Assembly (NCBI GenBank): GCA_947497245.1
Contig: CANMFO010000004.1
Location: 119,759-183,758 of the forward strand
Reading direction: 5' to 3'
Source: an uncultured Flavobacteriaceae bacterium
Lineage (GTDB): Bacteria; Bacteroidota; Bacteroidia; Flavobacteriales; Flavobacteriaceae
DNA: 64,000 bases
The notes under the pieces were generated by a model. The model saw only the letters and a program-made list of their open reading frames with translations. It was not told the DNA's origin and did not search any database. Below, one piece after another: positions 1 to 64,000 of this stretch. Positions within the stretch are counted from its first letter, which is position 1. The number at the start of each line of letters is the position of its first letter. A program made the position numbers and the translations under genes.

Positions 1-1
1 C

Positions 2-169
2 GTTGCCATTTCGCACGCAATAAAAGCCGTAAATGATGGTTTTAAGAATAGTGTGAATGGATATGCATCCGAGATCAAGGCCTTTGGCGATTGCTTCGGA
101 ACAGCGGATTTCAAGGAAGGCACCACGGCCTTTCTCGAAAAGCGAAAGGCTAACTTTCCGGGCGCATAG
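2..169 (+). CDS. enoyl-CoA hydratase/isomerase (crotonase) family protein, C-terminal fragment; the gene starts upstream of the window
   Basis: Frame is open from the window edge to TAG at 167-169. The tail ...DFKEGTTAFLEKRKANFPGA is a typical crotonase-fold C-terminus. Confidence 0.5.
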   Translation, partial: VAISHAIKAVNDGFKNSVNGYASEIKAFGDCFGTADFKEGTTAFLEKRKANFPGA

Positions 170-189
170 CATCCTCCAAAAACCTACTT

Positions 190-1740
190 ATGAAACTTCA
201 AAAAAAGCTGGTCCTGCTGCTTTTTCTCACCGCTTTTACACTTTCAAAAGCGCAGGAGATTCCCGTAAAATATGACTTGGGGGAAAATTATTCCGATAGG
301 TATAAATTTTCGACGGTACTCTCAATAAGTCCTGCATCCAACGATGGGACAGTGTTGGTCCGCACCTATTTTGGTGGAATGCCCCTAAGGCCCAAAGGCC
401 ATTTTATAGAGGTGTATGACAAGGACATGAACCTAGTGGTCGACTATAACTACAAATATGCGGGCTACCACATGGTGGACGGATTTGTACGGAACGGACA
501 ATTGTACCTACTCGAACTGATCTATAGCGAATCCCGGCAAGCCTACGAATACCGCGTGCACCAAAGTCCGTTGGACGGTTTCAACTTTAGCGAGAGAACC
601 ATTCTATCCGTGCCGTCGAAAGAGGTGCTCAATCCACTTGCGGTCAATAAATACAATCGGAATTTTGGCAACGGATTCTCGACCGCCACTTTCTTCGACC
701 ATGACCAACAAGCTTTTGCCATTACTGTGCACCACCGGGAGCGTGGCGAACAGCGCTACCACATCCATTTGTTCGGGACCGACCTGAAAAAACACCTGAC
801 CTACGATTTTTCGGACCAGGTGGCCGATAAAAACTACGCGTTTGAGAACATTGAGGTCTCCAAGGATTTCCAAACCGTTTATTTTATGGGGAAAGCCTAT
901 TTTAAAAAACGCAGGTTCAATGTGAAGGAAAGGCGTTTTCAGTACGAATTGATAAAGTTTACAAGCGGTGCCCACAAAATACAGGAATTCAACGACGCGG
1001 GAAGATTTCCGGAAGCCCTGAAGCCCATTCTAGTTGACGGGCAGTTGTTGACGGTTGGTTTTTATGCCGATCGCAAGGACAACCGCTACAACGGGCTGGT
1101 ACATTTTAAATTGGATCCCCGGAGTTTGGATGTGCAGTCCAAGAAATACAATGCCTTTTCCGATCAGTTCATGGTCGACAAGTTTGGCAGGGAGGTCGAT
1201 GCCGAAATCAAGAACCTCATTTTTAAGGATGTCCATATCACCTCCAACAACGACATTCTGTTCAGTGCCGAAGAGTATTTCGTAACTACTGGAACAGATA
1301 TCTCGGATGGCCATACCCAAAAGGTCAAGAACTACCACTACAACGATATCGTCTGCGCCAAATTGAATAGTAAGGGCGATATGGTCTGGGCCAGGAACAT
1401 CAACAAGACCGAGGTGACAAGGGGAGATGAGGCCTACGCTTCGTACAGTGCCTATGGAAAGGACGACACGATGTACTTTTTTATCAACTCTGGTGAAAAC
1501 CCCCAGAAATTGGGCAAGAACAGGATCATTTTCAAGCAAGGCTACAGCCGCAATCCGAATATGTTCGTGATCAGGTTGGATGGGCAGGGAGAAATGGTGC
1601 ACCAAAAATTGATAGACGACAAAGCGGTACGGCTTCCCATTATGGTCTCCCGACCCTTGATCGACAAGGATACCGATCAACTGCTCTTCTACGCAAAAAG
1701 AGGAAGCAGGAAGCAGTTGGTCAAAGTCTCCGTTAATTAA
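190..1740 (+). CDS. hypothetical secreted protein (516 aa), no family recognised
   Basis: Long ORF with ATG at 190 and an N-terminal Sec signal (MKLQKKLVLLLFLTAFTLSKAQ). The antisense ORFs look like shadows. Confidence 0.6.
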   Translation: MKLQKKLVLLLFLTAFTLSKAQEIPVKYDLGENYSDRYKFSTVLSISPASNDGTVLVRTYFGGMPLRPKGHFIEVYDKDMNLVVDYNYKYAGYHMVDGFVRNGQLYLLELIYSESRQAYEYRVHQSPLDGFNFSERTILSVPSKEVLNPLAVNKYNRNFGNGFSTATFFDHDQQAFAITVHHRERGEQRYHIHLFGTDLKKHLTYDFSDQVADKNYAFENIEVSKDFQTVYFMGKAYFKKRRFNVKERRFQYELIKFTSGAHKIQEFNDAGRFPEALKPILVDGQLLTVGFYADRKDNRYNGLVHFKLDPRSLDVQSKKYNAFSDQFMVDKFGREVDAEIKNLIFKDVHITSNNDILFSAEEYFVTTGTDISDGHTQKVKNYHYNDIVCAKLNSKGDMVWARNINKTEVTRGDEAYASYSAYGKDDTMYFFINSGENPQKLGKNRIIFKQGYSRNPNMFVIRLDGQGEMVHQKLIDDKAVRLPIMVSRPLIDKDTDQLLFYAKRGSRKQLVKVSVN

Positions 1741-1755
1741 CATATGCCGTACGCG

Positions 1756-1797
1756 ATTATTGGATTAATTCCATAAATTTGGAATAAATCCAATAAT
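1756..1797. repeat. 42-bp AT-rich near-perfect palindrome abutting the next gene's start
   Basis: ATTATTGGATTAATTCCA-TAAATT-TGGAATAAATCCAATAAT. The 18-nt arms are 17/18 complementary. It ends 1 nt before the TTG start at 1798. Confidence 0.8.
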
Positions 1798-2871
1798 TTG
1801 AAATCAAAAGACCACATCAAAGGCCGCGGGGCCCAAAAAAATACGCCCAACAAGTTTTTGCAGCACATCTATGAAACCCGTGACGATTTTCTGGAATTTT
1901 GTCGTCTAGAAGGGGAATCGGCCGACAGCAACCGGACCCAATACCTTCCCATTTTCCCAAAGACCATTGTCAACAAGGTGACAAGTCCGGATGTGGGTAT
2001 GATGTACTCGATGAATCCTTACCAAGGCTGTGAGCACGGATGCATTTACTGCTATGCACGCAACACGCACGAATTTTGGGGCTATAGCGCCGGCCTCGAT
2101 TTTGAGCGCAGGATCTTGATCAAAAAAGATGCCGCCAAATTGTTGGAGGTCAAGATAAAGCACAAAGGTTGGAAGGCCGAGACCATTGTACTATCGGGAA
2201 ATACGGACTGCTATCAACCGGCCGAGCAAAAGTTCGGGATCACCCGCTCCTGTTTGGAGGTATTTCTGAAATACAGGCATCCCGTGGGGATCATCACGAA
2301 GAATGCCTTGGTTCTCAGAGATCTCGATATCCTAAAGGAACTCACCAAGGACCGATTGGTAGGGGTCAACGTTTCGGTTACTTCCCTGTCCGAGGAGACC
2401 CGGCGTATTTTGGAACCGCGTACCGTGTCCATCAAAAAACGTCTCAAGACGATTCGCATTCTTTCGGAAAACGATATTCCCGTGAATGCGATGCTGGCAC
2501 CGATCATTCCGGGCATCAACAGTCATGAGATCATGAACCTGGCCAAGGCCGTTTCGGACCATGGGGCGCTGTCCTTTGGTTTTACCGTGGTCCGGCTCAA
2601 TGGGGCCATTGGCCAGATTTTTACCGATTGGATCAGGAAAACCCTGCCCGATAGGGCCGACAAGGTACTCCATCAAATTGAGGCCTGTCATGGTGGTAGC
2701 TTGAACGATAGCCGTTTTGGAGTGCGCAATCGGGGTGAGGGCAAGATCGCCGCACAGATCCATGATCTGGCCCGTCTGGCCAAACACCACTATTTTAGAA
2801 ACAAGGTATTTCCCAAATTGAACACGGAGTTGCATGAGGTGTACAAGGCGGGGCAGATGCGGTTGTTTTAA
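1798..2871 (+). CDS. radical SAM protein (PA0069-like family)
   Basis: CxxxCxxC cluster motif in GCEHGCIYCYARNTHEFWG. The N-terminus has KGRGAQKNTPNKF. The apparent start is TTG, with no in-frame ATG upstream. Confidence 0.75.
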   Translation: MKSKDHIKGRGAQKNTPNKFLQHIYETRDDFLEFCRLEGESADSNRTQYLPIFPKTIVNKVTSPDVGMMYSMNPYQGCEHGCIYCYARNTHEFWGYSAGLDFERRILIKKDAAKLLEVKIKHKGWKAETIVLSGNTDCYQPAEQKFGITRSCLEVFLKYRHPVGIITKNALVLRDLDILKELTKDRLVGVNVSVTSLSEETRRILEPRTVSIKKRLKTIRILSENDIPVNAMLAPIIPGINSHEIMNLAKAVSDHGALSFGFTVVRLNGAIGQIFTDWIRKTLPDRADKVLHQIEACHGGSLNDSRFGVRNRGEGKIAAQIHDLARLAKHHYFRNKVFPKLNTELHEVYKAGQMRLF

Positions 2872-2945
2872 AATAAGTCCCAAAATTGTCCAATAAATAT
2901 TTTTGGAATCGTCTTCAAAGTAAACAGTAACTTTAGTAATCCAAA

Positions 2946-3305
2946 ATGTATAACATTATGAGCAATTATTTATTCTTATTCAGAGGGGGCGACAGCAGGA
3001 GATTGGAACAATCCCCGGAAGAAATGCAGGAACACATGCAAAAATGGGGTGCTTGGATGGGCGGCCTGAACGAGAAAGGGCAACTCGTTGACGGTTTGCC
3101 CCTCGCCAAGGACGGAAAGGTAGTCGAAAAGGCGGGAGAGGTGGTCACCGACGGACCCTTTGCCGAAGGGGCCGAAATTGTTGGCGGATATTTGATCGTA
3201 AGTTCGGATAGCCTACAAGGGGCCGTGGAAATCTCAAAAGGATGCCCAATTTTTGAACATGGGGGCAATGTTGAGGTACGGGAAATCATGTCCATGAACA
3301 TGTGA
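2946..3305 (+). CDS. YciI-like / DGPF-domain protein
   Basis: Contains VTDGPFAEGAEIVGGYLIV, the DGPF motif of YCII-related proteins. It lies directly upstream of an ECF sigma gene. An alternative ATG at 2958 (MSNYLFLF) is equally plausible. Confidence 0.7.
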   Translation: MYNIMSNYLFLFRGGDSRRLEQSPEEMQEHMQKWGAWMGGLNEKGQLVDGLPLAKDGKVVEKAGEVVTDGPFAEGAEIVGGYLIVSSDSLQGAVEISKGCPIFEHGGNVEVREIMSMNM

Positions 3306-3321
3306 TCCACAAAAGCTTATC

Positions 3322-3359
3322 AAAAAAAGTCCGAAGAAACCGTCGGACTTTTTATTTTT
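3322..3359 (+). terminator. rho-independent terminator/attenuator between the DGPF gene and the sigma gene
   Basis: A-tract, then GTCCGA (3329-3334), an 8-nt loop, TCGGAC (3343-3348), followed by TTTTTATTTTT. Confidence 0.55.
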
Positions 3360-3364
3360 AGGGT

Positions 3365-4618
3365 ATGTTCAGTCAAAACGATACGGTAGAAAATGTGTTT
3401 CGCTATGAATACGGAAAGATCATAGCGGTTTTGGTCAACAGGTTCGGGCCTTCCCATCTCGAAAACATTGAGGATGCCGTTCAAGACGCACTTTTGAAGG
3501 CCATGAAGGTATGGGGCTACAAAAACCCACCCGATAACCCGACCGCTTGGTTGCTTCGGGTGGCGTGCAACGGTCTTATAGATACCTTTCGGAAGAATCA
3601 AAAAATGAAATTGGACGATCCCGCGCTCTACTTCGACGCCGGCAAGGATCCCAAAGAGCTATTGCTGAAGGACGGAATATCCGATAGCCAGTTAAAGATG
3701 ATCTTTGCCTGTTGCCACCCTTCCTTGTCCGTGGAATACCAGATCATTCTGAGTTTAAAGCTCATTGGTGGTTTTGGCAACCGGGAAATTGCCAAGGTGC
3801 TCTTGAAAAAAGAGGAGACCGTCGCCAAATCGTTTACCAGGGCAAAAGCCAAACTTAAGGAGGAAATAACCACCTTGGACATTCCGATCGAGATCGGCCT
3901 GCAATCCAGGCTTTTTGTGGTCATGAGGGTCATTTATCTGTTGTTTTCAGAAGGCTACGCACCCTATTCGGGTGAAACAGTAGTGCGAAGGGACATTTGT
4001 TATGAAGCCATCCGTTTGGCTTTGTTGCTGGACGAAAACCGATATTGTCGACATCCAAACTTGAACGCATTGATCGCTTTGATGTGTTTTCATGTTTCAC
4101 GATTTGATGCCCGGATGGACCAAAATATGGAATTGGTGGATCTGGAGCACCAAGATCGCTCCAGATATGATGGAGAGCTTATTCGCATCGGTATTTCCCA
4201 TCTTGGAAATGCGGGAACAACGGACAGGCTGCCCTCCAAATATCATCTGGAGGCAGCCGTATCCTACTATCATTGCAGTGCCAAAACTTTTGAGGAAACC
4301 GATTGGAGGGCCATATTGCAGTTGTACAATCTGCAAATGGACCAACAGTATTCCCCGATTGTCCAATTGAACAGAATAGTGCCCTATTTAAAGGTTTACG
4401 GAGCAAAAAGGGCTTTTTGGGAATTACGGAACTTCGAGAACAGCCCCCATTTTACGGAAAACGCCCTATACCATGCCATTAAGGCGGAGTTGTGGTATCA
4501 GCTGGGCGATAAAGCCGCTGCGGGGCCCAGCATGGAGAAAGCCATGGCATTGACCAACAATGTGCTGGAAAAGAAACACCTTCACAAAAAACTGCAACAA
4601 TGGGAAGGACCATGTTAA
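3365..4618 (+). CDS. ECF-type RNA polymerase sigma factor with a long C-terminal extension (ECF42-like)
   Basis: The N-terminal ~170 aa look like sigma-70 regions 2 and 4 (VENVFRYEYGKIIAVLVNRFG..., ...GNREIAKVLLKKEETVAKSFTRAKAKLKE). A ~240-aa helical repeat-like tail follows. The gene is paired with a DGPF protein. Confidence 0.75.
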   Translation: MFSQNDTVENVFRYEYGKIIAVLVNRFGPSHLENIEDAVQDALLKAMKVWGYKNPPDNPTAWLLRVACNGLIDTFRKNQKMKLDDPALYFDAGKDPKELLLKDGISDSQLKMIFACCHPSLSVEYQIILSLKLIGGFGNREIAKVLLKKEETVAKSFTRAKAKLKEEITTLDIPIEIGLQSRLFVVMRVIYLLFSEGYAPYSGETVVRRDICYEAIRLALLLDENRYCRHPNLNALIALMCFHVSRFDARMDQNMELVDLEHQDRSRYDGELIRIGISHLGNAGTTDRLPSKYHLEAAVSYYHCSAKTFEETDWRAILQLYNLQMDQQYSPIVQLNRIVPYLKVYGAKRAFWELRNFENSPHFTENALYHAIKAELWYQLGDKAAAGPSMEKAMALTNNVLEKKHLHKKLQQWEGPC

Positions 4619-4640
4619 GGATAGGTTGGCCCTTTTTTTC

Positions 4641-6065
4641 CTATCCCAGCCCCCATCCTTTTCGATAGCTTCCCTTGACCCATTCGTTGGCCAAGTCCCA
4701 GTTGGTTACCTTCATATTGGAACCGTCCCAAAGGATCTTTCTTCTTCCAGGGTACTCAAAAGGATCCCAGTCTCCGGCTTTTTTGCCCGGCTTGAATTTT
4801 TTGTACTGAAATGCCTTGATCGCCAAGTTGCCCATCAACACCGCTTCGGTCAATGGTCCGGAACGCTTGAAATCCGATGACGTTTCCGTTCCGGTCAGGC
4901 AACCTTCCACAAAATTGTTCTGGTGGCCACCGGTATCCCCTTCGATCCGCTTCAAATACGGTGCCGGGGGGTTCATCAATTTCATGGTCTCGGAAGGAAG
5001 CAAACGGGCGTTCCTTGAATAGGTGTCACAGATCAGGATACCACGGGTTCCGTAAAAAATAGATCCACCGCCGCCATCTCCAATGGTCTCCCCATCCTTC
5101 AATTCGTCTGGAAGATCTGGCAACAGGCCGCCATCATACCAGTTCAGGGCAATATCGCCGTGTTCCTCGGTGTTGAATTTCAATCGTACGATGGACGAAG
5201 CAGGGCAGGAGGCACTGTAGTCGGCCTCCACAAAGTCACCGACCCAATTGGTGGTGCAGCTGGCCTCCGCTTCGGTCGGGTAGCCCAGGTCGAGCACGCC
5301 GAAGGGGGTTTCCATGATATGGCAGCCCATATCCCCCAGGGCACCTGTTCCAAAATCCCAAAACCCTCTCCATTTAAAGGGTAGGTAGGCTTCGTTGTAG
5401 TCGCGCATCGCTGCCCCGCCCAACCAAAGGTCCCAATCGAGGCCTTTGGGCACCTTGTGTTTTTCGGTGGGCGACGGAACCCCTTGGGGCCATACCGGAC
5501 GGTTGGTCCAACAGTCGACCTTGTACACCTTTCCGATGACTCCAGACTGTATCCACTCTTTGGCCTCCCGACTTCCATCACTGGAGGCGCCCTGGTTGCC
5601 CATCTGCGTCACAATGCCATTTTCCTTGGCCACCTGCGTCATCATACGGGCCTCGTTGATATTGTGTGTCAGGGGCTTCTCGACGTAGGCATGTTTTTTG
5701 GCCCGCATAAACGGAAGGGCTATACTCGCGTGCATATGATCGGGTGTGGCGACCATGATCGCATCCATTTCGCCCAAATGTTTGTCATAGACCTTTCTGA
5801 AGTCTTTGTATTTTTTTGCCTTCGGATATTTTTTGTAGCTATCCGCCGCTCTCCTATCATCCACATCGCACAGGGTGACAAACTTTACTTTTTGGGTCTC
5901 GTACATCCCACGCATGACACCGGCACCACGCCCTCCAACGCCAAAGGCACCTACGTAGAGCGTATCACTTGGTGCCACATGGTTCTTGCCCATTACAAAG
6001 CTGGGTACAATGGTAAATGCGGTCGAGGCCGCTACGGTATTCTTGATAAACTTTCTTCTTTGCAT
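4641..6065 (-). CDS. Gfo/Idh/MocA family oxidoreductase with a Tat signal
   Basis: Twin-arginine leader MQRRKFIKNTVAASTAFT. Rossmann motif GAFGVGGRGAG. Also contains VEKPLTHN. The ORF-track start at 6128 is probably too long; ATG at 6065 is preferred. Confidence 0.8.
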   Translation of the reverse strand: MQRRKFIKNTVAASTAFTIVPSFVMGKNHVAPSDTLYVGAFGVGGRGAGVMRGMYETQKVKFVTLCDVDDRRAADSYKKYPKAKKYKDFRKVYDKHLGEMDAIMVATPDHMHASIALPFMRAKKHAYVEKPLTHNINEARMMTQVAKENGIVTQMGNQGASSDGSREAKEWIQSGVIGKVYKVDCWTNRPVWPQGVPSPTEKHKVPKGLDWDLWLGGAAMRDYNEAYLPFKWRGFWDFGTGALGDMGCHIMETPFGVLDLGYPTEAEASCTTNWVGDFVEADYSASCPASSIVRLKFNTEEHGDIALNWYDGGLLPDLPDELKDGETIGDGGGGSIFYGTRGILICDTYSRNARLLPSETMKLMNPPAPYLKRIEGDTGGHQNNFVEGCLTGTETSSDFKRSGPLTEAVLMGNLAIKAFQYKKFKPGKKAGDWDPFEYPGRRKILWDGSNMKVTNWDLANEWVKGSYRKGWGLG

Positions 6066-6144
6066 TTTGTTGATCGTATTGAAGTTTGAATTTGGAAGAT
6101 ACAAAAAAATGGGACTATGGAGAGCCATAATTTGGGTTTAAAAT

Positions 6145-6840
6145 TCAAAGGCCCGTTTCCCTGCTTTCCCGTACGGAAGTTCTGGTGTCGGGATGCCACT
6201 CTGTATAAAACTGTTCCAAGTAATCCAGCATGTATTGATGACGTTGTTCGGCCAGTTTCCTTCCTGTATCCGTATTCATTTTATCTTTGAGCAACAAGAG
6301 CTTCTCATAGAAATGGTTGATGGTCGGGGCCTGGGTTTTTTTGTATTCTTCCTTGGTCATGTTCGGATTGGGGGCGATATCGGGATTGTAGATTTCCCTG
6401 TTTTTGAACCCACCGTAGTTAAAGGCCCGTGCAATTCCAATGGCCCCTATGGCATCGAGTCTGTCCGCATCCTGCACAACCTGTAGTTCCAGGGAGTTGA
6501 AGTGGTTTCCCTCGGTGGATAAGCTATTTTTGAAAGAAATATTTTCTATGATTTTGACGACATGGTCACTTACATCTTGATCAAGGGCCATGGAGCCCAT
6601 AAAGGTCCTGGCCAATTCCGGCCCTATCGTTTCATCCCCATCGTGAAATTTTGCGTCCGCGATATCGTGCAACAACGCAGCCAGGGAAACGACCAATGAA
6701 TCCACGTCCTCCCCTACGGCTATCTTACCGGCGTTTACAAAAACGCGGTGGATATGGAACCAATCATGGCCGCCCTCGGCGCCTTGTAAGGTCTCCTTTA
6801 CGAAGGCCACGGTACGATCAATGTATTCGCTATTGGTCAT
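6145..6840 (-). CDS. HD-domain phosphohydrolase
   Basis: Motifs GGHDWFHIHRV and LLHDIADAK match the H...HD...D pattern. Its ATG overlaps the upstream plsC stop (ATGA at 6837-6840). Confidence 0.75.
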   Translation of the reverse strand: MTNSEYIDRTVAFVKETLQGAEGGHDWFHIHRVFVNAGKIAVGEDVDSLVVSLAALLHDIADAKFHDGDETIGPELARTFMGSMALDQDVSDHVVKIIENISFKNSLSTEGNHFNSLELQVVQDADRLDAIGAIGIARAFNYGGFKNREIYNPDIAPNPNMTKEEYKKTQAPTINHFYEKLLLLKDKMNTDTGRKLAEQRHQYMLDYLEQFYTEWHPDTRTSVRESRETGL

Positions 6841-7574
6841 TGAAATGAGCTTATGCCCGAAACTACCGCTTTTTCCACTTGCGACAAAACACTGTCGAGA
6901 TTTCCCTTGACTTCTATGGGAGGGTGCACCTCGTAGGTAATGTGGCTGCCGATACCATTGGGAAATTTGCCGTAGCGAAGCATTTTCCAGGAATTGTTGA
7001 TGCTGATGGGGACCACTAGGGCGGAAGGGGCATTCCGCATCAGCAATTTAAGCCCCGTGGTCTTGAACGGTTTCGGATGTCCGGTCCGGCTACGGGTGCC
7101 TTCCGGAAAAATGACCGCACTTCTATGGTGCCGCTCGATATATTTACCTAGTTTGACGATTTCGCCCAAAGCCTGCTTATTGTCCTTGCGGTCGATCAGT
7201 ACCGAACCTCCGTGGCGCAGGTTGTAGGAAACGCTGGGAATGCCTTTCCCGAGTTCCATTTTGCTCACAAATTTCGGATGGTGCTTTCGCATGAACCAAA
7301 TAATGGGCGGAATATCGTGCATGCTCTGGTGGTTGGGCACGATGATCAAAGGACGGTCCGTCGGTATTTGGTGGGGGTTCCTGAAGGAATAGGTCGTTCC
7401 CAAAAGATGGGTGCAGCGCATCAAACAAAGGTTCAACAGGGAAACACTTTTTTTATGCGCCCCGTAGCCCAACCAATTGAAGCAGGCCCATTGAACGGGA
7501 TGGAAGACCAACAGGCACGACCCAAAGAATATCAGGTAAAGGAAGGTCAATGGATAGGCCATCAATTTTTGCAT
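6837..7574 (-). CDS. plsC: 1-acyl-sn-glycerol-3-phosphate acyltransferase
   Basis: HX4D acyltransferase motif NHQSMHDIPP plus FPEGTRSRTG, with an N-terminal hydrophobic segment. Confidence 0.75.
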   Translation of the reverse strand: MQKLMAYPLTFLYLIFFGSCLLVFHPVQWACFNWLGYGAHKKSVSLLNLCLMRCTHLLGTTYSFRNPHQIPTDRPLIIVPNHQSMHDIPPIIWFMRKHHPKFVSKMELGKGIPSVSYNLRHGGSVLIDRKDNKQALGEIVKLGKYIERHHRSAVIFPEGTRSRTGHPKPFKTTGLKLLMRNAPSALVVPISINNSWKMLRYGKFPNGIGSHITYEVHPPIEVKGNLDSVLSQVEKAVVSGISSFQ

Positions 7575-7584
7575 AGTGCAAAAA

Positions 7585-7616
7585 TAAAAAACCGCCCATT
7601 ACGGAGCGGTTTTTTA
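7585..7616 (-). terminator. rho-independent terminator after the bacilliredoxin-like gene
   Basis: Minus strand reads CCGCTC-CGTAAT-GGGCGG followed by TTTTTTATTTT. An A-tract on the other side makes it potentially bidirectional. Confidence 0.6.
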
Positions 7617-7656
7617 TAATTATTTGTTGTCCTTCCAAGAAGGATTTAAAGAGGGC

Positions 7657-8067
7657 CTAGCAGAACTCGTTGAACGCCTCAACCAAATTTTCCGCAATGA
7701 TCTCAGCGGGCCTCCCCTCGATATGGTGCCTCTCGATCATATGCACCAATTCCCCATTTTTGAACAGGGCCATACTGGGCGATGAAGGGGGAAAGGGAAC
7801 CATTAAGTTCCGTGCGGCATCGACCGCTTCGGTATCAACACCGGCGAAAACCGTTACAATATGATCGGGCTTTTTGGTATTCTGTAAACTCATTTTTGCA
7901 GCGGGTCGGGCGTTGGCCGCTGCACAACCACAAACCGAGTTGACCACGACCAAGGTGGTGCCATCCTGCTTGATCGCATTTTCGACGGCTTCGGCCGTAT
8001 ACAATTCTTCAAACCCGGCCAAGGCCAAGTCATCTCTCATAGGTTTTACCAATTCTGCGGGATACAT
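7657..8067 (-). CDS. BrxA/BrxB-type bacilliredoxin-like thiol-disulfide protein (DUF1094/YphP family)
   Basis: Contains VVNSVCGCAAANARPAA, the CGC redox motif in the family-typical context. Length is 136 aa. Confidence 0.7.
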   Translation of the reverse strand: MYPAELVKPMRDDLALAGFEELYTAEAVENAIKQDGTTLVVVNSVCGCAAANARPAAKMSLQNTKKPDHIVTVFAGVDTEAVDAARNLMVPFPPSSPSMALFKNGELVHMIERHHIEGRPAEIIAENLVEAFNEFC

Positions 8068-8286
8068 AGTCTTACTTTTTTTAATTCAGTCTTCAAAGAT
8101 AGGGCTTTTGTCGTATTTTTTGCTAGTACTTAACAAAAGAAGGGCGCAAAGGCGGGGACCAAAGGCCGGGATTTCTTCCTCGCATCAGTATTATGTGGAC
8201 GCCCGCACTTCATCTTTGTGCTTGAGGCCCGAACTCGGTTCGTGTTTCTCCCAAAATCCTATCTTTGAAAAAAAACCGAATACAAC

Positions 8287-9021
8287 ATGGTCAAATGGGT
8301 TGCCGCTATCCTTGGATATTATATGTTTCGTTTTCCAGGTGCGATTTTGGGGTTTCTTGTAGGGAGCTTTCTCGATAATACCATGAACAGTGGGGGCAGT
8401 GCCAAAACAATTTTTCGGGATATGACCCGACAAAGTGTGTCCCCAGCCGATTTTGAGCTCAATCTGCTTTCGCTCTGCTCCCTTGTGATCAAGGCCGATG
8501 GCACCGTCAGTCAAACGGAAATGGACTATGTGCGGCTGTACTTTGTGCGCACCTACGGGAAAGAGAAAGCGAACGCCATCTTCAGGACGTTCAATGAGAT
8601 CAACAAAAAACGGGAAATCTCGGCCCAGCGTATCGGGACGTACCTCACCCAACGTACCCGGTATGAAGTACGGTTGCAACTGCTGCATTTTTTATTTGGA
8701 ATTGCCCAGGCCGACGGAGCGGTCAGTACACCTGAGATCAATAAAATTAGGGAAATCGCGGGCTATTTCCGGGTGGCCATGCGAGATTTTGAAAGCATTA
8801 AGGCCATGTTCGTAAAGTCTGCGGACACCGCCTACAAAATACTGGAAATTGAGAAAACGGCTACCGACGACCAGGTGAAGAAAGCCTATCGCACCATGGC
8901 CAAAAAATACCATCCCGATCGTGTAAACACCAAGGATGAAGCCATCAAAAAAGGTGCTGAGGAGAAATTCAAGGAGGTGCAGAAGGCGTACGAGACCATT
9001 CAGAACCAAAGAGGGTTGTAA
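8287..9021 (+). CDS. DjlA-like co-chaperone: N-terminal TM segment, TerB-like domain and C-terminal J domain
   Basis: TM segment VAAILGYYMFRFPGAILGFLVGSFL. The C-terminal J domain reads AYKILEIEKTATDDQVKKAYRTMAKKYHPDRV, including the HPD motif. Confidence 0.7.
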   Translation: MVKWVAAILGYYMFRFPGAILGFLVGSFLDNTMNSGGSAKTIFRDMTRQSVSPADFELNLLSLCSLVIKADGTVSQTEMDYVRLYFVRTYGKEKANAIFRTFNEINKKREISAQRIGTYLTQRTRYEVRLQLLHFLFGIAQADGAVSTPEINKIREIAGYFRVAMRDFESIKAMFVKSADTAYKILEIEKTATDDQVKKAYRTMAKKYHPDRVNTKDEAIKKGAEEKFKEVQKAYETIQNQRGL

Positions 9022-9059
9022 AGCGAAATATGGGATTTGGCCCCCTTGGGTACCATCGC

Positions 9060-9611
9060 CTAGGCTTCCGGATTCTTGTCCCGAATGCGTTTGTAGAGTC
9101 GTATGCCAAGCATCAACAATATCCCCAAGACAACCATTCCGATCACACCGAAGACCCAATTGATGGCACTTTTCAGAATGACAAGGAAAATTACCGCGAA
9201 AAGGATCAGCGTGGCCCCCTCGTTCCATATTCGCATGTAATTGCCGGTGTACTTGATCTCGTCCTGCTGCAACTGTTTGAAGATATAATGGTTTTTAAGG
9301 TGGTAGAGGACCAACAAAACAACAAATCCCAATTTTATGTGCATCCACGGCTGTTGCAACAAAATGGGTTGGATGGCCAGCAACAAAATTGCGAAAAAAG
9401 TGCACAATATGGCCGAGGGCCAGGTTATGATAAACCATAACCTTTTGGTCATCAATTGTAGTTGTTTGGTCAAGATTTCCCTTTCAGGGGATGGTTTTTC
9501 GGAAGCTTCGATATGATAGATGAACAATCTGGGGATATAGAACAGTCCGGCAAACCAGGTAATCACAAAAATCAAGTGCAAGGCTTTGATATAGTTGTAG
9601 TATTCTGACAC
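9060..9611 (-). CDS. hemJ: protoporphyrinogen IX oxidase HemJ (CopD-like membrane protein)
   Basis: YIKALHLIFVITWFAGLFYIPRLFIYH is the HemJ signature region. There are 4-5 TM segments. The apparent start is GTG at 9611. Confidence 0.7.
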   Translation of the reverse strand: MSEYYNYIKALHLIFVITWFAGLFYIPRLFIYHIEASEKPSPEREILTKQLQLMTKRLWFIITWPSAILCTFFAILLLAIQPILLQQPWMHIKLGFVVLLVLYHLKNHYIFKQLQQDEIKYTGNYMRIWNEGATLILFAVIFLVILKSAINWVFGVIGMVVLGILLMLGIRLYKRIRDKNPEA

Positions 9612-9827
9612 TGGAGGTTCAAAGTTTCACGTTTCGGGCTCAAAGTTAGCCAAACCAATAGCCTGAAACAAGAAATTTCAAGGCCGAATCCTGCAGGGTC
9701 CCGTCAGAATGTCCGGCAGGGGCCATTGCGGGGAACCGATGTTGTACCATTCTGTTTTTGGCTGCCCTGGCTTGGGGGTTTTAAAATCGGATCTCCACTC
9801 CAGGAGTATCATAAAATATTGGCCCGG

Positions 9828-12800
9828 TCACTCCTCTACAAATAGGTAGTTCAGTTTCAGGGCATTGAACTCCGTATTGAATTCCTGGATCTCCTCTGAG
9901 ATCATGGCATCAAAGGTTTTGAGCTCTGCATGTATTTTGATGGTCAGTTCGTTCTTGACGGCCACGTCCTGATCCGTAGGGGGGAAGTCGTCCAAGGTCA
10001 CTAAACTGTTCAAATGGCCCAATTTGTTGGTGAGCCTGATGGGAAAATTCAACGGGTCCTGGTTGCTGCGGTTTTTGGTCTGGTAAAGCGCTTTTTCCAC
10101 CGCTTCGAGCCGCGTTTTCATGGTTTTGGCCTTTTCCACCAAAGCTTTCGTCCGTTCGCTGTCCTGGTATTGCTTGCCAAAGGCATCCAATTGGGCATTG
10201 ATTTTGCGGATCTTTTTAATGGAGCCATGTGCCCGGTCTATGGTCTTGTTGATGTCGGTCACAAAATCGTGTTGTTTTTGCATATCCGCCACCGAGACCT
10301 CCGCCCTGGGGTCCGGAACGATTCTGAATTCTTGCGACTGATCGGAACCGTTGACATTCAATACCGCCCTGTAGGTGCCCGGGACCGCTTTGGGGCCTTC
10401 GAAACTGGCCCACCAAAAGATCATGCCCTTCAATTTTTCGGCCGCCTTGCCACGGGTATTCCATACATGCGTGTTGCCGCCCTTTTTCACCCTGAGCTTT
10501 TTCTCCTTGTCCTTCGCTTTGTTGTTGAAGGAAGCCAAGGTATCCCCTTCCATGGTCGTATAGGTAAGGCTGATGCTGTCCTTTTCCGTAAAATCCTTCA
10601 AATAAAAATGGGAAACGACCCCGTTCGGATGGTTCTGCCCCTCGGTCTTCGAAGGCTCTTTTCGCGCACTGCCCTTGGTACGATAGGCGTCCTTGGGCCG
10701 GTACAGAACGGCGGCGGCCCCCTTTTTCGCATCGTCCAATTGGTGTAGGACACCCAAATCATCGATGATCCATAAACTACGGCCTTGGGTCGCCACAATG
10801 AGATTGTTGTCCTTTATTGCCAGATCGGTTATGGGGACGATGGGGAGGTTCAGTTGGAAGGGGCTCCAATTCGCCCCATCATCAAAGGAAACATACATTC
10901 CCGTTTCGGTCCCGGCATAGAGCAGGCCACGGCGCTTGGGGTCTTCCCTGACGACCCGCGTGAAATGCTCTTCATTTATACCGTTCGTTATTTTAACCCA
11001 GGTTTGGCCATAATCGGTGGTCCTGTACAGGTAAGGCCGGAAGTCGCCCAATTTATACCGGGTAGCGGCCATATAGCAGGTGCCTTCATCAAAGGCCGAG
11101 GGCTCCATACTGTTTACCATGCTCCATTCCGGCATGGAACTGGGGGTTACTTCCTCCCAACTACCGCCCCCGTCTTTGGACAGGTGGACCAGGCCGTCAT
11201 CGCTGCCCACCCAAAGGAGCCCTTCCCTCAAGGGACTCTCATTGGCCGCAAAAATGGTACAATAGTATTCCACTCCAGTATTGTCCTGGGTGATGGGTCC
11301 CCCGCTCGATACGAGTTTGGTAGAATCGTTCCGGGTGAGGTCTTCGCTTAGCAATTCCCAGCTTTGGCCCTCGTTGGTACTCCTGTGCACGTGGTTGGAA
11401 AAGGTATACAGCTTCTTCGGATCGTGTTTGCTGAACAGGATGGGGAAATTCCATTGAAAGCGGTATTTCATGCCTTCCGCACCATAGCCCATGGGGTTGT
11501 CGGGCCATACATTGATGCCCCTTACAGAATTGGTCTTGTGGTTGACGCGCGTTAGGAACCCACCATAACTGCCTCCATAGACAATATCATTATCGGTAGG
11601 GTCGATGGCGATATGGGCGGACTCACCACCTGCGGTCTCTTCCCAATCCCCTTCGCCTATACCCGGACCGTCGCTGCGGTGTTTGACACGGAGGGTAGAA
11701 TTGTCCTGTTGTGCCACATAGATACGGTAAGGGTGCGAGTTGTCCGTGGTTACCCTGTAGTACTGTGCCGTGGGCTGGTTGTAGTAGGTGCTCCAGGTTT
11801 CCCCACCATCATAAGTGACCTGGGCGCCCCCATCGTCCCCGATGATCATGCGCTTCGAATTTTCGGGGGAGATCCATAAGTCGTGGTGGTCACCATGGGG
11901 TGCATTGAAGGTATGGAACGTTTTGCCCCCATCGGTCGATTTGTGGTAGCGCACGTTCAAGACGTACACCACGTCCACATCTTCGGTATCGGCATATACC
12001 CTGGTATAGTACCAGGCACGTTGCCTCAATTTGCGTTCTTCGTTGACCCTCGTCCATTTTTCACCCCCGTCATCGCTTCGGAAGAGCCCACCTTTTTCCT
12101 TATTCTCCACGATCGCCCATACACGGTTGGAATTTTTCGGGGAGACGGTCACACCGATGATGCCCAGGGTGTCTTTTGGAAAACCCTCTTTTTTGGAAAT
12201 TTCCACCCAGGTCTCACCACTGTCCACACTCTTCCAAAGCGCCGAGCCCTCGCCACCACTGCTCAGACTGTAGGGGGTGCGCTTTGCACGCCAAGTGGAG
12301 GCATACAGAATCCTTGGATTGTTGGGATCGAGCACCAGGTCCACAGCACCGGACTGATCGTTGGCGAACAATTTCCTGCTCCAGGTGGTTCCCCCATCGG
12401 TACTTTTGTAGACACCGCGCTCCTCGGTCGGTTTATAAATGTTTCCAAGAACGGCGGCATAAACGATATTGTGGTCGGTCGGATGTATTCGGATCCGGGG
12501 TACATGCCGGCTATTTTTGAGTCCCGCGGAGGTCCAGGTCTTTCCGGCATCCTCTGTTTTCCAAATACCATAGCCCGAGGAAACGTTTCCTCTCAAGGTC
12601 TTTTCGCCCCCACCGACATAAATGACGTTGGGATCGCTCTGGGCCACTTCCACAGCACCGATGCTTCCGCCAAAATAACCATCGGAGATGTTGCCCCAGG
12701 TACGGCCACCATCAGTGGTCTTCCAAACGCCCCCACCGGTCGCGCCAAAATAAAAAAGGTTGGGCGCACCCGGCACCCCGGTCACGGCCGCGGACCGTCC

Positions 12801-12965
12801 ACCACGAAAAGGACCGATCAATCGGTATTCCAAACTGGAATAGAGTTCTTGCGGATACGTGGTGGTGACGGATGTCGTTTTTTTGCGCCTTTGTGCGCTG
12901 CTGGTATAGGGCAATAGGAAAAACACCAGCACGAAAAGGCCGGTTTTGGCGTAGAAATTCTTCAT
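9828..12965 (-). CDS. BNR/sortilin (VPS10)-repeat protein, secreted
   Basis: At least 11 repeats of the S/TxDGGxTW type (TTDGGRTWGN, STDGGTTWSR, SDDGGEKWTR, TYDGGETWST, SKDGGGSWEE, TTDYGQTWVK...). A signal peptide follows the ATG at 12965 (MKNFYAKTGLFVLVFFLLPYTSSAQ). Confidence 0.75.
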   Translation of the reverse strand: MKNFYAKTGLFVLVFFLLPYTSSAQRRKKTTSVTTTYPQELYSSLEYRLIGPFRGGRSAAVTGVPGAPNLFYFGATGGGVWKTTDGGRTWGNISDGYFGGSIGAVEVAQSDPNVIYVGGGEKTLRGNVSSGYGIWKTEDAGKTWTSAGLKNSRHVPRIRIHPTDHNIVYAAVLGNIYKPTEERGVYKSTDGGTTWSRKLFANDQSGAVDLVLDPNNPRILYASTWRAKRTPYSLSSGGEGSALWKSVDSGETWVEISKKEGFPKDTLGIIGVTVSPKNSNRVWAIVENKEKGGLFRSDDGGEKWTRVNEERKLRQRAWYYTRVYADTEDVDVVYVLNVRYHKSTDGGKTFHTFNAPHGDHHDLWISPENSKRMIIGDDGGAQVTYDGGETWSTYYNQPTAQYYRVTTDNSHPYRIYVAQQDNSTLRVKHRSDGPGIGEGDWEETAGGESAHIAIDPTDNDIVYGGSYGGFLTRVNHKTNSVRGINVWPDNPMGYGAEGMKYRFQWNFPILFSKHDPKKLYTFSNHVHRSTNEGQSWELLSEDLTRNDSTKLVSSGGPITQDNTGVEYYCTIFAANESPLREGLLWVGSDDGLVHLSKDGGGSWEEVTPSSMPEWSMVNSMEPSAFDEGTCYMAATRYKLGDFRPYLYRTTDYGQTWVKITNGINEEHFTRVVREDPKRRGLLYAGTETGMYVSFDDGANWSPFQLNLPIVPITDLAIKDNNLIVATQGRSLWIIDDLGVLHQLDDAKKGAAAVLYRPKDAYRTKGSARKEPSKTEGQNHPNGVVSHFYLKDFTEKDSISLTYTTMEGDTLASFNNKAKDKEKKLRVKKGGNTHVWNTRGKAAEKLKGMIFWWASFEGPKAVPGTYRAVLNVNGSDQSQEFRIVPDPRAEVSVADMQKQHDFVTDINKTIDRAHGSIKKIRKINAQLDAFGKQYQDSERTKALVEKAKTMKTRLEAVEKALYQTKNRSNQDPLNFPIRLTNKLGHLNSLVTLDDFPPTDQDVAVKNELTIKIHAELKTFDAMISEEIQEFNTEFNALKLNYLFVEE

Positions 12966-13214
12966 TTTTATAGGGTTCCAATTAGTCAGGTTTAAAAGTA
13001 AGGAAAAAGGCGGAAACCAGAGACAGCTAGGGCAAAAATGCCGATACGGGGCAGGGCCTTTTCGGGTTATGCCATCACTTGGGCCGCCATCCGCCAAACC
13101 ATACTGGCCTTGGCCCAGGTTCAACCTGATTATGGCTCTACCGGGCACTTACAAAAGGAGTGGCCCCTGTACGACCCAATTTTTGTACCTTGGAGCAGCT
13201 AAAAAAATGCTCCT

Positions 13215-14909
13215 ATGAGAACCTTTTTTCTTTTTGCCAGCGGTTTGTTGTCAGCCCTCAATTTCGTTCTTGCACAAGACCGGGTCACCGGGGAACCTTT
13301 TGCCACGCGCTCGGAAGTGCTGGGCCAGAACGGCATGGTGGCCACCAGTCATCCCTTGGCCACCCAGATTGGGCTCGATGTCCTAAAACAGGGAGGCAAT
13401 GCCATCGATGCGGCCATTGCCGCAAATGCGGCCTTGGGACTCATGGAGCCCACTGGCTGTGGGGTAGGTGGCGATCTCTTTGCCATTGTATGGGACGGGA
13501 AGACCAAAAAACTGTACGGACTCAACGCCAGTGGCCGTTCGCCCAAAAGCCTCACCTTAGAATATTTTGAAAAGAAGGGTATGGAGAAAATACCCTCCCA
13601 TGGCCCACTGCCGGTAAGTGTGCCCGGAGCAGTGGATGGTTGGTTCGAGCTGCACGGCAAGTTTGGTTCCACACCCATGTCCGAACTCCTGGCGCCGGCG
13701 ATTGCCTATGCCGAAAGTGGCTTTCCATTGACGGAGTTGATCGGCTGGTATATGCAAGGCATCCCGGAGATACATGGGGCAGGGTACGCCAATATCAAGG
13801 ACACTTATATGGATCAGAACGGGGGTAGGATGCCCAAAGAGGGAGAGATTTATAAAAACCCCTACTTGGCCAACACCTACCGAAAGATCGCCAAAGACGG
13901 GAGGGATGCTTTTTATAAGGGAGAGATTGCCAAGACCATCGCCGATTTCATGAAGGAACAAGGCGGTTTCCTAACCAGAAAGGATATGGCCACCCATAAA
14001 TCGCAATGGGTAGAGCCCGTCTCGATAAACTATCGCGGGTACGATGTTTGGGAACTACCCCCGAACGGACAGGGCATCGCCGCTTTACAGATGCTACAGA
14101 TTCTGGAAGGCTATGATTTTTCCAATATTGGGTTTGGGGGCACCGAGCACCTGCACCTGTTTACCGAGGCCAAAAAACTGGCCTTTGAGGACCGGGCCAA
14201 ATACTATGCGGATATGGACTTTGCCCATGTGCCGGTCGCCGCATTATTGGCCGACGGGTACGCCGACGAGCGAAGGGCATTGATCGGACCGCGTGCCAGG
14301 AGCTATACGGCAGGGGAAATCAGCGCGGGAGAGACCATTTATATGACCGCGGCCGATAGCGAGGGTACCATGATCTCACTGATCCAAAGCAACTACCGTG
14401 GCCTGGGATCCTTTATGGTACCGCCGAAACTGGGCTTTATGCTGCAGGACCGGGGCGAACTTTTTAGCTTGAAACGGGGGCAGGCAAATACTTACGAACC
14501 CGGTAAGCGGCCCTTCCATACCATTATCCCCGCCTTTATCACCAAAGACGGAGCCCCCTTTGTAAGTTTTGGGGTCATGGGCGGCGATTTCCAACCCCAG
14601 GGCCATGCGCAGATCGTAATGAACCTGATCGACTTTGGAATGAACCTCCAGGAAGCAGGCGATGCCCCGCGTTGGGACCATACAGGGGGCAGCGGCCCCA
14701 CCGGTGATACCTCCGAGGGCACCGGCACGGTGCGATTGGAATCCGGGATTTCCTACGAGACCGTACGTGGCCTTATGGGCAAAGGGCATCAGATCGGTTC
14801 AGGTCGAGGCATTTACGGTGGTTACCAGGCCATTCTATGGGATGCTGAGAACAAGGTGTATCACGGTGCTTCGGAAAGCCGGAAAGACGGGCAGGCAGCG
14901 GGTTATTGA
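13215..14909 (+). CDS. ggt: gamma-glutamyltransferase
   Basis: Signal peptide, then MVATSHPLATQIGLDVLKQGGNAIDAAIA, PNGQGIAAL and FGVMGGDFQPQGHAQ, all family-typical blocks. Confidence 0.85.
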   Translation: MRTFFLFASGLLSALNFVLAQDRVTGEPFATRSEVLGQNGMVATSHPLATQIGLDVLKQGGNAIDAAIAANAALGLMEPTGCGVGGDLFAIVWDGKTKKLYGLNASGRSPKSLTLEYFEKKGMEKIPSHGPLPVSVPGAVDGWFELHGKFGSTPMSELLAPAIAYAESGFPLTELIGWYMQGIPEIHGAGYANIKDTYMDQNGGRMPKEGEIYKNPYLANTYRKIAKDGRDAFYKGEIAKTIADFMKEQGGFLTRKDMATHKSQWVEPVSINYRGYDVWELPPNGQGIAALQMLQILEGYDFSNIGFGGTEHLHLFTEAKKLAFEDRAKYYADMDFAHVPVAALLADGYADERRALIGPRARSYTAGEISAGETIYMTAADSEGTMISLIQSNYRGLGSFMVPPKLGFMLQDRGELFSLKRGQANTYEPGKRPFHTIIPAFITKDGAPFVSFGVMGGDFQPQGHAQIVMNLIDFGMNLQEAGDAPRWDHTGGSGPTGDTSEGTGTVRLESGISYETVRGLMGKGHQIGSGRGIYGGYQAILWDAENKVYHGASESRKDGQAAGY

Positions 14910-14991
14910 AGTTTGACCATGGTACAAAAAATCATGGGAAAAGCTTGCGGGCGTACCTGAACGCGTCCAAAAGATCAGCTAACGAAAAAGA

Positions 14992-15429
14992 GTGACAATA
15001 TATCTTACACCAATGGACCTTATTTTCCTTATCCATCTTTTCAGTACCTTGTTTATGTGCGGATTGTGCTGGTTCGTGCAGATTGTGCACTACCCGCTTT
15101 TCCGGGCCATTCGACCAGAGGATTTTCCAGCCTATGAAAGGAGGAACTTTGTTACGGGGTACGTGACCGTTCCCGTGATGACCCTCGAATTGTTTAGTGG
15201 CCTTTGGTATTTGTATACGGACCACAACAAGCTTTTTCTGTATAACATGCTCGCCCTGGCCCTGATCTGGACGAGCACTTTTATCTTTCAGGTACCCCTG
15301 CATTTAAAGCTGACCAGGGAAGGTGACCCCCGAACCATTGACCGACTGATCCACACCAATTGGATCCGTACCTTGGCTTGGACGGTTCGCTCTGTGCTCT
15401 TGGGATATCTAATGGTCCGGATCATTTGA
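14992..15429 (+). CDS. small integral membrane protein, unassigned
   Basis: 145-aa ORF with four hydrophobic segments and no motif recognised. Confidence 0.45.
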   Translation: MTIYLTPMDLIFLIHLFSTLFMCGLCWFVQIVHYPLFRAIRPEDFPAYERRNFVTGYVTVPVMTLELFSGLWYLYTDHNKLFLYNMLALALIWTSTFIFQVPLHLKLTREGDPRTIDRLIHTNWIRTLAWTVRSVLLGYLMVRII

Positions 15430-15445
15430 ATTTCAGTAACAAAAT

Positions 15446-16387
15446 ATGGTTATCTTAGATACCATGAAACTCAAGGTCGGCGTCGTCCAAGAATCCCCCA
15501 TATTTTTCAACAAATCCAAAACCTTTGACAAACTGGGGTCATTGGTCAACACCTATGCCCAAAAAGGTTGTGGGCTACTGGTGTTTCCCGAATCCTACGT
15601 GCCCGGCTACCCACGGGGCTTCGATTTTGGGGCCAAGATAGGGAGCCGTAGCAATGAGGGAAGGCATCAGTATGCGGCCTATGCGGAGCAGAGCGTGGAC
15701 CTCGAGGGCCCCGATCGGACCAGGCTCGAGAAGCTGGCCAAACGGCACAAGGTATACCTCGTCATTGGAGTGACCGAAAAACGGGAAGGGACAGGTAGCC
15801 TGTACTGTTCCATGTTGTACATTTCCCCCACACACGGGCTGCTGGGCGTGCACAGAAAAATAAAACCGACCGGTACAGAACGCCTTGTTTGGGCGGAGGC
15901 CGCTGGAGAATCCCTGGTTACGTTCAAGACCAAAATAGGCGTCTTGGGCGGTTTGATCTGCTGGGAGAACTATATGCCCCTGGCCAGAATGGCCATGTAC
16001 CAAAAAGGGGTGGAGATCTATATCGCGCCGACGGCAGATTCCCGAGAGGAATGGACGGCCACCATGAAGCATATTGCACTGGAAGGGCGTTGCTTTGTAC
16101 TGGGCTGCAACCAATACTTTACCAAAAGCATGTACCCCGATGCGTTCAAGGACACGGTCAAGGATGGGCCCGAAAACCTCTGTCGGGGCGGAAGCATCAT
16201 TGTCTCTCCCTTGGGCGAGGTCATCGCAGGGCCACTCTTCGACCAAGCGGGCGTGCTGGTCGCTACCCTCGATCTGGAGGAAGTACAGCAAAGCAAGCTC
16301 GATTTTGACGTGGTCGGCCATTATGCCCGGGAAGACATTTTTGAGCTTCAGGTCAAGGGACAACCGGATACACTGGAGGAACAATAA
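15446..16387 (+). CDS. carbon-nitrogen hydrolase (nitrilase family)
   Basis: The Glu-Lys-Cys triad contexts are present: LLVFPESYVPGYP, VHRKIKPT, GGLICWENYMP. An alternative start lies at 15464 (MKLKVGVVQ). Confidence 0.8.
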   Translation: MVILDTMKLKVGVVQESPIFFNKSKTFDKLGSLVNTYAQKGCGLLVFPESYVPGYPRGFDFGAKIGSRSNEGRHQYAAYAEQSVDLEGPDRTRLEKLAKRHKVYLVIGVTEKREGTGSLYCSMLYISPTHGLLGVHRKIKPTGTERLVWAEAAGESLVTFKTKIGVLGGLICWENYMPLARMAMYQKGVEIYIAPTADSREEWTATMKHIALEGRCFVLGCNQYFTKSMYPDAFKDTVKDGPENLCRGGSIIVSPLGEVIAGPLFDQAGVLVATLDLEEVQQSKLDFDVVGHYAREDIFELQVKGQPDTLEEQ

Positions 16388-16587
16388 ACATTTAACACTT
16401 AAGGTTGTTGAACGGGCTGTACCGTTTGGCCGATTAAAAAGTTCGATAGCTAAGGCAAGACATCTAGGGTGTAACAAATGGAACGTTTTGGCAACTAATC
16501 TATAAATGGCCGGGCGAGTGGAACTGTTTCCCCTACCTTGGATTTAGTCCCTTGTCCATGGCCGCTACTTGAACCACAAATTCCCGT

Positions 16588-17376
16588 ATGGCAAAAACGA
16601 TATCCCCCGAAGATGAGGCTACCCTGAAACGGGCCAAGCAGAAAATGGAACAGATCGGTTGGGCGATGCAAGGATTGAACAAGGTGGGCAATGTCATCGA
16701 AAGCCGTATTGCGCTCTTGCCCAAAAAACAGCAGGAATGGCTGCAACAGCTCAGTTATAAGGTGTTGCATACCGTGGTTAAGAGCAATTTGCTGTCGATG
16801 AAAAAAGGGAAGGGCAGATCGGTACCGTGGAACAAAACCTATAAGGCACTGGTAACCTCCTCGGGACTGGTGGGTGGTGCCTTTGGGGCTTCCGCCTTTG
16901 CCGTGGACCTTACGGTGGCCACAAAACTCATGATGCGCTCCATTATGGATATTGCACGCAGTGAAGGGGAGGACCTGAGCGAATTGGACACGCAGCTCGC
17001 CTGTCTGCAGGTCTTTGCCCTAGGTGGTAAGACCAAGCACGACGATAGCTTGGAAACAGGCTATTATGCTTCGCGGATTGCGGTCAGTTCGGCGGTAAGG
17101 GGCGGCACCAAGGCTTTGGAAGGCCTGCTTAGGGGCAGTACAAACCCTCTTTTACAGCTGATCGCCACCGTGGCGGCCCGTTTTAGCGTACAGGTCTCGG
17201 AAAAGTTCGTGGCCCAAGCGGTTCCCGTACTCGGGGCGGCCGGCGGGGCCTCCATCAATCTGGCCTTTATACATCATTTTCAGAATATGGCACAGGCGCA
17301 TTTTGCCGTTCGTAGGTTGGAACGGGTATATGGGGAAAAAGAGGTTCGCCGATCGTATGCCGCAATTGAACTATGA
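16588..17376 (+). CDS. EcsC-family protein (tentative)
   Basis: A Gly/Ala-rich core and a C-terminal block GAAGGASINLAFIHHFQNMAQAHFAVRRLERVYG resemble the EcsC family. This call is from memory only. Confidence 0.5.
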   Translation: MAKTISPEDEATLKRAKQKMEQIGWAMQGLNKVGNVIESRIALLPKKQQEWLQQLSYKVLHTVVKSNLLSMKKGKGRSVPWNKTYKALVTSSGLVGGAFGASAFAVDLTVATKLMMRSIMDIARSEGEDLSELDTQLACLQVFALGGKTKHDDSLETGYYASRIAVSSAVRGGTKALEGLLRGSTNPLLQLIATVAARFSVQVSEKFVAQAVPVLGAAGGASINLAFIHHFQNMAQAHFAVRRLERVYGEKEVRRSYAAIEL

Positions 17377-17459
17377 ACAATACATATTTAACGGTTTGTA
17401 TTGTGGAACAAAGCGGAGACCCGTACTTTTTTTCATAAACTATTAATTGCAAGGTATCA

Positions 17460-18074
17460 ATGAAGCTATTACAGAACATTTTTGGGGAATCGAAGGATGT
17501 GATATGGGCACAGATCGCCAAGGACATCGGGGGAGATTACATCGATGGCGGATTTTGGAAAAAAGATGTCCTACGCTACCACCACAACAACTGGGAACTG
17601 CTGTTGGACACCTTTACGCGAAGCACCGGAAAGACGCACGTTACCTATACCCGGATGCGCGTTCCTTTCTTGAACAAGGACGGGCTCCGATTCAAAATAT
17701 ACCGAGAAGGATTTTTTAGCGGGGTCGGAAAGTTCTTTGGCATGCAGGACCTTCAGGTCAGGGATCCCAGGTTCAACAGGAATTTTATCATTCAGGGCAA
17801 CGACAAAACAAAAATAGAGCAGCTTTTGAACGACTACCAATTAAAGATGCTTTTCGAAATGGTGCCCAAGGTCCATGTCGAGATCAAAAAAGATGAGGGA
17901 TGGTTTGGAAGAAGCTACCCCCAGGGAGTGGATGTACTTTACTTCGAAAGGGTCGGGGTCATCAAAGATAAGGAAACACTCCAGCTGCTGTTCCGGCTGT
18001 TCAGTGCGGTACTGGATCGGTTGGTGCGCATTGACTCGGCTTACGTGGACGATCCCAAGATCACACTCGAGTAG
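17460..18074 (+). CDS. hypothetical protein (204 aa)
   Basis: ATG-initiated ORF with ordinary amino-acid composition and no recognised motif. Confidence 0.45.
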   Translation: MKLLQNIFGESKDVIWAQIAKDIGGDYIDGGFWKKDVLRYHHNNWELLLDTFTRSTGKTHVTYTRMRVPFLNKDGLRFKIYREGFFSGVGKFFGMQDLQVRDPRFNRNFIIQGNDKTKIEQLLNDYQLKMLFEMVPKVHVEIKKDEGWFGRSYPQGVDVLYFERVGVIKDKETLQLLFRLFSAVLDRLVRIDSAYVDDPKITLE

Positions 18075-18090
18075 CCCGTGGCCGGGACGA

Positions 18091-19803
18091 TCACTGTTTC
18101 CCGAACCACAGCTTGCGTACGCGACCGGTGGATACCTTCATGCCCACGACCCTATTATTGGCATCCCTTGTAAATAGAACGGTCGTCCCGAACTTGTTCT
18201 TGAAAATATCGGCTTTTGCCATGGACAACACCATATCGGGATGGCGGTCATGGCTGGCTGTCAAACGGCCATCCTTGACATTGATGGTGTATGCGGTGCC
18301 CAGTTCCTCACTGAAAAAGGTGCCGGAATACGGGTGCAGGTCGACCAAGGCCGGATCAATCGGCGTATACGCTTGCATGGTGATGTCCGGACTGTTCTCC
18401 TGGACCACCAACATTTGTTGTTTTCCGTTTTCCGTCAAAAATTCAACCGAGACGTACATCGGTACGCCCAGCATCTTGAACTTGGTTTTGGCAACAGGGG
18501 CCAATGCCGATTCATTGCCGGGCCCCCTGAAGTACATTAGGGTATCGTTCTTAAGGTAAATTCTTCTGGGAACCATCTGGGCTTCGTACCAATAATGGCT
18601 TTCAAACGCTTTCAACTTTTCATTGTCCAGTTCAATGGTCTTTTCAAGCGGCCGTTTATCCGCATGGGAGGGCTCTTCCGTAAAGTCCGACGCCAGATAA
18701 AGATCGGCGACATGGAGGGATAGGGCAGCGGGGTTCGAATTCCCTCGATTGGTAAAGACCATCACCGCGAATTCCTGATCGGGAAACCTGCCCAAGTAGG
18801 ACCGATAGCCGGCATCCCCGCCGCTGTGCTGAATTTGCAACAGCCCTTTGTACGGTGTCACAAACTGGCCATAGGCACCGGTAAAGGTTTCCCCGTCGTT
18901 CAGCTCGGCCAAGGTATTCATTTGATCAACAATGGCCCGGTTCCCGACCCTGGGTTCCTTGAAGTTCATCGCCCAGAGTGCCAAGTCTTCCACCGTGGTA
19001 AAAAGACTGGTCGCCCCCACATTGGCAAAGCTCAGCACGCTTTTCTGAAAGCCCGAAGCGGTTGGATTGTACGAATAGGCCCTGTTTTTGACAATCTTTT
19101 CATGGTCGTCGTAAAACTGGGAGCGCCCCATTTTCAAAGGGCCGAATATCCGCTGTTGGGTAAACTCGGCGAAAGACTGTCCGGACAGCCTGGCCACCAC
19201 CTCGGCCAGTAGAGTGAAGCCCGTGTTGCAATAGAGGTATTCTTCCCCGGGATCAAAATTCAGGTCTTGTTGTTTTGACACCAATTTAAGGATATGATCT
19301 TTTGTGATGACATCGTCGAACCGCCATCCCGCCAAGCTCAACAGGTCCCATTGATCTCGCATACCACTGGTGTGCGTGGCCAAGTGGCGCAAGGTGATGG
19401 TCTTTCCAAAATCGGGTACCTCCGGGATGTGTTTTCGGATATCGTCGTCCAAGGACAGTTTCCCTTCCTCGGCCAACAGCAGAACGGAAAAAACGGTGAA
19501 CTGCTTGGAAACGGAAGCGACATGGAAGACCGTCGACGGGCTTACCGGAATGTCGTATTCGAGATTGGCACTACCATACCCCTTCTTAAAGACGATCTTT
19601 CCTTTTTGGACCACCGCTACCGCCGCACCGGGTAGGTCCGTTCCATCGAAATCCTTGAAAATTTGATCGATGGCCTTTTCGGGAACGCCGGGAAGTTCCG
19701 TGTTCAAGGTGTCCTGGGCATCCGAGATGCAGCTTAGAAAAAGGAAGAATAGGGGAATGATGGCCCGGAGTGGGTTTGGAAGAGTGTTCATGGCACGGTT
19801 CAT
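18091..19803 (-). CDS. serine hydrolase, beta-lactamase/transpeptidase-like family, secreted
   Basis: SxxK motif in HVASVSKQFT, with a signal peptide (...LFFLFLSCISDAQ). The start is ambiguous: 19851, 19803 or 19791. Confidence 0.75.
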   Translation of the reverse strand: MNRAMNTLPNPLRAIIPLFFLFLSCISDAQDTLNTELPGVPEKAIDQIFKDFDGTDLPGAAVAVVQKGKIVFKKGYGSANLEYDIPVSPSTVFHVASVSKQFTVFSVLLLAEEGKLSLDDDIRKHIPEVPDFGKTITLRHLATHTSGMRDQWDLLSLAGWRFDDVITKDHILKLVSKQQDLNFDPGEEYLYCNTGFTLLAEVVARLSGQSFAEFTQQRIFGPLKMGRSQFYDDHEKIVKNRAYSYNPTASGFQKSVLSFANVGATSLFTTVEDLALWAMNFKEPRVGNRAIVDQMNTLAELNDGETFTGAYGQFVTPYKGLLQIQHSGGDAGYRSYLGRFPDQEFAVMVFTNRGNSNPAALSLHVADLYLASDFTEEPSHADKRPLEKTIELDNEKLKAFESHYWYEAQMVPRRIYLKNDTLMYFRGPGNESALAPVAKTKFKMLGVPMYVSVEFLTENGKQQMLVVQENSPDITMQAYTPIDPALVDLHPYSGTFFSEELGTAYTINVKDGRLTASHDRHPDMVLSMAKADIFKNKFGTTVLFTRDANNRVVGMKVSTGRVRKLWFGKQ

Positions 19804-19922
19804 TTTTTGAAGGATGGTGCTTTCATTTTCAAGGTATTGAAAATTGAACAAATGGCGGCTCGCAGGGCCAAAAAGTTTCTCGGGGGTACGGCCCGGGAGT
19901 TTGCGTCACCGGCTGGCGCCGG

Positions 19923-21308
19923 TCATACATTGGCGGCCAAAGTGTTCTTGATCTCCCGTTGTAAATAATAGCCCGTCACCAGGGTGGCGAGTACATCGGC
20001 GATGAAAAAGGAGGTCCAGACCCCCAGTTCGCCAAAAAAATTGGGAAGGACCAAGATCAAGGGAATAAAAAAGAAACCTTGGCGGGTCAGGGTGAGCAAG
20101 AGTGCGGGCACCGCTTTGCCTATGGCTTGGAAATATGCGGCCCCGATCAACTGCAGCGCTATGATCGGTGTAGCGGCAAAGACCCAGCGCATGGCGGTCG
20201 GGGTATGTTCCAGCACAAAGGCATTGATCGCCATTTCGCTGGCGGGCATACCCGGTTTGTCGCTCAGAAAGAGGCCTGCTATTTCTGCCGGGAACAGAAA
20301 AAGCCCCACAAACACAAAACTGGCCAAAATGGCCGCATATTTAATGGCTGTATGGATGCTTTCCCGTACCCTTAGGTACTTTTGGGCCCCGTAATTGAAA
20401 CCGGCAATGGGCAAAAAGCCCTGGGTGACCCCGAAGACCGGGAAGAGCGCGAACATCAGCATGCGGCCGATAATGGCGTAAACGGCCACTAGGGCCTCTC
20501 CGCCCAGCCCGAACAGAATATTGTTCATCAAAAGGTAGACGACACTGGTGGTCGCCTGCCGGGCCAGGGTAACAAATCCCAGGGAACCGATTTCCCTTAG
20601 AATGGGCAGGTCGAGGACAAAACATTTGGGGCCGAGCTTCAACTCCGAATTTTTGGACAGGAAAAAATAGAGGATGTAGCCAAAGCAGAGCACATAGCCC
20701 ACCGTTGTGGCCCAGGCGGCCCCGTGCATGCCCCAGTCGAACACATAGATAAAGAGATAGTCCATGAACAGGTTGCCCACGGAGGGGATGATCATGGCGA
20801 CCATGGCAAACTTGGGCTTACCCTCGGCCCGGATCACTGTATTGCCCATCATACAGAGTGCCAAAAAGGGAATTCCATAGAGCACGATGGTGTAGTAAAT
20901 TTTGGCCGGTGCGAAAATACCGCCTTTTCCACCGAAGGCCGGAATCAGCGAATCGACATAGTACAGGCCAAGGGCCACCATGGAAACGGTGACCAACAAC
21001 GTAAGCGTGATCTGGTTGCCGAAGGTCTTGACCGCCTTGCCTTTGTCCTCGGCCCCCAAGGCCCTGGAAATAATACTGGAACCACCGATTCCAATGGCCA
21101 TTCCCAGTGCACCGATAAAAAAGGAAACGGGCAGTACCACATTGATGGCAGCAATGGCTATGGACCCGATCCAATTGCCGACAAAGATCGAATCGACCAG
21201 CACGTTCAGCGACATCACCAGAATGCCTATCGATGCGGGAACGGCCTGTTTCACCAACAGTTTGCCTATGGGCTCGGTACCGAGTTGTTCGGAAGAGACT
21301 TTTGCCAT
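19923..21308 (-). CDS. MATE family efflux transporter
   Basis: 461 aa with ~12 TM segments. The N-terminus PIGKLLVKQAVPASIGILVMSLNVLVDSIFVG is MATE-typical. Confidence 0.8.
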   Translation of the reverse strand: MAKVSSEQLGTEPIGKLLVKQAVPASIGILVMSLNVLVDSIFVGNWIGSIAIAAINVVLPVSFFIGALGMAIGIGGSSIISRALGAEDKGKAVKTFGNQITLTLLVTVSMVALGLYYVDSLIPAFGGKGGIFAPAKIYYTIVLYGIPFLALCMMGNTVIRAEGKPKFAMVAMIIPSVGNLFMDYLFIYVFDWGMHGAAWATTVGYVLCFGYILYFFLSKNSELKLGPKCFVLDLPILREIGSLGFVTLARQATTSVVYLLMNNILFGLGGEALVAVYAIIGRMLMFALFPVFGVTQGFLPIAGFNYGAQKYLRVRESIHTAIKYAAILASFVFVGLFLFPAEIAGLFLSDKPGMPASEMAINAFVLEHTPTAMRWVFAATPIIALQLIGAAYFQAIGKAVPALLLTLTRQGFFFIPLILVLPNFFGELGVWTSFFIADVLATLVTGYYLQREIKNTLAANV

Positions 21309-21374
21309 TTGTTTTGAATTGTCGATTTACGATCGCCGGTACGCGGCGCGGAACGATCCGTTGTTTCGGAACGG

Positions 21375-22406
21375 CTAGGCCGGCAGGGCCCCGGTGGCCC
21401 CCCACTCGTTCACCCAGTCGGCCATGGCCCTTACCCAGGTATCACTGTCGTTCAAACAGGGTATGTGCCGGTACTGCTCGCCACCGGCCTCCTTGAATTG
21501 TTCCATGCCCTCCATGGCGATCTCCTCCAGCGTTTCCAGGCAATCGCTTACAAAGGCGGGCGTGATCACCACCAAGCGCTTTATGCCCTCCTTGGCCAAG
21601 CGTTCGAACTCAAAATCGGTATACGGTTTCAACCATGGGTCGCCCGCAAGGCGCGATTGGAAGGAGCTGCTCACCTTGTCCCCGGGGAGCCCCAAACGGG
21701 CCTTCACCAGTTCCGTGGTCCGGTATACCTGATGACGGTAACAGGTATTGTGGGCCACCGAGTTGGTACTGCAGCAGCTGCCGTCTATCTTGCAATGGTA
21801 TCGGGTGGGATCGCTCTTTTTGATATGCCGTTCCGGGATCCCGTGGTAGGAGAACAGGATATGGTCGTATTCAAAATCCCTTAGGCCTTCCGCTATGCTG
21901 TCGGAAAGGGCCTTGACATAGGCCTCGTTCTTGTAGAAGGCGGGAAGTGTGGTCAGCTTCATCTCCGGAAAATGTTTTTGCCGCTCTTCCATCGTTTTGA
22001 CCACCACGGTCTCGTAGGACGACATGGCATAGTGGGGATACAGCGGCACCAACAGCACATCATCGGCCCCTTTTTCCTTCAGTTCCCGTAGCGCCTTCCC
22101 AATGGTCATGCTGCCATAGCGCATCCCGAGGGCCACGGGCATATCGGTCTGCTGTCCCAGCTTCGCGGCAAAACGTTCGGAGATGACCACAAGTGGCGAT
22201 CCTTCGTCCCACCAGATTTTGGCATAGGCCCGGGCCGATTTTTTGGGACGGGTCTGCAGGATAATGCCCCGCACCAACAGATTGCGCAATAGGGGCGGTA
22301 CGTCGATGACCCGTTCGTCCATCAAGAATTCATCGAGATAGGGCTTCACGTCCTTGGCGGTGGGGCTGTCCGGGGAACCCAGGTTTACAAGCAATATTCC
22401 TTTCAT
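21375..22406 (-). CDS. hemH: ferrochelatase
   Basis: Starts MKGILLVNLGSPDSPTAKDVKPYLDEFL; also contains LFSYHGIPERH and VITPAFVSDCLETLEEI. ATG at 22406 is preferred over the longer ORF-track start. Confidence 0.85.
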   Translation of the reverse strand: MKGILLVNLGSPDSPTAKDVKPYLDEFLMDERVIDVPPLLRNLLVRGIILQTRPKKSARAYAKIWWDEGSPLVVISERFAAKLGQQTDMPVALGMRYGSMTIGKALRELKEKGADDVLLVPLYPHYAMSSYETVVVKTMEERQKHFPEMKLTTLPAFYKNEAYVKALSDSIAEGLRDFEYDHILFSYHGIPERHIKKSDPTRYHCKIDGSCCSTNSVAHNTCYRHQVYRTTELVKARLGLPGDKVSSSFQSRLAGDPWLKPYTDFEFERLAKEGIKRLVVITPAFVSDCLETLEEIAMEGMEQFKEAGGEQYRHIPCLNDSDTWVRAMADWVNEWGATGALPA

Positions 22407-22749
22407 GGGGAGCAATTTTTGCCGTTGACGCCCGGGAAGACCGGGCATATCATTAAAATCAGTTGCAAAAATAAGGCTTGAAAGGTTTCTGACGGTAGGT
22501 TTGCCCAAATACTTTTCCGATGGGGATATAGAGGAGATCGATGGGGCATGGTCCCTTGACCACAGCGCTGGATTTTTTATACGGGGCCGCGGAGGGCCAA
22601 AAAAAGGGCCTTTTAAAAAATATGGAGCCCTAAAAGGCGTTATACGAAGGACCCTTATACTTTTTTAACGGAATATAGGGAGTGGAATAGGGCGATGAAG
22701 CCTTTATTTTGTAGAACAAACCTTTAAGCCAAACAACCAGGACCCGTTT

Positions 22750-25700
22750 ATGCGCAGCCTAGCCATCCTTCTCTTGTTAGCCGGCACCCATACGGCCATG
22801 GGCCAAGAGGCCAATAGCCTGCTTTGGGAGGTTTCGGGGAACGGCCTTTCCCAAAGTTCGTACCTCTACGGTACCATGCACGTGAGCAAACGTATTGCCT
22901 TTCGTTTGGACGATGTGTTCTACGAGGCCCTGGACCAAAGTGAAGTGGTGGCCCTGGAGTCCGACCCGGGCACCTGGCTCGAGAACGGCGATCTTATGGG
23001 CTTTATGGGATACGGCCGCGGCAAAGGGTTCTATTCCAAGGGCTTTTATAGCCGCCCCTTTGCGGTGAAAAACCCGCGAAAGGAGGAAATGGCGGCCTAC
23101 CTGGCCTTCGACGACAGCCGCGTGAACGGTATTCTGTACCGCAGCAATGAGAATTCCCAGAATTTTGAGGAAGAGACCTACCTGGACATGTTCATCTACC
23201 AGTCCGGCAAAAAGTTCGGAAAGCCCGTACTGGCCCTGGAAGACCTGGAGGAGTCCGCGGCCCTGGTAGGACGCGCCAGTCTGAACCCGATGAAGCAAAA
23301 GCCGGATGAATGGCTCCAAAAAAAAATGCAGCAGCAAGATTTTATGAGCTTGTTGCAGGATGCCTATCGCGATCGCAACATCAACCTTCTCGATTCCATC
23401 GATAAGGGGATGTACACCGATCACTATCTGGAGAACATGCTCTTCATACGCAACCGGAACATGGCCGAACGGTTGGATTCGGTAATCCGGACCGCAAGGA
23501 CCTTTACCGGTATCGGTGCGGCACACCTGCCCGGAAAGAAAGGCGTCATTGCCATGTTGCGGAACATGGGCTATACCGTAGAGCCCTTGTTGTCCAGGGC
23601 GACCTCGAAAGGAAGAAGGATCAAGGAGAAACTGGAACGGTACATCAGGGAAAACGAGTACAGCGCCATGGGTCCGGACGATGACTTTTTTAAGGTCGCC
23701 CTGCCCAATAAGCTCTATCCCGTGTCGGAGGCCCCCAATACGGTCTACGTGTCCCCCGATCTGGCCAACGGCAGCTACGTGATGGTCAACCGTATCCCCA
23801 CCTTCGCCCATCTGAAACGGGAATCGGTCTTTGGCCTGGACGATTTGGACGGCATGCTGTTCGAGAACATCCCGGGAAAGATCCTGGAGAAGGTCCGGTT
23901 CGAGCGAAACGGTTTTACCGGGATCGATATCAAGAACCAACTGAAGAACGGCGACCACCAGCGCTACCATATCTATGTGACCCCCTTGGAGATCCTTATT
24001 TTCAAGATGGGCGGTGATGGGGATTATGTGGTACAGCATTCCGATACCATTTTTAACAGCATCGAATTCAAAAAGCTGGGCAAGGGAAAGGTGACCGTAA
24101 CTTCGGGCCATGGCGATTTTGAGGTGCGGATGCCCTCCCTCCACAGTTTTACCAACCGTTCGAGGCCCGGCGACCGCTTGGTACAGGGATATGATTCCAT
24201 TTCGGACAGCTATTACTTCCTGCGGAAGAGCACCCTGAACGATTTCAATCATGTGGAGGAGGACACCTTTGAACTGAAACAGGTACAGAAACGGTTCTAC
24301 CAGGACCTGAAACTGAAGCCGGTGTACGATGGGTTCAAAGGAACTTCGCTCACCTCAAGGGCGATGATGGATTCGCTTACGGGGAAGCAGCTGCACCTGA
24401 GATCTACCTTCAAACGGGGCGATTACTATCTGATGGGGGTGGTGACCCGGGACGATACCGAGGCCGGGACCTATTTCGATTCCTTCAAGATAAAACCAAC
24501 AGAATATGCCGAAACCTTTGAAAAGGTGATCGACACGGCCCTGTTCTTCAGCACGCTAAGCACGGTCAAACCGCCCAAGTTCGTGGAGAACAGCAATATG
24601 TACCTCAACGGCCGCAACCGGCCCAAACCCTACAATGCCTATAACAAAAAAACGGTGTACCAGAACGGGAACAACGAGGCGGTGACCGTGGAGCTCAACA
24701 AATCGCACGATTTTATGATGTTCCCTGGCATCGATTCGGTCTGGGCCCTGCGGAAAAAGCTGTACGCCCAAAAGCGGTTCCTGATACGTGGGGAACGGGA
24801 CAGCAGCTACGCGGACGGGCACCACGAGCTGGAACTTACCCTGACCGATACGGCGACCTCGCGCGGGATATTGATCAAAAACGTACTGCGGGGCGGACTG
24901 CTGTACGAACTCAAGGCACAGGTAGATACCCTGGAGGCCCCCAGCCCCTTTGTCACGGCATTTTTTGACAACTTCAAGCTTTTGGACACCCTGATCGGAA
25001 AGGACATCCTGACCGACAGGACCCCTGATTTTTTCCGGGCCCTTCGAAAGAACGACAGTATACTGGGCAGTGGCTTGAACTTCATCCATTTTGAAAGAAA
25101 ACATGTGGACTCGCTGAAGCATTACATCGCCAATTTCGAATATCCGGAAGACAAAAAATACCTGCAGGCCCACCTCATCTCAAAATTGGGCCAGATCGAG
25201 GACCCACAAGTGGTGCCCTTCTTAAGATCGTTCTACGGCCGTTCGTACAACAATTCGGGTGCCCAGACCAAAATTTTGCAGGCGGTGAGCTGCAAGTCCG
25301 ATGAGGCCTCGGCCGCCCTTTTGCTGGAACTGTTGGCGAAGGACCTGCCGCTGGTATCGAACACCCTGGAGATCAACAAGATCTTCAGGCCCTATCTGGA
25401 CAGCCTCCCGCTGGCAAAAAAATTGTATCCAGAGCTGTTGGACTACAGTACCATCGAGGAATACAAATCGCCCATTTTTTCCATTTTGGCCAAGCTGCAG
25501 GCCAAGGGGCTGGCCAAACCGGGGAGCTATAAAAAGTACCGCAGGCAGATCCTGAACGATGCCAAGATCCAGCTCAAAAGGGAACTGGGCAGCAGCAGGG
25601 ATGCCACCACCGACGCCAACTACTACAACAATTCCCGAAAGACCCGGGGCAGGGTACTGGAAGATTACGCCATTTTGCTCTACCCGTTCAGAAAGGACAA

Positions 25701-26274
25701 AAACGTGCGGCAGTTCTTCGACCGGCTGCTATTGGTCAAGGACCGGCGCATACGAACCACCTATGCCATGTTGGTGGCCAAGGAGGGCGGCCCCGTGCCC
25801 GATGGAATGTTCCGGGAGCTGGCAGGCGATATCAACAGTAGGGCCATGTTGTTCAATAAACTGAAGCGCATCAAAAAATCGTACCTGTTCCCATCGGAAT
25901 TCCGGAACCCCCGGTTTTTGGCCGAATCGTCGCTCTATGCGAAGGGCCGTTTCAACGAAAAGCAGGATTCGCTCCAATTTATCGGACAGCGGCCCCTGCG
26001 GTACCGCGGGAAAGCGCTGACCGGCTATTACTTCAAGACCCGTGACAACGAAAACTACGATGGCAACTTCAATATCAACCTGGTCGTTTTTGAAAACGGA
26101 AAGGGGTTGACCACCAAGCCGTACTACAAGAAAGAGGGGGTGCGCATCGAGGACACCGACACCGATGCCGAGGCGATCGGGTTCGTGACCGAAGAGTTCC
26201 TTCTAAAGGACCGGCCCCGGGCCGAGGTGTACCGTCCCAATGCCTATGGCGGCTATGGGTTTCATGGGTACTAG
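22750..26274 (+). CDS. TraB/GumN-family domain protein with a ~850-aa C-terminal extension (1174 aa)
   Basis: Signal peptide, then LLWEVSGNGLSQSSYLYGTMHV and GAAHLPG, which mark TraB/GumN. I cannot assign the rest of the protein. Confidence 0.6.
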   Translation: MRSLAILLLLAGTHTAMGQEANSLLWEVSGNGLSQSSYLYGTMHVSKRIAFRLDDVFYEALDQSEVVALESDPGTWLENGDLMGFMGYGRGKGFYSKGFYSRPFAVKNPRKEEMAAYLAFDDSRVNGILYRSNENSQNFEEETYLDMFIYQSGKKFGKPVLALEDLEESAALVGRASLNPMKQKPDEWLQKKMQQQDFMSLLQDAYRDRNINLLDSIDKGMYTDHYLENMLFIRNRNMAERLDSVIRTARTFTGIGAAHLPGKKGVIAMLRNMGYTVEPLLSRATSKGRRIKEKLERYIRENEYSAMGPDDDFFKVALPNKLYPVSEAPNTVYVSPDLANGSYVMVNRIPTFAHLKRESVFGLDDLDGMLFENIPGKILEKVRFERNGFTGIDIKNQLKNGDHQRYHIYVTPLEILIFKMGGDGDYVVQHSDTIFNSIEFKKLGKGKVTVTSGHGDFEVRMPSLHSFTNRSRPGDRLVQGYDSISDSYYFLRKSTLNDFNHVEEDTFELKQVQKRFYQDLKLKPVYDGFKGTSLTSRAMMDSLTGKQLHLRSTFKRGDYYLMGVVTRDDTEAGTYFDSFKIKPTEYAETFEKVIDTALFFSTLSTVKPPKFVENSNMYLNGRNRPKPYNAYNKKTVYQNGNNEAVTVELNKSHDFMMFPGIDSVWALRKKLYAQKRFLIRGERDSSYADGHHELELTLTDTATSRGILIKNVLRGGLLYELKAQVDTLEAPSPFVTAFFDNFKLLDTLIGKDILTDRTPDFFRALRKNDSILGSGLNFIHFERKHVDSLKHYIANFEYPEDKKYLQAHLISKLGQIEDPQVVPFLRSFYGRSYNNSGAQTKILQAVSCKSDEASAALLLELLAKDLPLVSNTLEINKIFRPYLDSLPLAKKLYPELLDYSTIEEYKSPIFSILAKLQAKGLAKPGSYKKYRRQILNDAKIQLKRELGSSRDATTDANYYNNSRKTRGRVLEDYAILLYPFRKDKNVRQFFDRLLLVKDRRIRTTYAMLVAKEGGPVPDGMFRELAGDINSRAMLFNKLKRIKKSYLFPSEFRNPRFLAESSLYAKGRFNEKQDSLQFIGQRPLRYRGKALTGYYFKTRDNENYDGNFNINLVVFENGKGLTTKPYYKKEGVRIEDTDTDAEAIGFVTEEFLLKDRPRAEVYRPNAYGGYGFHGY

Positions 26275-26315
26275 GCATGCCCATCGCTCCCCGGCCCCTT
26301 AAGAAGGCGTCCACT

Positions 26316-26513
26316 GATTTTCAAAAGCACTTCCGCCCATTGTCAAGAAGACTTTCAGTGATTATCAAGAGGACATTCAGCGATTGTCAAGAAGACTTTC
26401 AGTGATTATCAAGAAGACATTCAGCGATTGTCAAGAAGACTTTCAGTGATTATCAAGAAGACATTCGGCGATTGTCAAGAAGACTTTCAGCGATTATCAA
26501 GAAAACTTAGAGG
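26316..26513. repeat. tandem array of nine 22-bp units with strictly alternating A/B variants (44-bp higher-order unit x4)
   Basis: A is GATTGTCAAGAAGACTTTCAGT and B is GATTATCAAGAAGACATTCAGC (19/22 identical). Units begin at 26316 (degenerate), 26338, 26360, 26382, 26404, 26426, 26448, 26470 and 26492 (degenerate). There are no spacers. Confidence 0.95.
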
Positions 26514-26627
26514 GAGACTTTGAAAAAAAGCTCCCTAAGGCTACCTTGGGGCAAAACAAATCTTTGGCGGACCTTCACCCAAGGAGCTTGCCCCAAAGCT
26601 CCCAAGTGGGCGAAAGATCTCTTTTTG

Positions 26628-28310
26628 TCACTGGTCCACGGCAGTCTTCAAGCTGTCCGGAACTGTCTGTGGAACGGGGGTGGGCAAGGAATCCGCCGCA
26701 ATACTGTCGAGCAGTTGTACGGGCCGCATATCGCTATCTTGTTTCAAGGGATAAAGGTCGCTGTCGGACAGCCGCTCCGAAGCCTTCCAGGTCTCTCCCA
26801 ATTGGTGCAGTATGGTCGCCGTCCATTGCGAGGGATGCTTGGCATCGATCCATATCACATCGCGGTACTCGGCATCGACCAGGGCCAGGTCGGGGGTGGC
26901 GGCACCATCGAACTGCTTGCTGCTATCGCGGACCGCGGCGACCGTGCCGAGGACGAACAGGCGTTTTTTTCCGGCGATGTATTTGATGAAGGGCCGGAAC
27001 TCGACCGGTCTGTTGGCCGACCAATCGTACTCTTTTCTCGATTCCACGACCTTCAAGGGCATGGCGGAAACCCCTGCAAAACCTTCCTTTTTGGCAGAAT
27101 GGTTATAGTAGTACAGTTTGTCGGTACCATCTGCGGGCACCATGACGCTAAAGGCCAAACTGGTGCGCTCGTCGCCGATGGGCTCCAGCCCGAACCAATG
27201 GTAGAGCCCATTGAGGGCACTGACCTTCATCCCATCGAAATCGAAATCGGTGACATAGGGCTGCTGGTTCTGGTCCTCGGGCAGTTCGGGGATCTTCACC
27301 GCCGTCTTCATGTTCCAGGGCAAGGGGTCGGTAAAGCCGCCCAGAAACTGGAGCGACTGCGCCTGGATCCGCGATATTTTCTCCGCCAGGGTGTTCTGTC
27401 CCTTGAGGTAGGGGTGGTCCTTGATCTCGGATCGCGGGATATAGGTGCCCTTTCCAATGGTGACGCGCTCCAGATAGTCCCCAAGGTCGTGCTCCCCCGC
27501 ATCGATGACCATTACCCCGCCGTAGGTCGGGTAGGGGAAGAAGAACCCCTGCCACTTGATGAGGTTGACCACCTGCACCCACTTGCCCGTGTCGTTTTTC
27601 ATATAGAACACATCACTGGGTTCCATGGTGAACAGTTGAAAAAGGTTGAAGCGCTGTACCACGGCGTTGTAGGTGTTGCGGCTGAAGGCCAGGGATTCGC
27701 CAATGGAAAAGGTGACCGGGACCCTATTTTCGTTGGAGAACCTGGGGAACGGGGAGGTGCTCTCCACGGTAAAGATCTCCTCGCTGTTGTCGCTCATGCG
27801 CTGCCAGGTATACTCCTTGGCGGGCTGTACGGCCATGGTCCATTGGTTACTGCCATCGAGCCGTACCAATTGTGGCAGGGAAACTTCCTGAGTTTCGCCA
27901 ATGGATTCGTAGGCCATGGTGACGATATTGTTGAAGGGCTGGATCCGCTCGTTCCGGGTGAGGGGCAGCTCGTCCAGTTCTACCAGGTCCAGATTCCTGT
28001 AAACGTTATAGGTCTGCATGTACTGGTAGAGGTTCAGTTTCCATCCGAAGAACCAGAGCGTGACAAAGAAGGCCGCCATACCGGCCAAGATCAACACCCT
28101 TTTGCCCGCCCCCACCGCATTCCTAAATTTGGACAGGGCGAACCAAAGAAAGCCCGTGGCCAACAACAGGACAAAGCAGTACTTTCTCAAGAACAGCAAC
28201 GCGGGCTGGTAGTCGTCCCTAAGAAAGAAGAGCAGCAGCAACAGCACAATACCACCAACGGTGATGATACGCTTCTGTTTTTTTCCCTTTCGCCAGTATG
28301 TCTTGATCAT
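26628..28310 (-). CDS. membrane protein: 3 N-terminal TM helices plus a ~440-aa predicted extracytoplasmic domain, unassigned
   Basis: Lys/Arg-rich N-terminus (MIKTYWRKGKKQKR), then three hydrophobic helices and a large domain of normal composition. It is the last gene of the AAA cluster. Confidence 0.7.
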   Translation of the reverse strand: MIKTYWRKGKKQKRIITVGGIVLLLLLFFLRDDYQPALLFLRKYCFVLLLATGFLWFALSKFRNAVGAGKRVLILAGMAAFFVTLWFFGWKLNLYQYMQTYNVYRNLDLVELDELPLTRNERIQPFNNIVTMAYESIGETQEVSLPQLVRLDGSNQWTMAVQPAKEYTWQRMSDNSEEIFTVESTSPFPRFSNENRVPVTFSIGESLAFSRNTYNAVVQRFNLFQLFTMEPSDVFYMKNDTGKWVQVVNLIKWQGFFFPYPTYGGVMVIDAGEHDLGDYLERVTIGKGTYIPRSEIKDHPYLKGQNTLAEKISRIQAQSLQFLGGFTDPLPWNMKTAVKIPELPEDQNQQPYVTDFDFDGMKVSALNGLYHWFGLEPIGDERTSLAFSVMVPADGTDKLYYYNHSAKKEGFAGVSAMPLKVVESRKEYDWSANRPVEFRPFIKYIAGKKRLFVLGTVAAVRDSSKQFDGAATPDLALVDAEYRDVIWIDAKHPSQWTATILHQLGETWKASERLSDSDLYPLKQDSDMRPVQLLDSIAADSLPTPVPQTVPDSLKTAVDQ

Positions 28311-28348
28311 TTTTTTGATGTTTTAGGAGCTGTTCCATATGTTTTATG

Positions 28349-28876
28349 CTACTTGATCATACCCTTGTCCTTCAGCCGGTCCCTGGCCGATTTGGGGGGG
28401 TCGGCCCCGGCCTCGATCTTCCCGGCCTCCGGTGCGTCCCCTATTTTCTGGGCAGGGGCCTCTTTTTCATCGCCCTCGGCCAGGTCTTCGAGAAGTTCCC
28501 TACCCTTGTCGAACGCTTTTTCAAGGTTTTCCCTGCTGGCGCCGTCCTTGGCCAGAATAAAGGCGGAGGCCACGTAGGTGCCGATAAGCGTGCCCACGAT
28601 GGCGGAGGCGAAATATTGGACAAAGAACATGTTGATCGGCGTGACAAAGGTGACCACCGCCGCCCCCAACGAGAAGAGCAGCGTGACCCATACCAGGCGC
28701 AGCAGGAAGGCCTGCCGGTGCACAAAGCCTTTTTGGTCCTCGGGTTTCATCTGCAGTTCCCTCGAATGGGTGATCTTGTTCGCCAGGCGATACAGCTTGT
28801 TGCTTTTGGATTCCCTCCAATACCATACGATCCCGAAGAGGATGGCAAGGACAAATACGATGATTTCCAGTGTCAT
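28349..28876 (-). CDS. small 3-TM membrane protein with a charged C-terminal tail, unassigned
   Basis: 175 aa with three hydrophobic helices and the tail ...LAEGDEKEAPAQKIGDAPEAGKIEAGADPPKSARDRLKDKGMIK. Its ATG overlaps the upstream stop (ATGA at 28873-28876). Confidence 0.65.
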   Translation of the reverse strand: MTLEIIVFVLAILFGIVWYWRESKSNKLYRLANKITHSRELQMKPEDQKGFVHRQAFLLRLVWVTLLFSLGAAVVTFVTPINMFFVQYFASAIVGTLIGTYVASAFILAKDGASRENLEKAFDKGRELLEDLAEGDEKEAPAQKIGDAPEAGKIEAGADPPKSARDRLKDKGMIK

Positions 28877-30123
28877 GATGGTTGATTGTTATTGTTCAAT
28901 AAAATGTTCTCTATGACCCATTCCTGATAGGAGGGGTCCCAGTCCTCGTACAATTGGTAAAAGGTTTCCTTGTCGTACCAGTATAAATGTAGCGGATCTT
29001 TGGGCATGATCTTCACCAAGAGCTTCCAAATGAGCTCCCTGTGCTCCTCCTCCAAAGAGGAATGCGGCCTGTTCAGTGCCTTGCGGTACTGCACGTCGAC
29101 AAATTCCTCGATCTTGAGGTCGCGATCAACGGTCAGGCGCTGCAGATAGATCTCGACTCCGGATATTTTTTTCTTGGCGGCCAGGGGCAGTTTATCCAGG
29201 TACCTTTTGAACAGCATCTGGTTGTCCATGATCTCTTTGAACGAGTGCTCCTTTTTGGTGATGTGCTCCGAAAAGAGGTGTTTTTTGATCCGTTCGTACC
29301 GCGCCGTCCGTAGGGCATTTTTGAGGTTGCCCTCCACGATCAGGTGGCGCTCCAGGGTATCCACCAGTTCGTCGTGGCCCAAATGGAAGAGCAGCACGTC
29401 GTGCGCCGTGTCGCTGATGGCCTTTTTGAACCATTTTGGGTCTTCGAAGACGATGATGGTCTGGATGAAGTCCTTTAGGACAAAAACGCCTCCAAATGCC
29501 CGGGTGTGGAACGAACCCACCTTTAGGGCAATGGGATCCAAGCGCAGCTTCCGCTTCCGGAGGTCCCCGTACTTTTTGGCCGATTCCAGCAGTTTCCTGT
29601 GCACGTCGCGGTCGATGAAATTGTGTTTCCGGTTGAACCACTGGATCAGGGCCCTTTGTTCCTGTTGCTTTTCGGCGAGCTTGTCCAAAAGGGTAAAGCG
29701 GACGGTGATCTTGTCGTACCGTAGCAGATCAAAGGGATCGAAAAAGGTATCGATGTCCTGGTCCAGGTGCACGATCACCGCGGCATCTTTGGTAATGTCC
29801 CTGATCTCGCGGGCGTAGGCCGCGAAAACGGCGCCCATCACGTCGCGGTCAAAACTGTGGGAGGGCATGTGCACGGGTTTGTCCTTTTGGGCGGGCGAGA
29901 GGAGGATGGCGTTGACATTGGCCTCCCCTACGTTGAGGTACCGATTGTCCTTTTTTTCTACGGCGACCTCGGGGCTCCATCCCATCCCGTCAATGGAAAA
30001 CTGTTTTAGCTTGGTGGCCTTGACGCCCAAAAGGGCCAGGCAGTCGTTGTACCGTGCCACCAAAGACCCCGAGAGCGTTACCAACGCCCCGTCGATCAGA
30101 CCGGCTTCCCTTAGTTTTTCCAT
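28873..30123 (-). CDS. hypothetical soluble protein (416 aa), unassigned
   Basis: Long ORF of ordinary composition that starts 3 nt after the AAA gene's stop. It has no TM segment and no motif I recognise. Confidence 0.7.
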   Translation of the reverse strand: MEKLREAGLIDGALVTLSGSLVARYNDCLALLGVKATKLKQFSIDGMGWSPEVAVEKKDNRYLNVGEANVNAILLSPAQKDKPVHMPSHSFDRDVMGAVFAAYAREIRDITKDAAVIVHLDQDIDTFFDPFDLLRYDKITVRFTLLDKLAEKQQEQRALIQWFNRKHNFIDRDVHRKLLESAKKYGDLRKRKLRLDPIALKVGSFHTRAFGGVFVLKDFIQTIIVFEDPKWFKKAISDTAHDVLLFHLGHDELVDTLERHLIVEGNLKNALRTARYERIKKHLFSEHITKKEHSFKEIMDNQMLFKRYLDKLPLAAKKKISGVEIYLQRLTVDRDLKIEEFVDVQYRKALNRPHSSLEEEHRELIWKLLVKIMPKDPLHLYWYDKETFYQLYEDWDPSYQEWVIENILLNNNNQPS

Positions 30124-30126
30124 TTT

Positions 30127-32094
30127 CTATTTGTTTCCCCCGTTTTCAAAAATTCGGTTGGCCTCCAGGTTCACGTTCATATCGTGCACGCGGCCATCGA
30201 CCTTGCGCTTGAAGTCGGTATCGGCGATGGTCGCCACATTGTCCAGGTAGCGGACCACTTCCTGCCGACGGATGTCCGAGAAATCGAGCCCCTTCATATT
30301 CTGTTTCATCAGGTCCTGCAACATGGCGAACTTGGTCGCATAGTCTTTTTTAAAGTAGCGAGAGGCATCGCTGAACCAATCCTCCGGCAGGTCAAAATCG
30401 GTCAGGCGCAACGATATGGCGCTCTGGATGTTGCGGATGTCCCTGGAGGAGAAGAACGGAAAGGCCTTTTGTATATTTTTATAGAGCTCGGCAAAGAACA
30501 TATGGGTGCCCGTCCCGTGCTTGGCCTCGGTCTGTTCGTAGATTTCAAGTACCTTCTCTTCCGTGGGCCGGTCTGATCGGCCCAAGATCTCGCCCAGGTT
30601 CTTGGCCAGTCCCTGTTCGCTCAGGAATTCGTACCCGTCCGGATTTTTGATATTGACAAAATCGGGCATGCTTTCGTTCAGCTTGCGCCACCACAGGTAA
30701 TCCTGGTCCACAAAATCGGGAAGGGTCCGGGCACCATCTATCTTGAACCGCCCCTGCACCCGGGATATCACGGCCTTGTCCAACATTTCGGGCAGGTTGG
30801 TAAAGAGCCCTATGGAGCTGTTGCCGTAATTGATGGCATAGGCCCCTTCGGTGTAGCGCAAAAACACTCCGATCACCTCCTTTACCCCGGCCGATACCCC
30901 TTGGGCCGTTCGTTCCTGCAAATTGTTCTCCGCATCGTCGATGGGGGCAAAGATCAGCTTGTTGGGGTCCTGCAGGGGCTTCATCCACTGCACCATCTTT
31001 TCTGCGGAACCGCCCTGGAAGGTAGAGATCAGTGTGTCGGGCATGGGATGGAACAAGAAGGGGATCTCCAGTTCGTCACAATGTTCCTTCAAGCGCGTCG
31101 CGATTGCGGCGATCAACATGCTCTTTCCCGTTCCGGGGATGCCATAGCCCATAAAAACGGGCATGAAGCCCCCCAATTCCTGAAAGGGGTTCTTTTTGGC
31201 CACAAAATCGTAGCTGAGCATCCTTTCCGTCAACCGACGGGCGAAATGTTTCGCATCGCGGTTCCCGACGATCTCCTCGAACTGGATTTTGTTGAACTCC
31301 ACACTTTTGGCCGTTCCCTCCAGTACATTTTCCCATCCGGAAACGGCGAACCCGCTCTTCTCCAATTTATAGGTACGGTCCGTTATGGTCTCGGTATGTT
31401 CCAAACTGTTGATCCGCATCTGTATTTCCGAGATCAGGGCCTCGAAAAACACCACGGTAAAGTTCAGTACCTCCACATCGGAAGTAATGATCTCGGGATG
31501 GTCGAGGTACTTGTCAAAATAAAAGAGCATACAGGAAATTCCCTTTAAGGGAGACATCAACGAGACCTCGGGAATACCGGCGAATTTGTTCTTCATGACA
31601 CTGAGGTCGTCCGAGACCAAGGGTTTCAGATCGAAAAGGATCTTATAGGCGGTACCGTACAGCATAAAGGCGGTGGCGGTGTGCAATTTGGAATCGTATT
31701 CGCGGCGCAGGGGGGCATCCAGGGAACCCTTGCGCTCGTTCAGGGACGAAAGTCCGGAGGCGTCGTAATAACTATCCTTGAGCCAGATGCCCATGGCGAG
31801 CCCCTCTTGCAGGGAGTACAGTGCCTGGTTCAAGTGTACGGGAATGGCCACGGAGTCGGGCAACAGCCTCTTTTTAAGGGACAGGATGGTCTTGGATACC
31901 GAAATGACCTCATTGGCCGAAGTGCCCTGGGCCTTGGACAAGTACAGTAGGATGGAGCTGTCCTTTTTGTCCTTGTTGCGGCTCTTTGCCTTTCCGCCCT
32001 GCTCCCATTGCACCCCCTTTAGATAGGAAGTGGCCTCGTTGCGAAGGGCTTCGAGCTCGTTCAATTTGATGGGAAAGGTACTGTTGTGTTCCAT
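30127..32094 (-). CDS. AAA+ ATPase (classic AAA clade) with an unassigned ~270-aa N-terminal domain
   Basis: Walker A is GYGIPGTGKS (aa 316-325) and Walker B is LIFAPIDDAE (aa 380-389). Also present are LDKAVISRVQGRFKI (arginine/SRH-like) and a lid-like FFSSRDIRNIQSAISLR. The TAATG at 32092-32096 shares nt 32094 between the upstream stop and this start. Confidence 0.85.
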   Translation of the reverse strand: MEHNSTFPIKLNELEALRNEATSYLKGVQWEQGGKAKSRNKDKKDSSILLYLSKAQGTSANEVISVSKTILSLKKRLLPDSVAIPVHLNQALYSLQEGLAMGIWLKDSYYDASGLSSLNERKGSLDAPLRREYDSKLHTATAFMLYGTAYKILFDLKPLVSDDLSVMKNKFAGIPEVSLMSPLKGISCMLFYFDKYLDHPEIITSDVEVLNFTVVFFEALISEIQMRINSLEHTETITDRTYKLEKSGFAVSGWENVLEGTAKSVEFNKIQFEEIVGNRDAKHFARRLTERMLSYDFVAKKNPFQELGGFMPVFMGYGIPGTGKSMLIAAIATRLKEHCDELEIPFLFHPMPDTLISTFQGGSAEKMVQWMKPLQDPNKLIFAPIDDAENNLQERTAQGVSAGVKEVIGVFLRYTEGAYAINYGNSSIGLFTNLPEMLDKAVISRVQGRFKIDGARTLPDFVDQDYLWWRKLNESMPDFVNIKNPDGYEFLSEQGLAKNLGEILGRSDRPTEEKVLEIYEQTEAKHGTGTHMFFAELYKNIQKAFPFFSSRDIRNIQSAISLRLTDFDLPEDWFSDASRYFKKDYATKFAMLQDLMKQNMKGLDFSDIRRQEVVRYLDNVATIADTDFKRKVDGRVHDMNVNLEANRIFENGGNK

Positions 32095-33149
32095 TAATCC
32101 AGTTTTAATGCGGGAACCTCTATCGGTTCCTGTGTTAATAAATGCAACGCTTCGGGAATATTGTCGTAAAAGACCTGTAGGACCCGGTGCGGAGCGAATA
32201 GATAAGTGTCCTTGGTGGTGGGCGCCCAGACCTGGAGGTACTGTTTGCTGAAAAAGCCGCCCTGCGAAAAATTCCCGGTGGAAAGGGTCTCATCGATCCG
32301 CATGGACAGCGCAAAGGCCGAGAGGTCCAGGGTCTTTTCCACGATGGCCTTGAGCACGGTATGGGTCACCAGCAGTTCGTCCTTGGCGAACACATTGTGC
32401 AAAGGCCCCAGGTCCAGTTTCCTTACTTTTTTGGGCCAGAGGTTGGGCAACTTTTTGTCAATGGCATAGGCCATCATGTCCAAGTCCATGTTTCGGTCCG
32501 CAGTGTTCTCCAGGACATCGTAGATCTTCTGCCTGTAGTCTTCAAGTTTTTCCTTGTACAGGTCAAAGTACATGAAGCATATGAAAGGGCGGTTATGGGT
32601 CACATCGTAGAATGCCCAACTGACCATGTACTGTGCTTCAGCCCCTTCGCCCACCTCTAAGATCTTTCCCTGCACGAAGCGCTTGAAAATGTACTGTTGC
32701 TCCACCGAGGAATAATAGATGATGGAGGCCGCCTGTTGCAGCCTGCGTTCCGGGATCGGCCGTTTGTCCCTCAAGAGCGATTCCAGGAACTCGGCCTTTA
32801 CCGTCCCGATTTCGGGCAACTTTTGGATGTGCTGCTGCTTGAGTTCCAGGTCGTTGAACAGGTACCGGAACTCCAAATAGTTGGGAAAGCCCGATTCGGT
32901 AAGGTCGATGCGCATTTTTTCCTCGTCGTCATAGAGGTATTTTATGCGAAAGGCCTCCAGTGAATACGTCATCAACTCACAGTATTGTTTTACCAGGGCG
33001 GCCTCGAGCCCATTGCATATCCGCTTTTCGGCGATGCTGTCGACGAGTCCGTCAAAGGCGTGGGTCACAATTTTAAAGTACACCGAATACTGTTCCTTGG
33101 TCTCAAGAACGGCGCTATCCAATGGTGTGACTATTTGGTTGATGGACAT
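32094..33149 (-). CDS. hypothetical soluble protein (351 aa), unassigned
   Basis: ATG at 33149. Its stop shares one nucleotide with the AAA start codon. No TM segment and no recognised motif. Confidence 0.7.
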   Translation of the reverse strand: MSINQIVTPLDSAVLETKEQYSVYFKIVTHAFDGLVDSIAEKRICNGLEAALVKQYCELMTYSLEAFRIKYLYDDEEKMRIDLTESGFPNYLEFRYLFNDLELKQQHIQKLPEIGTVKAEFLESLLRDKRPIPERRLQQAASIIYYSSVEQQYIFKRFVQGKILEVGEGAEAQYMVSWAFYDVTHNRPFICFMYFDLYKEKLEDYRQKIYDVLENTADRNMDLDMMAYAIDKKLPNLWPKKVRKLDLGPLHNVFAKDELLVTHTVLKAIVEKTLDLSAFALSMRIDETLSTGNFSQGGFFSKQYLQVWAPTTKDTYLFAPHRVLQVFYDNIPEALHLLTQEPIEVPALKLD

Positions 33150-33317
33150 TTGGGCGGATTTTAAAATGTCTTATATTGATTTTTAGATGGAACCGCGGGG
33201 CCGCGGGAAACCCGGGACCTGGCGGTGCCCGAAACGGAGACCTCCCTGCAATGCCCTGGCCACTTTCGGCACCGGCCATGGCCGTACGGGGGGCTCAGGT
33301 TCTACAAAAAACCCCTG

Positions 33318-34664
33318 TCAGCTCAGCAGGTCGTCCTCTACGGGGGGCTTCGGAGGTTCCGGAGTTTCGTCGCCATCCCCGGCGCCCGGGGGGGCGTTGC
33401 CATCGGAGGCGTAGTATTCCTCGAAAATCTCCTTCATGTCGATACCGTAGCGGTCGGCGAAGTTCTTTTGGATGTCGGCATCCTTGACCCGGATCTCCTG
33501 AAGCGATTCGGCATAGCTGGAGTAAACGCCCTGCATCACTTTTTCGTGGACGGGGATATTGTCCATCATTTCCTGTCTCGCCTTGGCGCTCGCGGTGTGC
33601 ATAGCGGCCAGGGTCTGCCCGATGTGTTCGTCGGTCTTCACCCCGAGGTGTTCCAAAATGGCGGCAAATTCCTGGTCGGTCCGGGCTTTTAGGGCCACTA
33701 CGTAGCCGTCATAATATTTTAGACGTTCATCGGTATCGCTCTTTAGCTTGGCCCGGTGCGTCTGCAAATTGCTTCTCAGGGAGGTCAGTACCTTGATGGT
33801 CAGGTTGTGCTTGTGCACAAAGCTGTCCTTACTGGCCGCTAGCGTGGTATAGGCGTTTTTGAGACCTTCCAGTTCCTCTACCTTTTGTTCAATGATGGTC
33901 ACCTTACCGATCGCTTCGGAATAGGCCGCCGATTGTTTGTCCGCTATTTCCTCGAGCGCCTGCCTTGCCTGTTTCAACAGGGCGTACTGCTCCTCCAGTT
34001 TGGCCTCGGTCTCCTTCTTTTTCTCTAGGGCCTTGGTGTGGTTCTTGCTCGCCTCCACGATGGCCACCTGTAATTTGTCCTCGACCTCTTTGATCTCGAC
34101 CTCCCTGTTCTTTAAGCGGGCCACGGCCGCCTGGCTCTTATAGGAAAGCTCGTTCAGAAGGGTTTGGATATCGGCCGATTCGATGCGTTCCTGGAACATG
34201 GCCTTGGCCTTCATGTCGGCCCCATCGCGTACTTTTTGGGCAGCGTCCAGCTCGGCCTGGCGTTTTCTGATCCTCGATTTGCGCCCCCAAAGGTTGTTCC
34301 ACCAATTGTCCTTTACCTTTTCGGCATCCTCAAGTGCCAATTTGGCGCGGTCCAAACCTTTTTGGGCATCGTCGATCACTTTTTGTTCGGCCGCGTTCAG
34401 GGTGGAGAATTTTTCAAAGATGATACCGACCTCATCTTGGTAATCGGTGAGGTCCTTTATGGCATCCAAAAGGGTAGATCGGTCCTTTTCCGCCATGCCC
34501 ACCACGTCATCGAGGGTGGCGTTCAGGATCTTTTGGCGTACTTCGGGGTCATCTTCTTGGGCAAGCTTGGACTTCATCTGGTCCACCGCCTTTCCCCAAT
34601 TGACATCTACTTGTTCCTGTTTGGAGCTGGAATCGGTCTCTAATAAATCAAAATCGTCGGCCAT
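33318..34664 (-). CDS. acidic coiled-coil protein (448 aa) with a Pro-rich acidic C-terminal tail, unassigned
   Basis: Long E/K/A/Q/L-rich helical stretches, for example KALEKKKETEAKLEEQYALLKQARQALEEIADKQ. The tail reads SDGNAPPGAGDGDETPEPPKPPVEDDLLS. Confidence 0.7.
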   Translation of the reverse strand: MADDFDLLETDSSSKQEQVDVNWGKAVDQMKSKLAQEDDPEVRQKILNATLDDVVGMAEKDRSTLLDAIKDLTDYQDEVGIIFEKFSTLNAAEQKVIDDAQKGLDRAKLALEDAEKVKDNWWNNLWGRKSRIRKRQAELDAAQKVRDGADMKAKAMFQERIESADIQTLLNELSYKSQAAVARLKNREVEIKEVEDKLQVAIVEASKNHTKALEKKKETEAKLEEQYALLKQARQALEEIADKQSAAYSEAIGKVTIIEQKVEELEGLKNAYTTLAASKDSFVHKHNLTIKVLTSLRSNLQTHRAKLKSDTDERLKYYDGYVVALKARTDQEFAAILEHLGVKTDEHIGQTLAAMHTASAKARQEMMDNIPVHEKVMQGVYSSYAESLQEIRVKDADIQKNFADRYGIDMKEIFEEYYASDGNAPPGAGDGDETPEPPKPPVEDDLLS

Positions 34665-34909
34665 GGGAATGGTTTTTTGTTTTAAGGTTTAATGAAATAG
34701 AACCGGGGGTTCTTAATGTGTTCCAATTTCGGTAAAAAAACCGAGTTGTAAAAGCACTATCACCGAAGTGTTACATATTATGAGTAGTGGAAATTTTGGA
34801 TTTGTTACGGCCCGCCCCTTTTTTTTATGGGGACACTTGAAAGAAACGCTTCCCGCCAATGTTCTTTTCCATGGGATTAATTGCTATTTTTGATGGAAAA
34901 TAATTAGGG

Positions 34910-35749
34910 ATGGTCCATTCTAAAATGGTAATGTTATCCATGCTACTGACCGGAGTCTGTTTTGGGCAGGGCATCACCTGTTCCCCTGTGGACAAACAAG
35001 CGGTCGAGAACAAGACCAGGGCCACCAAAGACCTCTTGGTGGACGGTTTTGGCAAGACGGTGGTCGCTGTGGGGAAGACCTTTCTCGGTACCCCGTATGT
35101 CGCCAAGACCCTGGAAGTGGGTGAGACCGAAACCCTGGTGATCAACTTGCAGGGACTCGACTGTACCACTTATGTGGAGAATGTGCTGGCTTTTGGGCTG
35201 TTGCTCAAAAAGGGAAAGACGGATTTTGGTTCCTTTGCCAAGACCTTGGAACATATCCGCTACAAAGACGGAAAACTGCAAGGGTATGCCTCGCGGCTGC
35301 ATTATTTTTCCGAATGGATCGCCAACAACGGTGCCAAGGGATTGCTAAAGGACGTGACCTCGGAGATCGGGGGGGTGGAAATTTCCAAGGAGATCAACTT
35401 TATGAGCACACATCGCGATCTGTACCCGTTTCTGAAGGATGAGGTGAACTTTGAAAAGATCCGGGCCTCCGAAGCCTATCTCAATGGACGGACCATTTGT
35501 ATCCTGCCCCAGGATATGATCGGACCGAACGAACATCTCCTAAGGTCGGGGGATATTATTGCGCTGACCACTTCTATAAAGGGATTGGATATTACCCATA
35601 CCGGTATCGCAACACGTGAAAAGGATGGAAGGATACATTTGCTCCACGCCTCCTCTTCCGGACAGGTGGAGGTTTCGGAACTCCCCCTTGTGGATTATTT
35701 GAAAAAGGTAAAAAAGAACACCGGGATCATGGTCGCACGGCCCCTGTAG
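34910..35749 (+). CDS. DUF1460-like (amidase/transglutaminase-like) secreted protein
   Basis: Signal peptide, then LQGLDCTTYVENVLA, which is the conserved Cys context of DUF1460 as I recall it. Confidence 0.55.
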   Translation: MVHSKMVMLSMLLTGVCFGQGITCSPVDKQAVENKTRATKDLLVDGFGKTVVAVGKTFLGTPYVAKTLEVGETETLVINLQGLDCTTYVENVLAFGLLLKKGKTDFGSFAKTLEHIRYKDGKLQGYASRLHYFSEWIANNGAKGLLKDVTSEIGGVEISKEINFMSTHRDLYPFLKDEVNFEKIRASEAYLNGRTICILPQDMIGPNEHLLRSGDIIALTTSIKGLDITHTGIATREKDGRIHLLHASSSGQVEVSELPLVDYLKKVKKNTGIMVARPL

Positions 35750-35762
35750 ATTTTACCAAGGA

Positions 35763-36647
35763 CTAAACGGACGACTTGTATTTTTTTGGGGTGGTCCCGT
35801 ACTTTTTCTTAAAGGCCGAAATAAAGTGGCTGGCCGTACTGTACCCGATCTTAAGTCCCACCTCGTTGACGTTGTGCCGTCCGGTTTCCAGCATTTTCCG
35901 CGCATATTCCATTTTGTAGTCGAAGAGGAAACTGAATACCGAGTCACCGTAGATCTGCTTGAACCCTTCCTTTAACTTTTTCAACGGGAGGCCTATCTCT
36001 TCCGAAAGGGCGGTCAGTGTGGGAGGCTCAGCCATGCGGGCGACCATGATTTCCTTGGCCTGGCGGATGCGGCGCACGTTCTCCTCGTCTACCAAAAAAG
36101 GACATTGTTCCACATCGGCATCATCACTTTTGTTGAAGTAGAGCGAAATCAGTTCATATACCTTCCCCTTAATATAGAGGGCCTTGATGGAAGGATGTAG
36201 GTTGTAGTTCATGATTTGGCTCAAGATTACGGCAATGGCCGGGGACACCCCTTCCTGTGCGTAGTATTTCTTATCCCTGTTCTCCACACTCAGAAACGGG
36301 ATGTGATCCGCCTCCCTTGAAAAGAGGGAATGGAATTTTCTTATGGTCATGACCACGGAGACCATCCAGGAATTGGGGTTCAATTCCATGTTCAGGGGCA
36401 GGTCTATCTGGGTGTTATAAAGCAAAAGCGAGTTCTCCTCGGACACGTCGAGGGCATACCTCCCCTCGTTGAAAACAAATTTGGCACTGCCCTTCAAACA
36501 AAAATGGAACTGAATGAACGAACTATCGATTTCCCGCACCACCTTTTGGGCCTGCGGGGTATCGTTTTGGACTTTCAGCACAAAAAAACCATCTTCTATC
36601 AGGACTTCCTTAAATGAACCTGCAGCGACATTTTTTAGTTCCATCAT
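35763..36647 (-). CDS. AraC family transcriptional regulator
   Basis: C-terminal double-HTH block: LTALSEEIGLPLKKLKEGFKQIYGDSVFSFLFDYKMEYARKML...VGLKIGYSTASHFISAFKKKYGTTP. Confidence 0.8.
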   Translation of the reverse strand: MMELKNVAAGSFKEVLIEDGFFVLKVQNDTPQAQKVVREIDSSFIQFHFCLKGSAKFVFNEGRYALDVSEENSLLLYNTQIDLPLNMELNPNSWMVSVVMTIRKFHSLFSREADHIPFLSVENRDKKYYAQEGVSPAIAVILSQIMNYNLHPSIKALYIKGKVYELISLYFNKSDDADVEQCPFLVDEENVRRIRQAKEIMVARMAEPPTLTALSEEIGLPLKKLKEGFKQIYGDSVFSFLFDYKMEYARKMLETGRHNVNEVGLKIGYSTASHFISAFKKKYGTTPKKYKSSV

Positions 36648-36847
36648 CTTGTGGCTACTGTATTATTATTTAGAAACGTTCTAAATTGAGCATGAATTAA
36701 AACCCAATGTTTGCCATAAAATTAGGGGATTTCCGCCAAATGCCACCGAATTTGGGCCAAAAAAACGCGTAGCGATACAAATTGTTCCGCTAGCGTTACT
36801 TTTTTGGCCGCAATGCACTTATTTTTGCTTCCGTTTGCAAGCATTAT

Positions 36848-38104
36848 ATGAAGGATTACCATATTTCGAGACACAGTTCGTTCTACACCATTGGCCTGAA
36901 TTACCGAAAAGCGGATGCCGGGTTGCGGGGTAAATTCAGTTTGGACGAGGCGGGTATGGAAACCATATTGCTAGAGGCCAAAGCACAGGATATCGATGGG
37001 CTTTTGGTCACATCCACCTGTAACCGAACGGAACTGCACGGCTTTGCACAGCACCCATTCCAGTTGATCAAACTGCTTTGCGACAATACCGAGGGCACGG
37101 TAGAGGAATTTCAGGAGGTGGCCTATGTGTATAAAAACAACGATGCCATCAACCATCTTTTTAGGGTGGGCACGGGTTTGGACAGCCAAATTTTAGGCGA
37201 TTTCGAGATTATCAGCCAATTGAGGTCCAGCTTTAACCGATCCAAAAAAGTGGGGCTGGCGAATCCGTTTGTGGAACGTTTGTGCAATGCGGTGATCCAG
37301 GCGAGCAAACGCATCAAGAACGAGACGGAGATTTCCTCTGGCACCACTTCGGTCGCCTTTGCCTCCGTACAGTACATTCTGAACAAGGTGGAAGAGGTGT
37401 CCCAAAAGAACATACTGTTGTTCGGAACGGGCAAGATCGGGAGGAACACCTGTGAAAACCTGGTCAAGCATACCAAGAACAGCCATATTACCCTGATCAA
37501 CCGCACCAAGGACAAGGCGGACAGGATTGCCGGCAAGTTTAACCTTGTGGTCAAAAATTACGGTGACCTTCAGACCGAGATCCGTAAATCGGATGTGTTG
37601 ATCGTGGCTACCGGTGCCCAAACACCTACCATTTCGAAAGAATTGATCCATACCAAAAAGCCATTGCTGATCTTGGATCTCTCCGTTCCCAAGAACGTAT
37701 CCGACGATGTTTCCGAACTCGAACATATAACGGTGATCCACCTGGACCAGCTCTCCCAATTGACCGATGACACCTTGGCGAGGAGAAAGCGGTTTATCCC
37801 AGAGGCGGAAGCGATCATTGAGGTAATCAAGGACGACTTTATCCAATGGCTCGAAACCCGAAAGTTCGCGCCGGTCATAAAGGCCCTAAAGCAGAAATTG
37901 AAGACCATGAAGGAGGAGGAGCTCGATTACCAGTCCAAGAAACAAACCGATTTCGACGCCGAGCAGGCCGATGCCATTTCCAATAGGATCATCCAAAAGA
38001 TCACCAAACAGTTTGCCAACCACCTCAAAGACGATTCTGTGGATGCCGACGGCAGCCTTGAACTCATCCAAAAGGTTTTCCAACTCGAAATAGACCCCAA
38101 ATGA
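36848..38104 (+). CDS. hemA: glutamyl-tRNA reductase
   Basis: LLVTSTCNRTELHG carries the catalytic Cys motif. Also QILGDFEIISQ and the NAD-binding LLFGTGKIG. There is an ATGA overlap with hemC at 38101-38104. Confidence 0.9.
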   Translation: MKDYHISRHSSFYTIGLNYRKADAGLRGKFSLDEAGMETILLEAKAQDIDGLLVTSTCNRTELHGFAQHPFQLIKLLCDNTEGTVEEFQEVAYVYKNNDAINHLFRVGTGLDSQILGDFEIISQLRSSFNRSKKVGLANPFVERLCNAVIQASKRIKNETEISSGTTSVAFASVQYILNKVEEVSQKNILLFGTGKIGRNTCENLVKHTKNSHITLINRTKDKADRIAGKFNLVVKNYGDLQTEIRKSDVLIVATGAQTPTISKELIHTKKPLLILDLSVPKNVSDDVSELEHITVIHLDQLSQLTDDTLARRKRFIPEAEAIIEVIKDDFIQWLETRKFAPVIKALKQKLKTMKEEELDYQSKKQTDFDAEQADAISNRIIQKITKQFANHLKDDSVDADGSLELIQKVFQLEIDPK

Positions 38105-39675
38105 GCAAACCGATCCGTATCGGCACCCGCGATAGTGAACTGGCGCTGTGGCAGGCCAATACCGTAAAGGACAAGCTGGAGGCGTTGGGCCACCGTACCG
38201 AATTGGTCCTGGTAAAGTCCACCGGCGACCTGGTCCTCGACAAGCCCCTTTACGAGTTGGGCATAACGGGAATCTTCACCAAAACACTGGATGCGGCCAT
38301 GCTCAATGGAGATGTTGATATTGCCGTACATTCCCTTAAAGATGTACCTACCGCCCTGCCAAAGGGCATTGTGCAGGCAGCAGTTCTGGAAAGGGGCCAT
38401 ACCATTGATCTGCTCGTCTACAAGGACAACCAAGAGTTTTTGGCACAGAAGGATGCGGTGATCGCAACGGGCAGTCTGCGGCGACAGGCACAATGGCTGA
38501 ACCGATATCCGACCCACACTGTGGTCGACCTTCGCGGGAATGTCAATACCCGTCTGGAAAAGCTTAAAGGAAGCCCATGGAACGGTGCTATTTTTGCCGC
38601 GGCCGGGTTGAGTCGCCTGGGGAAGGAACCCCAGAATACCATAGGTCTTACCTGGATGGTGCCCGCCCCGGCACAAGGCGCGGTAGTGGTCGTGGCCATG
38701 GAGGATGACGAATCCATAAAAGAGGCCGTAGCGGCCCTGAATCATCGGGAAACAGAAATTTGTACAGAGATCGAACGCCAGTTTTTAAGATTGTTGGAAG
38801 GGGGCTGTACGGCACCGATCGGTGCCCTGGCATTTATCGAGGAAGATAAAGTTACCTTGAAGGGGGTTTTGTTGAGCAAGATGGGCAACAAAAAATTGGA
38901 GACCGAGAAGACAGTTCCCTTGACGGAGTACAGGGCCCTGGCCGCCATGTGCGCGGAACATATCCTGGTCCGGGGGGGAAGACGCCTGATGAACGATCTT
39001 CAGGAAACGGACAAACATGCCCAGATCTATTCGACAAAGAACCTTACCCCGGAGCAAATGCACCATTTTAAGGATGGTATTGGTGTGCTCTCGGAGGATT
39101 TTGTAAAGATAAGCTTGAACAGATTGCCCCTTGCCACACTGAAAAAGACCATTGAAAATGTGGTCATTACCAGTCAGAATGCCGTGGATGCCATACTCAC
39201 CAGTACGACCGCCCAGGAGTTGAAGTTTAAGAATATTTATTGTGTGGGAAGGCGTACGCGGCGACTTATCGAAAAAAGGATCGGGAAAGTAAAACACACC
39301 GAAAACAACGCCAAAAAATTGGCCGACCATTTGGTGGAGTACATGGAGGGCCTGGAGGTGACCTATTTCTGCAGCGATCAACGATTGGACCAACTGCCCG
39401 ATATCCTTACCGGGAACAATATCAAAGTACACGAAATCGAGGCCTATAAGACCAAGCTTTCCCCAGTGGCGGTCGACGAGAAGGTTAAGGGGGTCATGTT
39501 TTACAGCCCCTCAACGATAAACAGCTACCTGTTGGAAAACAAGGCGGACAAAATAGCGTATTGTATCGGTGAGACCACGGCCCGGGAGGCAAGAAAACAT
39601 TTTGCGGAGGTCAAGGTGGCAAAATTTCCCAGTGTGGAAAGTGTGATCGACCTAGTGAACGCCGACATGAAATAA
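38101..39675 (+). CDS. hemC: bifunctional hydroxymethylbilane synthase / uroporphyrinogen-III synthase (HemC-HemD fusion)
   Basis: The N-terminal ~300 aa carry IRIGTRDSELALWQA, HSLKDVPT and LEGGCTAPIGA (HemC). The C-terminal ~220 aa (IYSTKNL...VVITSQNAVDA...VMFYSPSTI) look like HemD. Confidence 0.8.
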   Translation: MSKPIRIGTRDSELALWQANTVKDKLEALGHRTELVLVKSTGDLVLDKPLYELGITGIFTKTLDAAMLNGDVDIAVHSLKDVPTALPKGIVQAAVLERGHTIDLLVYKDNQEFLAQKDAVIATGSLRRQAQWLNRYPTHTVVDLRGNVNTRLEKLKGSPWNGAIFAAAGLSRLGKEPQNTIGLTWMVPAPAQGAVVVVAMEDDESIKEAVAALNHRETEICTEIERQFLRLLEGGCTAPIGALAFIEEDKVTLKGVLLSKMGNKKLETEKTVPLTEYRALAAMCAEHILVRGGRRLMNDLQETDKHAQIYSTKNLTPEQMHHFKDGIGVLSEDFVKISLNRLPLATLKKTIENVVITSQNAVDAILTSTTAQELKFKNIYCVGRRTRRLIEKRIGKVKHTENNAKKLADHLVEYMEGLEVTYFCSDQRLDQLPDILTGNNIKVHEIEAYKTKLSPVAVDEKVKGVMFYSPSTINSYLLENKADKIAYCIGETTAREARKHFAEVKVAKFPSVESVIDLVNADMK

Positions 39676-39797
39676 ATGATAACGTTTGAGCGTGCCATTA
39701 TGGGGCCGCTACCTGGCCACGAACCAAATTGGCGTTCCAGACCAGCGGATTGCGGCTCCCGGAAGGTATTGGGAAGGCGATTATGAATACATGTAAT

Positions 39798-40820
39798 ATG
39801 ATCAAAAACGATTTGTTCCTTAAGGCCCTTAAAGGGGAAACGGTCAATAGGCCCCCCGTTTGGATGATGCGCCAAGCCGGCCGTTATCTGCCCGAATTCA
39901 TGGAGATCCGTGAAAAATATGATTTTTTTACACGCTGCCAGACCCCGGAACTGGCTTCCGAAATCACCGTGCAGCCCATTCGCAGGTACGGGATGGACGC
40001 CGCCATTCTGTTCTCGGATATTTTGGTGATCCCACAGGCGATGGGAATCGAGGTGCAGATGAAGCCCAACTTCGGACCTTACCTTCCCCGTCCGGTCCGG
40101 TCCAAAAAAGAGGTCGATCATGTTGTTGTGCCAGACGTTAACGTGGCACTGGACTATGTGATGCAGGCCATTCGGATGACCAAGGAGAAACTGAACGATG
40201 AGGTCCCCCTGATCGGTTTTGCCGGGTCGCCATGGACCATTTTGTGCTATTGCGTACAGGGGCAGGGCAGCAAAACCTTTGATAGGGCCAAAGAACTTTG
40301 TTTCACGCAACCCCTTGCTGCCCATGAACTTTTGCAGAAGATCACGGATACCACCATTGCCTACCTCAAGGCCAAGGTGCAGGCCGGAGTCGATGCCGTA
40401 CAGGTATTCGATTCTTGGGGAGGGATGCTCTCCCCGGTCGATTACAAGGAGTTTTCATGGCCTTACATCCAGCAGATCATAGACGCCCTAAAAGAGGAGG
40501 CCCCCGTCATTGTATTCGGAAAGGGATGTTGGTTCGCCTTGGGTGATATGGCAAAGTCGGGTGCGGCCGCCCTTGGGGTGGATTGGACCTGCTCTGCCCG
40601 AAATGCGCGATATTTGACCGGTGGAAACATCACCTTGCAGGGCAATTTTGATCCCGCAAGGCTACTGTCGCCTCCTTCCGAAATTAAAAGGATGGTCGAA
40701 CAAATGATCAATGAATTTGGAAAAGACCGTTATGTGGTGAACCTGGGGCACGGCATTTTGCCGAATGTTCCGGTTGAAAACGCCAAAGCGTTCATCGATG
40801 CCGTAAAAACATACGGATAA
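39798..40820 (+). CDS. hemE: uroporphyrinogen decarboxylase
   Basis: [34 protein letters not shown] is the canonical HemE N-terminus. The ORF-track start at 39729 (TTG) is probably too long. Confidence 0.9.
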
Positions 40821-41223
40821 TACGATCAACCCATTAAAGGCCTTGCTCAATACCCTGGATGGATGACCCGGACCGTCGGGGCATTTTCAAATCATGCCTT
40901 TCGGGCGCTGCGGGCGAAGGCCTTCAGGGTTATCGCCCATCGCTCCAACAAGCGAGGCATCGCGGTCGCTGAAAAGAACGGTTTTTGTCTGGCAAAAAGA
41001 ACTTCCCGTTGAATTTAAACCCCTAGGGAAACGAGCTGTGGATATGGAGTTGTATGAGCGGTACTTCGGGGCAGGTCGAAGAACAACTTAGAAAAAATTA
41101 CATCCGCCAAGTAGGTCGGGCATGTACCGTTTGATCTTGTTGCTTTCCATTGCCAGCTCGCCTTTTTCCAGGTTTCCATTTCAATTTTTGTACATTTAGT
41201 CACAATGTAAAATTATTCAGCGC

Positions 41224-41970
41224 ATGCGGAAAAAAGGAATTCTACTTCTTTTAATGGGGATACTTGGTGAGTCTTGCCATGTTTCGCAAGCGACCGTCGG
41301 TCATCCCGGGGATTTGGCCAAAGTCCTGAAAGTTCCGGAAATTGAGTACAACGGGGAAGTCGATCTACGGGAGGTTTCCCGGCTTTTGGAGGCCCAGGTC
41401 GAACCTCAGGTCATCGGAACGGTCAATTGGGAGGCATTTCCATACCGTCCGGATGTCCAGTTCAGGATAGCACACAGCAATAACAAACTGTGGCTAAAAT
41501 TCCATGTCACCGAAGATAATATACTGGCGCGGCGTACCGAGGCCAATACCGCTACCCATCGCGATAGCTGTGTGGAGTTTTTCTTGGACCCGCAACAGAA
41601 TGGGGACTATTATAATTTCGAGTTCAATTGTATCGGCACCACCCATCTGGCCTATGGTTCGGAAGGGGGCAAACGCGAATTTGTGCCGCCCGGGAATATT
41701 CGGGAGCAGATTTTGATCGAATCCTCCTTGGGAGACCAACCTTTTCCAGAAAGGACCGGGGGGCATTCTTGGGAGATGACCATGGTGATTCCCGCAGAAA
41801 TTCTTGTCCATGAAAAAGGGATACAGCTCAAGGGCCTGACGGCCAATGCCAATTTTTATAAATGTGGGGATGACACGGCCGTTCCGCATTACCTAAGCTG
41901 GAACCCTGTGGGAACAGATCGTCCCAATTTCCATCAACCCAAATTTTTCGGAAGGTTGATCTTTGAATAA
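41224..41970 (+). CDS. carbohydrate-binding family 9-like / DOMON-like secreted protein (tentative)
   Basis: Signal peptide. DSCVEFFLDPQQNGDYYNFEFNCIGT resembles CBM9-like proteins; this is from memory only. Confidence 0.45.
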   Translation: MRKKGILLLLMGILGESCHVSQATVGHPGDLAKVLKVPEIEYNGEVDLREVSRLLEAQVEPQVIGTVNWEAFPYRPDVQFRIAHSNNKLWLKFHVTEDNILARRTEANTATHRDSCVEFFLDPQQNGDYYNFEFNCIGTTHLAYGSEGGKREFVPPGNIREQILIESSLGDQPFPERTGGHSWEMTMVIPAEILVHEKGIQLKGLTANANFYKCGDDTAVPHYLSWNPVGTDRPNFHQPKFFGRLIFE

Positions 41971-42201
41971 AGGAAGGTAAAAAGGAGAACTCCCGTCCGT
42001 CCGGCCCGACCTGTTGTTAAAATCAAGGTGTGTTCGAGCACATATTTTGAAAATCACTTGCTTTATATAAAAAAGAACTTTACCTTGACCTGGCAGTAGC
42101 CCACTGTTAATCAAAGATTCGGATTGCACCTCCCAATGGATATTTTGGGAAAAGTACCGCAATAGGGCGGCACCGGCAGAAATACTGCGACGACCACGAC
42201 C

Positions 42202-43971
42202 ATGACCAAAAAGTTCCTCTTTAGAAAGTTCCTGCCGTTCCTCGGCCTTTTCGGTGTTTTTTTTGGGTGCGACCAACAGCCGGAAGAAGTAAATGGCGGT
42301 CTTTTTTTGCCCGATGATTTCCAAGCTGTCGTCGTGGTCGATAGCATAGCGGAAACGGTCAGGCATATGGCGGTTACCGATGATGGACTGCTCTATGCGA
42401 AACTTCGAAATTCCTCGGAAAATGGATCGGTGGCCGTGTTGCAAGATACCGATGGAGATGGCGGAGCGGACATCATAGAAAAATTTGGAGGATATGGGGG
42501 AAAGGAAAAATGGAGCTATGCAACGGCCATGCGTGTCTACAACGGATATATCTATTTTAGTTCGGACTTAGTCGTATATCGTTACAAACTAAAACCAGGG
42601 ACCTTGGTTCCAACGGGCGAAAAGGAAATTGTCCTCACGGACGATCACGAGCATGGAAAACACGAGCATATCGGAAAACCCATAGCTTTTGACAACAAGG
42701 GCCATATGTTTGTGCCCTTTGGAGCACCTTCCAACGCCTGTCAGGATCCAAAGCGCACCCCGGGAGCCCCCGGACTTGATCCATGCCCCCAGTTGGAGAA
42801 TCACGGAGGGGTTTGGCGGTTCGATGCCAACAAATTGGGACAGACCCAAAAAGACGGTTATAAATACGCCTCGGGCATCCGCAGTGTGGTGGCCATGAAC
42901 TGGAACCCTGTTGACGAGGAATTGTATATTGTAATGCACGGTCGGGACGATTTGCTGAGGTTATGGCCCAATAAGTTCTCTCCATGGGAAAGTGCCCTGT
43001 TGCCTTCCGAGGAATTTATGAGAGTGACCGAGGGCTCCAACTTTGGATGGCCCTATTGCTACTACGACCAACTAAAAGAAAAAAAAGTATTGGCTCCCGA
43101 ATATGGTGGCGATGGGGAGATCGTGGGCCGATGTGATGAATTTGACGACCCCATTATTGGATTCCCCGGTCATTGGGCCCCGAACGACCTGGTCTTTTAT
43201 GAGGGCGATCAGTTTCCGGAACGTTACAAACACGGCGCCTTTATCGCCTTTCACGGCTCCACGAACCGGGCTCCCTACCCACAATCGGGCTATTGCGTGG
43301 GCTTTGTTCCCTTTAAGGACGGGAAACCCAGTGGGGACTGGGAAATATTTGCCGATGGTTTTGCCGAAGTAGATCCCATAGTAAGCGTGAACGACGCAGT
43401 GCACCGCCCCATGGGGATCGCGGTTGGTCCGGATGGGGCCTTATACCTGTCCGACTCTGTCGAGGGCAAAATATGGAAGGTGACCTATACGGGCGACAAG
43501 GCCAGTTTTGGCACCGCCCAGTTGGCCAAAATGGAAGAAAGGAAAACCCTTTCGCATATCAGGACGCCCGACGAGGTCGCCGATAATCTAATGAAGGATG
43601 AGATGGCGGGAGGGGAAAAGACCTACTACCGGTATTGCAGTGCCTGCCATCAGTTGAATGGTCAGGGAGCCTCCGGAAGATTTCCGCCGCTTACCGGAAC
43701 GGATTGGGTCACCGGGGATAAGGAACGCCTGATACAGGTACTGCTCAGGGGAATGGAAGGTAGTTTGGAAGTAGATGGGAAGGTCTTTAACGGGATGATG
43801 CCCCAGCACGGTTTTTTGACCGACCTTGAGATTTCCGAGGTGCTCACCTATATACGATCTAATTTTGGGAACGACGCAAGTCCCATCGCCGAACATGAGG
43901 TTGAAACGATGAGAACCACCCTGGAGAGCAGTGGGGAACCCCTTGAACCGATTCGAACCACCACCGAATAA
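42202..43971 (+). CDS. PQQ-dependent (sorbosone/glucose dehydrogenase-like) beta-propeller fused to a C-terminal cytochrome c domain; lipoprotein
   Basis: Lipobox ...VFFGCDQQ. The soluble sugar dehydrogenase-like core has GWPYCYYD and HRPMGIAVGPDGALYLSD. The C-terminal CSACH heme-binding motif is followed by a downstream Met (GMMPQH). Confidence 0.7.
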   Translation: MTKKFLFRKFLPFLGLFGVFFGCDQQPEEVNGGLFLPDDFQAVVVVDSIAETVRHMAVTDDGLLYAKLRNSSENGSVAVLQDTDGDGGADIIEKFGGYGGKEKWSYATAMRVYNGYIYFSSDLVVYRYKLKPGTLVPTGEKEIVLTDDHEHGKHEHIGKPIAFDNKGHMFVPFGAPSNACQDPKRTPGAPGLDPCPQLENHGGVWRFDANKLGQTQKDGYKYASGIRSVVAMNWNPVDEELYIVMHGRDDLLRLWPNKFSPWESALLPSEEFMRVTEGSNFGWPYCYYDQLKEKKVLAPEYGGDGEIVGRCDEFDDPIIGFPGHWAPNDLVFYEGDQFPERYKHGAFIAFHGSTNRAPYPQSGYCVGFVPFKDGKPSGDWEIFADGFAEVDPIVSVNDAVHRPMGIAVGPDGALYLSDSVEGKIWKVTYTGDKASFGTAQLAKMEERKTLSHIRTPDEVADNLMKDEMAGGEKTYYRYCSACHQLNGQGASGRFPPLTGTDWVTGDKERLIQVLLRGMEGSLEVDGKVFNGMMPQHGFLTDLEISEVLTYIRSNFGNDASPIAEHEVETMRTTLESSGEPLEPIRTTTE

Positions 43972-43990
43972 CTAATTAAAACCGACCATA

Positions 43991-45247
43991 ATGAAAATGA
44001 AGACTTCGATTTCAAAATATTTTTTGGCAACCCTGTTGTTTGTCGGCTTTGTACAGGTCGGACTACCCCAGGATTTTGACATTTTGATCAAAGGGGGACA
44101 TGTGATCGATACCAAGAATTCTATAGATGGTATTCGGGATGTGGCCGTCAAGGATGGGAAGGTGGTCCAGGTAGCTGCCGATATCCAGGAAGACAAGGCT
44201 AAAAAGGTAGTCGATGCCAAGGGGCTCTATGTGGTTCCGGGCCTGATCGATATCCATAGCCATAACTTCCACGGCACGGAACCCGATGCCTATCTCAGCA
44301 ACAGTTTCACTGCACTGCCCCCGGATGGGTTCAGTTTTGAAAGTGGGGTCACGACCATTGTGGATGTCGGCGGTGCCGGTTGGCGCAACTTTCGAATTTT
44401 CAAGGAGCAGACCATCGACCGTTCAAAGACCCGGGTACTGTCCTTCCTGAATATTGTGGGCTCCGGAATGAAAGGTGGCGCCATAGAACAAAACCAGGCG
44501 GATATGGATGCCAAACTTACCGCCATGGTGGCCAAACAATATCCAGGGATCGTCGTCGGGGTGAAATTGGCCCACTATAGTGGATTCGATTGGACGCCCA
44601 CGGAAAGGGCTGTGGAAGCGGGAAAATTGGCGGATATACCCGTGATGATCGATTTTGGGGGGAGCGATCCGGAGCTGTCCATTGAAAAACTCTTTATGGA
44701 GAAATTGCGTCCCGGGGATATTTTTACCCATGCCTATGCACACGTCAAGGGCCGAATCCCGGTAGTCGACGAAGAGGAAAAGGTACGCGACTACGTCTTT
44801 GCCGCCCAAAAGAGGGGCATTGTTTTCGACGTGGGCCATGGAGGGGGGAGCTTTTTGTTCGAACAGGCGGTCCCGGCGATGAAACAGGGGTTCAAACCCA
44901 ATACGATCAGTACCGACCTCCATACCGGTAGCATGAACGGGGGTATGAAGGATATCATCAATGTGATGTCGAAATTCGTCAATATGGAAATGCCGGTGAA
45001 CGAGGTGATCGCATGTGTTACCTGGAATGCCGCAAAGAGCATAAAGCGAACGGATCTTGGCCATTTATCGGTAGGTGCCGTGGCCGATGTTACCATTCTG
45101 AACCTTAGAAAAGGGGATTTCGGTTTTATCGATACCCAGGGCAAAAAAATGATGGGCGATAAAAAACTGGAATGTGAATTGACCATACGGGACGGTAAGG
45201 TGGTATACGATCTTAATGGGCTGGCGTCTCCTCTGTGGAACAAATAA
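43991..45247 (+). CDS. amidohydrolase/deacetylase-family metallohydrolase, secreted
   Basis: Signal peptide, then PGLIDIHSHNFHG (HxH metal motif) and the C-terminal ADVTILNL...IRDGKVVYD. Confidence 0.7.
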   Translation: MKMKTSISKYFLATLLFVGFVQVGLPQDFDILIKGGHVIDTKNSIDGIRDVAVKDGKVVQVAADIQEDKAKKVVDAKGLYVVPGLIDIHSHNFHGTEPDAYLSNSFTALPPDGFSFESGVTTIVDVGGAGWRNFRIFKEQTIDRSKTRVLSFLNIVGSGMKGGAIEQNQADMDAKLTAMVAKQYPGIVVGVKLAHYSGFDWTPTERAVEAGKLADIPVMIDFGGSDPELSIEKLFMEKLRPGDIFTHAYAHVKGRIPVVDEEEKVRDYVFAAQKRGIVFDVGHGGGSFLFEQAVPAMKQGFKPNTISTDLHTGSMNGGMKDIINVMSKFVNMEMPVNEVIACVTWNAAKSIKRTDLGHLSVGAVADVTILNLRKGDFGFIDTQGKKMMGDKKLECELTIRDGKVVYDLNGLASPLWNK

Positions 45248-45260
45248 TAAACACTGTACC

Positions 45261-46376
45261 ATGAAAAAGACCTACCTTCTTTTATTGATCGCTTCCTTGG
45301 TCTGCCTGGTCATCTCCGTCGCTCTGTTGGTCATGGGAAGTGGACATCAAGCCGGACCGGCAGTGATTTTGTTTTTTCTCTTCCTTGCCCTGGCGGCCCG
45401 GGGGCACAAAAGCTTTAAAGGGTTTTCGTTCACGATCATCATTTTTGCCGCCGTGGCGGTTTCCATGTTCTATCCGGCCCATCTCAGGGAAGTGGGCAGT
45501 TTTCAAATGAAGGCGCTCATCGTTCCCTTGCTCCAGATCATCATGTTCGGTATGGGGACCGCAATGAGCATAAAGGACTTTGTAGGGGTTGTAAAGATGC
45601 CCAAGGGAGTATTGGTGGGCCTGGCTTGCCAGTTTACCATCATGCCCATTTTGGGCTTTACCATCGCAACGGCATTTGGTTTTCCAGCTGAAATAGCCGC
45701 AGGTGTAGTATTGGTGGGGTCCTCGCCGAGCGGGTTGGCCTCCAATGTAATGGCCTATCTTGCCAAGGCAAATGTTGCCCTATCCGTGACACTTACGGCC
45801 GTCGCCACACTTTTGGCCCCCCTGATGACCCCTTTGATGATGGAACTGTTCGCGGGGGAATTTGTACCCATAGATTTCTGGGGAATGATGTTGAGCATTG
45901 TGAAAATTGTTATCTTACCCATTATTGCCGGTCTGCTGTTCAATCATTTTTTTCACGGCAAGACCAAATGGTTCGATAAGGCCATGCCCATCGTATCCAT
46001 GGCCGGGATCGCTTTCATCATCATGATCATCACCGCAGCGGGAAGGGATAGTCTACTTTCCATAGGGCTCTTTCTGATCTTGGCGGCCATCATACACAAT
46101 GCCGCAGGATACTTTTTGGGATATTGGGGGTGCCGCTTGTTCAAGATGGACGAGCGGGATTGCCGTACGATTGCCCTTGAAGTGGGGATGCAGAACGGAG
46201 GATTGGCATCTGGCATTGCCCTGGAAATGGGCAAAGTGGCCACGGTCGGCCTCGCGCCGGCGGTCTTTGGCCCCTGGATGAACATTTCGGGCTCTTCCCT
46301 GGCCACGTATTGGAGGGATAAAGATCCGGATAAGACCGAAAAAGAGCCATTGGAGAACATACAATTGGATACCTAA
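45261..46376 (+). CDS. bile acid:sodium symporter (BASS) family transporter
   Basis: ~10 TM segments, GSSPSGLASNVMAYLA and EVGMQNGGLASGIA blocks. ATG at 45261 avoids overlap with the upstream gene. Confidence 0.75.
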   Translation: MKKTYLLLLIASLVCLVISVALLVMGSGHQAGPAVILFFLFLALAARGHKSFKGFSFTIIIFAAVAVSMFYPAHLREVGSFQMKALIVPLLQIIMFGMGTAMSIKDFVGVVKMPKGVLVGLACQFTIMPILGFTIATAFGFPAEIAAGVVLVGSSPSGLASNVMAYLAKANVALSVTLTAVATLLAPLMTPLMMELFAGEFVPIDFWGMMLSIVKIVILPIIAGLLFNHFFHGKTKWFDKAMPIVSMAGIAFIIMIITAAGRDSLLSIGLFLILAAIIHNAAGYFLGYWGCRLFKMDERDCRTIALEVGMQNGGLASGIALEMGKVATVGLAPAVFGPWMNISGSSLATYWRDKDPDKTEKEPLENIQLDT

Positions 46377-46392
46377 AATAAAACGGACACAT

Positions 46393-47310
46393 ATGAAAGC
46401 ATTAAAGACCATATTTTTAGTAGTGATGGTCGGCCATTTGGCCGGGGCCCAGACCGCGACCAAGGATCAAATCCTGTTTCTTACCCCCCAATGGGAAGGA
46501 GAACGTTTTGAAGATGGAAGGCCCAAAGTGGCCGATGACATCCTCGAGAGGCTGAAGGGGGTATCCATTGAGGAAGCCTGGGGCGTCCTGAGAAACGAAG
46601 GCTACCACAACCAGTTCGAAGGCGGATGGAAACTGTTGCACGACGATGTGCCCATTGTCGGGCGTGCCCTTACCGTGCAATATATGCCGGACCGTCCGGA
46701 CGTATCGGACCAGATAAAGAAAAAAGGAAAGGAGGACGGACAGCTCGGCAATACCAATTCTTGGCCCATCGATATGCTTGTGGAAGGCGATGTCTATGTG
46801 GCCGATGGCTTTGGAAAAATCGTGGACGGTACCCTGATAGGCGATAATTTGGGAAATTCCATCTATGCAAAATCCAAAAATGGAGTGGTGTTCAACGCTT
46901 CGAGCCGAGATCTGGAAGGACTTTCAAAGATTGAAGGCTTCAACGCCTTTGTACGGGATTGGCACCCCTCTTTTCTGACCGGGGTGATGTTGGAGAGCAT
47001 CAATACGACCATCCGGATTGGAGCGGCGACCGTACTCCCCGGGGACATTGTTCTGGGGAAAAAGGAGGGAGTGGTCTTCATTCCGGCCCATCTGGCCGAG
47101 AAGGTGGTCGTGACCTCAGAGGTGGTGCGGTTGCGCGACCTGTTCGGAATTGGGAAGTTGAAGGAGGGCAAATACACCCCGGGACAAATAGACAATAAAT
47201 GGTCTGAAGAAATTGAAAAGGATTTTTCACAATGGCTCAAGGACCATATCGATGATCTTCCCGTACCCAAGGAGCAGATACAAGAATTGTTGAAGAAAAG
47301 AACCTGGTAA
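46393..47310 (+). CDS. RraA-family protein (aldolase/decarboxylase-like) with a Sec signal peptide
   Basis: MKALKTIFLVVMVGHLAGAQ leader. The RraA-like core has GDVYVADGFGKIVDGTLIGDNLGNSIYAKSKNGVVFNASSRDLEG. Confidence 0.65.
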   Translation: MKALKTIFLVVMVGHLAGAQTATKDQILFLTPQWEGERFEDGRPKVADDILERLKGVSIEEAWGVLRNEGYHNQFEGGWKLLHDDVPIVGRALTVQYMPDRPDVSDQIKKKGKEDGQLGNTNSWPIDMLVEGDVYVADGFGKIVDGTLIGDNLGNSIYAKSKNGVVFNASSRDLEGLSKIEGFNAFVRDWHPSFLTGVMLESINTTIRIGAATVLPGDIVLGKKEGVVFIPAHLAEKVVVTSEVVRLRDLFGIGKLKEGKYTPGQIDNKWSEEIEKDFSQWLKDHIDDLPVPKEQIQELLKKRTW

Positions 47311-47342
47311 AAACCAAATACACAATCTAAAGAACAGAATAT

Positions 47343-47810
47343 ATGGAAAACAAGACGAGCAGAAGGGCTTCCTTCAAGAAAATGGGCATGGGATTGGCAG
47401 CGCTCTTTGGCGTTGGCACAGTAGGTGCCATGGACAAAAAAGTAAGCAGGAAAGAAGTGGTCGGGCCCATCGTGACCGATCAGGACATACCCCTGTTCTC
47501 TGGAGGGGTAAAACATGGAAACACCTTGTACATCGCTGGAAAGGGCGCCCACTTTGACGGGGACATCAAATCACATACCGACCATGTCCTCAAGGAACTC
47601 GAAAAGGAGCTGGTAAGAAATGGGTCCTCCATGGAGCAGGTATTGAAGGTAAATGTATATCTGGCGGATTTGGCCGATTACAAGGGAATGAACGAAGTGT
47701 TCCGGGGCCGTTTTGGCAAAAATCCACCGGTGCGAACCACAGTGGCCACCTATGGCGGGGTTCCCGGAGATTCGTTGGTAGAGATGGACTGCATCGCGGC
47801 AGTGGATTAA
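47343..47810 (+). CDS. RidA/YjgF-family protein with a Tat-like leader
   Basis: SRRASFKKMGMGLAALFGVG leader. The RidA core has GNTLYIAGKGA...VNVYLADLADYKGMNEVF...PVRTTV...VEMDCIA. Confidence 0.7.
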   Translation: MENKTSRRASFKKMGMGLAALFGVGTVGAMDKKVSRKEVVGPIVTDQDIPLFSGGVKHGNTLYIAGKGAHFDGDIKSHTDHVLKELEKELVRNGSSMEQVLKVNVYLADLADYKGMNEVFRGRFGKNPPVRTTVATYGGVPGDSLVEMDCIAAVD

Positions 47811-47827
47811 TCGTAAAAAAGACAATC

Positions 47828-49042
47828 ATGATCAGTAGAAGAAAATTATTAAAGACCTTATCAAGCGTTCCCGTAATGGGCGGATTGGTCGGAACGGGAT
47901 TATTGACCCCACAATTGATGAAAGCGGCCGTTGCCCAACCGGCCGAGCGGAACTTCTTTAAGGAACTGGGCCTCCGGACCTTTATCAATGCTGCCGGGAC
48001 CTATACCTCCATGACCGGCTCCTTGATGTCGAAGGAAGTAACTTCGGCAATCGCCTATGGAGCGACCGAGTACGTAAATCTCGATCAACTTCACGATAAG
48101 GTGGGCGAACGCATCGCCGAACTCTTGGAATGCGAGTACGCTACAGTGTCCTCGGGAGCTTTTGGGGCCATGACCATTGGTTTGGCCGGGGTAATATGCG
48201 GGATGGACGAAGAGAAAGTGGCGCAGCTTCCCGATACAAATGGACTTAAGAACGAAGTAATAGTACAGGAAGGGCATAATATCGGCTATACGCACGCTTT
48301 GACCAATACCGGGGCAAAATTGGTCAAGGTCAAAACCGCAAAGGAGCTGGAAAAAGCGATCAACAAGAAAACCGCCATGCTCTGGTTTTTGAACGCCAAC
48401 ACAGAAGAGGGAGAGATAAATAGAGAAGAATTTGTCGCCTTGGGCAAAAAGCATGGCATCCCCACATTTATAGACTGCGCGGCAGACGTACCCCCAGTGG
48501 AAAACCTGTTCAAGTTCACCAAGATGGGATTTGATCTCGTGGCGTTTTCCGGAGGAAAGGGCATCCGTGGTCCGCAGAGTGCCGGTCTGTTGTTGGGCAA
48601 AAGAAAATACATAGAAGCAGCAAGGTTGCACACTCCCCCACGCGGTACGACCATTGCCAGGGGAATGAAGGTGAACAAGGAAGAGGTCCTGGGCATGTTG
48701 GTGGCCCTTGAACTTTACTTGGCCAAGGACCATAAAAAAGAATGGGAACTTTGGGAAAACCAGATCAAGCTGATAAGCGACAGTGCATTGTCGGTTGAAG
48801 GGGTGCAGACCGAGATACACGTGCCCCCACATGCAAACCATGTGCCTTCCCTTCGGATCAAGTGGGACGCGAAAAAGGTCAAGATCAGTCCGGCGGACGC
48901 ACGTAAAAAGTTAATGGACGGCCATCCGGCCATTGCCACGGTGGGCAATGATGAAATGATAGGGATGACCACTTGGATGATGGAGCCGGGTCAGGAGCGG
49001 ACTGTCGCCAAACGCATAAAAGAAGTATTGTCGAGTACCTGA
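47828..49042 (+). CDS. SelA/DgaE-like PLP-dependent enzyme (putative ammonia-lyase) with a Tat signal
   Basis: MISRRKLLKTLSSVPVMGGL leader. FSGGKGIRGPQSAGLLLGKRKYI matches the PLP-lysine block of the SelA / D-glucosaminate-6-phosphate ammonia-lyase family. Confidence 0.6.
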   Translation: MISRRKLLKTLSSVPVMGGLVGTGLLTPQLMKAAVAQPAERNFFKELGLRTFINAAGTYTSMTGSLMSKEVTSAIAYGATEYVNLDQLHDKVGERIAELLECEYATVSSGAFGAMTIGLAGVICGMDEEKVAQLPDTNGLKNEVIVQEGHNIGYTHALTNTGAKLVKVKTAKELEKAINKKTAMLWFLNANTEEGEINREEFVALGKKHGIPTFIDCAADVPPVENLFKFTKMGFDLVAFSGGKGIRGPQSAGLLLGKRKYIEAARLHTPPRGTTIARGMKVNKEEVLGMLVALELYLAKDHKKEWELWENQIKLISDSALSVEGVQTEIHVPPHANHVPSLRIKWDAKKVKISPADARKKLMDGHPAIATVGNDEMIGMTTWMMEPGQERTVAKRIKEVLSST

Positions 49043-49066
49043 TAAACAGAAAACAAACCCAGCCAT

Positions 49067-49651
49067 ATGAGAAATTCTTTTTTGATCCTGCTATTGTCCA
49101 TTGTATTGGTTTCCTGCAACGAGGTCCAAGACCGCCAGATGGAGGCCCAGGCCGAAGATAAGGTTGCCGAGATCATTCCGGAGGGGTATGATCCCGAGGC
49201 AAAACTCCAGGAACTGGGCATTCAATTGAGCACCCCTTCGGCTCCGGTAGCAAATTACGTGAATGCCGTTCGCACGGGGAATCTTATTTTTTTGGCGGGC
49301 AAAGGCCCTTTGAAGCCCGACGGTGAAAACATCACGGGAAAACTGGGAGCGGACCTGACCATAGAAGAGGGCTACGAAGCGGCTCGGATTACCGGAATCA
49401 ATCAGCTTTCGGTTCTAAAGGCCGAACTTGGCAATTTGAACAAGGTAAAACGAATCGTAAAAGTAAAGGGCATGGTCAATGCCACTCCGGATTTTGCCGA
49501 CCAGCCCAAAGTGGTCAATGGATATTCCGATTTAATGGTGGCCGTTTTTGGAGAACGAGGAAAACATGCCAGAGCAGCCGTGGGAATGGGCTCTTTACCC
49601 GGTAACATTGCCGTGGAGATCGATATGGTCGTCGAACTCTGGGAAGAATAA
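49067..49651 (+). CDS. RidA/YjgF-family protein, lipoprotein signal
   Basis: Lipobox LLSIVLVSCNE. The RidA-like core has VRTGNLIFLAGKGP...RAAVGMGSLPGNIAVEIDMVVE. Confidence 0.7.
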   Translation: MRNSFLILLLSIVLVSCNEVQDRQMEAQAEDKVAEIIPEGYDPEAKLQELGIQLSTPSAPVANYVNAVRTGNLIFLAGKGPLKPDGENITGKLGADLTIEEGYEAARITGINQLSVLKAELGNLNKVKRIVKVKGMVNATPDFADQPKVVNGYSDLMVAVFGERGKHARAAVGMGSLPGNIAVEIDMVVELWEE

Positions 49652-49665
49652 TACCCATTGGAACT

Positions 49666-50667
49666 ATGACCCGGCGATGGCAGACCACTTCCTTTCTTTT
49701 AAGCTGCAGCGCCCTACTTTTCCTTATTGGGCCACTGGCGGGTTGCAAGCCCGACACCAAAGAACCCGAGTTTCTGTTCAGGGCCAGCCTTTTGGTAGGC
49801 GAGGACCATACTTGGTACCAGGCTGTGGCCTTTTTTGCGGAAATTCTGGAAGAACGTTCGGATGGCAGGTTAAAACTCCAAGTATACCCATCGGAACAAT
49901 TGGCGAAGGAAATAGAGGCCATACGTTTAATACGGGCCGGTGTGATCGACATGACCCTGACCGGTTCCACATTGAGCAATTGGAAAGAGGTGATGGCCTT
50001 TTGCGAACTGCCGTTTCTGCTCAAGGATTCCACGGAGATGAAAGTTTTGATCAATGGTCCCGTCGGTAAGCGAATGGAAGAGGCGATGCTCCAAATAGGT
50101 TTACGGCCATTGGGCTATTTTCAGCGGGGGGAACGGCATTTGACCTCCAATCGACCGATAAAGCACCCCGATGACCTCGATGGCTTGATAATTCGCGTCC
50201 CCAATGTGCCTACCTTTGTAACGGCTTGGAGTACCCTGGGCGCCAAACCCACTCCGATGTCGTTTTCCGAAGTCTTTACCTCTTTACAGCAAGGAACCAT
50301 TGAGGCCCAGGAAAATCCTTTTGCCATGATTAAAAACGCTGGTTTTGCGGAAGTGCAACAGTACATTAACCTGACCAGCCATGTGGTGAGCTGGACGTAT
50401 CCCGTAATAGGTGAAAAGCAGTTCCAAAAGTTGCCAGATGACCTAAAGAAGATCCTTTTGGACGCCTCGCGTGACATGCAGACCTACGAACACCAACTAT
50501 TTATAGAAAATGAAAAGAGCGTCCAGGACGAATTGAAGGCCAAGGGCATGGAATTTATCGAGGTCGACAAGGAAGCCTTCATCCAAAAGTGCGAACCGGG
50601 CATTTATGAAAGCCTTTCCCCACCAATGAAGGAAGTGTACAACCAAATAAAGGACGAACTGAAATGA
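49666..50667 (+). CDS. dctP: TRAP transporter substrate-binding protein
   Basis: Lipoprotein leader, DctP-like length and blocks (QENPFAMI). It lies directly upstream of the Q and M genes, with an ATGA overlap at 50664-50667. Confidence 0.8.
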   Translation: MTRRWQTTSFLLSCSALLFLIGPLAGCKPDTKEPEFLFRASLLVGEDHTWYQAVAFFAEILEERSDGRLKLQVYPSEQLAKEIEAIRLIRAGVIDMTLTGSTLSNWKEVMAFCELPFLLKDSTEMKVLINGPVGKRMEEAMLQIGLRPLGYFQRGERHLTSNRPIKHPDDLDGLIIRVPNVPTFVTAWSTLGAKPTPMSFSEVFTSLQQGTIEAQENPFAMIKNAGFAEVQQYINLTSHVVSWTYPVIGEKQFQKLPDDLKKILLDASRDMQTYEHQLFIENEKSVQDELKAKGMEFIEVDKEAFIQKCEPGIYESLSPPMKEVYNQIKDELK

Positions 50668-51131
50668 GGCTGTACAAAACCGTGGGCAGATTTCTCAAAA
50701 TCGGCACCCTATTGAGCACGACGGGTTTGATCGCCACCGTATCCCTTCAGATATTCGCGCGTTTCTTTTTGGCCAATGCCCCCTCTTGGACAGAGGAGGC
50801 GTCCCGTATTTTTTTCATTTATGCCGTCTCCTTTGCCGCTGGATTGGCACTGAAAACCAACTATTATGTGCATCTTGATATGTTCTACAACTCCTTTCCC
50901 CCCAAAATGAAGCGGATCCTTAATTTGATCATACCAATGGTCACCTTTTTACTGTTCGCCCTTATGGACATTTATGCCGTGCAGCTCGTCATGATCGGAT
51001 TGCCGGAAAGATCGCCCAGTTTGGGGGTCCCTATGGCCTTTGCGTTTTTTAGCATGTTCATTATGGCAACGGCGATCTGTTTTTATGCCTGGGAAAAGAT
51101 CAAAAGAGAACTAAAAAACCACAAACCATGA
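50664..51131 (+). CDS. dctQ: TRAP transporter small permease
   Basis: 155 aa with 4 TM segments, located between the P and M components. ATGA overlap at 51128-51131. Confidence 0.75.
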   Translation: MRLYKTVGRFLKIGTLLSTTGLIATVSLQIFARFFLANAPSWTEEASRIFFIYAVSFAAGLALKTNYYVHLDMFYNSFPPKMKRILNLIIPMVTFLLFALMDIYAVQLVMIGLPERSPSLGVPMAFAFFSMFIMATAICFYAWEKIKRELKNHKP

Positions 51132-52402
51132 TTTGGATACTGATAACCGTTTTTGTGGCCTGCTTGATCCTAAGGTATCCCATCGCATTTTCACTGGGCT
51201 TTTCCTGTCTGATCTACCTTTTGTTCAAGGGAATTCCCTTGCTCATTGTTCCCATGAAAATGTACTCCGGCATAGATGTGTTTGTGCTGTTGAGCATACC
51301 GGGTTTCATCATTGCGGGAAATCTGATGAACCAAGGTGGGCTTACGGAGAAGATCATTCGATTTTGCAACCATCTTTTGGGTCATATCAGGGGCGGGCTA
51401 TCTTTAGTGAACATTGGGGCATCCATGCTGTTTGCGGGCATTTCGGGTACCGCCATTTCCGATACGGCCAGTATGGGGTCCATTATGATACCGGCCATGA
51501 AAAAAGAGGGCTACGATGCCGATTTTTCCTGCGCCGTCACGGCGGCATCCTCTACCGTTGGCCCCATAATTCCACCGAGTGTGCCCATGATCATTGCAGC
51601 GACCCTTAGCGGTCTTTCGGTTGGAAAGCTTTTTTTGGCGGGGGCCATTCCCGGATTGCTGCTGGGTCTGGGACTTATGGTCATGGCCTATCTTATTGCG
51701 AAACGGAAAAAGTACCCCAAGCACCCACGAAGTAGTATTGGCCAGATAGCACGGGGTTTTGTCGATACTTTTTGGTCGCTCTTGATGACCTTCATTATCC
51801 TCTTTGGCATTATTGGGGGAATCTTCACGCCAACGGAGGCTTCGGTCATCGCCATTGTGTACGCCCTGGTCATCGGAAAGTTCGTATATGGAAGATTGAC
51901 CTTCAAAAACGTTCAGATCGTACTTTTGGATTCGATGAAAACATCGGCTTCGCTGATGGTCTTGGTGGGTTTTGCCAACCTTTTCGGATGGATATTGATC
52001 ACCGAGCAGATACCACAGACCATATCGAGTGAGATTCTTGGATTTACGACCAACAAGTATGTGGTACTGCTGCTTATCAACATTTTGTTGATTGCCGTGG
52101 GTACCTTTATGGAGACCATTGCTGCCTTGCTCATCCTGTTCCCGATTTTGTTGAAGGTGGCCGTTTCCGTGGAGGTAGACCCGATCCATTTTGCCGTCAT
52201 TGCGGTGCTGAACCTGATTATTGGCCTTACCACGCCACCGGTAGGGGTCTGTCTTTTTGTGGCCTCCAGTATCGGGAAGGTTTCCATCGGGAAGGTCAGT
52301 CGGGCCGGCTTCCCTTTTTTGATGGTGAGTTTATTGGTTCTGGTTTTGGTGACCTTGTTCCCATCCCTGTCGCTTGCGCTGCCCAACCTTTTTATGGATT
52401 AA
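51128..52402 (+). CDS. dctM: TRAP transporter large permease
   Basis: 424 aa and polytopic, with DctM-typical blocks (GGLTEKIIRF, LFAGISGTAISDTASMGSIMIPAM). Confidence 0.85.
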   Translation: MIWILITVFVACLILRYPIAFSLGFSCLIYLLFKGIPLLIVPMKMYSGIDVFVLLSIPGFIIAGNLMNQGGLTEKIIRFCNHLLGHIRGGLSLVNIGASMLFAGISGTAISDTASMGSIMIPAMKKEGYDADFSCAVTAASSTVGPIIPPSVPMIIAATLSGLSVGKLFLAGAIPGLLLGLGLMVMAYLIAKRKKYPKHPRSSIGQIARGFVDTFWSLLMTFIILFGIIGGIFTPTEASVIAIVYALVIGKFVYGRLTFKNVQIVLLDSMKTSASLMVLVGFANLFGWILITEQIPQTISSEILGFTTNKYVVLLLINILLIAVGTFMETIAALLILFPILLKVAVSVEVDPIHFAVIAVLNLIIGLTTPPVGVCLFVASSIGKVSIGKVSRAGFPFLMVSLLVLVLVTLFPSLSLALPNLFMD

Positions 52403-52526
52403 GGACCCTTTTTTAACCCGCTACTTTCGATCCCCAATTTTTTGGAACCATAATTACGATTCAAAACTTTCCGTAAGCGAGAAGCTCTGAAAACCGGTTT
52501 GCCCCGATTTTAAAAACGCTTTGGGA

Positions 52527-53510
52527 TCATATACTTCCATAGGTGTCCAGGATGATCTTATGGGTATCTTCCTTCGATTTGAACACATCAAAAGTACGAC
52601 CCTGGGTACGCATGGCCCCCAAGGTGTTGGCATATTTTGCGGCCCGTATGTAATTGGTGGGGTCTTCCAAGAGGCCGTACCCCAATCCACCCGCAAACGA
52701 ATCCCCGCATCCCGTGGTGTCCACCACATGGTCCACTTTTACCGAAGGAACGATTTCTTGATGTATCTTTTCCCCTTTCTTGAAAAACACCGCCCCGCCT
52801 TCCGAATCCAAGGTAACGATCAGCGACTTGACCCCATGATCCAGGGCATGCTTGGCAAATGGTTGCAAATGTCCGGTATCCTTCCCGTTGAAGGGAGTAA
52901 GATTTTCCAGTTGATACTCACTTTCGAACCAACAGCATTTGGACTCCTCCAGATTCATTTTTAGCACGTCGATAAAAGGCAGCCACTGGTTGCGGTCGAC
53001 CCAGAACTTTATGAACCTATCCCCCAAGGCTGTTACCGTACAAGTAGGCCCGTGGGCATCGAAAATCACCACGCCCTTGCTATTTTCCTTAATGTATTTC
53101 AAGGTTTCCAGGGGCACCTCATAGTCCGTTATGGGAACGCATACGAACACGTTGCAGTGCAGCAGTTGTTCGATGTCCTCCGGAACGATGGGGTTCATAA
53201 AACCGGTCTGTTTTTCCAAACGGTTGTTTTGATCTAGGAACGTCAAACTGATAACGTCGCCCTGATCGGCATCGGAGGTAATATGCTCACTGTTGATATT
53301 GGGATAATCGGCCAAAATTTCCTTTATGGCCCCTTCGTCCTTCTTTCTCACATGGGATACCAGGAACACCGTACCCTCATCACCCAGGAGTTTGGCCAGG
53401 CCAATGGCCGTATGCATGGCGCACCCGTATTTTTCGATGACCTCGCCTTTATGGGTCGTGATGTGATCTCTTGGGATCGGGCCTAGAACGGCAACGTTAT
53501 ATTTGGACAT
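52527..53510 (-). CDS. PfkB-family carbohydrate kinase
   Basis: C-terminal ATP/anion-hole motif VVDTTGCGDSFAGG. No export signal. Confidence 0.8.
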   Translation of the reverse strand: MSKYNVAVLGPIPRDHITTHKGEVIEKYGCAMHTAIGLAKLLGDEGTVFLVSHVRKKDEGAIKEILADYPNINSEHITSDADQGDVISLTFLDQNNRLEKQTGFMNPIVPEDIEQLLHCNVFVCVPITDYEVPLETLKYIKENSKGVVIFDAHGPTCTVTALGDRFIKFWVDRNQWLPFIDVLKMNLEESKCCWFESEYQLENLTPFNGKDTGHLQPFAKHALDHGVKSLIVTLDSEGGAVFFKKGEKIHQEIVPSVKVDHVVDTTGCGDSFAGGLGYGLLEDPTNYIRAAKYANTLGAMRTQGRTFDVFKSKEDTHKIILDTYGSI

Positions 53511-53691
53511 ATGATCTTGTTAACAGCACGGTTTCGGATATAGTTCGAACGTACCTATTGGTTTTTTCCGATGTCGGTGTTCGAAATCCTATGGAAAATA
53601 CAAAAATTTACAGGACGACCCATACGAAATGCATAATTTAGCGAAAAGGCCCAAACCATTGATGTATCCACTTGTACCAAAAATTGAACGG

Positions 53692-54522
53692 ATGTATAAG
53701 ACCCTTGCCTTCGGTTTACTAATTCTTTTTACCTCACTGACCACTAGCGCCCAGACCAGGGAATATGACCTGATAGAGGATGTGGCATACTACGATGGCA
53801 CGGTCCGGGATGGCGACCCGTACATTATCGAACGTTGCAAGTTGGACGTCTACTATCCCAAGGATACGGTCGGTGCTTCGACAGTAATCTGGTTCCATGG
53901 CGGGGGATTGGAGTTTGGGCAAAAACATATTCCCGAAGGACTAAAGGAAAAAGGAGTGGTCGTGGTAACCGTGAATTATCGGTTGCACCCCAAGGTAAAG
54001 CACCCTTCCTATATCGAAGATGCGGCGGCGGCGGTGGCATGGACTTTTAGGAACATAGAAAGATACCATGGGGATCCGGGCAAGATTTTTGTCACCGGGC
54101 ACTCTGCCGGGGGCTATCTGGCCAGTATGGTGGGGCTCGACAAAAGTTATCTTAAAAAACACGGGCTCGACGCGGACGACATTGCCGGGCTGATTCCGTT
54201 CAGTGGACATACCATTACCCATTTCACCATTAGAAAGGAAATGGGCATCCCAGGGGAACAACCCATTATTGACCGATATGCACCTTTGTTCCATGTGCGG
54301 AAAGAGGCCCCGCCCATGCTCTTGATCACAGGGAACCGCGAATTGGAACTCTTGGGCCGTTACGAAGAAAACGCTTATTTCTATCGGATGATGAAGGTGG
54401 TTGAACACCCGGATATAGAATTGATGGAACTGGATGGATATGGCCACAATATGGTCTATCCCGCCATCCCCTTGTTGCTCGACTTTATAAGGCGCAAAGG
54501 AGGGAATGAAAAAAAGGAATAG
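53692..54522 (+). CDS. alpha/beta hydrolase (esterase/lipase-like), secreted
   Basis: Signal peptide from ATG 53692 (MYKTLAFGLLILFTSLTTSAQ). Oxyanion motif FHGGG and nucleophile elbow GHSAGG. Confidence 0.75.
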   Translation: MYKTLAFGLLILFTSLTTSAQTREYDLIEDVAYYDGTVRDGDPYIIERCKLDVYYPKDTVGASTVIWFHGGGLEFGQKHIPEGLKEKGVVVVTVNYRLHPKVKHPSYIEDAAAAVAWTFRNIERYHGDPGKIFVTGHSAGGYLASMVGLDKSYLKKHGLDADDIAGLIPFSGHTITHFTIRKEMGIPGEQPIIDRYAPLFHVRKEAPPMLLITGNRELELLGRYEENAYFYRMMKVVEHPDIELMELDGYGHNMVYPAIPLLLDFIRRKGGNEKKE

Positions 54523-54526
54523 GCTC

Positions 54527-55513
54527 TTACAATGATCGTATCCCGATTCGTTTTTTGGGCCCTTTTTTCACCGTGTTGACCAATGGTTTTCCAAACAGTT
54601 CCGACTGGATTCGCAGCTGATCTCCGTCCTTGACCTTGATGCCGTCGGAAAAACTGAAGGTTGCAGTGCCAAAAAAATGGCAATGTAGATCACCTGGAAA
54701 ACGGAACAGGTCGTACTTAAAATGATGGTACTCCAAATTCGCCAAACTATGGATCATGTGATCCGACCCACTTAGGAATTCCTTGGTCCATACTTCCTTT
54801 TGGTCCCTGATAACGGATACTTGTCCTTTGATCGAAGCTGGGAAATCCCCTAAAAGAAGTTCCGGACCGAAAGAACATGGTCTTAATTTTGAATGGGCCA
54901 GATAGAGGTAGTTGATCCGTTCCATGATGTGATCGCTGTATTCGTTCCCCAAAGTAAAACCCACACGATGCGGGGTGCCATCCGGACCGATGAGGTAGTG
55001 GCCCGCAATTTCCGGCTCTTCCCCTCCGTCCAAGGCGTGGTCGGGCATTTCCAAACTACCGCCGGGGACCACTACGCTGTGGCCATTTCCCTTATAGAAC
55101 CACTCCGGTTGTACCCCGACCTTACCTAGATCGGGTTTGCCCCCCTCCAATCCCATTTTAAAGATTTTCATGGAATCGGAGAGTTCCCCCTCCTTTTCCA
55201 ATACCTTGTGCATGGCATCGCGAGTCTGAGCGGAACCGGAATGGGTCAATCCTGTTCCGGTAATCCAAAACCGGGCAGGATCGGGATGGCAAATGGGAGA
55301 TAGGAGACGATCGGAACCCAACAATTCCCCATAATCGAAACGCTCGGATGACAGGTTTTCCTGGACCATTTTTTGCAAGGGCTTGCCTGCACTTATGGCT
55401 CCGTTTGCCAATTCATAGGTCGAAGCATAACCGGAAATCAATTGCAGTTCATTCCCTGATACCCTGGCAACGGATGGGTTGTTGTCTTTCGTCAAAAATT
55501 GCACCAATCGCAT
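54527..55513 (-). CDS. fumarylacetoacetate-hydrolase-fold / GguC-like protein (tentative)
   Basis: 328 aa starting MRLVQFLTKDNNPSVARVSGNELQLI, with overall FAH-like organisation. The call is from memory and weak. Confidence 0.4.
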   Translation of the reverse strand: MRLVQFLTKDNNPSVARVSGNELQLISGYASTYELANGAISAGKPLQKMVQENLSSERFDYGELLGSDRLLSPICHPDPARFWITGTGLTHSGSAQTRDAMHKVLEKEGELSDSMKIFKMGLEGGKPDLGKVGVQPEWFYKGNGHSVVVPGGSLEMPDHALDGGEEPEIAGHYLIGPDGTPHRVGFTLGNEYSDHIMERINYLYLAHSKLRPCSFGPELLLGDFPASIKGQVSVIRDQKEVWTKEFLSGSDHMIHSLANLEYHHFKYDLFRFPGDLHCHFFGTATFSFSDGIKVKDGDQLRIQSELFGKPLVNTVKKGPKKRIGIRSL

Positions 55514-55835
55514 AGGTTTGTATTAAAATTGGATTTCCTTCCCGGTCGACTTCACCGTAACCGATTTAAAATTGTCTTCGTTAAGATACGCATCGTTCTT
55601 CTATTAGAGGCGATATAGGGTCCCATTCCCGCCCAAAGCATCCTGCCTTCCAAAAGCATGGCGCCCTTTTTTCACTTCGGCTTGGGTAGGATCCAATTGG
55701 GACAGATCCAAAAGTTCATCGGCCCTTTTCCGTCCCCTGGGTGAAATCGGCATCGCATTCCATGGCCTTCGGACTTGATGTGGGAAATCGTGGCTGTTGC
55801 TTCGGCGGACGCTCCGGTACCGTGCTGCCATCCAG

Positions 55836-57659
55836 CTATTTTTCCAAATGATCCCACCAGTACTTTTTCAACAAATAGCTTGTCAAGATCAGCACAATGC
55901 ACCAAACGATCATCTCCGTGTTTTCACGCAACATAAAATAAATGGGAATGACCACCTGTGCCATTTGCCAAACCGTCCCCACCAGAATGTTCAGGCTGTC
56001 CCGTTTAAAATCCATGTTGGGGACAAAGTCGGGATCGTCCTCCATCACCTCTTTTTTTATCGGACCCCAAAAGCCCCAGGGCCGGGTCTGCTTATAAAAG
56101 ATCTTCACCTGCTGTCGATTGGGCAACGGTTCCGAAAAGGTCCCCACGATACAGCCCAGTAGACTGAATACAAAAATGATGGGAAATACAAAGATATCCA
56201 CATAATCGGGAAAGAAAAACAGCTTGACGGTCGAGGCGATCAATCCAAAGAGCATGCCCCAGAAATATCCATTTCCGGTGAACCGCCACCAAATCCACTT
56301 CAAAACATTGGCGGCCACGTAGCCCCCGTAAAGTGCTGAACTCAGCCAGAGGATCAAGGTGTTCAGCGACCCTGCATTGAAACCAAAGACAATACCGACC
56401 ATCACCAGGACCAAAGATGAAACAATGCTCAGGCGCACCAATTTTTTATCGGGAGCCCCTGGGTTGATGTATTTTTTATAGATATCGTTTACGATATACG
56501 CCGGGGCGGAATTGACAAATGCGGCGAAAGTACCCATAAAGGCGGCAAGGAACCCGGCCAGTACCACCCCCTTCAGGCCGACGGGCAAAAACTTACCAAT
56601 GGCCATTGGGAGCAGACTTTCAAAATCGATATTGTTTCCCATGGAGGCCAGTTCCGGCCCAAGATAGACGATGGAAAGGACAGCAAAGCCCACGATCATA
56701 ATATACCGGGGAACGAAGAGGACACATATCGTCAGAAAGCTCATTTTGGCGGCCTCAGTGGGCGTGCGAGCCGCGAGTACCCGTTGCATGTCATAACTTG
56801 GCACCGGTCCCGCGATGGACGCAAAAACACCTTTGAGCACCATTAGTACGAACAATCCCCCAAACAGGTCGAAACCATCGCTTTTTATCTTGTTGTCGAC
56901 CTGGGGGAAGGCGGTGTTGCTCCAATCGAGGTTTAGCTCCCATCCAAAGAACAACTGCTTCCAACCATCGGGCAAGGCCGCATCTATCTGACCTGAACCA
57001 ACCATGGTATAGGCGACGTAGCCCACCCCGAAACAGGCAACCGTCATGATGACGAACTGCATCACCTCGGTGGCGACCACACTGTGCATTCCCCCCTTGA
57101 CGGTATAGAGCGAGGTCAGTCCGCAAATGAGCAAGGCATAACCACTGGCCGATGAAACGCGATAGCCCAAAAGATCGAAGGCCAGGTCCCAGGGCAGTAT
57201 GGAGGTGCAATATTTGCCAATGCCCTCAAAGAAATAAGCTATAAAACCAAGCACGCTGACGACGGCAAAAACGACTATAATAATGTGCGAAAGCTTGGCT
57301 CCCTTGCCGTCGCCAAATCGAAAGGTAATCCATTCGGCCCCGGTCATCACGTTCGACCGACGCATCCAAATGGCCAGGTACACGAATACAAAAACCTGGT
57401 TCCAAACCGGCCAGATCCAGGGCAGCCACGCACTTTTGAGTCCGTATATAAAGAGTATGCCCACGGCCCACATCGTGCCCGAGATATCGAACATGCCCGA
57501 GGCGTTGCTCAGTCCCAAATAATACCAAGACAATTTGTTTCCGCTGAGAAAATAAGACTCCAGATTTTTGGAAGATCGTTTGGAGAGGTAAAAACCGAGC
57601 ACCAAAACCCCTACCACATAGGTAACGACGATTCCGATGTCCCAATAGGATAGGCTCAT
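55836..57659 (-). CDS. sodium:solute symporter (SSS) family transporter
   Basis: 607 aa with ~13-14 TM segments and an SSS-like N-terminal region (YFLSGNKLSWYYLGLSNASGMFDISG). Confidence 0.8.
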   Translation of the reverse strand: MSLSYWDIGIVVTYVVGVLVLGFYLSKRSSKNLESYFLSGNKLSWYYLGLSNASGMFDISGTMWAVGILFIYGLKSAWLPWIWPVWNQVFVFVYLAIWMRRSNVMTGAEWITFRFGDGKGAKLSHIIIVVFAVVSVLGFIAYFFEGIGKYCTSILPWDLAFDLLGYRVSSASGYALLICGLTSLYTVKGGMHSVVATEVMQFVIMTVACFGVGYVAYTMVGSGQIDAALPDGWKQLFFGWELNLDWSNTAFPQVDNKIKSDGFDLFGGLFVLMVLKGVFASIAGPVPSYDMQRVLAARTPTEAAKMSFLTICVLFVPRYIMIVGFAVLSIVYLGPELASMGNNIDFESLLPMAIGKFLPVGLKGVVLAGFLAAFMGTFAAFVNSAPAYIVNDIYKKYINPGAPDKKLVRLSIVSSLVLVMVGIVFGFNAGSLNTLILWLSSALYGGYVAANVLKWIWWRFTGNGYFWGMLFGLIASTVKLFFFPDYVDIFVFPIIFVFSLLGCIVGTFSEPLPNRQQVKIFYKQTRPWGFWGPIKKEVMEDDPDFVPNMDFKRDSLNILVGTVWQMAQVVIPIYFMLRENTEMIVWCIVLILTSYLLKKYWWDHLEK

Positions 57660-57782
57660 GTGGTTTTGGCGTATTGAACTTCTAATATACTTAAAGTTTT
57701 ATCCCAACGGCCACGGGAATGGTTTTTTGGTTCCCGCCATCCATATTTTTTTATATTTAAGGGTACAAAAAACAGAAGTGAT

Positions 57783-58754
57783 ATGAAAAGAGGGGAATTT
57801 ATCAAACAAATGGGAATGTTGGGCGTCGCAGGTATGATCGGTACGGAACCAATGCTGGCCGAGGGGCTGACCAAAAAGACCTTGGACAAGCTTGGAAATA
57901 TTGGGGTACAGTTGTTTTCGTTGCCTGCCCTGTTGTCCAAAGATTTCGAGGCCGGCATCGCCATGCTTTCCGAAATGGGCTATACGGAGCTGGAACTGTT
58001 CGGCCCCTATGATTTCAGTGCAGAAAGTGCCAAGGCGGGCTGGAAAGCTGTGGAACCTATGTTGGGTTTTTCGGGCAGTGGCTACTTTGGGCGCTCCGAA
58101 CAGGCGGTAAAAGAGTTGTTCGCGAAACACAAAATGACCGTTCCCTCGGTGCACACCGATTTGGACACTTTGGAAAACCATATCGAAGCTTTTGGGGCGG
58201 CGAAGGAAACCTTGGGCTTTGATTACATCACCCTCCCCGCCATACCGGACGATCGTAGAAAAACAATGGACGATTATAAAAAAATGGCGGAAACCTTTAA
58301 TTCCATAGGGGAGAACGCCAAGAAATTGGGACTTAAATTTGCCTATCACAATCATGGATATGGTCTGAACGAGGTGGATGGGCAAGTACCCTTTCAAGTG
58401 ATGGTGGATGCCACCGATCCCGAACTGGTATTTTTTGAAATGGATATTTTCTGGACCATTGCGGGAAGGGCAGACCCTCTGGAATATTTGAGCAAGTATT
58501 CGGGCCGCTACCATTTGCTCCATATCAAGGACATGAAACCGTTGACCCATTTCTCCGGCGATGGCGCCGATATGTCGCAATGGATGCAGCTCTTTCCTCT
58601 AATGACCAATGTTGGCGATGGTGATTTTGATATCAATGCCATCGTGGAAACCGCTCAGAAACATGGGGCCAAGCACTTTTTTGTTGAGCAGGATCTGGTA
58701 AAACAGCCGGAAATTGCATTAAAAAGAAGTTTGGATTATTTACGGACGGTCTAA
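57783..58754 (+). CDS. sugar phosphate isomerase/epimerase (xylose isomerase-like TIM barrel) with a Tat-like leader
   Basis: Leader MKRGEFIKQMGMLGVAGMIG. TIM-barrel blocks YTELELFGP, FAYHNHGYG and FFVEQD. Confidence 0.75.
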   Translation: MKRGEFIKQMGMLGVAGMIGTEPMLAEGLTKKTLDKLGNIGVQLFSLPALLSKDFEAGIAMLSEMGYTELELFGPYDFSAESAKAGWKAVEPMLGFSGSGYFGRSEQAVKELFAKHKMTVPSVHTDLDTLENHIEAFGAAKETLGFDYITLPAIPDDRRKTMDDYKKMAETFNSIGENAKKLGLKFAYHNHGYGLNEVDGQVPFQVMVDATDPELVFFEMDIFWTIAGRADPLEYLSKYSGRYHLLHIKDMKPLTHFSGDGADMSQWMQLFPLMTNVGDGDFDINAIVETAQKHGAKHFFVEQDLVKQPEIALKRSLDYLRTV

Positions 58755-59025
58755 ACCTTCCGGGAAGGGGCGTACAGCTTAATGTTCGGTATTGCGGTTC
58801 CCGCATCCCTGTTTTAGGCCTTGTGGTTCACCGGGTGGCCCGGAGGCCATTTGGGAAAGTTTCCCTTTCAAGGGAATTCAGGATTGCCGGCAAGTGTGAA
58901 AATCATATCAAATGGATGAAAAGCGGGAAATATATCGCGAATCTTGTCAAATATCCTGAAAATGGGCAAAAAGGTATTGAAAAGTATTCTTAAATTTGCC
59001 CACTCTTAAAGAGAAGATGTTTATT

Positions 59026-59100
59026 GGCCTCGTAGTTCAATGGATAGAATAGAAGTTTCCTAAACTTTAGATGCAAGTTCGATTCTTGCCGAGGCTACCA
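59026..59100 (+). tRNA. tRNA-Arg (anticodon CCT), CCA encoded
   Basis: The manual fold has an acceptor stem GGCCTCG/CGAGGCT (G1-U72 wobble), a D arm GTTC..GAAT and an anticodon stem GAAGT/ACTTT. The anticodon loop is TTCCTAA. The T arm is GCAAG-TTCGATT-CTTGC, followed by ACCA. Confidence 0.85.
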
Positions 59101-59158
59101 AGATACGGATTCAGCACAAAGGCATGGACCTGTTGATCGTCCTGTTGTTTTTCTTGGG

Positions 59159-59204
59159 CTTTAGATGCAAGTTCTCCCCGATGGCTATCGGGACCGCCGA
59201 GGCT
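59159..59204 (+). other. partial duplicate of the tRNA-Arg 3' half with the T-loop replaced by a hairpin
   Basis: CTTTAGATGCAAGTTC (16/16 with 59065-59080) and GCCGAGGCT (9/9 with 59088-59096) flank a 21-nt insert containing CCCGAT-GGCT-ATCGGG. Confidence 0.6.
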
Positions 59205-59242
59205 GCCGATCGCTTTTTAACGTATGATGTTTTGAAGCAGGC

Positions 59243-59962
59243 TCATTTTCGTTTCGCCCAAATTTCGTACATGGGCTCTCCCTTACTGTTTTTGCCCTTG
59301 TGATGCCAGTCATCCCCTTTCAGTTCGTAGTTAAACCGCAAGGTGGCCCCGACCCGGGAATTGTCCCTGGAAAAATATGTGATATTTTCGGTATAGACCC
59401 CGTCGGTCGAGGTGAAATTACCTCCTCCGGTCCCAGAAAACTTGAAATTTTCCGTATGGTAGGCTATCCATTGAAAGTGGCCGTCGATCAAGAATTTCAA
59501 CGTCTTCCTTGGATTTTCATCCCCCCGCCTTTCTTGGCCCTGATCCGGCCCACGGGTGGCAAAGAGCCATTGGCCGTCCAAGTCTTGTGTCTCGCTTTCA
59601 GACCGAGCGAAGCTCATTTTTGAACCGATATCCAAAGTCAACATATCGTTTTCCAGGGAATAGGGGATATGCAGTTCCGTAACGCCATCGTTCCCATGGT
59701 TCGAATTGAATTCCAACTGCACGGCAAGAACACCGTCTTTGGCGGTACAAAAGCCCCCCAATGTCTTGATGAACCTGGCCGGCGATTTCCCATATACGGA
59801 ATGGACAAAATAGCCCCCCTTGATTTTCAATTCGTGATGGATACTATTTCCCTGGTTTTCCTGTATATGGGAAAACACTCCAGTGGGCATCTGGGCATGG
59901 GAACCCCAAGAAAAGAGAATTCCAAGGACCAAGTAACCCCATTTATTGAAAAAGTAGTGCAT
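59243..59962 (-). CDS. hypothetical secreted protein (239 aa)
   Basis: Signal peptide (WGYLVLGILFSWGSHAQ), beta-rich composition and no recognised motif. Confidence 0.5.
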   Translation of the reverse strand: MHYFFNKWGYLVLGILFSWGSHAQMPTGVFSHIQENQGNSIHHELKIKGGYFVHSVYGKSPARFIKTLGGFCTAKDGVLAVQLEFNSNHGNDGVTELHIPYSLENDMLTLDIGSKMSFARSESETQDLDGQWLFATRGPDQGQERRGDENPRKTLKFLIDGHFQWIAYHTENFKFSGTGGGNFTSTDGVYTENITYFSRDNSRVGATLRFNYELKGDDWHHKGKNSKGEPMYEIWAKRK

Positions 59963-60125
59963 CGCGTATATCGTGTTTAGTATATAAAAATAGCCATTAA
60001 TCCGTTAGGCAGGTCTGGTTGTCCCTCTTTTTTTGTCGGTGAAGAAGTGGTTTATGGGGGCTTGTCTTATCGGAAAGCCTTTTGATCCCACCATTTTTTG
60101 ATGTGTGGTCGTGGACCATACGTGC

Positions 60126-61088
60126 TTATTCCGTATGTTCATTGGTCCGGGGACTTAAATGGCCCAGCATTTCCCCGGTGGTGCGCTCCAAATCGAACGC
60201 TGCCCTCCATCCCCAATCTTGCCGTGCCCGGGAATCATCAATACTATTGGGCCAGGAATCGGCGATCGCCTGTCTAAAATCGGGCTCGTAAGAAATCGTA
60301 AAATCCGGAAGATGGGTTCTAATGCTTTCCGCGATTTCCGACGGGGTGAAATCCATGGCGGCCAGGTTATAGGAGGAACGGACCTTTATTTTTTCAGCAT
60401 CGGAATCCATCAGTTCCATGGTGGCCCGTATCGCATCGTTCATAAACATCATGGGAAGTTTGGTGTTTTCCCCAAGGAAGCAATTGTAAGCCCTTTGGGA
60501 CAGGGCCCGGTGATAGATTTCCACGGCATAGTCTGTAGTACCGCCGCCGGGCATGGTCTTCCAACTGATCAGTCCGGGATAACGGACACTGCGAACGTCC
60601 ACGCCATATTTGTGATGGTAGTAATCGCACCAACGCTCGCCCGATTGTTTACTAATGCCATAAACGGTGCTGGGTTCCATTACCGTGCTTTGCGGGGTGC
60701 GCTCCTTGGGAGTATTCGGGCCAAAAACAGCGATACTGGAGGGCCAAAAAATCTTCTCGATCTTTTTTTCCTTTCCCAGGTTCAGTACATTGAAAAGCGA
60801 ATTCATATTCAGGTCCCACGCCCTTTCGGGAAACTTTTCGGCGGTGGCGCTCAGCATGGCCGCCATAAGGTATACCTCACTGATCTCATAATAGGCAACC
60901 ACCTCTTCAAGGGCATCGTAGTCGGTGGCATCCAAAATTTCAAAGGGACCGGACTCCATCAAATCTTCATTCCCTTCGCGGATATCGCTCGCAATTACCC
61001 TTTCCGGACCGTATTTGGCCCGCAGGGCATAGGTCAATTCGGTACCGATCTGCCCGCATGCACCTATGATAAGAATATAACTTTGCAT
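60126..61088 (-). CDS. tdh: NAD-dependent epimerase/dehydratase-fold L-threonine 3-dehydrogenase (SDR-type)
   Basis: ILIIGACGQIGTELTYALRAKYGPERVIASDI is the Rossmann N-terminus typical of SDR-type TDH. A catalytic YxxxK lies in YGISKQSGE. ATG at 61088 is preferred. Confidence 0.6.
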   Translation of the reverse strand: MQSYILIIGACGQIGTELTYALRAKYGPERVIASDIREGNEDLMESGPFEILDATDYDALEEVVAYYEISEVYLMAAMLSATAEKFPERAWDLNMNSLFNVLNLGKEKKIEKIFWPSSIAVFGPNTPKERTPQSTVMEPSTVYGISKQSGERWCDYYHHKYGVDVRSVRYPGLISWKTMPGGGTTDYAVEIYHRALSQRAYNCFLGENTKLPMMFMNDAIRATMELMDSDAEKIKVRSSYNLAAMDFTPSEIAESIRTHLPDFTISYEPDFRQAIADSWPNSIDDSRARQDWGWRAAFDLERTTGEMLGHLSPRTNEHTE

Positions 61089-61153
61089 TAAAGTCAAGTT
61101 AAAATGAATTCAGGACCAAAGATACCGTTTATTAAAATTTGTACATTCGTCCC

Positions 61154-61648
61154 ATGCAAAGATTCTTCATTTTGGCCGTTGGGCTATTGGTGTTCACCTC
61201 ATGCAAATCTGATAAAAAGGAGACTGCCTTGGATGCCGATTCCACTTTTGAAATATCCACTGAAAATTGGCCCAATAAAACGACGATCAATCCCAAGTCC
61301 AAGGCTATTTTGAACAACTGGACGGAATTCAACGACCTGGAAACCAGTTTTGATGCACTTTATACCGTGGAGAACAGGGAAGACCTGAATTTGGTCATAG
61401 AAGACTTGATCGCCAAGCAAAAGGTGTTGGCCGAATCGGACTATCCCGAGGACTTTGACAAACCCCAGATCAAGAGCCGCCAAAAATTGTTCAAGACATT
61501 CGTGCTCAAGGTAAAGGGGGATATGATCTATCGACTGGACCCGCAACCCGCGGTTTTGGAAATGATGGAAGCTTTTAATGCCTTCCGTGACCAGTTCAAC
61601 ATTATCGTGAACAATACCCTTGACACCAAATTGATATTGGATGAATAA
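61154..61648 (+). CDS. hypothetical lipoprotein
   Basis: Lipobox in MQRFFILAVGLLVFTSCKSD. No recognised motif. Confidence 0.5.
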   Translation: MQRFFILAVGLLVFTSCKSDKKETALDADSTFEISTENWPNKTTINPKSKAILNNWTEFNDLETSFDALYTVENREDLNLVIEDLIAKQKVLAESDYPEDFDKPQIKSRQKLFKTFVLKVKGDMIYRLDPQPAVLEMMEAFNAFRDQFNIIVNNTLDTKLILDE

Positions 61649-62129
61649 ACTATCGTTACTTGGAGTTATTGTTTTGACGGTCTTTTCGGTCAAAGGCCAG
61701 GAAGCACGGATTGAAGCCGTTTTGGATGCCTGGCACCAAGCGGCCTCGGATGCCGATTTCGGGACCTATTTTGGTTTGATGACCGAGGATGCCGTGTTCG
61801 TCGGGACCGACGCCACTGAAAATTGGCAGTTGCCCGAGTTCAAGGCCTACGCCCGGCCCCACTTCGACAAGGGCAGGGCTTGGAGCTTTACACCGGTAGA
61901 ACGGCATATCTACCTGGACGAAGCAGAAAATTTTGCCTGGTTCGATGAGTTGTTGGATACACAAATGAAACTTTGCCGTGGTTCGGGGGTGCTCAAAAAA
62001 GTAGGGGGAGATTGGAAGGTGGCCCATTACGTACTTTCCCTTGCCGTACCGAATGACAAGGTCGGAGAACTCATACGGCTAAAAAGGGAGAGCGATAGTT
62101 TGCTGGTTGCAAAGTTGAAAAAGGATTAG
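61641..62129 (+). CDS. NTF2/SnoaL-like fold protein, secreted
   Basis: Signal peptide, then IEAVLDAWHQAASDADFGTYFGLMTEDAVFVGTDATENW, which is typical of SnoaL_3/DUF4440-like proteins. Confidence 0.5.
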   Translation: MNKLSLLGVIVLTVFSVKGQEARIEAVLDAWHQAASDADFGTYFGLMTEDAVFVGTDATENWQLPEFKAYARPHFDKGRAWSFTPVERHIYLDEAENFAWFDELLDTQMKLCRGSGVLKKVGGDWKVAHYVLSLAVPNDKVGELIRLKRESDSLLVAKLKKD

Positions 62130-62185
62130 TACTTTCCGCAGTACATTGGACACCCAGGTTTCCTGGACCTGTTAGCGAACTCAGC

Positions 62186-63295
62186 ATGGCAAAATCACTG
62201 CTCTTTCTTCCGGATATTTCCGGTTTTACCAAATTTGTGCAGACCACCGAGGTGGAACACAGCCAGCATGTTATTGCCGAATTGCTGGAAGTGCTCATAG
62301 CGGCCAATACACAGGACTTACAACTTGCAGAGATCGAGGGGGATGCCCTTTTTTTCTATAAGGAAGGGGAAGTACTCTCCCAAGAGCGGCTGTTGGCCCA
62401 AATTGAAACGATGTTCACCGCATTTTACAGCCATCTCAAATTGTTGGAGACCAACAGGATATGTCCTTGTAATGCTTGTGCATCCGCCCCTTGGTTGGAG
62501 TTGAAGTTGGTGGCCCACTGCGGGGAGCTGCAGTTCATTGAGGTCCAGGGCAACCGAAAACCTTTTGGACAGGAGGTAATCGAGGCGCACCGTTTGCTCA
62601 AGAACTCCATTGAAAGTGAAAATTATGCTTTGATCAGCAAGCAGCTTGCCAATGCCATTGAACTGCCGATCTACTACTACAGCAAGGTATACAGGTTCAA
62701 GGAAGGACAGGAGGTCTATGATGGAAGGGAAGTGGCCTATATTTATTCGCTGATCGATCAGACCAAACTGAACCTCCATACCTTTTCACAGGGAAGGAAG
62801 GTGAGTTTTGGCCACGGTCCGCCCATGACCTTCGAGAAGGAGTTCCCCATTTCCGCGGCCAGTTTAATGGAGTATATCACCAATTATACCTATCGCCATT
62901 ATTGGGTAAAGGGAGTGGACCGTTTCGAATACAATGGGAACGAGGTCACCAGACTTGGTACAGAACATGTGTGTGTGGTCAACGGAAAGCACCTGAACTT
63001 TGTCACCGTTACCAAAGAGGTGAAGCCCGGGCAATTGGTTTATGGCGAGGTGACCAGCAGTCCGCCTCCGGTCGATGAGCTTTACCAATTCTATATTCTG
63101 ACCCCGGTTTCTGAAACCTCCTGCGTGCTGAAAGTGGAGATTTACTGGAAGGCCAGGTCATGGTTCAAAAAGGCCCTGGTGGCATTGGTGGTCAAGCGCG
63201 TATTCAAGAAAAACACCGAAAATGCCTTGCACCGCCTTGCCCAATTTGTGTTGGAAAAAAGTGGCGAACCTGAAGCTTTGGGGCCTGCGGTCTGA
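62186..63295 (+). CDS. DUF2652 (nucleotidyl-cyclase-like) domain fused to an SRPBCC-like C-terminal domain
   Basis: The N-terminus MAKSLLFLPDISGFTKFVQTTE...LAEIEGDALFFY is DUF2652-like. The C-terminal ~150 aa have a START/Bet v1-like pattern. Confidence 0.5.
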   Translation: MAKSLLFLPDISGFTKFVQTTEVEHSQHVIAELLEVLIAANTQDLQLAEIEGDALFFYKEGEVLSQERLLAQIETMFTAFYSHLKLLETNRICPCNACASAPWLELKLVAHCGELQFIEVQGNRKPFGQEVIEAHRLLKNSIESENYALISKQLANAIELPIYYYSKVYRFKEGQEVYDGREVAYIYSLIDQTKLNLHTFSQGRKVSFGHGPPMTFEKEFPISAASLMEYITNYTYRHYWVKGVDRFEYNGNEVTRLGTEHVCVVNGKHLNFVTVTKEVKPGQLVYGEVTSSPPPVDELYQFYILTPVSETSCVLKVEIYWKARSWFKKALVALVVKRVFKKNTENALHRLAQFVLEKSGEPEALGPAV

Positions 63296-63386
63296 ATGGG
63301 TGCCCAAATTGCCGGGGCATCGTCCCAGAACGTTGAAAGTTTCGCACCTGGTCGGGTCGGCAATGGTCTTTAGCACTTTTGTGATT

Positions 63387-63812
63387 TCATCCCGCATGGA
63401 CTTCCTGCTTCAGGTATCCTGAAAGCTCGGAAATACAGTTGTCCCAACCTCCGTTAAAACTGCTGAACATCTTTATGGCCGTATCCCCGGGATAGTTGGA
63501 TATGCCGGAATGTTCCAAATACAGTTTGGTGCCTCCTTCGGTTTCTTCCAACTTCCACGATACCGTGGTCTCCACATGGGTGTCCTGCACCATCCAGGTA
63601 TATACGAGGGTGTAGGGACGCGCGTTTTTTACCACCCCTGTGATTTCCGTACAGTTTTCGCCTTCACTGTTGAAGGTGTAGGGATAACCTGCCTCCGCCT
63701 TAAAATCGGCCTTGATGAACCAGGTTGAGATTTCCTCTGCCTTGGAAATGGCATTCCATACCTTGTCGATGGGATGGAAAAAAACGTGTTCTTTCGAAAT
63801 GACATCTTTCAT
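63387..63812 (-). CDS. SRPBCC (Aha1/START-like) domain protein
   Basis: MKDVISKEHVFFHPIDKVWNAISKAEEISTWF... together with its ~140-aa size is typical of AHSA1-type SRPBCC proteins. ATG at 63812 is preferred. Confidence 0.65.
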   Translation of the reverse strand: MKDVISKEHVFFHPIDKVWNAISKAEEISTWFIKADFKAEAGYPYTFNSEGENCTEITGVVKNARPYTLVYTWMVQDTHVETTVSWKLEETEGGTKLYLEHSGISNYPGDTAIKMFSSFNGGWDNCISELSGYLKQEVHAG

Positions 63813-63853
63813 TGTAGAAAAAATTTTAAGGTTAATATGCAACTATATGGATG

Positions 63854-63897
63854 CAAATATACGCGCAAAAAATTAATATGCAACTTTTAGGTTGCAT
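63854..63897 (-). promoter_or_regulatory. Bacteroidota-type promoter (TTG-N19-TATATTTG) overlapped by a TTGCAT-motif operator-like repeat
   Basis: On the minus strand, TTG (63883-63881) is followed by 19 nt and then TATATTTG (63861-63854). The palindrome ATGCAAC-N6-GTTGCAT spans 63878-63897. The 12-nt direct repeat TTAATATGCAAC occurs at 63832-63843 and 63873-63884. Confidence 0.4.
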
Positions 63898-63904
63898 TAT
63901 TTTT

Positions 63905-64000
63905 TTAAAATGCACTGTCGTACACCTTGTTTTCCACAATGGAGGTGAGGATCAATGAAGTGGTCAGTTCCCCATAATCGCCCAGTCTCCCGTTGAGGTC
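63905..64000 (-). CDS. 3' end of an unassigned gene that continues beyond the window
   Basis: Frame is open from the window edge to TAA (63907-63905): ...DLNGRLGDYGELTTSLILTSIVENKVYDSAF*. It is too short to classify. Confidence 0.3.
   Translation of the reverse strand, partial: DLNGRLGDYGELTTSLILTSIVENKVYDSAF

Follow-up and report, generated by a model that had tools for sequence, protein, structure and literature searches.

A conserved six-gene module with an AAA+ ATPase in Flavobacteriaceae and its possible role at the inner membrane

Background

In an uncultured Flavobacteriaceae bacterium (assembly GCA_947497245.1, contig CANMFO010000004.1), genes for an AAA+ ATPase, a coiled-coil protein, two soluble proteins and two membrane proteins lie close together within the window (the whole stretch of DNA analysed, 64,000 nt), which raises the question of whether the six genes form one unit and what such a unit does. 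The original prediction, made from the sequence of the window, left five of the six products without a recognizable family, compared the set with ESCRT-III/Vps4, PspA/IM30 and TelA modules in logic only, and considered an anti-phage role possible.

Results and discussion

The six ORFs are all on the minus strand, and were designated P1 (the first gene; 33318..34664, 448 aa), P2 (32094..33149, 351 aa), P3 (the AAA ATPase; 30127..32094, 655 aa), P4 (28873..30123, 416 aa), P5 (28349..28876, 175 aa) and P6 (26628..28310, 560 aa). The P2 stop and the P3 start form TAATG (ATTAATGGA), nt 32094 being common to both; the P3 stop TAG is followed by AAA and the ATG of P4 (3-nt gap); the P4 stop and the P5 start overlap as ATGA (TCATGACA); and the P5-P6 gap is 38 nt. 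When the sequence was re-read, these ORFs and four junctions proved to be exactly as predicted. The predicted character of the products also held: P1 is acidic (pI 5.0) and all-helical, P2 and P4 are soluble, P5 has 3 TM segments, and P6 has 3 TM segments with a large outside domain; no TM segment was predicted in P2, P3 or P4. Overlapping or 3-nt junctions on the same strand run from P2 through P5, and the P1-P2 spacer is 168 nt. The P2-P3, P3-P4 and P4-P5 overlaps were seen again in lineages 22-32% identical (the range of P2 identity in the deep lineages), with an 11-nt overlap of the P2 stop and the AAA start in L122, L123, L126, L128 and L129. The six genes are probably one co-translated unit.

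As far as each contig reached, the 37 genome loci from Flavobacteriaceae all kept the gene order, with differing flanks. The six-gene order was also found in 34 of the 38 metagenome contigs counted (12 kb or longer), and in L126 and L133, two of the deep lineages. Chance juxtaposition, which the original prediction tied to a lack of synteny in any other genome, is clearly contradicted by this order, which is kept across genomes and phyla while the flanks change. The survey proposed at that time was limited to Bacteroidota, where the neighbourhood is indeed conserved, but this range was too narrow; a four-gene core (P1, P2, P3 and P4) is present in at least three phyla, with examples in Rhizobiaceae (Sinorhizobium, Shinella and Rhizobium), on a megaplasmid from Vibrio, in deep metagenomic lineages and in a MAG that carries the label Paceibacterota (CPR). 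The P5/P6 membrane pair recurs in some deep lineages. As for the proteobacterial modules, they are without P5 and P6; that of Rhizobiaceae has a DUF2333 membrane protein in their place, and those of Vibrio and R. leguminosarum have no adjacent membrane gene. A relation between P6 and DUF2333 was considered and rejected after comparison. Two exceptions to the core were seen: in the L089 type P2 stands alone, and in L132 P1 and P2 are paired but no AAA gene adjoins them. The Vibrio copies are on a transferable-looking replicon of ~0.9 Mb shared between species, and integrase fragments lie near the L133 locus. The Kordia operon is interrupted by an S26 signal-peptidase-like gene, and the copy of S. 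meliloti Ak57 carries an IS insertion.

P3 is a divergent classic-clade AAA ATPase (Pfam AAA, 1.2e-8) and, as had been claimed, the only product with nameable motifs. The PDB matches of its family profile (VAT, 6e-10; Cdc48, Pch2, Rpt4 and Vps4, ~1e-6) cover residues 314-455 alone, and the outer domains (N-terminal, 1-260; C-terminal, 455-655) are family-specific; identity with the Sinorhizobium and Vibrio proteins is 27-28% over the full length. The Walker A sequence GIPGTGKS (residues 318-325; 31120..31143) is invariant. The alignment across phyla contains a pore-loop-1-like sequence S-T-(F/Y)-Q-G-(G/K)-S (residues 357-363; 31006..31026), in which S357, Q360, G361 and S363 are invariant and residue 359 is F or Y, and which aligns with the K-W/Y-x-G-E-S pore loop of VAT. 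The Walker B sequence LIFAPIDDAE (residues 380-389; 30928..30957) is non-canonical, with I385, D386 and D387 invariant in Bacteroidota and Proteobacteria; since it has DD in place of DE, hydrolysis could be slow or regulatory. In the second region of homology (30748..30780), which holds the Arg finger candidates, D439, A441, R445 and R449 are invariant across phyla, as are sensor 1 and a sensor-2-like block. The motifs invariant across phyla, together with threading unfoldases as the nearest solved relatives, suggest that P3 is an active motor.

The ATPase domains nearest in sequence to that of P3 among solved structures belong to VAT/Cdc48 with its cofactors, NSF-SNAP-SNARE, Msp1 and Bcs1, and a general plan in which a motor and its adaptors take apart a client that is coiled-coil or membrane-associated would be a further likeness. 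However, P3 has one AAA domain where Cdc48 and NSF have two, its N-domain matches no known substrate-recognition domain, and P2 and P4 are unrelated to UBX, SNAP and other known cofactors. P2 belongs to a widespread family of 247 clusters (50% identity, E<=1e-3), with a Pfam match in 0 of 105 members. Its AF2 model (pLDDT 95.8, pTM 0.92) has a two-domain alpha+beta fold without a PDB relative (best Foldseek E 0.15, TM 0.16) and without a match in BFVD, and the predicted fold is absent from solved structures. P4, a basic protein, matches the uncharacterised family DUF6638 (PF20343) with an E-value of 6.7e-26, which exceeds the gathering score of Pfam; thus, the earlier statement that five of six products had no recognizable family was wrong for P4, and stood for P1, P2 and P6, which have no Pfam family. 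A block near the N-terminus of P4 is invariant across phyla (R24 Y25 N26 ... D45 G48 S50 P51 ... E56), and AAA and DUF6638 genes were found together in 10/10 plasmid-collection records. A PDB sequence search gave no relative of P4, and a literature search for DUF6638 gave no paper.

P1 is the best-conserved component of the module (72-93% identity between Flavobacteriaceae genera). The ~360-aa first gene product of the proteobacterial modules is homologous to it (blastp E 2e-9 and 8e-4), and homologues in the deep lineages were found with profile E-values of 1e-19 to 1e-86; neither a TM segment nor a signal peptide was predicted. The AF2 model (pLDDT 65.6 overall, 80-93 for residues ~90-330) is confident only in part, and the C-terminal third is the most conserved and yet poorly modelled; the modelled region suggests an elongated helical bundle with long helical hairpins. 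Three short motifs stand out. The N-terminal acidic-dileucine motif (A/S)D(D/E)FDLLET (34635..34661) is invariant in 27 orthologues and has equivalents in L131 (DTFDLLE), L132 (DSFDLLD) and L133 (DATDLLD). The invariant Trp-rich basic block D(N/T)WWNNLWGRK(S/A)(R/K)I (34266..34310) has its WWNNLWGRK in a short loop joining helices 91-116 and 128-163 of the model, and this tip is proposed to contact the membrane; hydrophobic-plus-basic equivalents occur in every lineage, among them KWNIFG(M/A)RDR in L122 and L123, FIGIFSRQK in Sinorhizobium and VGIFFKKK in Vibrio. The extreme C-terminal DDLL(S/G) (33321..33335), which follows a variable Pro/Gly/acidic linker, is conserved in at least 90% and corresponds to NDLLD (L131), NDLLGG (L132) and AEELIG (L133). 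The short proteobacterial forms are without the C-terminal motif and the terminal tails.

A classic-clade AAA motor and a helical, membrane-facing protein, encoded by a separate gene, probably more abundant than the motor and with an acidic-leucine motif at its extreme C-terminus behind a flexible linker, recall ESCRT-III/Vps4 (CdvB/CdvC in archaea), and a cytoplasmic helical protein proposed at the inner membrane face with small integral membrane partners recalls PspA/IM30 (Vipp1), some operons of which contain AAA+ ATPases (PMC11237479). If this were true homology, P1 would be a highly diverged polymer of the ESCRT-III superfamily, and P3 would be orthologous to Vps4; the MIM-like setting of the C-terminal motif, the presence of Vps4 among the PDB sequence matches of P3 (E~1e-6) and a weak NCBIfam match to CdvC (3.6e-4) are in its favour. 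We regard it as very improbable. No Pfam profile match to Snf7, PspA_IM30, TelA or MIT was obtained at E<=1, for P1, P3 or the proteobacterial homologues; VAT, Cdc48, Pch2 and Rpt score at least as well as Vps4, and the AAA core alone aligns; ESCRT-III, PspA and Vipp1 structures are absent among the top 50 Foldseek matches of the P1 model; P1 (~450 aa) is twice as long as ESCRT-III proteins and has the additional N-terminal motif. Moreover, the N- and C-terminal domains of P3 are unrelated to those of Vps4, the Walker B has DD, and the module adds two obligatory soluble subunits (P2 and P4) and dedicated integral membrane partners. Compared with Psp systems, PspB and PspC domains and a PspF-type bEBP AAA+ are lacking, and the gene set is different. 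No operon of this kind was described in a comparative PSP/ESCRT survey (PMC11237479). The resemblance is thus in logic only, as originally stated, and the cluster fits no characterised system.

The weak fold neighbours of the P1 model include F-BAR domains and, for the most part, membrane-inserting bundles of the ClyA family of alpha-helical pore-forming toxins (AhlC, E 8.7e-3, then MakA, SmhB, AhlB, XaxB, NheA and ClyA). Like the confident core of P1, members of this family (ClyA, AhlB/C, MakA, Smh, Xax and Nhe) form an elongated bundle of helices, one tip of which carries a hydrophobic element; in the toxins, this element engages membranes. P1 might accordingly be imagined as a ClyA-like effector that, upon release or activation by the AAA and sensor subunits, makes the inner membrane permeable from the cytoplasmic side, in an abortive-infection type of anti-phage or conflict system. 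The hydrophobic tip, the weak HMM similarity of the AAA core to IetA (IetAS) and TRIP13-containing (CBASS-associated) defence ATPases (E 5e-4 to 6e-7), the shared Vibrio replicon, the L133 integrase fragments and the Ak57 IS insertion could be read in this way. Nevertheless, the fold matches fall short of significance (E >= 0.009, TM 0.17-0.29) and no sequence similarity to the toxins was found; P1 is a highly conserved chromosomal gene within an AAA+ operon, with a distribution that is not toxin-like. The similarity to IetAS and TRIP13 is limited to the P-loop core, with the IetS protease, HORMA and CD-NTase absent. No PADLOC model matches the non-AAA components in the flavobacterial or proteobacterial versions, and searches of PHROG, phage and viral contigs gave no match beyond generic AAA similarity. 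Across many genera the locus has been inherited vertically and remains stable; the housekeeping genes flanking it (haem, acyl-CoA dehydrogenase, AnmK and porin) are in part syntenic out to Kordia. In the same ten genomes, identity was 90-93% for P1 and 83-93% for the AAA protein versus 81-85% for hemA and 77-83% for hemH, contrary to what is usual for defence genes. Because conservation exceeds that of the haem enzymes, the flanks are housekeeping genes, and phage, viral and defence matches are lacking, a housekeeping function is favoured over defence; the anti-phage role raised at first is thus disfavoured, and we consider it unlikely. Judged by its pattern of conservation, the module may serve constitutively rather than as a stress island.

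In the predicted topology of P5, the N-terminus is outside, a basic loop is cytoplasmic, and so is the tail, which ends, after a variable acidic linker, in the basic motif KSAR(D/E)RLKDKG(M/L)(I/L)K (28352..28393). Orthologues are present in all Flavobacteriaceae loci; L122 and L126 have a protein of this topology at the P5 position, and an L133 protein matches the P5 profile (E 2e-8) and has the C-terminal end EARKKLDELGL. P6 has a basic cytoplasmic N-terminus, 3 predicted TM segments (nt 28062-28268) and a ~477-residue domain (nt 26631-28061) assigned to the periplasm by the positive-inside rule. Its identity between genera is 62-87%, with very many invariant residues in the periplasmic domain; L126 carries a homologue at the same position (E 2e-74), and no Pfam, NCBIfam or PDB relative was found.

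From these features, the module is probably a new machine whose site of action is the inner membrane, and we tentatively interpret the six genes as a conserved chromosomal operon for an uncharacterised inner-membrane-anchored AAA+ remodelling machine with a housekeeping, envelope-related function. P3 would assemble into a ring ATPase and thread a polypeptide through its aromatic pore loop. P2 and P4, held at a fixed ratio to P3 via translational coupling, would be its cofactors or adaptors. P1, expressed separately and probably in excess, would lie on the cytoplasmic membrane face, held by the Trp-rich basic tip, and serve as substrate or scaffold of the motor, with its flexible acidic-dileucine termini as handles; gene order and motif logic suggest these assignments of substrate and adaptors. 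P5, through its cytoplasmic basic tail, and P6, through its large periplasmic domain, would tether the machine and couple it to the periplasm, and in Rhizobiaceae the DUF2333 protein may stand in for them. Since the proteobacterial P1 forms have no terminal tails and their modules no P5/P6, the handle and anchor parts cannot be universal. The L089 and L132 exceptions, the Vibrio replicon and the L133 integrase fragments also count against this interpretation.

The same membrane proteins allow for a translocation or extraction machine, in which the AAA ring either unfolds a client (possibly P1) and feeds it into or across a conduit formed by P5/P6, or extracts proteins from the inner membrane; the periplasmic domain of P6 would be the receiving or output end. 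Bcs1, Msp1, FtsH or EccA, an ATPase of type VII secretion, would be its analogues. Such a machine would agree with the classic-clade AAA and its conserved pore loop, the tight coupling of the AAA, DUF6638, P5 and P6 genes, the size and high conservation of the periplasmic domain, the S26 signal-peptidase-like gene of Kordia, and a membrane partner that differs by lineage, as expected for an envelope-specific output module. We give it a smaller, though not negligible, probability than the remodelling machine: P5 and P6 add up to only six TM helices, without resemblance to a known channel in either; membrane genes are missing beside the modules of Vibrio and R. leguminosarum; no secreted-substrate signature was found; and P3 has neither a membrane anchor nor a protease domain by Pfam and topology prediction.

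Note that several neighbours are envelope-related: an AmiA-like amidase gene adjoins P1 in the window, Mur ligase genes and a DUF3298/PdaC-like gene adjoin the L126 locus, and the lone P2 homologue of the L089 type is within an AsmA-glycosyltransferase operon beside PBP2 and RodA. These neighbours are anecdotal hints.

Gene organization of the module

Six open reading frames lie in the same direction on the minus strand of the window: P1 (33318-34664, 448 aa), P2 (32094-33149, 351 aa), P3 (30127-32094, 655 aa), P4 (28873-30123, 416 aa), P5 (28349-28876, 175 aa), and P6 (26628-28310, 560 aa). The ORF listing returned them exactly as they had been delimited in the original prediction, and the four junctions claimed there all agreed with direct reading of the sequence: P2 and P3 meet at ATTAATGGA, in which nucleotide 32094 is common to the stop and start codons; P3 and P4 are separated by a 3-nt gap (TAG-AAA-ATG); P4 and P5 share an ATGA overlap (TCATGACA); and P5 and P6 are 38 nt apart. 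The spacer between P1 and P2 was read as 168 nt. The six-gene set is co-directional, and its coupling is deeply conserved. The GC content of the module is that of its surroundings. The GC-rich P1-P2 spacer was considered as a structured RNA or attenuator and rejected (fold z = -1.2), and no Rfam family was found in 26000-35200 of the window.

Scans for sigma-70 promoters and terminators gave nothing informative in this Bacteroidota-type sequence except for a tandem repeat at 26339-26508. This array lies in the spacer where the P6 and TraB/GumN genes converge and can be counted either as 7.7 copies of a 22-bp unit or, with 97% matches, as 3.8 copies of a 44-bp double unit. On the minus strand, each double unit scores close to the consensus of a sigma-70-like promoter (TTGACA-18-GATAAT). 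The repeat unit was found in none of the 133 related loci fetched.

The neighbours of the module in the window are ordinary chromosomal genes, namely those for ferrochelatase and a 1174-aa TraB/GumN protein on one flank, and those for an AmiA-like amidase, an AraC regulator, and apparent hemA, hemC/D and hemE on the other. The haem-gene flanks are common only to the ten closest genomes; in other genera the flanks include genes for an acyl-CoA dehydrogenase (recurring out to Kordia), a patatin-like lipase, AnmK, a Porin_10 protein and GNAT. The neighbourhood is chromosomal and stable; it is no defence island. As for the flanking genes themselves, the 1174-aa protein (22750-26274) carries a TraB/PrgY/GumN domain at its N-terminus (E 3e-35), after which about 900 residues match no family with confidence; its gene keeps its place beside the module in the closest genomes. 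The 524-aa ORF at 38101-39675, between hemA and hemE, appears from its sequence to join HemC (porphobilinogen deaminase) to HemD (uroporphyrinogen-III synthase). The six-gene module, together with its neighbours, divides the haem genes of the window.

Conservation and distribution

A genome scan, performed with one genome per species, gave 37 loci, all from Flavobacteriaceae, with P4 identity ranging from 81% (Pelagihabitans) to about 43% (Kordia); tblastn with all six products found the gene order constant at all 37 loci as far as the contigs reach. Metagenome contigs were scanned with a 10-sequence P2 alignment (relatives found, 52-75% identical), and 34 of the 38 contigs of at least 12 kb keep the arrangement. 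The original prediction would have fallen had the six genes been syntenic in no other genome; their order is widely kept, and chance juxtaposition is excluded. Across the ten closest genomes, identity was 90-93% for P1 and 83-93% for the AAA protein P3, against 81-85% for hemA and 77-83% for hemH, which indicates stronger constraint than on the neighbouring housekeeping enzymes.

In the plasmid collection, tblastn with DUF6638 (the Pfam family of P4) and with the AAA protein recovered the identical ten replicons, from Sinorhizobium, Shinella, Rhizobium and Vibrio, and P6 gave no tblastn match. The proteobacterial order is a helical protein of about 360 aa, a protein of about 375 aa, an AAA protein of about 636 aa, and DUF6638; blastp to this set gave E values of 2e-9 and 8e-4 for P1, about 1e-12 for P2, 1e-61 to 1e-72 for P3, and 1e-30 for P4. 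A gene for a DUF2333 membrane protein directly follows DUF6638 in Sinorhizobium and Shinella, and only the four genes are present in R. leguminosarum and Vibrio. The Sinorhizobium module genes are present in hundreds of assemblies. The Vibrio copies (L039) lie on a replicon of about 0.88-0.94 Mb that is annotated as a plasmid and is common to V. parahaemolyticus, V. vulnificus, V. cholerae, V. fluvialis and V. antiquarius.

P2 was run in a full HMMER scan of 1.84 billion representative proteins. The matches, mostly full length, form 247 clusters at 50% identity, 152 of them with E<=1e-10, and none of the 105 aligned members matches Pfam. Contigs were looked up for representatives only 22-40% identical to P2 (the deep lineages). 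The upstream neighbour of P2 was P1-like in six of six cases where present, and a module-family AAA gene lay downstream in L122, L123, L124, L125, L126, L128, L129, L131 and L133, its start usually overlapping the P2 stop by 11 nt; DUF6638 came next wherever the contig extends. The complete six-gene layout was found in L126/L127 (P6 homologue, E 2e-74), and in L122 and L133 a P5-like gene with three transmembrane (TM) segments overlaps or follows DUF6638 (L133 against the P5 profile, E 2e-8). L123 is from a MAG labelled Candidatus Pacebacteria/Paceibacterota (CPR; GCA_022763265.1), the binning being taken as labelled; its core module lies beside adk, map, ndk and infC-rpmI-rplT, with the P1-like gene split into 113 + 334 aa.

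Three further soluble subunits always travel with the P3 motor, and the module consists of a four-gene core and an old, frequent, dispensable membrane pair, P5/P6, which is replaced by DUF2333 in Rhizobiaceae. DUF2333 (PF10095) was tried as a homologue of P6 and rejected (hhalign probability 0.5%), and nothing relevant to it was found in the literature searched.

Departures from the common layout were as follows. A lone P2 homologue occurs on four metagenome contigs (L089, L092, L097, L121); that of L089 (8989-10047) is 55% identical to P2, with P1, AAA, DUF6638, P5 and P6 all absent within 9 kb, and lies in an envelope-biogenesis context, flanked by an 881-aa AsmA-family gene and by GT4 glycosyltransferase genes, with PBP2 and RodA upstream. 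In L132 (8558-11867), from a divergent lineage of Flavobacteriales type, the gene after a P1-like/P2-like pair is not AAA but one carrying the third and fourth GldM domains, and the contig ends soon afterwards. In Kordia algicida (L037, 6457-9964), four extra same-strand genes (amidohydrolase-SnoaL fusion, SnoaL protein, S26 signal-peptidase-like protein, and a 212-aa unknown) lie between AAA and DUF6638, and similar gaps are seen in L019-L032. A profile joining the P1-like, P2-like and DUF6638 proteins of Sinorhizobium and Vibrio scored, among 8,000 candidates, two proteins, both of them frameshifted metagenome chimeras with out-of-frame Arg/Pro-rich stretches, and they were rejected as evidence for a P1-P2 fusion.

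Properties of the module proteins

P3 has the features of the classic clade, and its residues 317-452 match the Pfam AAA domain (PF00004) with a score over the gathering threshold (E 1.2e-8). A cross-phylum P3 family profile matched in the PDB VAT (6e-10) and Cdc48, Pch2, Rpt4 and Vps4 (about 1e-6), with the alignment limited to residues 314-455; the 260-residue N-domain and the C-domain of about 200 residues gave no sequence matches. Invariant from Bacteroidota to Proteobacteria are the Walker A GIPGTGKS, a variant Walker B (I-D-D rather than D-E), a pore-loop-1-like (F/Y)-Q-G, sensor-1 FTN, R445, R449, and a sensor-2-like block P-F-(S/T)-x-R-x-x-x-N-I. The motor domain keeps every catalytic and pore element of the threading AAA unfoldases.

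P4 belongs to DUF6638 (PF20343; E 6.7e-26, 91.6 bits against a cut-off of 27), as do all its close homologues. This is a Pfam family without known function, and no mention of it was found in the literature searched. P1, P2, P5 and P6 have no Pfam, NCBIfam, PADLOC or PHROG family, and family profiles of P1, P2, P4 and P6 gave no PDB sequence relative below E 0.02. P1 and P6 are without relatives outside the module. P2 and DUF6638 were considered as paralogues, which was rejected, the relation being undetectable.

The P2 model, built from the 105-sequence alignment with AlphaFold (mean pLDDT 95.8, pTM 0.92), consists of an N-terminal helical bundle and a C-terminal domain of antiparallel sheet plus helices. 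Foldseek gave only a faint T-fold-like similarity in the PDB (best E 0.15, TM 0.16) and no match in BFVD; the confident fold of P2 is absent from the PDB.

The P1 model, from 51 sequences of about ten lineages, has a mean pLDDT of 65.6 with a confident core at residues ~90-330 (pLDDT 80-93), predicted as two helical hairpins, the arms of one being about 75-80 residues long. The invariant D(N/T)WWNNLWGRK lies in a short tip loop between helices 91-116 and 128-163 of the model. The C-terminal third is highly conserved, yet its model is poor, as might be expected of a stretch that needs a partner in order to fold. Long P1 forms of divergent lineages have in common an N-terminal D-x-F-D-L-L-(E/D) and, after a variable Pro/Gly/acidic linker, an extreme C-terminal (D/E)(D/E)-L-(L/I). 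The proteobacterial forms of about 360 aa are without the tail and an insert of about 50 residues, and carry a hydrophobic-plus-basic string, F-I-G-I-F-S-R/K-x-K, at the place of the Trp-rich tip. The NCBI name of P1 orthologues, 'microtubule-binding protein', matches no NCBIfam or Pfam model and was rejected as an automatic coiled-coil label; the JGI names ('chromosome segregation ATPase', 'myosin heavy subunit', 'SbcCD ATPase subunit') are apparently coiled-coil artefacts as well.

The topology of P5 and P6 was predicted from hydropathy and the positive-inside rule. In P5 the N-terminus would be outside; TM1 would lead to a basic loop in the cytoplasm, and a TM2-TM3 hairpin from there to a cytoplasmic tail of 67 residues that ends with the conserved KSAR(D/E)RLKDKG. 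In P6 the N-terminus would be basic and cytoplasmic, and three TM segments would precede a periplasmic domain of about 477 residues, very many of them invariant. The predicted soluble parts of these inner-membrane partners thus face the cytoplasm (P5 tail) and the periplasm (P6). Our leading reading of the six proteins, held tentatively and at somewhat under an even chance, is an inner-membrane AAA+ remodelling machine for envelope or membrane maintenance. The identical parts might be used differently, in a machine for translocation or extraction, which is favoured by a membrane module that differs between lineages and by the size of the periplasmic domain of P6; we regard this as unlikely in view of the four-gene versions without a membrane gene and the absence of a channel-like protein.

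Comparison with known systems

The original prediction saw a likeness to ESCRT-III/Vps4, PspA and TelA in logic only. The logic holds for the motor-plus-client type; no homology was found to ESCRT-III or PspA in profile and fold searches, nor to TelA in profile searches. Snf7 gave no match at E<=1 in P1 or its Sinorhizobium and Vibrio homologues, and neither did the TelA HMM (PF05816) against P1 and its homologues; PspA_IM30 (PF04012), PspB/PspC, LiaIF and PspF were absent from the six products and the flanking genes. ESCRT-III subunits are of about 200-240 aa with an alpha1-alpha2 hairpin core, whereas P1 has 448 aa and does not fit; Vps4 has an N-terminal MIT domain, whereas P3 gave no Pfam match to MIT at E<=1, and in its PDB profile search Vps4 scored no better than VAT, Cdc48, Pch2 and Rpt4. 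No ESCRT-III, PspA or Vipp1 structure was among the top 50 Foldseek matches of the partly confident P1 model. True homology to ESCRT-III/Vps4 or PspA fails each testable defining feature and is highly improbable. An operon of this type is undescribed in a neighbourhood survey of PSP and ESCRT systems (PMC11237479).

Foldseek gave no significant match for P1; its weak neighbours (E 0.009-0.13, TM 0.13-0.29) were generic long coiled coils and, recurrently, pore-forming toxins of the ClyA family. These toxins are elongated helical bundles with a hydrophobic head or beta-tongue, and P1 has a hydrophobic Trp-rich tip; no HBL/HlyE Pfam match was found in P1. With such neighbours and some mobile-looking contexts, the module could be an abortive-infection system against phages in which P1 is a ClyA-like effector. 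PADLOC-DB v2, however, returned only weak matches to AAA cores and coiled coils (IetA, TRIP13, JetC) with the partner proteins absent, and PHROGs, the phage collection and viral contigs gave no specific match for the module proteins, nor BFVD structures any match. The housekeeping flanks and very strong purifying selection also argue against such a system, so that the anti-phage role raised earlier was not borne out and seems to us very unlikely.

NCBIfam gave nothing specific for the module proteins. That the cluster could not be placed in any characterised system stands, but the statement that five of the six products lack a family does not, P4 being DUF6638. In its proposed working the module is closest to motor-plus-client systems of the ESCRT-III/Vps4 or Cdc48/NSF type and is a member of none; the generic AAA domain is its sole link to anything characterised.

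Proposed mechanism and physiological role

In the remodelling machine that we favour, P3 would form a ring, and P2 and DUF6638 would be its stoichiometric cofactors because their stop and start codons overlap in all lineages. P1, with its own upstream position and spacer, may be an abundant client or scaffold that binds the inner leaflet by its aromatic, basic tip, and the P3 motor may grip it by the flexible acidic-dileucine termini. P1 is acidic (pI 5.0) and DUF6638 is basic (pI 8.5-8.75), and the basic P5 tail and DUF6638 would be plausible electrostatic partners of P1.

A possible but more doubtful reading is a non-homologous bacterial counterpart of ESCRT-III/Vps4, serving ancient, multi-phylum membrane remodelling or repair and probably near-essential in marine Flavobacteriaceae. 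Its parts would include the uncharacterised DUF6638 and P6 and at least one fold that no solved structure shows, that of P2; a membrane-bound P1 lattice would assemble and then be stripped by the AAA ring via the acidic-dileucine termini, and P5 and P6 would report on or act at the periplasmic side.

Envelope or membrane maintenance is the most likely physiological role. The constraint on P1 and AAA in marine Flavobacteriaceae, being above that on haem-biosynthesis enzymes, points to a core cellular function. The hints of an envelope role are anecdotal gene neighbours: the AsmA/glycosyltransferase/PBP2-RodA context of a lone P2, the AmiA-like amidase adjoining P1 in the window, AnmK, Mur ligases and a PdaC/DUF3298-like gene near other module copies, and the S26 signal-peptidase-like gene inserted in the Kordia operon.

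If our reading holds, the module would be a widespread, wholly unstudied multi-subunit AAA+ machine of Bacteroidota, Alpha- and Gammaproteobacteria, and possibly CPR bacteria, including a P2 family of at least 247 clusters (50% identity) that is outside Pfam and has a near-perfect model and no PDB relatives. Knowing what it does could bring to light a new principle in how the inner membrane or envelope is maintained, and would give DUF6638 a function. Carriers include genetically tractable hosts, notably Sinorhizobium meliloti and Vibrio. In S. meliloti 1021, DUF6638 is UniProt Q92N41, and by locus-tag arithmetic SMc02733 is probably one of two genes of the Sinorhizobium module, AAA or the P2-like one. 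A gel-shift fragment of the envelope regulator ChvI maps inside SMc02733 (PMC3687685). Were this identity true, the module would be linked to the ExoS/ChvI envelope regulon. In S. meliloti Ak57 (L038, 7060-8805), an ISRm16 transposase gene and a small endonuclease-domain gene lie between AAA and DUF6638; the 3.7-Mb record is labelled 'pSymB' and is chromosome-like in its gene content (trpE, fhs, tdk, cho genes).

Follow-up and report, generated by a model that had tools for sequence, protein, structure and literature searches.

The window, a 64,000 nucleotide stretch of a contig from an uncultured Flavobacteriaceae bacterium, carries a cassette of six genes on its minus strand. The first of these (33318..34664) encodes a 448 aa acidic coiled-coil protein. 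It is followed by genes for a 351 aa soluble orphan protein (32094..33149), a 655 aa AAA ATPase (P0001; 30127..32094), a 416 aa DUF6638 protein (28873..30123; Pfam PF20343, E = 6.7e-26), a 175 aa membrane protein with three hydrophobic segments (28349..28876) and a 560 aa membrane protein with a basic N-terminus (26628..28310), which likewise has three hydrophobic segments followed by a stretch of about 470 aa with a predicted extracytoplasmic location. Hydrophobic-segment prediction thus marks two of the six products as membrane proteins, and found no such segment in the AAA ATPase. The genes overlap or nearly abut; the ATG of the AAA gene overlaps the stop of the upstream 351 aa gene by one base and the DUF6638 gene begins 3 nt past the AAA stop. 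Promoter and terminator scans over the cassette gave nothing convincing. An ORF had originally been predicted at 30127-32094 with no strand stated, and it does exist there, on the minus strand.

Homologues of the AAA ATPase were readily found. The first 120 matches listed in a protein search were full-length AAA homologues of 82–93% identity, every one carrying PF00004, and clustering at 50% identity (E≤1e-30) gave 125 clusters, nearly all with proteins of 620–680 aa. These relatives align end to end, from the N-domain to the C-terminus. Given the homologue counts and the PF00004 match, the ORF is a real gene, far beyond chance. Judged by its sequence, the product belongs with the protein-remodelling ATPases of the Cdc48/Vps4/FtsH type and is strongly conserved.

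The original prediction read the protein as a single-module classic AAA ATPase, a reading now supported by profiles, by the predicted structure (pLDDT 93) and by a search of the organism's own genome. Alignment to AAA HMMs, which had been proposed as a check, gave a PF00004 match spanning aa 317–452 at 35.9 bits (gathering threshold 21.2). The large (alpha/beta) domain occupies aa 263–452 (30739..31308, minus strand; model m94ef834f0997, pLDDT 93.3). The core motifs lie where they had been quoted, namely GYGIPGTGKS at aa 316–325 and LIFAPIDDAE at aa 380–389, as do the arginine-region block LDKAVISRVQGRFKI at aa 438–452 and the lid-helix-like block FFSSRDIRNIQSAISLR at aa 547–563; the sensor context GLFTNLPEML falls at aa 429–438.

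Residue conservation was counted by column across 80 diverse homologues. Walker A takes the form G318-x-P-G321-T-G323-K324-S/T, with K324 present in 80/80. Walker B (D386-D387-A-E389) departs from the canonical hhhhDE of the classic clade; D386 is found in 79/80, the next position has Asp in 75/80 and Glu in 5/80, and a Glu two positions on (E389) is seen in 69/80. The Arg after Walker B (R395) is retained in 77/80. The second region of homology is kept, with sensor-1 N433 and the arginine finger residue R445 in all 80 and its companion R449 in 60 (Lys in 15 more). In pore loop 1 (F359-Q360-G361) the aromatic F/Y359 is present in 66/80, the others having L, M or W, whilst the middle residue is Q360 in 78/80 and G361 follows in 79/80, where the classic pattern is aromatic-hydrophobic-Gly. 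When S-S-R-D-I is aligned by motif with S-G-A-D-I, an invariant arginine, R551, occupies the sensor-2 position at the start of helix 550–564, where classic AAA proteins have Ala (G-A-D). From these catalytic and pore residues, the protein is likely an active motor. Three signatures of the family, the DD-A-E that replaces DE-I-D in Walker B, the [F/Y]-Q-G pore loop and the Arg at the sensor-2 position, had not featured in the original prediction.

Searching the PDB with the family profile, the best 60 matches listed were all classic AAA proteins; per single module, Vps4B/SKD1 scored best (64 bits), with Cdc48 D1 at 54 bits. The only paralogues found by searching the organism's own genome were FtsH (4e-13; hhalign probability 97.7, over the large domain only) and a second PF00004 protein. 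The nearest folds and nearest paralogues are therefore classic-clade proteins, and the module falls outside the MoxR, RuvB and Lon groups. It belongs to the classic AAA clade, nearest to Vps4/CdvC and Cdc48. The classic-clade AAA proteins known from bacteria are few, comprising FtsH, the actinobacterial Mpa/ARC and Cpa, and scattered archaeal transfers.

Outside the large domain the protein is more unusual. The N-domain (aa 1–255; 31330..32094, minus strand) is modelled with confidence (pLDDT 91) as mostly long helices, two of them of about 30 residues, with a small sheet of five short strands, and is followed by a flexible linker at about aa 256–262. The N-terminus had been noted as unrecognisable, and it indeed matched no Pfam or NCBIfam family over its first ~255 aa, nor any fold among solved or viral structures. 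MIT, CDC48-N, FtsH-type and degenerate-AAA folds were all absent from the fold matches listed, in agreement with the earlier view that the domain is not obviously MIT, CDC48-N or FtsH-like. As modelled, the N-domain is a fold without known relative.

The small domain, or lid (aa 453–600; 30295..30738, minus strand), is enlarged. A lid displaced by ~50 aa had been suspected, and in the model an extra ordered coil and helix do precede the SRDIRN helix (550–564), in which N555 is near-invariant. The order is beta5 (448–451), lid helix 1 (458–475), a coil (476–512), the extra helix (513–525), a helix at 531–544 and then the SRDIRN helix. The insertion (aa 476–525; 30520..30669, minus strand) therefore adds about 50 conserved residues ahead of that helix, recognisable by secondary structure, pLDDT and conserved P/F/Y/Q positions; its 37-residue coil is well ordered and includes an invariant Q494. 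Over the same structural span, the model is 63–81 residues longer than p97 D2 or spastin. Beyond the lid, a 48-residue C-terminal helix is modelled at aa 605–652 (30139..30282, minus strand). Structural alignments end at model residue 374 (aa 623), covering the first part of this helix, and in Vps4, spastin and p97-D2 they reach almost to the C-terminal end of the chain.

Amongst the partners, the 448 aa coiled-coil protein is the most conserved member of the cassette, with a median identity of 88% across genera. It carries an N-terminal DFDLLE and a C-terminal DDLLS motif, both on linkers, and a Trp-rich basic stretch, WWNNLWGRK, that is kept even in a 29%-identical relative. Neither this protein nor three distant homologues matched the Snf7, PspA or TelA Pfam domains. 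Homology to PspA was rejected (hhalign against E. coli PspA, probability 0.5%), and a TelA identity (Atlas 0.84) was likewise set aside, there being no TelA Pfam match to the protein or to its three distant homologues. A search of the organism's own genome found neither a PspA nor a TelA gene. Profile searches of the PDB with the 351 aa, DUF6638, 560 aa and coiled-coil proteins gave nothing below E = 0.01, and searches with single cassette-protein sequences likewise gave nothing. The cassette proteins showed no homology to one another, nor did the N-domain to any of the partners. Complex prediction for the N-domain with the 448 aa protein scored 0.00 against a mark of 0.32, a result obtained without controls that speaks neither for nor against binding.

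Related loci were sought with a 23-row alignment as the query. The six-gene order is identical in all complete loci among 80 Flavobacteriaceae, and recurs in a relative of 32% identity that belongs to a different family. Sinorhizobium, Rhizobium and Vibrio megaplasmids carry a core of four genes, those for the coiled-coil, orphan, AAA and DUF6638 proteins. These proteobacterial cassettes have neither of the two flavobacterial membrane genes, and their coiled-coil proteins have no C-terminal tail, therefore a membrane anchor is not universal. The AAA family is present in at least 483 species genomes, and a homologue is also named in Patescibacteria. Phylum-wide, 4/301 Bacteroidota genomes carry the gene. 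Within the Flavobacteriaceae it is found in about a third of genera sampled, as one copy per genome at 65–90% identity, and is missing from about two thirds; moreover, a few copies contain in-frame stops. It is thus dispensable in many lineages. In the nearest 17 genomes the cassette has a fixed chromosomal place between haem-biosynthesis genes, and in four other genera it is flanked by housekeeping genes, mobile and defence genes being absent. Passenger genes lie within the operon in some genera. The median identities of the coiled-coil protein (88%) and the AAA ATPase (82%), set against 81% for HemA, the latter in the nearest 17 genomes only, indicate purifying selection.

We found no paper describing the six-gene cassette and none on DUF6638; searches on DUF2333/DUF1523 gave nothing relevant, and those on Vps4-like ATPases nothing on this AAA family. 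Going by gene order, SMc02733 may be the AAA gene of S. meliloti. SMc02733 is mentioned once in the literature, as an intragenic ChvI-binding fragment. A comparative-genomics paper on the PSP system describes different AAA+ partners, which are either two-domain or fused to a coiled coil and a beta-propeller. As no paper on the cassette was found, the cellular job of the AAA ATPase has to be inferred.

Our best reading, to which we give about an even chance, is that the AAA ATPase acts as a hexameric motor on a membrane-associated coiled-coil assembly, which it remodels. By homology, it would form a hexameric ring with ATP bound at the subunit interfaces, and loops in the central pore would pull on a protein substrate, threading it through the ring. 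The 255 aa helical N-domain would select that substrate or an adaptor, whilst the enlarged lid and long C-terminal helix may govern ring assembly or coupling to a partner. The motor would presumably act on the products of its own cassette. In this scheme the 448 aa protein would build an assembly at the inner membrane, where its Trp-rich basic stretch would suit the membrane interface and its acidic D-x-D-L-L motifs would sit on flexible ends; the two membrane proteins would anchor the assembly, and the AAA ATPase, aided by the 351 aa and DUF6638 proteins, would dismantle or remodel it. Because the coiled-coil protein has no detectable PspA or ESCRT-III homology, the resemblance to Vps4 and ESCRT-III is one of analogy and not of homology. 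With this explanation as a whole finely balanced, the AAA ATPase may be the prototype of a so far undescribed family of classic-clade AAA ATPases with one module.

The Walker B motif gives rise to the strongest alternative. NSF D2 has a D-D-x-E Walker B, as does the AAA ATPase, and hydrolyses ATP very slowly. With Asp in place of the catalytic Glu in 75/80 homologues and a Glu shifted two positions on, the protein could therefore be a slow ATP-gated switch or assembly chaperone instead of a processive, threading unfoldase, although we consider this unlikely. Bound ATP might keep a ring or a partner complex assembled, as in NSF D2, or, in the way that TRIP13 acts on HORMA proteins, drive a single change of conformation in a partner; the switch would then help to build or license a membrane complex rather than disassemble a polymer. 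The invariant sensor-2-position Arg is unusual among classic AAA proteins and fits such a role, as does the finding that the best-scoring stretch of the family profile on NSF lies in D2 (chain residues 498–667). TRIP13-type clusters are among the nearest named neighbours by language-model features (0.92) and a bacterial Trip13 chain ranks 21 among the fold matches, but TRIP13 is one of many equal classic-clade matches and no HORMA-like partner was identified in the sequence searches. Furthermore, an Asp may serve as general base, and the family conserves, as active translocases do, the aromatic residue of the pore loop, the two SRH arginines, sensor-1 and the Arg that follows Walker B.

A machine for membrane-protein quality control or extraction, akin to Msp1 or to an FtsH without its protease, is somewhat less probable still. 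When heat or the state of the envelope puts the cell under stress, it would extract damaged or mislocalised proteins from the inner membrane, with the coiled-coil and orphan proteins as scaffold and adaptors and not as substrate. The best matches by fold and by sequence include chains of Msp1, FtsH, AFG3L2 and the Yme1 type, the cassette has its two membrane proteins and no PspA or TelA was found in the genome, all of which would suit this role; however, the ATPase itself has no transmembrane segment, and the coiled-coil protein is conserved to a very high degree, which suits a structural polymer better than an adaptor. An RpoH-type-looking promoter, CTTG...CCTTTATAT, lies upstream of the S. 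meliloti cassette, but it was read by eye only, and the Vibrio copy instead has a sigma-70-like TTGACA/TAATAT promoter. Least probable of all is an anti-phage or abortive-infection system, with an ATPase that recognises or processes a phage protein and with the membrane proteins as effector: the patchy phylum-wide spread, the passenger genes and weak hits to the defence ATPase IetA/IteA (PADLOC IetA E = 5e-4, the only rows from that defence library; NCBIfam 18.4 bits) point that way, but the IteA score is far under its cut-off of 510, the chromosomal place and housekeeping neighbours are those described above, and the gene, one copy per genome in roughly a third of genera at 65–90% identity, shows far more conservation than is usual for defence genes.

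Returning to the motor that remodels a coiled-coil assembly, its wider meaning can be put tentatively. Bacteria may possess a system of their own that follows the Vps4/ESCRT-III or NSF/SNARE principle without being homologous to either. In it, a classic AAA motor with a novel domain for choosing its substrate would cyclically disassemble a membrane-bound coiled-coil polymer of the 448 aa protein, though on balance we doubt that the idea will hold. If true, there would be an ATP-driven machine for membrane remodelling or repair in marine Flavobacteriaceae, Rhodobacterales and rhizobia, some Vibrio and Patescibacteria. According to a 2025 review, a Vps4-like ATPase 'appears absent in bacteria' (PMC7619361). 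The AAA ATPase is tied to five functionally uncharacterised proteins, and finding its substrate would show what the whole cassette does. It could also reveal whether bacteria have ATP-driven turnover of membrane-bound helical assemblies, which current reviews deny. The family is compact and strongly conserved, in a clade with few bacterial members, and combines an unusual quartet of features (the novel-fold N-domain, the Asp-Asp Walker B, the pore-loop Gln and the sensor-2-position Arg) that makes it a natural test of the extent to which the 'classic' catalytic layout is required.

Lastly, we compared the AAA ATPase with known systems. To IetA/IteA (NF042959) there is a weak resemblance around the P-loop and core, but IetA pairs with an IetS-type protease, whereas this cassette has no protease and lies in housekeeping surroundings. 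FtsH, the closest paralogue in the same genome, has a transmembrane anchor and an M41 protease, neither of which was detected here (no hydrophobic segment, no Peptidase_M41 match); the protein scores 16 bits against a cut-off of 600 for the FtsH model TIGR01241, and the two lids are not alignable by sequence. Cdc48, p97 and VAT have two AAA modules where this protein has one P-loop (TIGR01243, 11 bits against 803), and their double-psi-barrel N-domain is unrelated to the helical N-domain found here, which is also not an alpha/beta AAA core. Vps4 and CdvC are nearer, but the protein falls below the CdvC equivalog model NF041006 (19.6 bits, cut-off 650), and its 255 aa N-domain gave no match to their MIT domain in Pfam at E≤1 and none among the listed folds. 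Walker B is DE in Vps4/CdvC and DD here, and the Ar-Q-G pore loop and sensor-2-position Arg set the protein further apart. The partner of Vps4 is ESCRT-III, whereas the coiled-coil partner here shows no Snf7 or PspA homology by Pfam and hhalign, and the cassette adds two orphan soluble partners and membrane proteins. NSF D2, with its similar Walker B, is not known to have the pore-loop aromatic or a true arginine finger, both of which the present family keeps. NSF nevertheless belongs to a system that acts on coiled-coil assemblies at membranes, as we suggest this cassette may also do.

The ATPase is encoded by an ORF of 655 aa on the minus strand of the window (30127-32094 (-)), in which every motif quoted by the original prediction was found at the residues it had assigned. 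Its ATG overlaps the stop codon of the upstream 351-aa ORF by one base and a 416-aa ORF begins 3 nt past its own stop; this is a real gene. A word-indexed protein search returned 1,751 relatives, of which the best 120 are full-length, 82-93% identical and spread over many Flavobacteriaceae genera. An exhaustive HMMER search against 50%-identity representatives found 435 homologous clusters at E<=1e-3, of which 125 reached E<=1e-30; almost all are 620-680 aa long and align from N-terminus to C-terminus. The relatives align over their full length and barely differ in size, and therefore the three-part architecture is a fixed trait of the family.

The protein very probably belongs to the classic clade of AAA ATPases, as first proposed from its core motifs, and forms a family of its own there. 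The sole Pfam family over threshold was PF00004 (AAA; 35.9 bits vs 21.2), and the top NCBIfam rows (CdvC, IteA, FtsH and CDC48) all fell far under their cut-offs. Searching the PDB with the single sequence recovered VAT, Vps4B/SKD1, Yme1, Vps4 and FtsH (E 2e-4 to 6e-3). With a family profile built from 80 diverse members, the first 60 PDB rows were all classic-clade (Cdc48, VAT, p97, AFG2/DRG1, NSF, NVL, Rix7, Vps4); the best score per single module was that of Vps4B/SKD1 (64 bits), each Cdc48 module scoring 52-54 bits. As an internal control, an HMM of the family core was run against every ORF in the organism's own genome (5.25 Mb). It matched the ATPase itself (1e-101), FtsH (4e-13) and another PF00004 protein (5e-12), with nothing further under E 0.03; ClpX, ClpB, Lon, HslU, RuvB and MoxR were absent, so that no non-classic clade, MoxR, RuvB and Lon included, fitted the core better. 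The second PF00004 protein to stand alone in the same genome (G000) is 466 aa long (C2:691233-692633).

Residue conservation was counted over 80 homologues sharing 24-94% identity with the query. The Walker A lysine (K324), sensor-1 asparagine (N433) and first SRH arginine (R445) are present in 80/80, the Walker B aspartate (D386) in 79/80, an arginine after Walker B (R395) in 77/80, and the second SRH arginine (R449) in 60/80, with lysine in another 15. Asp takes the position following the Walker B aspartate in 75/80 and Glu in just 5/80, and a Glu lies two positions further on (E389, 69/80); the family therefore has D-D-A-E where classic proteins have D-E-I-D. Pore loop 1 reads [F/Y]-Q-G, its aromatic being kept in 66/80 (otherwise Leu, Met or Trp) and its Gln in 78/80, at a position that is hydrophobic in classic motors. 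In the lid motif F-[T/S]-S-R-D-[I/V]-R-N-I-Q, R551 is invariant; motif alignment to G-x-S-G-A-D-I puts it at the sensor-2 position, which is Ala in classic AAA proteins, and the predicted structure puts it at the start of helix 550-564. The Walker B DD, the pore-loop Gln and R551 depart from the classic pattern and had not been remarked in the original prediction. The D2 module of NSF also carries D-D-x-E and hydrolyses ATP very slowly, a likeness that keeps alive a reading of the ATPase as a slow ATP-gated switch or assembly chaperone. We regard this reading as fairly unlikely, however, as both pore aromatic and arginine finger are retained in the family.

The region N-terminal to the motor had been described as an orphan domain, and that description stands for the predicted fold. 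The model of aa 1-265 is confident (pLDDT 91.2, pTM 0.90), with long helices at 86-113, 127-159, 182-198 and 206-226 and a few short strands; confidence collapses at 261-265 in this model and at 250-258 in the other, marking a linker. Foldseek of the domain gave no match under E 0.42 in the PDB and none under E 0.6 in a viral structure library, no Pfam or NCBIfam family fell on it, and profile comparison with the other cassette proteins detected no similarity. It evolves faster than the motor (13-36% vs 24-53% identity in distant homologues), yet is always present.

The predicted structure also shows an enlarged lid. Beta5 (aa 448-451) is followed by a first lid helix (458-475), a well-ordered coil of 37 residues (476-512), an extra lid helix (513-525), a lid helix (531-544), the SRDIRN helix (550-564), a further helix (585-599) and a C-terminal helix of 48 residues (605-652). 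Ten-residue pLDDT means across the coil are 90-96, save one block of 80 (aa 500-509), and its Pro, Phe and Tyr positions are conserved in the family, with Q494 invariant. Structural alignment of the large domain and first lid helix with Rpt or Msp1 chains leaves a surplus of only about 10 residues, whereas alignments reaching model residue 374 take in 363-366 residues of the model vs 300 of p97 D2 and 285 of spastin. The surplus is small up to the first lid helix and large beyond it, and therefore its 60-80 residues sit in the lid. About 50 of them precede the SRDIRN helix in the model, in agreement with the proposed lid displacement of about 50 aa. The lid could not be aligned by sequence, hhalign with the organism's own FtsH ending at residue 445, and the insertion is therefore read from the predicted structure.

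The ATPase gene stands third in a run of six minus-strand genes that share one orientation, here termed the cassette. It is preceded by genes for an acidic coiled-coil protein (448 aa, 33318-34664 (-)) and an orphan protein (351 aa, 32094-33149 (-)), and followed by those for a DUF6638 protein (Pfam; 416 aa, 28873-30123 (-)) and two proteins with three hydrophobic segments each (175 aa, 28349-28876 (-); 560 aa, 26628-28310 (-)), the larger with about 470 residues predicted outside the cytoplasm. The order is constant in 80 Flavobacteriaceae loci wherever the contig is long enough, and median identities to the window's proteins are 88% (coiled coil), 82% (ATPase), 74% (560-aa), 66% (351-aa), 60% (DUF6638) and 58% (175-aa). 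The cassette is flanked on one side by hemA, an AraC regulator and an AmiA-like gene, and on the other by a 1174-aa TraB/GumN protein and ferrochelatase. These flanks are common only to the nearest ~17 genomes (e.g. Pelagihabitans, Aggregatimonas, Maribacter, Muriicola, Cellulophaga), in which HemA is 69-85% identical. Therefore, the cassette has been vertically inherited in that group and, set against HemA, is under no less constraint than a housekeeping enzyme. The adjoining 1174-aa protein (22750-26274), whose adjacency is kept in the nearest 17 genomes, combines a TraB/PrgY/GumN domain at its N-terminus (E 3e-35) with about 850 residues left unassigned. A 32%-identical relative that belongs to the same class but to another family has five of the six genes in order, with a membrane ORF at position six.

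With one genome surveyed per genus, the ATPase gene was found in 93/300 Flavobacteriaceae genera, as a single copy of 65-90% identity, and in 4/301 genomes across the phylum; when 185,579 species genomes were scanned by motif, at least 483 proved to be carriers. It also lies on Sinorhizobium, Shinella and Rhizobium replicons and on Vibrio plasmids of about 0.9 Mb, and one distant member carries the NCBI name of a Patescibacteria bacterium. Among the loci examined, a four-gene core (coiled coil, orphan, ATPase, DUF6638) occurs in S. meliloti, V. vulnificus and R. leguminosarum; the membrane partner in S. meliloti is a different one, DUF2333. A flavobacterial subclade (Polaribacter, Psychroserpens and others) carries a Nudix hydrolase gene between those for the ATPase, whose end it overlaps, and DUF6638 (L094:10922-11539, L081:10946-11533, L014:7905-8489). 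An RDD membrane protein, a lipocalin-like protein and a 23S-rRNA-IVP four-helix protein are further passengers, encoded at this junction or beyond it; the window has none of the four. One locus (L013, G191:C5; ATPase 75% identical) is a variant cassette: over 17 kb it has no match to DUF6638 or the two membrane proteins, and the ATPase is followed instead by three small ORFs, of 150, 194 and 152 aa, and one of 1490 aa. In a few Flavobacteriaceae genomes (G506, G316, G412, G349) the gene has one to three in-frame TAA stops or is a fragment, a sign that the cassette may be decaying in some lineages.

The five partners have no recognisable relative, Pfam yielding only DUF6638 and PDB searches with single sequences and profiles nothing. 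The coiled-coil protein begins with a conserved M-x-D-D-F-D-L-L-E and has a variable Pro/acidic linker ending in D-D-L-L-S, which is present in a 29%-identical Bacteroidota relative and missing in proteobacterial forms. A Trp-rich basic stretch, W-W-N-N-L-W-G-R-K, is kept in the same relative and replaced in proteobacterial forms by a short hydrophobic-basic G-I-F-x-[R/K]. PspA was rejected as a homologue (hhalign only 0.5%), and no homology to Snf7 or TelA was found; the organism's own 99.9%-complete genome contains neither PspA/IM30 (PF04012) nor TelA (PF05816) at E<=0.01. At the start of the spacer after the coiled-coil gene (33150-33317) are a small hairpin (CCTG...CAGG) and a T6 run; the spacer then turns GC-rich, with several palindromes (ggccatggcc, cccgcggccccgcgg), and may be a partial terminator through which the first gene would yield more product than the others. 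A 22-bp tandem array (26316-26513) immediately after the last cassette gene contains four evenly spaced minus-strand promoter-like matches, TTGACA-N18-GATAAT (one GAAAAT; 10-11 of 12), and a second phased set, TTGATA-N18-GACAAT. The stretch CCCTTGTC...CCTTTATAT, upstream of the Sinorhizobium meliloti coiled-coil gene (L016:4425-4470), looks to the eye like an RpoH-type promoter of Alphaproteobacteria; TTGACA-N16-TAATAT is found instead in the Vibrio copy.

The ATPase is thus a classic-clade module in which the nucleotide-binding, sensor-1, arginine-finger and pore-loop positions are intact. It has a predicted new N-domain and a predicted enlarged, conserved lid, and its gene is locked in an operon with those for a highly conserved coiled-coil protein, two soluble orphans and membrane proteins. 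By homology with classic AAA proteins, it would assemble as a ring and pull its substrate through the pore, the N-domain selecting the substrate or an adaptor. Genomic context points to a coiled-coil assembly at the inner membrane as the candidate substrate, which the motor may recycle or remodel. The chances that the whole picture, a motor acting on the cassette's own coiled-coil assembly at the inner membrane, is right seem to us about even, and the specific substrate and membrane role are proposed more tentatively. The operon's membrane proteins would also be compatible with extraction or quality control of membrane proteins, which we consider quite improbable. A part in phage defence is very doubtful: in four other genera the cassette lies among ordinary genes of metabolism or the envelope, none of them mobile or defence genes. 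The defence library gave only weak IetA rows, for the ATPase only.

The proposed motor for a coiled-coil assembly was compared with known systems. Our literature search found no paper on the ATPase family or DUF6638, and the family is not described in two surveys, one covering bacterial PspA/ESCRT partners and the other ESCRT systems; according to a 2025 review, a Vps4-like ATPase appears absent in bacteria (PMC7619361). Vps4 and Cdc48 are nearest to the core, and the ATPase may work most like Vps4/CdvC. However, it is a member of neither family, because its Vps4/CdvC equivalog score is far under cut-off, an MIT domain is undetected and there is no ESCRT-III partner, because it has one module only, unlike Cdc48, and because its Walker B differs. 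The motor fold is already known; what is new is the domain set, the altered catalytic motifs and the undescribed set of partners.

What the first reader, a model, noticed from the sequence alone, without database searches (positions are those of the whole stretch)
46393..49651. RraA-like, RidA, DgaE/SelA-like PLP enzyme and RidA in a row, every one carrying an export signal
All four families are normally cytoplasmic. Here the RraA-like protein has a Sec leader and the first RidA has SRRASFKK-type Tat-like leader. The PLP enzyme has a canonical SRRKLLK Tat leader, consistent with export after cofactor loading. The second RidA has a lipobox (LVSCNE). A DgaE-like ammonia-lyase generates enamine/imine intermediates that RidA proteins quench, and RraA-fold proteins include 2-keto-acid aldolases. 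The set therefore reads like a complete deamination and cleavage route relocated to the periplasm. Characterised DgaE acts on a phosphorylated substrate, which would be unexpected outside the cytoplasm, so a different, unphosphorylated substrate is implied.
Basis: partly seen in the sequence, partly recalled or inferred. Interest (0 to 1): 0.65.

Follow-up and report, generated by a model that had tools for sequence, protein, structure and literature searches.

The report
Exported amino-sugar-acid deamination gene cluster
A marine flavobacterium, like many other Bacteroidota, carries a conserved gene cluster that sends normally cytoplasmic enzymes (a deacetylase, a vitamin-B6 ammonia-lyase, two imine-hydrolysing Rid proteins and an aldolase-like protein) out of the cytoplasm, most likely to strip acetate and ammonia from oxidised amino sugars in the periplasm; that pathway location has not been described.

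Summary
Four consecutive + strand genes (46393-49651) encode an RraA-like protein, an archetypal RidA, a DgaE/SelA-like PLP enzyme and a Rid1-subfamily protein. Each starts with a leader that lies outside its family domain.

The leaders are conserved in 82 related Bacteroidota loci:
- An RR pair occurs in 74/74 RidA and 88/88 PLP orthologues, with glycine-rich, weakly hydrophobic cores (Tat-type).
- A Sec-type leader occurs in 37/37 RraA-like proteins.
- A lipobox occurs in 43/49 Rid1-type proteins.

The unit is larger than reported. The most constant partners of the PLP enzyme are RidA (74/82) and an exported cog3964 amidohydrolase (68/82). A PQQ-type sugar dehydrogenase-cytochrome c fusion and a CBM9-like protein lie upstream, and in 18 loci there is also an exported gluconolactonase. 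RraA-like plus a BASS transporter form an accessory pair. A TRAP transporter, a pfkB kinase and an AraD1-type 2-keto-3-deoxy-acid dehydratase follow.

The PLP enzyme sits in a Tat-bearing clade separate from true DgaE. It lacks DgaE's His162-His163 pair and Arg301.

Best reading: a periplasmic route that oxidises amino sugars, deacetylates the product, eliminates ammonia to give a 2-keto-3-deoxy acid, optionally cleaves it, and imports the product. Substrate and localisation are untested.

The parts
41224..41970 (+). Exported CBM9_2-like protein, first gene of the same-strand array.
   Evidence: PF16011, 227 bits. PDB 4jpq, an uncharacterised protein, E 7e-48. Hydrophobic leader in 38/38 orthologues. 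Present in 38/82 loci, always beside the dehydrogenase. A CBM9-like protein also lies next to the PLP gene in the Chryseolinea and Agaribacillus loci.
42202..43971 (+). Exported fusion of a glucose/sorbosone-dehydrogenase-like (PQQ-type) beta-propeller with a C-terminal class I cytochrome c. Its leader is lipoprotein-like (FFGC).
   Evidence: PF07995, 46 bits, and PF00034. Orthologues also hit PF22807 TrAA12. PDB sequence hits cover only the cytochrome c domain. Leader in 45/46 orthologues. Present in 47/82 loci.
43991..45247 (+). Exported cog3964 amidohydrolase/deacetylase-type metallohydrolase. Sec leader is about residues 1-27.
   Evidence: NF006689, 452 bits, above its cut-off of 371, matched from residue 28. 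PDB hits: 8je0, 2ogj and 2ics. Leader in 65/66 orthologues. Present in 68/82 loci.
45216..46376 (+). BASS-family Na+-coupled carboxylate transporter. The true start is probably Met16, at about 45261.
   Evidence: PF01758, 146 bits. TIGR00841 and the PanS model score 246-254 bits, below their cut-offs. Co-occurs with RraA-like: both genes in 29 loci, one alone in 10, neither in 25.
46393..47310 (+). Exported RraA-like protein, a candidate class II 4-hydroxy-2-oxoacid aldolase/decarboxylase. Sec leader is residues 1-19 (46393-46449), with the cleavage site AGA|Q inferred.
   Evidence: PF03737, 62 bits. PDB 5x15 and 3noj, with the Arg-Asp pair aligned. Leader ending AQ|T in 37/37 orthologues.
47343..47810 (+). 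Archetypal RidA-type imine/enamine deaminase with a Tat-type leader, residues 1-29 (47343-47429): TSRRASFKK, a Gly-rich core, and VGA|M.
   Evidence: PF01042, 65 bits. PDB 2dyy, E 1e-14, with the Arg105 equivalent kept in PPVRTTV. RR in 74/74 orthologues. Lies directly upstream of the PLP gene in 74/75 loci. Gly fraction of the h-core is 0.24.
47828..49042 (+). DgaE/SelA-like fold-type I PLP enzyme with a Tat-type leader, residues 1-36 (47828-47935): ISRRKLLK, a Gly-rich core, Lys32, and AVA|Q. The PLP lysine is Lys244.
   Evidence: TIGR01437, 199 bits. 7lc0, E 3.9e-38. Foldseek top hits are 7lc0 and then 8t7j. RR in 88/88 orthologues. Lys244 is invariant. Tat-bearing members form their own clade.
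49067..49651 (+). Rid1-subfamily Rid protein made as a lipoprotein. Leader is residues 1-16, with lipobox LVS-C17.
   Evidence: PF14588, 72 bits. PDB 3d01, 9bk9 (PA0814) and 9bkb (ACIAD3089); the last two are Rid1 proteins with imine deaminase activity. Arg is kept in HARAAVG. Lipobox in 43/49 orthologues.
49666..52402 (+). TRAP transporter DctP (lipoprotein leader), DctQ and DctM. The genes overlap and follow the Rid1-type gene after 14 nt.
   Evidence: PF03480, 252 bits; TIGR00787, above its cut-off. ORF layout. Present at the same position in 8 loci.
52527..53510 (-). Cytoplasmic pfkB-family sugar/sugar-acid kinase, a candidate 2-keto-3-deoxy-acid kinase.
   Evidence: PF00294, 59 bits; no equivalog model reached. 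No leader.
53629..54522 (+). Exported alpha/beta-hydrolase esterase. The start is probably Met22.
   Evidence: PF20434 and PF07859. Leader in 10/10 orthologues. Lies directly after the Rid1-type gene in several loci.
54527..55513 (-). Cytoplasmic GguC/AraD1-family (FAH-fold) 2-keto-3-deoxy-sugar-acid dehydratase.
   Evidence: NF040903, 491 bits, above its cut-off of 340. AraD1 is L-2-keto-3-deoxyarabinonate dehydratase. No leader.
55836..57659 (-). Sodium:solute symporter (SSS family).
   Evidence: PF00474, 90 bits. An SSS gene also lies beside the cluster in 5 other loci.

Best explanation
The four genes are the centre of an operon-like array of about 11 kb (41224-52402). Its soluble products are all exported. 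The array most likely carries out a periplasmic breakdown of oxidised amino sugars, that is, N-acyl-2-amino-2-deoxy-aldonic acids such as N-acetyl-D-glucosaminate.

Proposed order of steps:
1. The PQQ-type dehydrogenase-cytochrome c fusion oxidises C1 of an amino sugar and passes the electrons to the respiratory chain. A CBM9-like partner probably assists. In some genomes an exported gluconolactonase opens the lactone.
2. The cog3964 amidohydrolase removes the N-acyl group.
3. The PLP enzyme is loaded with cofactor in the cytoplasm and exported folded by Tat. It eliminates the beta-hydroxyl of the D-alpha-amino acid and releases an enamine/imine. It lacks DgaE's His163 proton donor.
4. The Tat-exported RidA and the Rid1-type lipoprotein hydrolyse that imine to a 2-keto-3-deoxy acid and ammonia.
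5. Where present, the RraA-like class II aldolase cleaves the 4-hydroxy-2-oxoacid to pyruvate plus an aldehyde.
6. BASS, TRAP and/or SSS transporters import the keto acids. The cytoplasmic pfkB kinase and AraD1-type dehydratase continue from there.

Shown here: gene content, family membership, conservation of the leaders, synteny, and presence or absence of key residues. Inferred: every catalytic step, the substrate, and the actual localisation.
For: Export:
- The leaders are conserved in orthologues at 57-88% identity. RR is present in 74/74 RidA and 88/88 PLP orthologues, against 3% or less in the Sec-type leaders of the same loci.
- The RR leaders have lower core hydrophobicity (2.20 and 1.84, against 2.8-3.0) and more glycine in the core (0.24 against 0.05).
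- These are the recognised properties of Tat signals (PMC5539426).
- Independent gene callers also include the leaders.

Unit:
- RidA lies directly upstream of the PLP gene in 74/75 loci.
- The amidohydrolase is present in 68/82 loci and the dehydrogenase-cytochrome c fusion in 47/82.
- An exported SMP-30/gluconolactonase lies between or beside them in 18 loci. The clearest case is L074: dehydrogenase, lactonase, amidohydrolase, RraA-like, RidA, PLP enzyme, Rid1-type.
- SusC/SusD and a 3-keto-disaccharide hydrolase occur in some loci.

Chemistry:
- The PLP lysine is invariant, and the carboxylate-binding Arg226 aligns with Lys258/Arg259.
- His162/His163 are absent. His163 is the C3 proton donor, proposed to prevent release of a reactive intermediate (PMC9529869). 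Its absence fits the obligatory Rid partners.
- Both Rid proteins keep the catalytic Arg.

Precedent for the logic: the cytoplasmic ong cluster uses an amidohydrolase-superfamily deacetylase (OngB), a PLP deaminase (OngC), an essential RidA (OngD), a KDG kinase and an SSS transporter to convert N-acetyl-glucosaminate to KDG-6-P, acetate and NH3 (PMC9537276).

Downstream genes: TRAP transporter, pfkB kinase, AraD1-type 2-keto-3-deoxy-acid dehydratase and SSS transporter.
Against: - No enzyme activity or localisation was tested.
- The curated Tat models do not reach their cut-offs, and no tat genes can be checked in this window.
- The dehydrogenase's propeller domain matches GSDH only modestly (46 bits) and has no sequence hit in the PDB. 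Its substrate and its PQQ supply are unknown.
- The window holds no lactonase. No chitinase, GH20 or LPMO was found among the larger ORFs scanned.
- From my own knowledge: the only characterised cog3964 enzymes hydrolyse acetyl-(R)-mandelate-type esters, not N-acetyl-aldonates. The paper could not be read here.
- Cap15, an O2- and PLP-dependent enzyme with different chemistry, is almost as close structurally as DgaE.
- Many Cytophagales and Saprospiraceae loci have the core without the dehydrogenase.
- Distant Tat-bearing relatives from soils mostly lack the partners within the DNA held.
- The RraA-like protein's function is inferred only from a conserved Arg-Asp pair at about 29 bits to the aldolase.
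Confidence: 0.5

Rival explanations
1. Same exported module, but acting on D-amino acids rather than sugar acids. The amidohydrolase would deacylate N-acyl-D-serine or D-threonine, or similar cell-wall- or peptide-derived compounds. The PLP enzyme would act as a D-serine/D-threonine dehydratase. The Rid proteins would hydrolyse 2-aminoacrylate or 2-iminobutyrate. The overall purpose would be periplasmic scavenging of ammonia and keto acids.
For: - The chemistry is identical: beta-elimination from a D-alpha-amino-beta-hydroxy acid.
- RidA's classical substrates are serine- and threonine-derived enamines.
- The amidohydrolase-RidA-PLP core occurs without any sugar dehydrogenase in many Cytophagales and Saprospiraceae loci.
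- A periplasmic amino-acid oxidase-RidA complex that scavenges ammonium is known in Chlamydomonas (cited in PMC5053998).
- BASS-type carriers could take up pyruvate or 2-oxobutyrate.
Against: - Sugar-oxidation and sugar-acid genes recur around the core: dehydrogenase-cytochrome c fusion, gluconolactonase, CBM9-like protein, SusC/SusD, 3-keto-disaccharide hydrolase, AraD1-type dehydratase and pfkB kinase.
- The nearest characterised PLP relative acts on a sugar acid.
Confidence: 0.17
2. The PLP enzyme is not a simple ammonia-lyase. It would perform other chemistry found in the SelA-like family, such as Cap15-type O2-dependent oxidative decarboxylation of a beta-hydroxy-alpha-amino acid, transamination or desulfuration. 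On this reading the cluster tailors or detoxifies an unusual amino compound in the periplasm.
For: - Cap15 (8t7j) is the second-best sequence and structure match: E 6.7e-28 and TM 0.72, against 0.74 for DgaE.
- The enzyme fails the DgaE equivalog cut-off and lacks the His-His pair.
- The Cytophagales versions of the cluster add a Tat-exported DegT-type aminotransferase, a ceramidase-like amidase and a Tat-DUF362 protein.
Against: - An imine-hydrolysing RidA lies directly upstream in 74/75 loci. This points to a released enamine/imine, which is the outcome of elimination or oxidation, not decarboxylation to an amide.
- Sequence similarity to DgaE is stronger than to Cap15.
Confidence: 0.12
3. 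The leaders are artefacts of choosing the first start codon. On this reading the true starts lie downstream (for example Met30 of RidA, Met31 of the PLP enzyme, Met25 of the Rid1-type protein) and the proteins are cytoplasmic.
For: - Internal Met codons exist just after three of the leaders.
- The Tat HMMs do not reach their cut-offs.
- Bacteroidota lack strong Shine-Dalgarno sites, so starts cannot be fixed from the DNA.
Against: - The leader regions stay in frame and keep signal-peptide architecture in every orthologue with a complete N-terminus. RR is invariant in 74/74 and 88/88, while neighbouring residues vary.
- The internal Met codons are not conserved.
- Intergenic gaps are only 17-32 nt when the leaders are included.
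- The RraA-like protein has no alternative start before the domain except Met12, which lies inside the hydrophobic core.
- Leaderless relatives form a different clade.
Confidence: 0.03

Closest known systems
[quoted passage not shown]
   Same: - Best sequence and structure match of the PLP enzyme: E 3.9e-38, Foldseek TM 0.74, about 31% identity.
- Same fold-type I SelA-like core and PLP lysine.
- A basic residue sits at the carboxylate-binding position.
- The same pathway logic: a lyase followed by an aldolase.
   Different: - The window enzyme has a Tat leader and belongs to a separate, leader-bearing clade.
- It scores 170 bits against the 600 needed for the equivalog model and 199 against 385 for the subfamily model.
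- The His162-His163 pair, strictly conserved in DgaE, is Asn191/Thr192 here, and Arg301 of the phosphate cluster is Ser341.
- No PTS gene was found from 41224 to 57659.
- The aldolase candidate is a metal-dependent RraA-fold protein, not a DgaF-type class I aldolase.
ongBCD-kdgK-ongIT cluster of Pseudoalteromonas prydzensis (catabolism of N-acetyl-glucosaminate from LPMO-oxidised chitin; PMC9537276)
   Same: The same set of functions: an amidohydrolase-superfamily deacetylase, a PLP-dependent deaminase giving KDG and NH3, an essential RidA-family protein, a sugar-acid kinase and a Na+-solute symporter.
   Different: - OngB, OngC and OngD are predicted to be cytoplasmic.
- OngB is a D-aminoacylase-type enzyme, not cog3964. 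D-aminoacylases match only the first ~65 residues of the window protein.
- OngC is described as a D-amino-acid deaminase, not a SelA-like enzyme.
- The ong cluster has no dehydrogenase-cytochrome c fusion, no RraA-like protein and no second Rid protein.
- The relation is one of analogy, not orthology.
Cytoplasmic cog3964 amidohydrolase / SelA-related enzyme pairs (EF_0837/EF_0838-type clusters; Atu3266, PDB 2ogj; EF0837, PDB 2ics)
   Same: - The same two families are adjacent.
- The window amidohydrolase passes the NF006689 cut-off and matches 2ogj and 2ics over its full length.
- A leaderless amidohydrolase-PLP pair was seen in metagenome locus L146.
   Different: - Those pairs have no leaders. 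From my own knowledge, they are linked to PTS uptake and a KDGP-type aldolase.
- Here both proteins are exported and Rid proteins are added.
- From my own knowledge (Ornelas et al. 2013; the title is confirmed but the text is not held): the only measured cog3964 activity is hydrolysis of acetyl-(R)-mandelate-type esters.
Periplasmic L-amino-acid oxidase-RidA complex of Chlamydomonas, and bacterial lao-cccA-ridA clusters
   Same: A Rid protein works outside the cytoplasm with an imine-producing enzyme, linked to a cytochrome c, for ammonium release.
   Different: - The imine producer there is a flavin oxidase acting on L-amino acids, not a PLP lyase.
- The main Rid-family survey does not mention signal peptides or the periplasm.
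HMG/CHA aldolase (PDB 3noj) and other RraA-fold class II pyruvate aldolases/oxaloacetate decarboxylases
   Same: RraA fold (PF03737), with the catalytic Arg-Asp pair aligned.
   Different: - The match is only about 29 bits.
- The window protein has extra N- and C-terminal segments (305 aa) and a Sec leader.
- It scores far below every aldolase equivalog cut-off.
- The nearest solved relative is an uncharacterised 'putative transferase', 5x15.

Membership tests
[quoted passage not shown] | Score above the curated equivalog (NF047797, 600 bits) or subfamily (TIGR01437, 385 bits) cut-off | tested here: not met
   170 and 199 bits.
[quoted passage not shown] | PLP-binding lysine in the S-G-x-K motif | tested here: met
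   Lys244 aligns with the lysine of 7lc0. It is invariant in 23 diverse and 92 representative sequences.
[quoted passage not shown] | His162-His163 pair, strictly conserved in DgaE; His163 is the C3 proton donor (PMC9529869) | tested here: not met
   These residues align with Asn191/Thr192. His is rare at these columns in both the Tat-bearing and the leaderless representatives.
[quoted passage not shown] | Arg301/Arg332/Arg346 cluster that binds the 6-phosphate | tested here: inconclusive
   Arg301 aligns with Ser341. That column is mixed in the Tat group, whereas the leaderless group has Arg in 25/55. Arg332 and Arg346 could not be mapped, because the C-terminus of 7lc0 and close DgaE orthologues were not available.
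[quoted passage not shown] | Cytoplasmic enzyme fed by a PTS that phosphorylates the substrate | tested here: not met
   The enzyme has a conserved Tat-type leader. No PTS gene was found among the genes from 41224 to 57659.
SelA (selenocysteine synthase) | Score above the TIGR00474 cut-off (268 bits), and an N-terminal tRNA-binding domain | tested here: not met
   44 bits, covering the core only. SelA chains match at about E 1e-11 and rank below DgaE and Cap15 by fold.
RidA subfamily (47343-47810) | YjgF/Rid fold with the catalytic arginine (Arg105 of S. enterica RidA) | tested here: met
   PF01042, 65 bits, above its cut-off of 27. The Arg in PPVRTTV aligns with the Arg of PH0854. TIGR00004 gives 58 bits, below its 106 cut-off.
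Rid1 subfamily (49067-49651) | Closest to the Rid1 proteins PA0814 and ACIAD3089; arginine retained | tested here: met
   PF14588, 72 bits, above its cut-off of 35. Matches 9bk9, 9bkb and 3d01 at E 1e-17 to 3e-35, with Arg in HARAAVG.
RraA-fold class II aldolase/decarboxylase | RraA fold with the catalytic Arg and metal-binding Asp of HMG/CHA aldolase | tested here: inconclusive
   The fold and the Arg-Asp pair are present. All aldolase equivalog scores are far below their cut-offs. No activity data.
cog3964 amidohydrolase/deacetylase | Score above the NF006689 cut-off; full-length match to 2ogj and 2ics; HxH metal motif | tested here: met
   452 bits against a cut-off of 371. Full-length PDB matches. 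DIHSHNFHG is present in the sequence.
Tat (twin-arginine) signal peptide (RidA and PLP enzyme) | Invariant RR in an S/T-R-R-x-F-L-K-like motif, a weakly hydrophobic Gly-rich core, and a basic residue before an AxA site | tested here: met
   RR in 74/74 and 88/88 orthologues. Core hydropathy 2.20 and 1.84, against 2.8-3.0 for the Sec-type leaders. Gly fraction 0.24 against 0.05. The criteria are taken from PMC5539426.
Tat (twin-arginine) signal peptide (RidA and PLP enzyme) | Recognition by curated Tat models or dedicated predictors | tested here: inconclusive
   For the PLP leader, TIGR01409 gives 15.9 bits against 16.7 and PF10518 gives 10.9 against 22.7. There is no hit for the RidA leader. 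TatP and SignalP were not available.
Tat (twin-arginine) signal peptide (RidA and PLP enzyme) | TatA/TatC present in the genome, and Tat-dependent export | not testable with these tools
   No TatA-like motif in the 64 kb window. The rest of the genome is not available.
Bacterial lipoprotein signal (Rid1-type protein) | Lipobox [LVI][ASTVI][GAS]C after a hydrophobic core | tested here: met
   LVS-C17 in the window. A lipobox is present in 43/49 orthologues.

The most novel reading that the evidence does not exclude
Marine and soil Bacteroidota run a complete amino-sugar catabolic route outside the cytoplasm, coupled to the respiratory chain. The proposed order is:
1. PQQ-type dehydrogenase-cytochrome c fusion.
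2. Lactonase.
3. cog3964 deacetylase.
4. Tat-exported PLP lyase.
5. Exported Rid proteins.
6. RraA-fold aldolase.

The route would yield electrons, acetate, ammonia and pyruvate in the periplasm without any phosphorylation. It would also provide the first bacterial cases of a Tat-exported RidA and a Tat-exported PLP lyase working as a pair. Reactive-enamine control by Rid proteins would then be needed in the periplasm too.
Probability: 0.3. Interest if true: 0.75.

Novelty: new variant of a known kind. Interest (0 to 1): 0.6.

Why it matters
- Localisation. Rid proteins, SelA/DgaE-like PLP enzymes, RraA-fold proteins and cog3964 amidohydrolases are all treated as cytoplasmic. Here a whole set is exported, and this is conserved across Bacteroidota families. 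Tat-bearing relatives of the PLP enzyme also make up a third of the 94 full-length (360-460 aa) representatives among its 150 best-scoring ones (a sample biased towards the Tat-bearing query), a set that plausibly reaches beyond Bacteroidota.
- Ecology. If the proposed function is right, it adds a periplasmic, phosphorylation-independent way of using (oxidised) amino sugars. That is relevant to the turnover of chitin, peptidoglycan and glycoproteins in the sea, and it parallels the recently described cytoplasmic ong pathway.
- Enzymology. It would give the first physiological context for cog3964 enzymes. It would show that enamine/imine quenching by Rid proteins matters outside the cytoplasm. 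It would add PLP enzymes and cofactor-less Rid trimers to the list of Tat cargo.
- Testability. All the proteins are small and soluble, so the hypothesis can be tested directly.

Tried and rejected
- The 23-sequence alignment was too diverse for the locus scan. A 7-sequence alignment worked, but it returned only Bacteroidota.
- Curated Tat HMMs gave sub-threshold hits or none. I therefore relied on conservation and leader composition.
- My hydrophobicity and lipobox scan is crude. It flags the Rossmann N-terminus of a cytoplasmic epimerase.
- DgaE's Arg332 and Arg346 could not be mapped. Only residues 4-330 of 7lc0 were printed, and the closest representative is 40% identical.
- The AlphaFold model from a shallow alignment is mediocre (mean pLDDT 68.5). 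It was used only for the fold ranking.
- The cog3964 paper is not held. Searches for PDB codes 8JE0, 8WZY and 8T7J found no paper.
- No paper in the library links these families in Flavobacteria, or links a PLP enzyme to Tat.
- No SMP-30 lactonase, DegT, DUF362 or FAD oxidoreductase homologue is in the window. No TatA-like motif is present either.
- The rest of the window is not a polysaccharide-utilisation locus.
- Distant Tat-bearing relatives from metagenomes mostly lack recognisable partners within the DNA held: the amidohydrolase in 17/80 and RidA in 17/80. Conservation of the full cluster is therefore shown only for Bacteroidota.
- Rejected: SelA function (no tRNA-binding domain, weak score), and mis-called starts.

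Full report
**1. What is in the sequence**

The reported interval holds four + strand ORFs at exactly the stated coordinates: 46393-47310, 47343-47810, 47828-49042 and 49067-49651. They are 17-32 nt apart and each is preceded by an A-rich, Shine-Dalgarno-less stretch typical of Bacteroidota.

Family assignments:
- RraA-like: PF03737, 62 bits.
- RidA: PF01042, 65 bits.
- SelA/DgaE-like PLP enzyme: PF03841. TIGR01437 'DgaE family' scores 199 bits, below its 385 cut-off. The DgaE equivalog NF047797 scores 170 against 600. SelA TIGR00474 scores only 44 bits.
- A second Rid protein: PF14588, 72 bits.

In every case the family domain begins after an N-terminal addition. For the PLP enzyme, TIGR01437 position 2 aligns with residue 44.

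Close relatives are 88-91% identical and come from Poritiphilus, Muriicola and Eudoraea. The window is therefore from a marine member of the Flavobacteriaceae.

**2. Are the leaders real?**

I could not run SignalP or TatP, so I tested conservation instead.

A scan of one genome per species returned 80 loci, all Bacteroidota: Flavobacteriaceae, Cyclobacteriaceae, other Cytophagales, Saprospiraceae, Roseivirgaceae, Rhodothermales and Bacteroidales MAGs. Their identity to the window PLP enzyme is 57-88%. I called ORFs in them and assigned orthologues by BLASTP.

For every orthologue with a complete N-terminus, the leader is in frame and keeps signal-peptide architecture:

| Protein | Orthologues with leader | Leader type |
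|---|---|---|
| RraA-like | 37/37 | hydrophobic, ends AQ\|T |
| RidA | 74/74 | T/S-R-R-x-S-F-K-K |
| PLP enzyme | 88/88 | S/T-R-R-K-x-L-K |
| Rid1-type | 49/49 hydrophobic core, 43/49 lipobox | lipoprotein |
| GguC (cytoplasmic control) | 0/5 | none |

The two RR leaders differ systematically from the others in the same loci:

| Property | RR leaders (RidA, PLP) | Sec/lipoprotein leaders |
|---|---|---|
| RR present | 100% | 3% or less |
| Mean 9-residue hydropathy | 2.20 and 1.84 | 2.8-3.0 |
| Glycine fraction of the core | 0.24 | 0.05 |

An almost invariant arginine pair and a less hydrophobic, glycine-rich core are the accepted marks of Tat signals (PMC5539426).

Within 13 close homologues the RR-K-x-L-K motif is fixed, while the rest of the leader diverges faster than the mature protein. 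Independent gene callers include the leaders.

Caveats:
- The curated Tat HMMs are just below cut-off for the PLP leader (TIGR01409 15.9 against 16.7) and silent for RidA.
- tat genes cannot be checked in this window.
- My own scan has false positives.

I consider export very likely (about 0.9) and the Tat route likely for RidA and the PLP enzyme.

**3. The unit is bigger than four genes**

The same-strand array runs from 41224 to 52402 with gaps of 14-32 nt after the first gene. In order it holds:
- a CBM9_2-like protein;
- a glucose/sorbosone-dehydrogenase-like propeller fused to a class I cytochrome c;
- a cog3964 amidohydrolase (NF006689, 452 bits against a cut-off of 371, matched from residue 28);
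- a BASS transporter;
- the four reported genes;
- a TRAP transporter, DctPQM.

The first three also carry leaders, in 38/38, 45/46 and 65/66 orthologues.

On the other strand follow a pfkB kinase, an exported esterase (+ strand), a GguC/AraD1-family protein (491 bits against 340) and an SSS symporter. AraD1 is L-2-keto-3-deoxyarabinonate dehydratase.

Frequencies across 82 non-redundant loci. These are lower bounds, because many contigs are short.

| Gene | Loci |
|---|---|
| RidA | 74 |
| Amidohydrolase | 68 |
| Rid1-type | 50 |
| Dehydrogenase-cytochrome c | 47 |
| CBM9-like | 38 |
| RraA-like | 38 |
| BASS | 38 |
| TRAP | 8 |

RidA lies directly upstream of the PLP gene in 74/75 loci.

RraA-like and BASS travel together: both in 29 loci, one alone in 10, neither in 25. 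RraA-like without BASS goes with TRAP in three loci.

So the constant core is amidohydrolase-RidA-PLP enzyme, and RraA-like/BASS is an accessory module.

An exported SMP-30/gluconolactonase lies next to the amidohydrolase, or diverges from the CBM9 gene, in 18 loci. The Agaribacillus locus L074 reads: 3-keto-disaccharide hydrolase, dehydrogenase-cytochrome c, lactonase, amidohydrolase, RraA-like, RidA, PLP enzyme, Rid1-type, an unassigned gene, CBM9-like, SSS. The window itself has no such lactonase.

**4. What the proteins look like in detail**

*PLP enzyme*
- An AlphaFold model is of moderate quality (mean pLDDT 68.5, residues 1-66 below 50). It ranks 7lc0 first (TM 0.74). Next comes 8t7j, which is Cap15, an O2- and PLP-dependent enzyme (TM 0.72). 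SelA follows.
- Lys244 aligns with the PLP lysine and is invariant. DgaE's carboxylate-binding Arg226 aligns with Lys258/Arg259.
[quoted passage not shown] His163 is the C3 proton donor, thought to prevent release of a cytotoxic intermediate (PMC9529869). In the window protein these positions are Asn191/Thr192.
- Arg301 of the phosphate cluster is Ser341, and the column is unconserved in the Tat group. Arg332 and Arg346 could not be mapped.
- An exhaustive search of 1.84 billion representatives found 742 relatives at E <= 1e-30. Among the 150 best, those of about 405-420 aa begin with RR leaders, and those of about 370-380 aa begin directly at 'MxIYExLGV'.
- A neighbour-joining tree built on the mature domain only separates a clade of 39 (30 with RR leaders) from a clade of 55 (51 leaderless, plus DgaE).
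- The window enzyme is therefore a member of an exported sister group of DgaE-like enzymes. It is not a DgaE.

*Rid proteins*
- The first is an archetypal RidA. Its best match is PH0854, and the Arg105 equivalent is kept.
- The second is closest to PA0814 and ACIAD3089. These are Rid1-subfamily imine deaminases.
- Subfamilies RidA and Rid1-3 keep the arginine and hydrolyse imines.

*RraA-like protein*
- The nearest solved structure is 5x15, a 'putative transferase'.
- The Arg-Asp catalytic pair of HMG/CHA aldolase (3noj) aligns.

*Amidohydrolase*
- It gives full-length matches to 8je0 ('amidase'), 2ogj and 2ics, the cog3964 structures.

**5. How it most likely works**

The nearest functional precedent is the cytoplasmic ong cluster of Pseudoalteromonas (PMC9537276):
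- OngB, an amidohydrolase-superfamily enzyme, deacetylates N-acetyl-glucosaminate.
- OngC, a PLP enzyme, deaminates glucosaminate to KDG and NH3.
- The RidA protein OngD is genetically essential.
- KdgK phosphorylates KDG, and an SSS carrier imports the substrate.

The window cluster has the same functional cast, built from different families and placed outside the cytoplasm. It has in addition an upstream sugar dehydrogenase wired to cytochrome c and, in relatives, a lactonase.

I therefore propose the following sequence:
1. C1 oxidation of an amino sugar in the periplasm.
2. Opening of the lactone.
3. N-deacylation by the cog3964 enzyme.
4. Beta-elimination by the Tat-exported PLP enzyme.
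5. Imine hydrolysis by the Rid proteins.
6. Optional aldol cleavage by the RraA-like protein.
7. Uptake of the 2-keto acids through BASS, TRAP or SSS carriers.
8. Cytoplasmic processing by the pfkB kinase and the AraD1-type dehydratase.

The absence of His163 offers a reason why Rid partners are obligatory here. This is inference.

Why Tat? Export after cofactor loading is plausible for the PLP enzyme. For RidA, which has no cofactor, fast trimer folding or co-ordinated delivery are guesses.

Every catalytic step and the substrate are inferred. Overall confidence is 0.5.

**6. Rivals**

- (a) The same chemistry acting on N-acyl-D-Ser/Thr-type compounds, for ammonium scavenging (0.17). It is favoured by loci without the dehydrogenase and by the Chlamydomonas periplasmic oxidase-RidA precedent. 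It is disfavoured by the recurrent sugar-acid genes.
- (b) Non-lyase chemistry such as that of Cap15 (0.12). It is favoured by the close structural match and by Cytophagales variants that add a Tat-DegT aminotransferase, a ceramidase-like amidase and a Tat-DUF362 protein. It is disfavoured by the near-obligate RidA.
- (c) Mis-called starts (0.03). This is contradicted by the conservation data.

**7. Breadth**

A metagenome scan with distant Tat-bearing relatives gave 80 loci at 40-66% identity to representative P0130. The amidohydrolase is present in 17 and a Rid protein in 17, some of them with their own RR leaders. Many contigs are short or carry other neighbours. The PLP-RidA pairing thus appears to extend beyond the close Bacteroidota relatives (these metagenome contigs carry no taxon assignment), but the full cluster is documented only there.

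**8. Novelty and verdict**

No paper in the held library describes exported Rid/DgaE-like/RraA/cog3964 clusters, or a Tat-exported PLP enzyme of this kind. The Rid-family survey does not mention signal peptides. Databases name the proteins generically ('aminotransferase class V-fold PLP-dependent enzyme', 'selenocysteine synthase').

The chemistry is familiar: a deacetylase, a PLP lyase, RidA and an aldolase. The compartment, the enzyme families used and the coupling to a periplasmic dehydrogenase are new. I rate it a new variant of a known kind, with interest 0.6.

Its interpretation is largely right but incomplete: it missed the amidohydrolase core and the oxidative front end, treated RraA-like as a core part, and took the enzyme to be closer to DgaE than it is.

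Noticed in passing
window 4641-6128 (-): A Gfo/Idh/MocA oxidoreductase carries a Tat-like motif (MQRRKFIKNTVAASTAFTIV). The motif starts 21 residues after the first ATG, so the real start is probably Met22. This is another exported oxidoreductase in the same genome, and it shows the organism uses RRKFIK-type leaders.
   Followed up: partly
window 45216-45261 and 53629-53692: In two genes the first in-frame start is probably not the real one. The BASS ORF overlaps the end of the amidohydrolase gene by 32 nt, and Met16 (MKKTYLLLL...) looks like its start. The esterase's hydrophobic leader begins at Met22 (MYKTLAFGLLILF...).
   Followed up: partly
L054, L056, L060 (Cytophagales MAGs), about 3.7-8.1 kb and 11.3-15.4 kb: A variant cluster adds three genes upstream of amidohydrolase-RidA-PLP: a DegT/DnrJ/EryC1 sugar aminotransferase with an RR leader (a second exported PLP enzyme), a neutral-ceramidase-like amidase, and a DUF362 protein with an RR leader. 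Several PQQ_2 beta-propeller proteins lie downstream.
   Followed up: partly
L059, L062, L063, L064, L068 (Bacteroidota/Bacteroidales MAGs), directly after the PLP gene: Here an FAD-dependent oxidoreductase (PF12831) with an RR leader and a CBM9-like protein follow the PLP gene, in place of the Rid1-type lipoprotein.
   Followed up: no
L066 and L075 (Chryseolinea): The Tat-bearing PLP gene stands without the amidohydrolase or RidA. It lies between a SusC/SusD pair and a CBM9-like protein followed by a large DUF5107-TPR protein. This suggests a link to glycan uptake and a persistent tie to CBM9-like proteins.
   Followed up: partly
window 41224-41970: The CBM9_2-like protein matches an uncharacterised solved structure (4jpq, E 7e-48) over its full length. 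It always sits beside the dehydrogenase-cytochrome c fusion. Whether it binds carbohydrate, or haem as DOMON-type domains do, is unknown.
   Followed up: no
window 10000-34000: G+C content is about 0.53, against 0.46-0.51 in the flanks. This stretch holds a BNR/sortilin-repeat protein, gamma-glutamyltranspeptidase, a beta-lactamase-fold protein, a MatE transporter and a 1174-aa TraB/GumN-family protein.
   Followed up: no
window 47900-48841 (-) and 46863-47552 (-): Long antisense ORFs (313 and 229 aa) lie inside the PLP and RraA-like/RidA genes. The sense-strand genes are conserved and have family matches, so these are probably shadow ORFs; they were not scanned against any family library.
   Followed up: partly
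L146 9213-11658 (-): A leaderless PLP enzyme (starting MGVYEDLGIVP...) lies next to a leaderless cog3964 amidohydrolase. This looks like a cytoplasmic counterpart of the exported pair.
   Followed up: no
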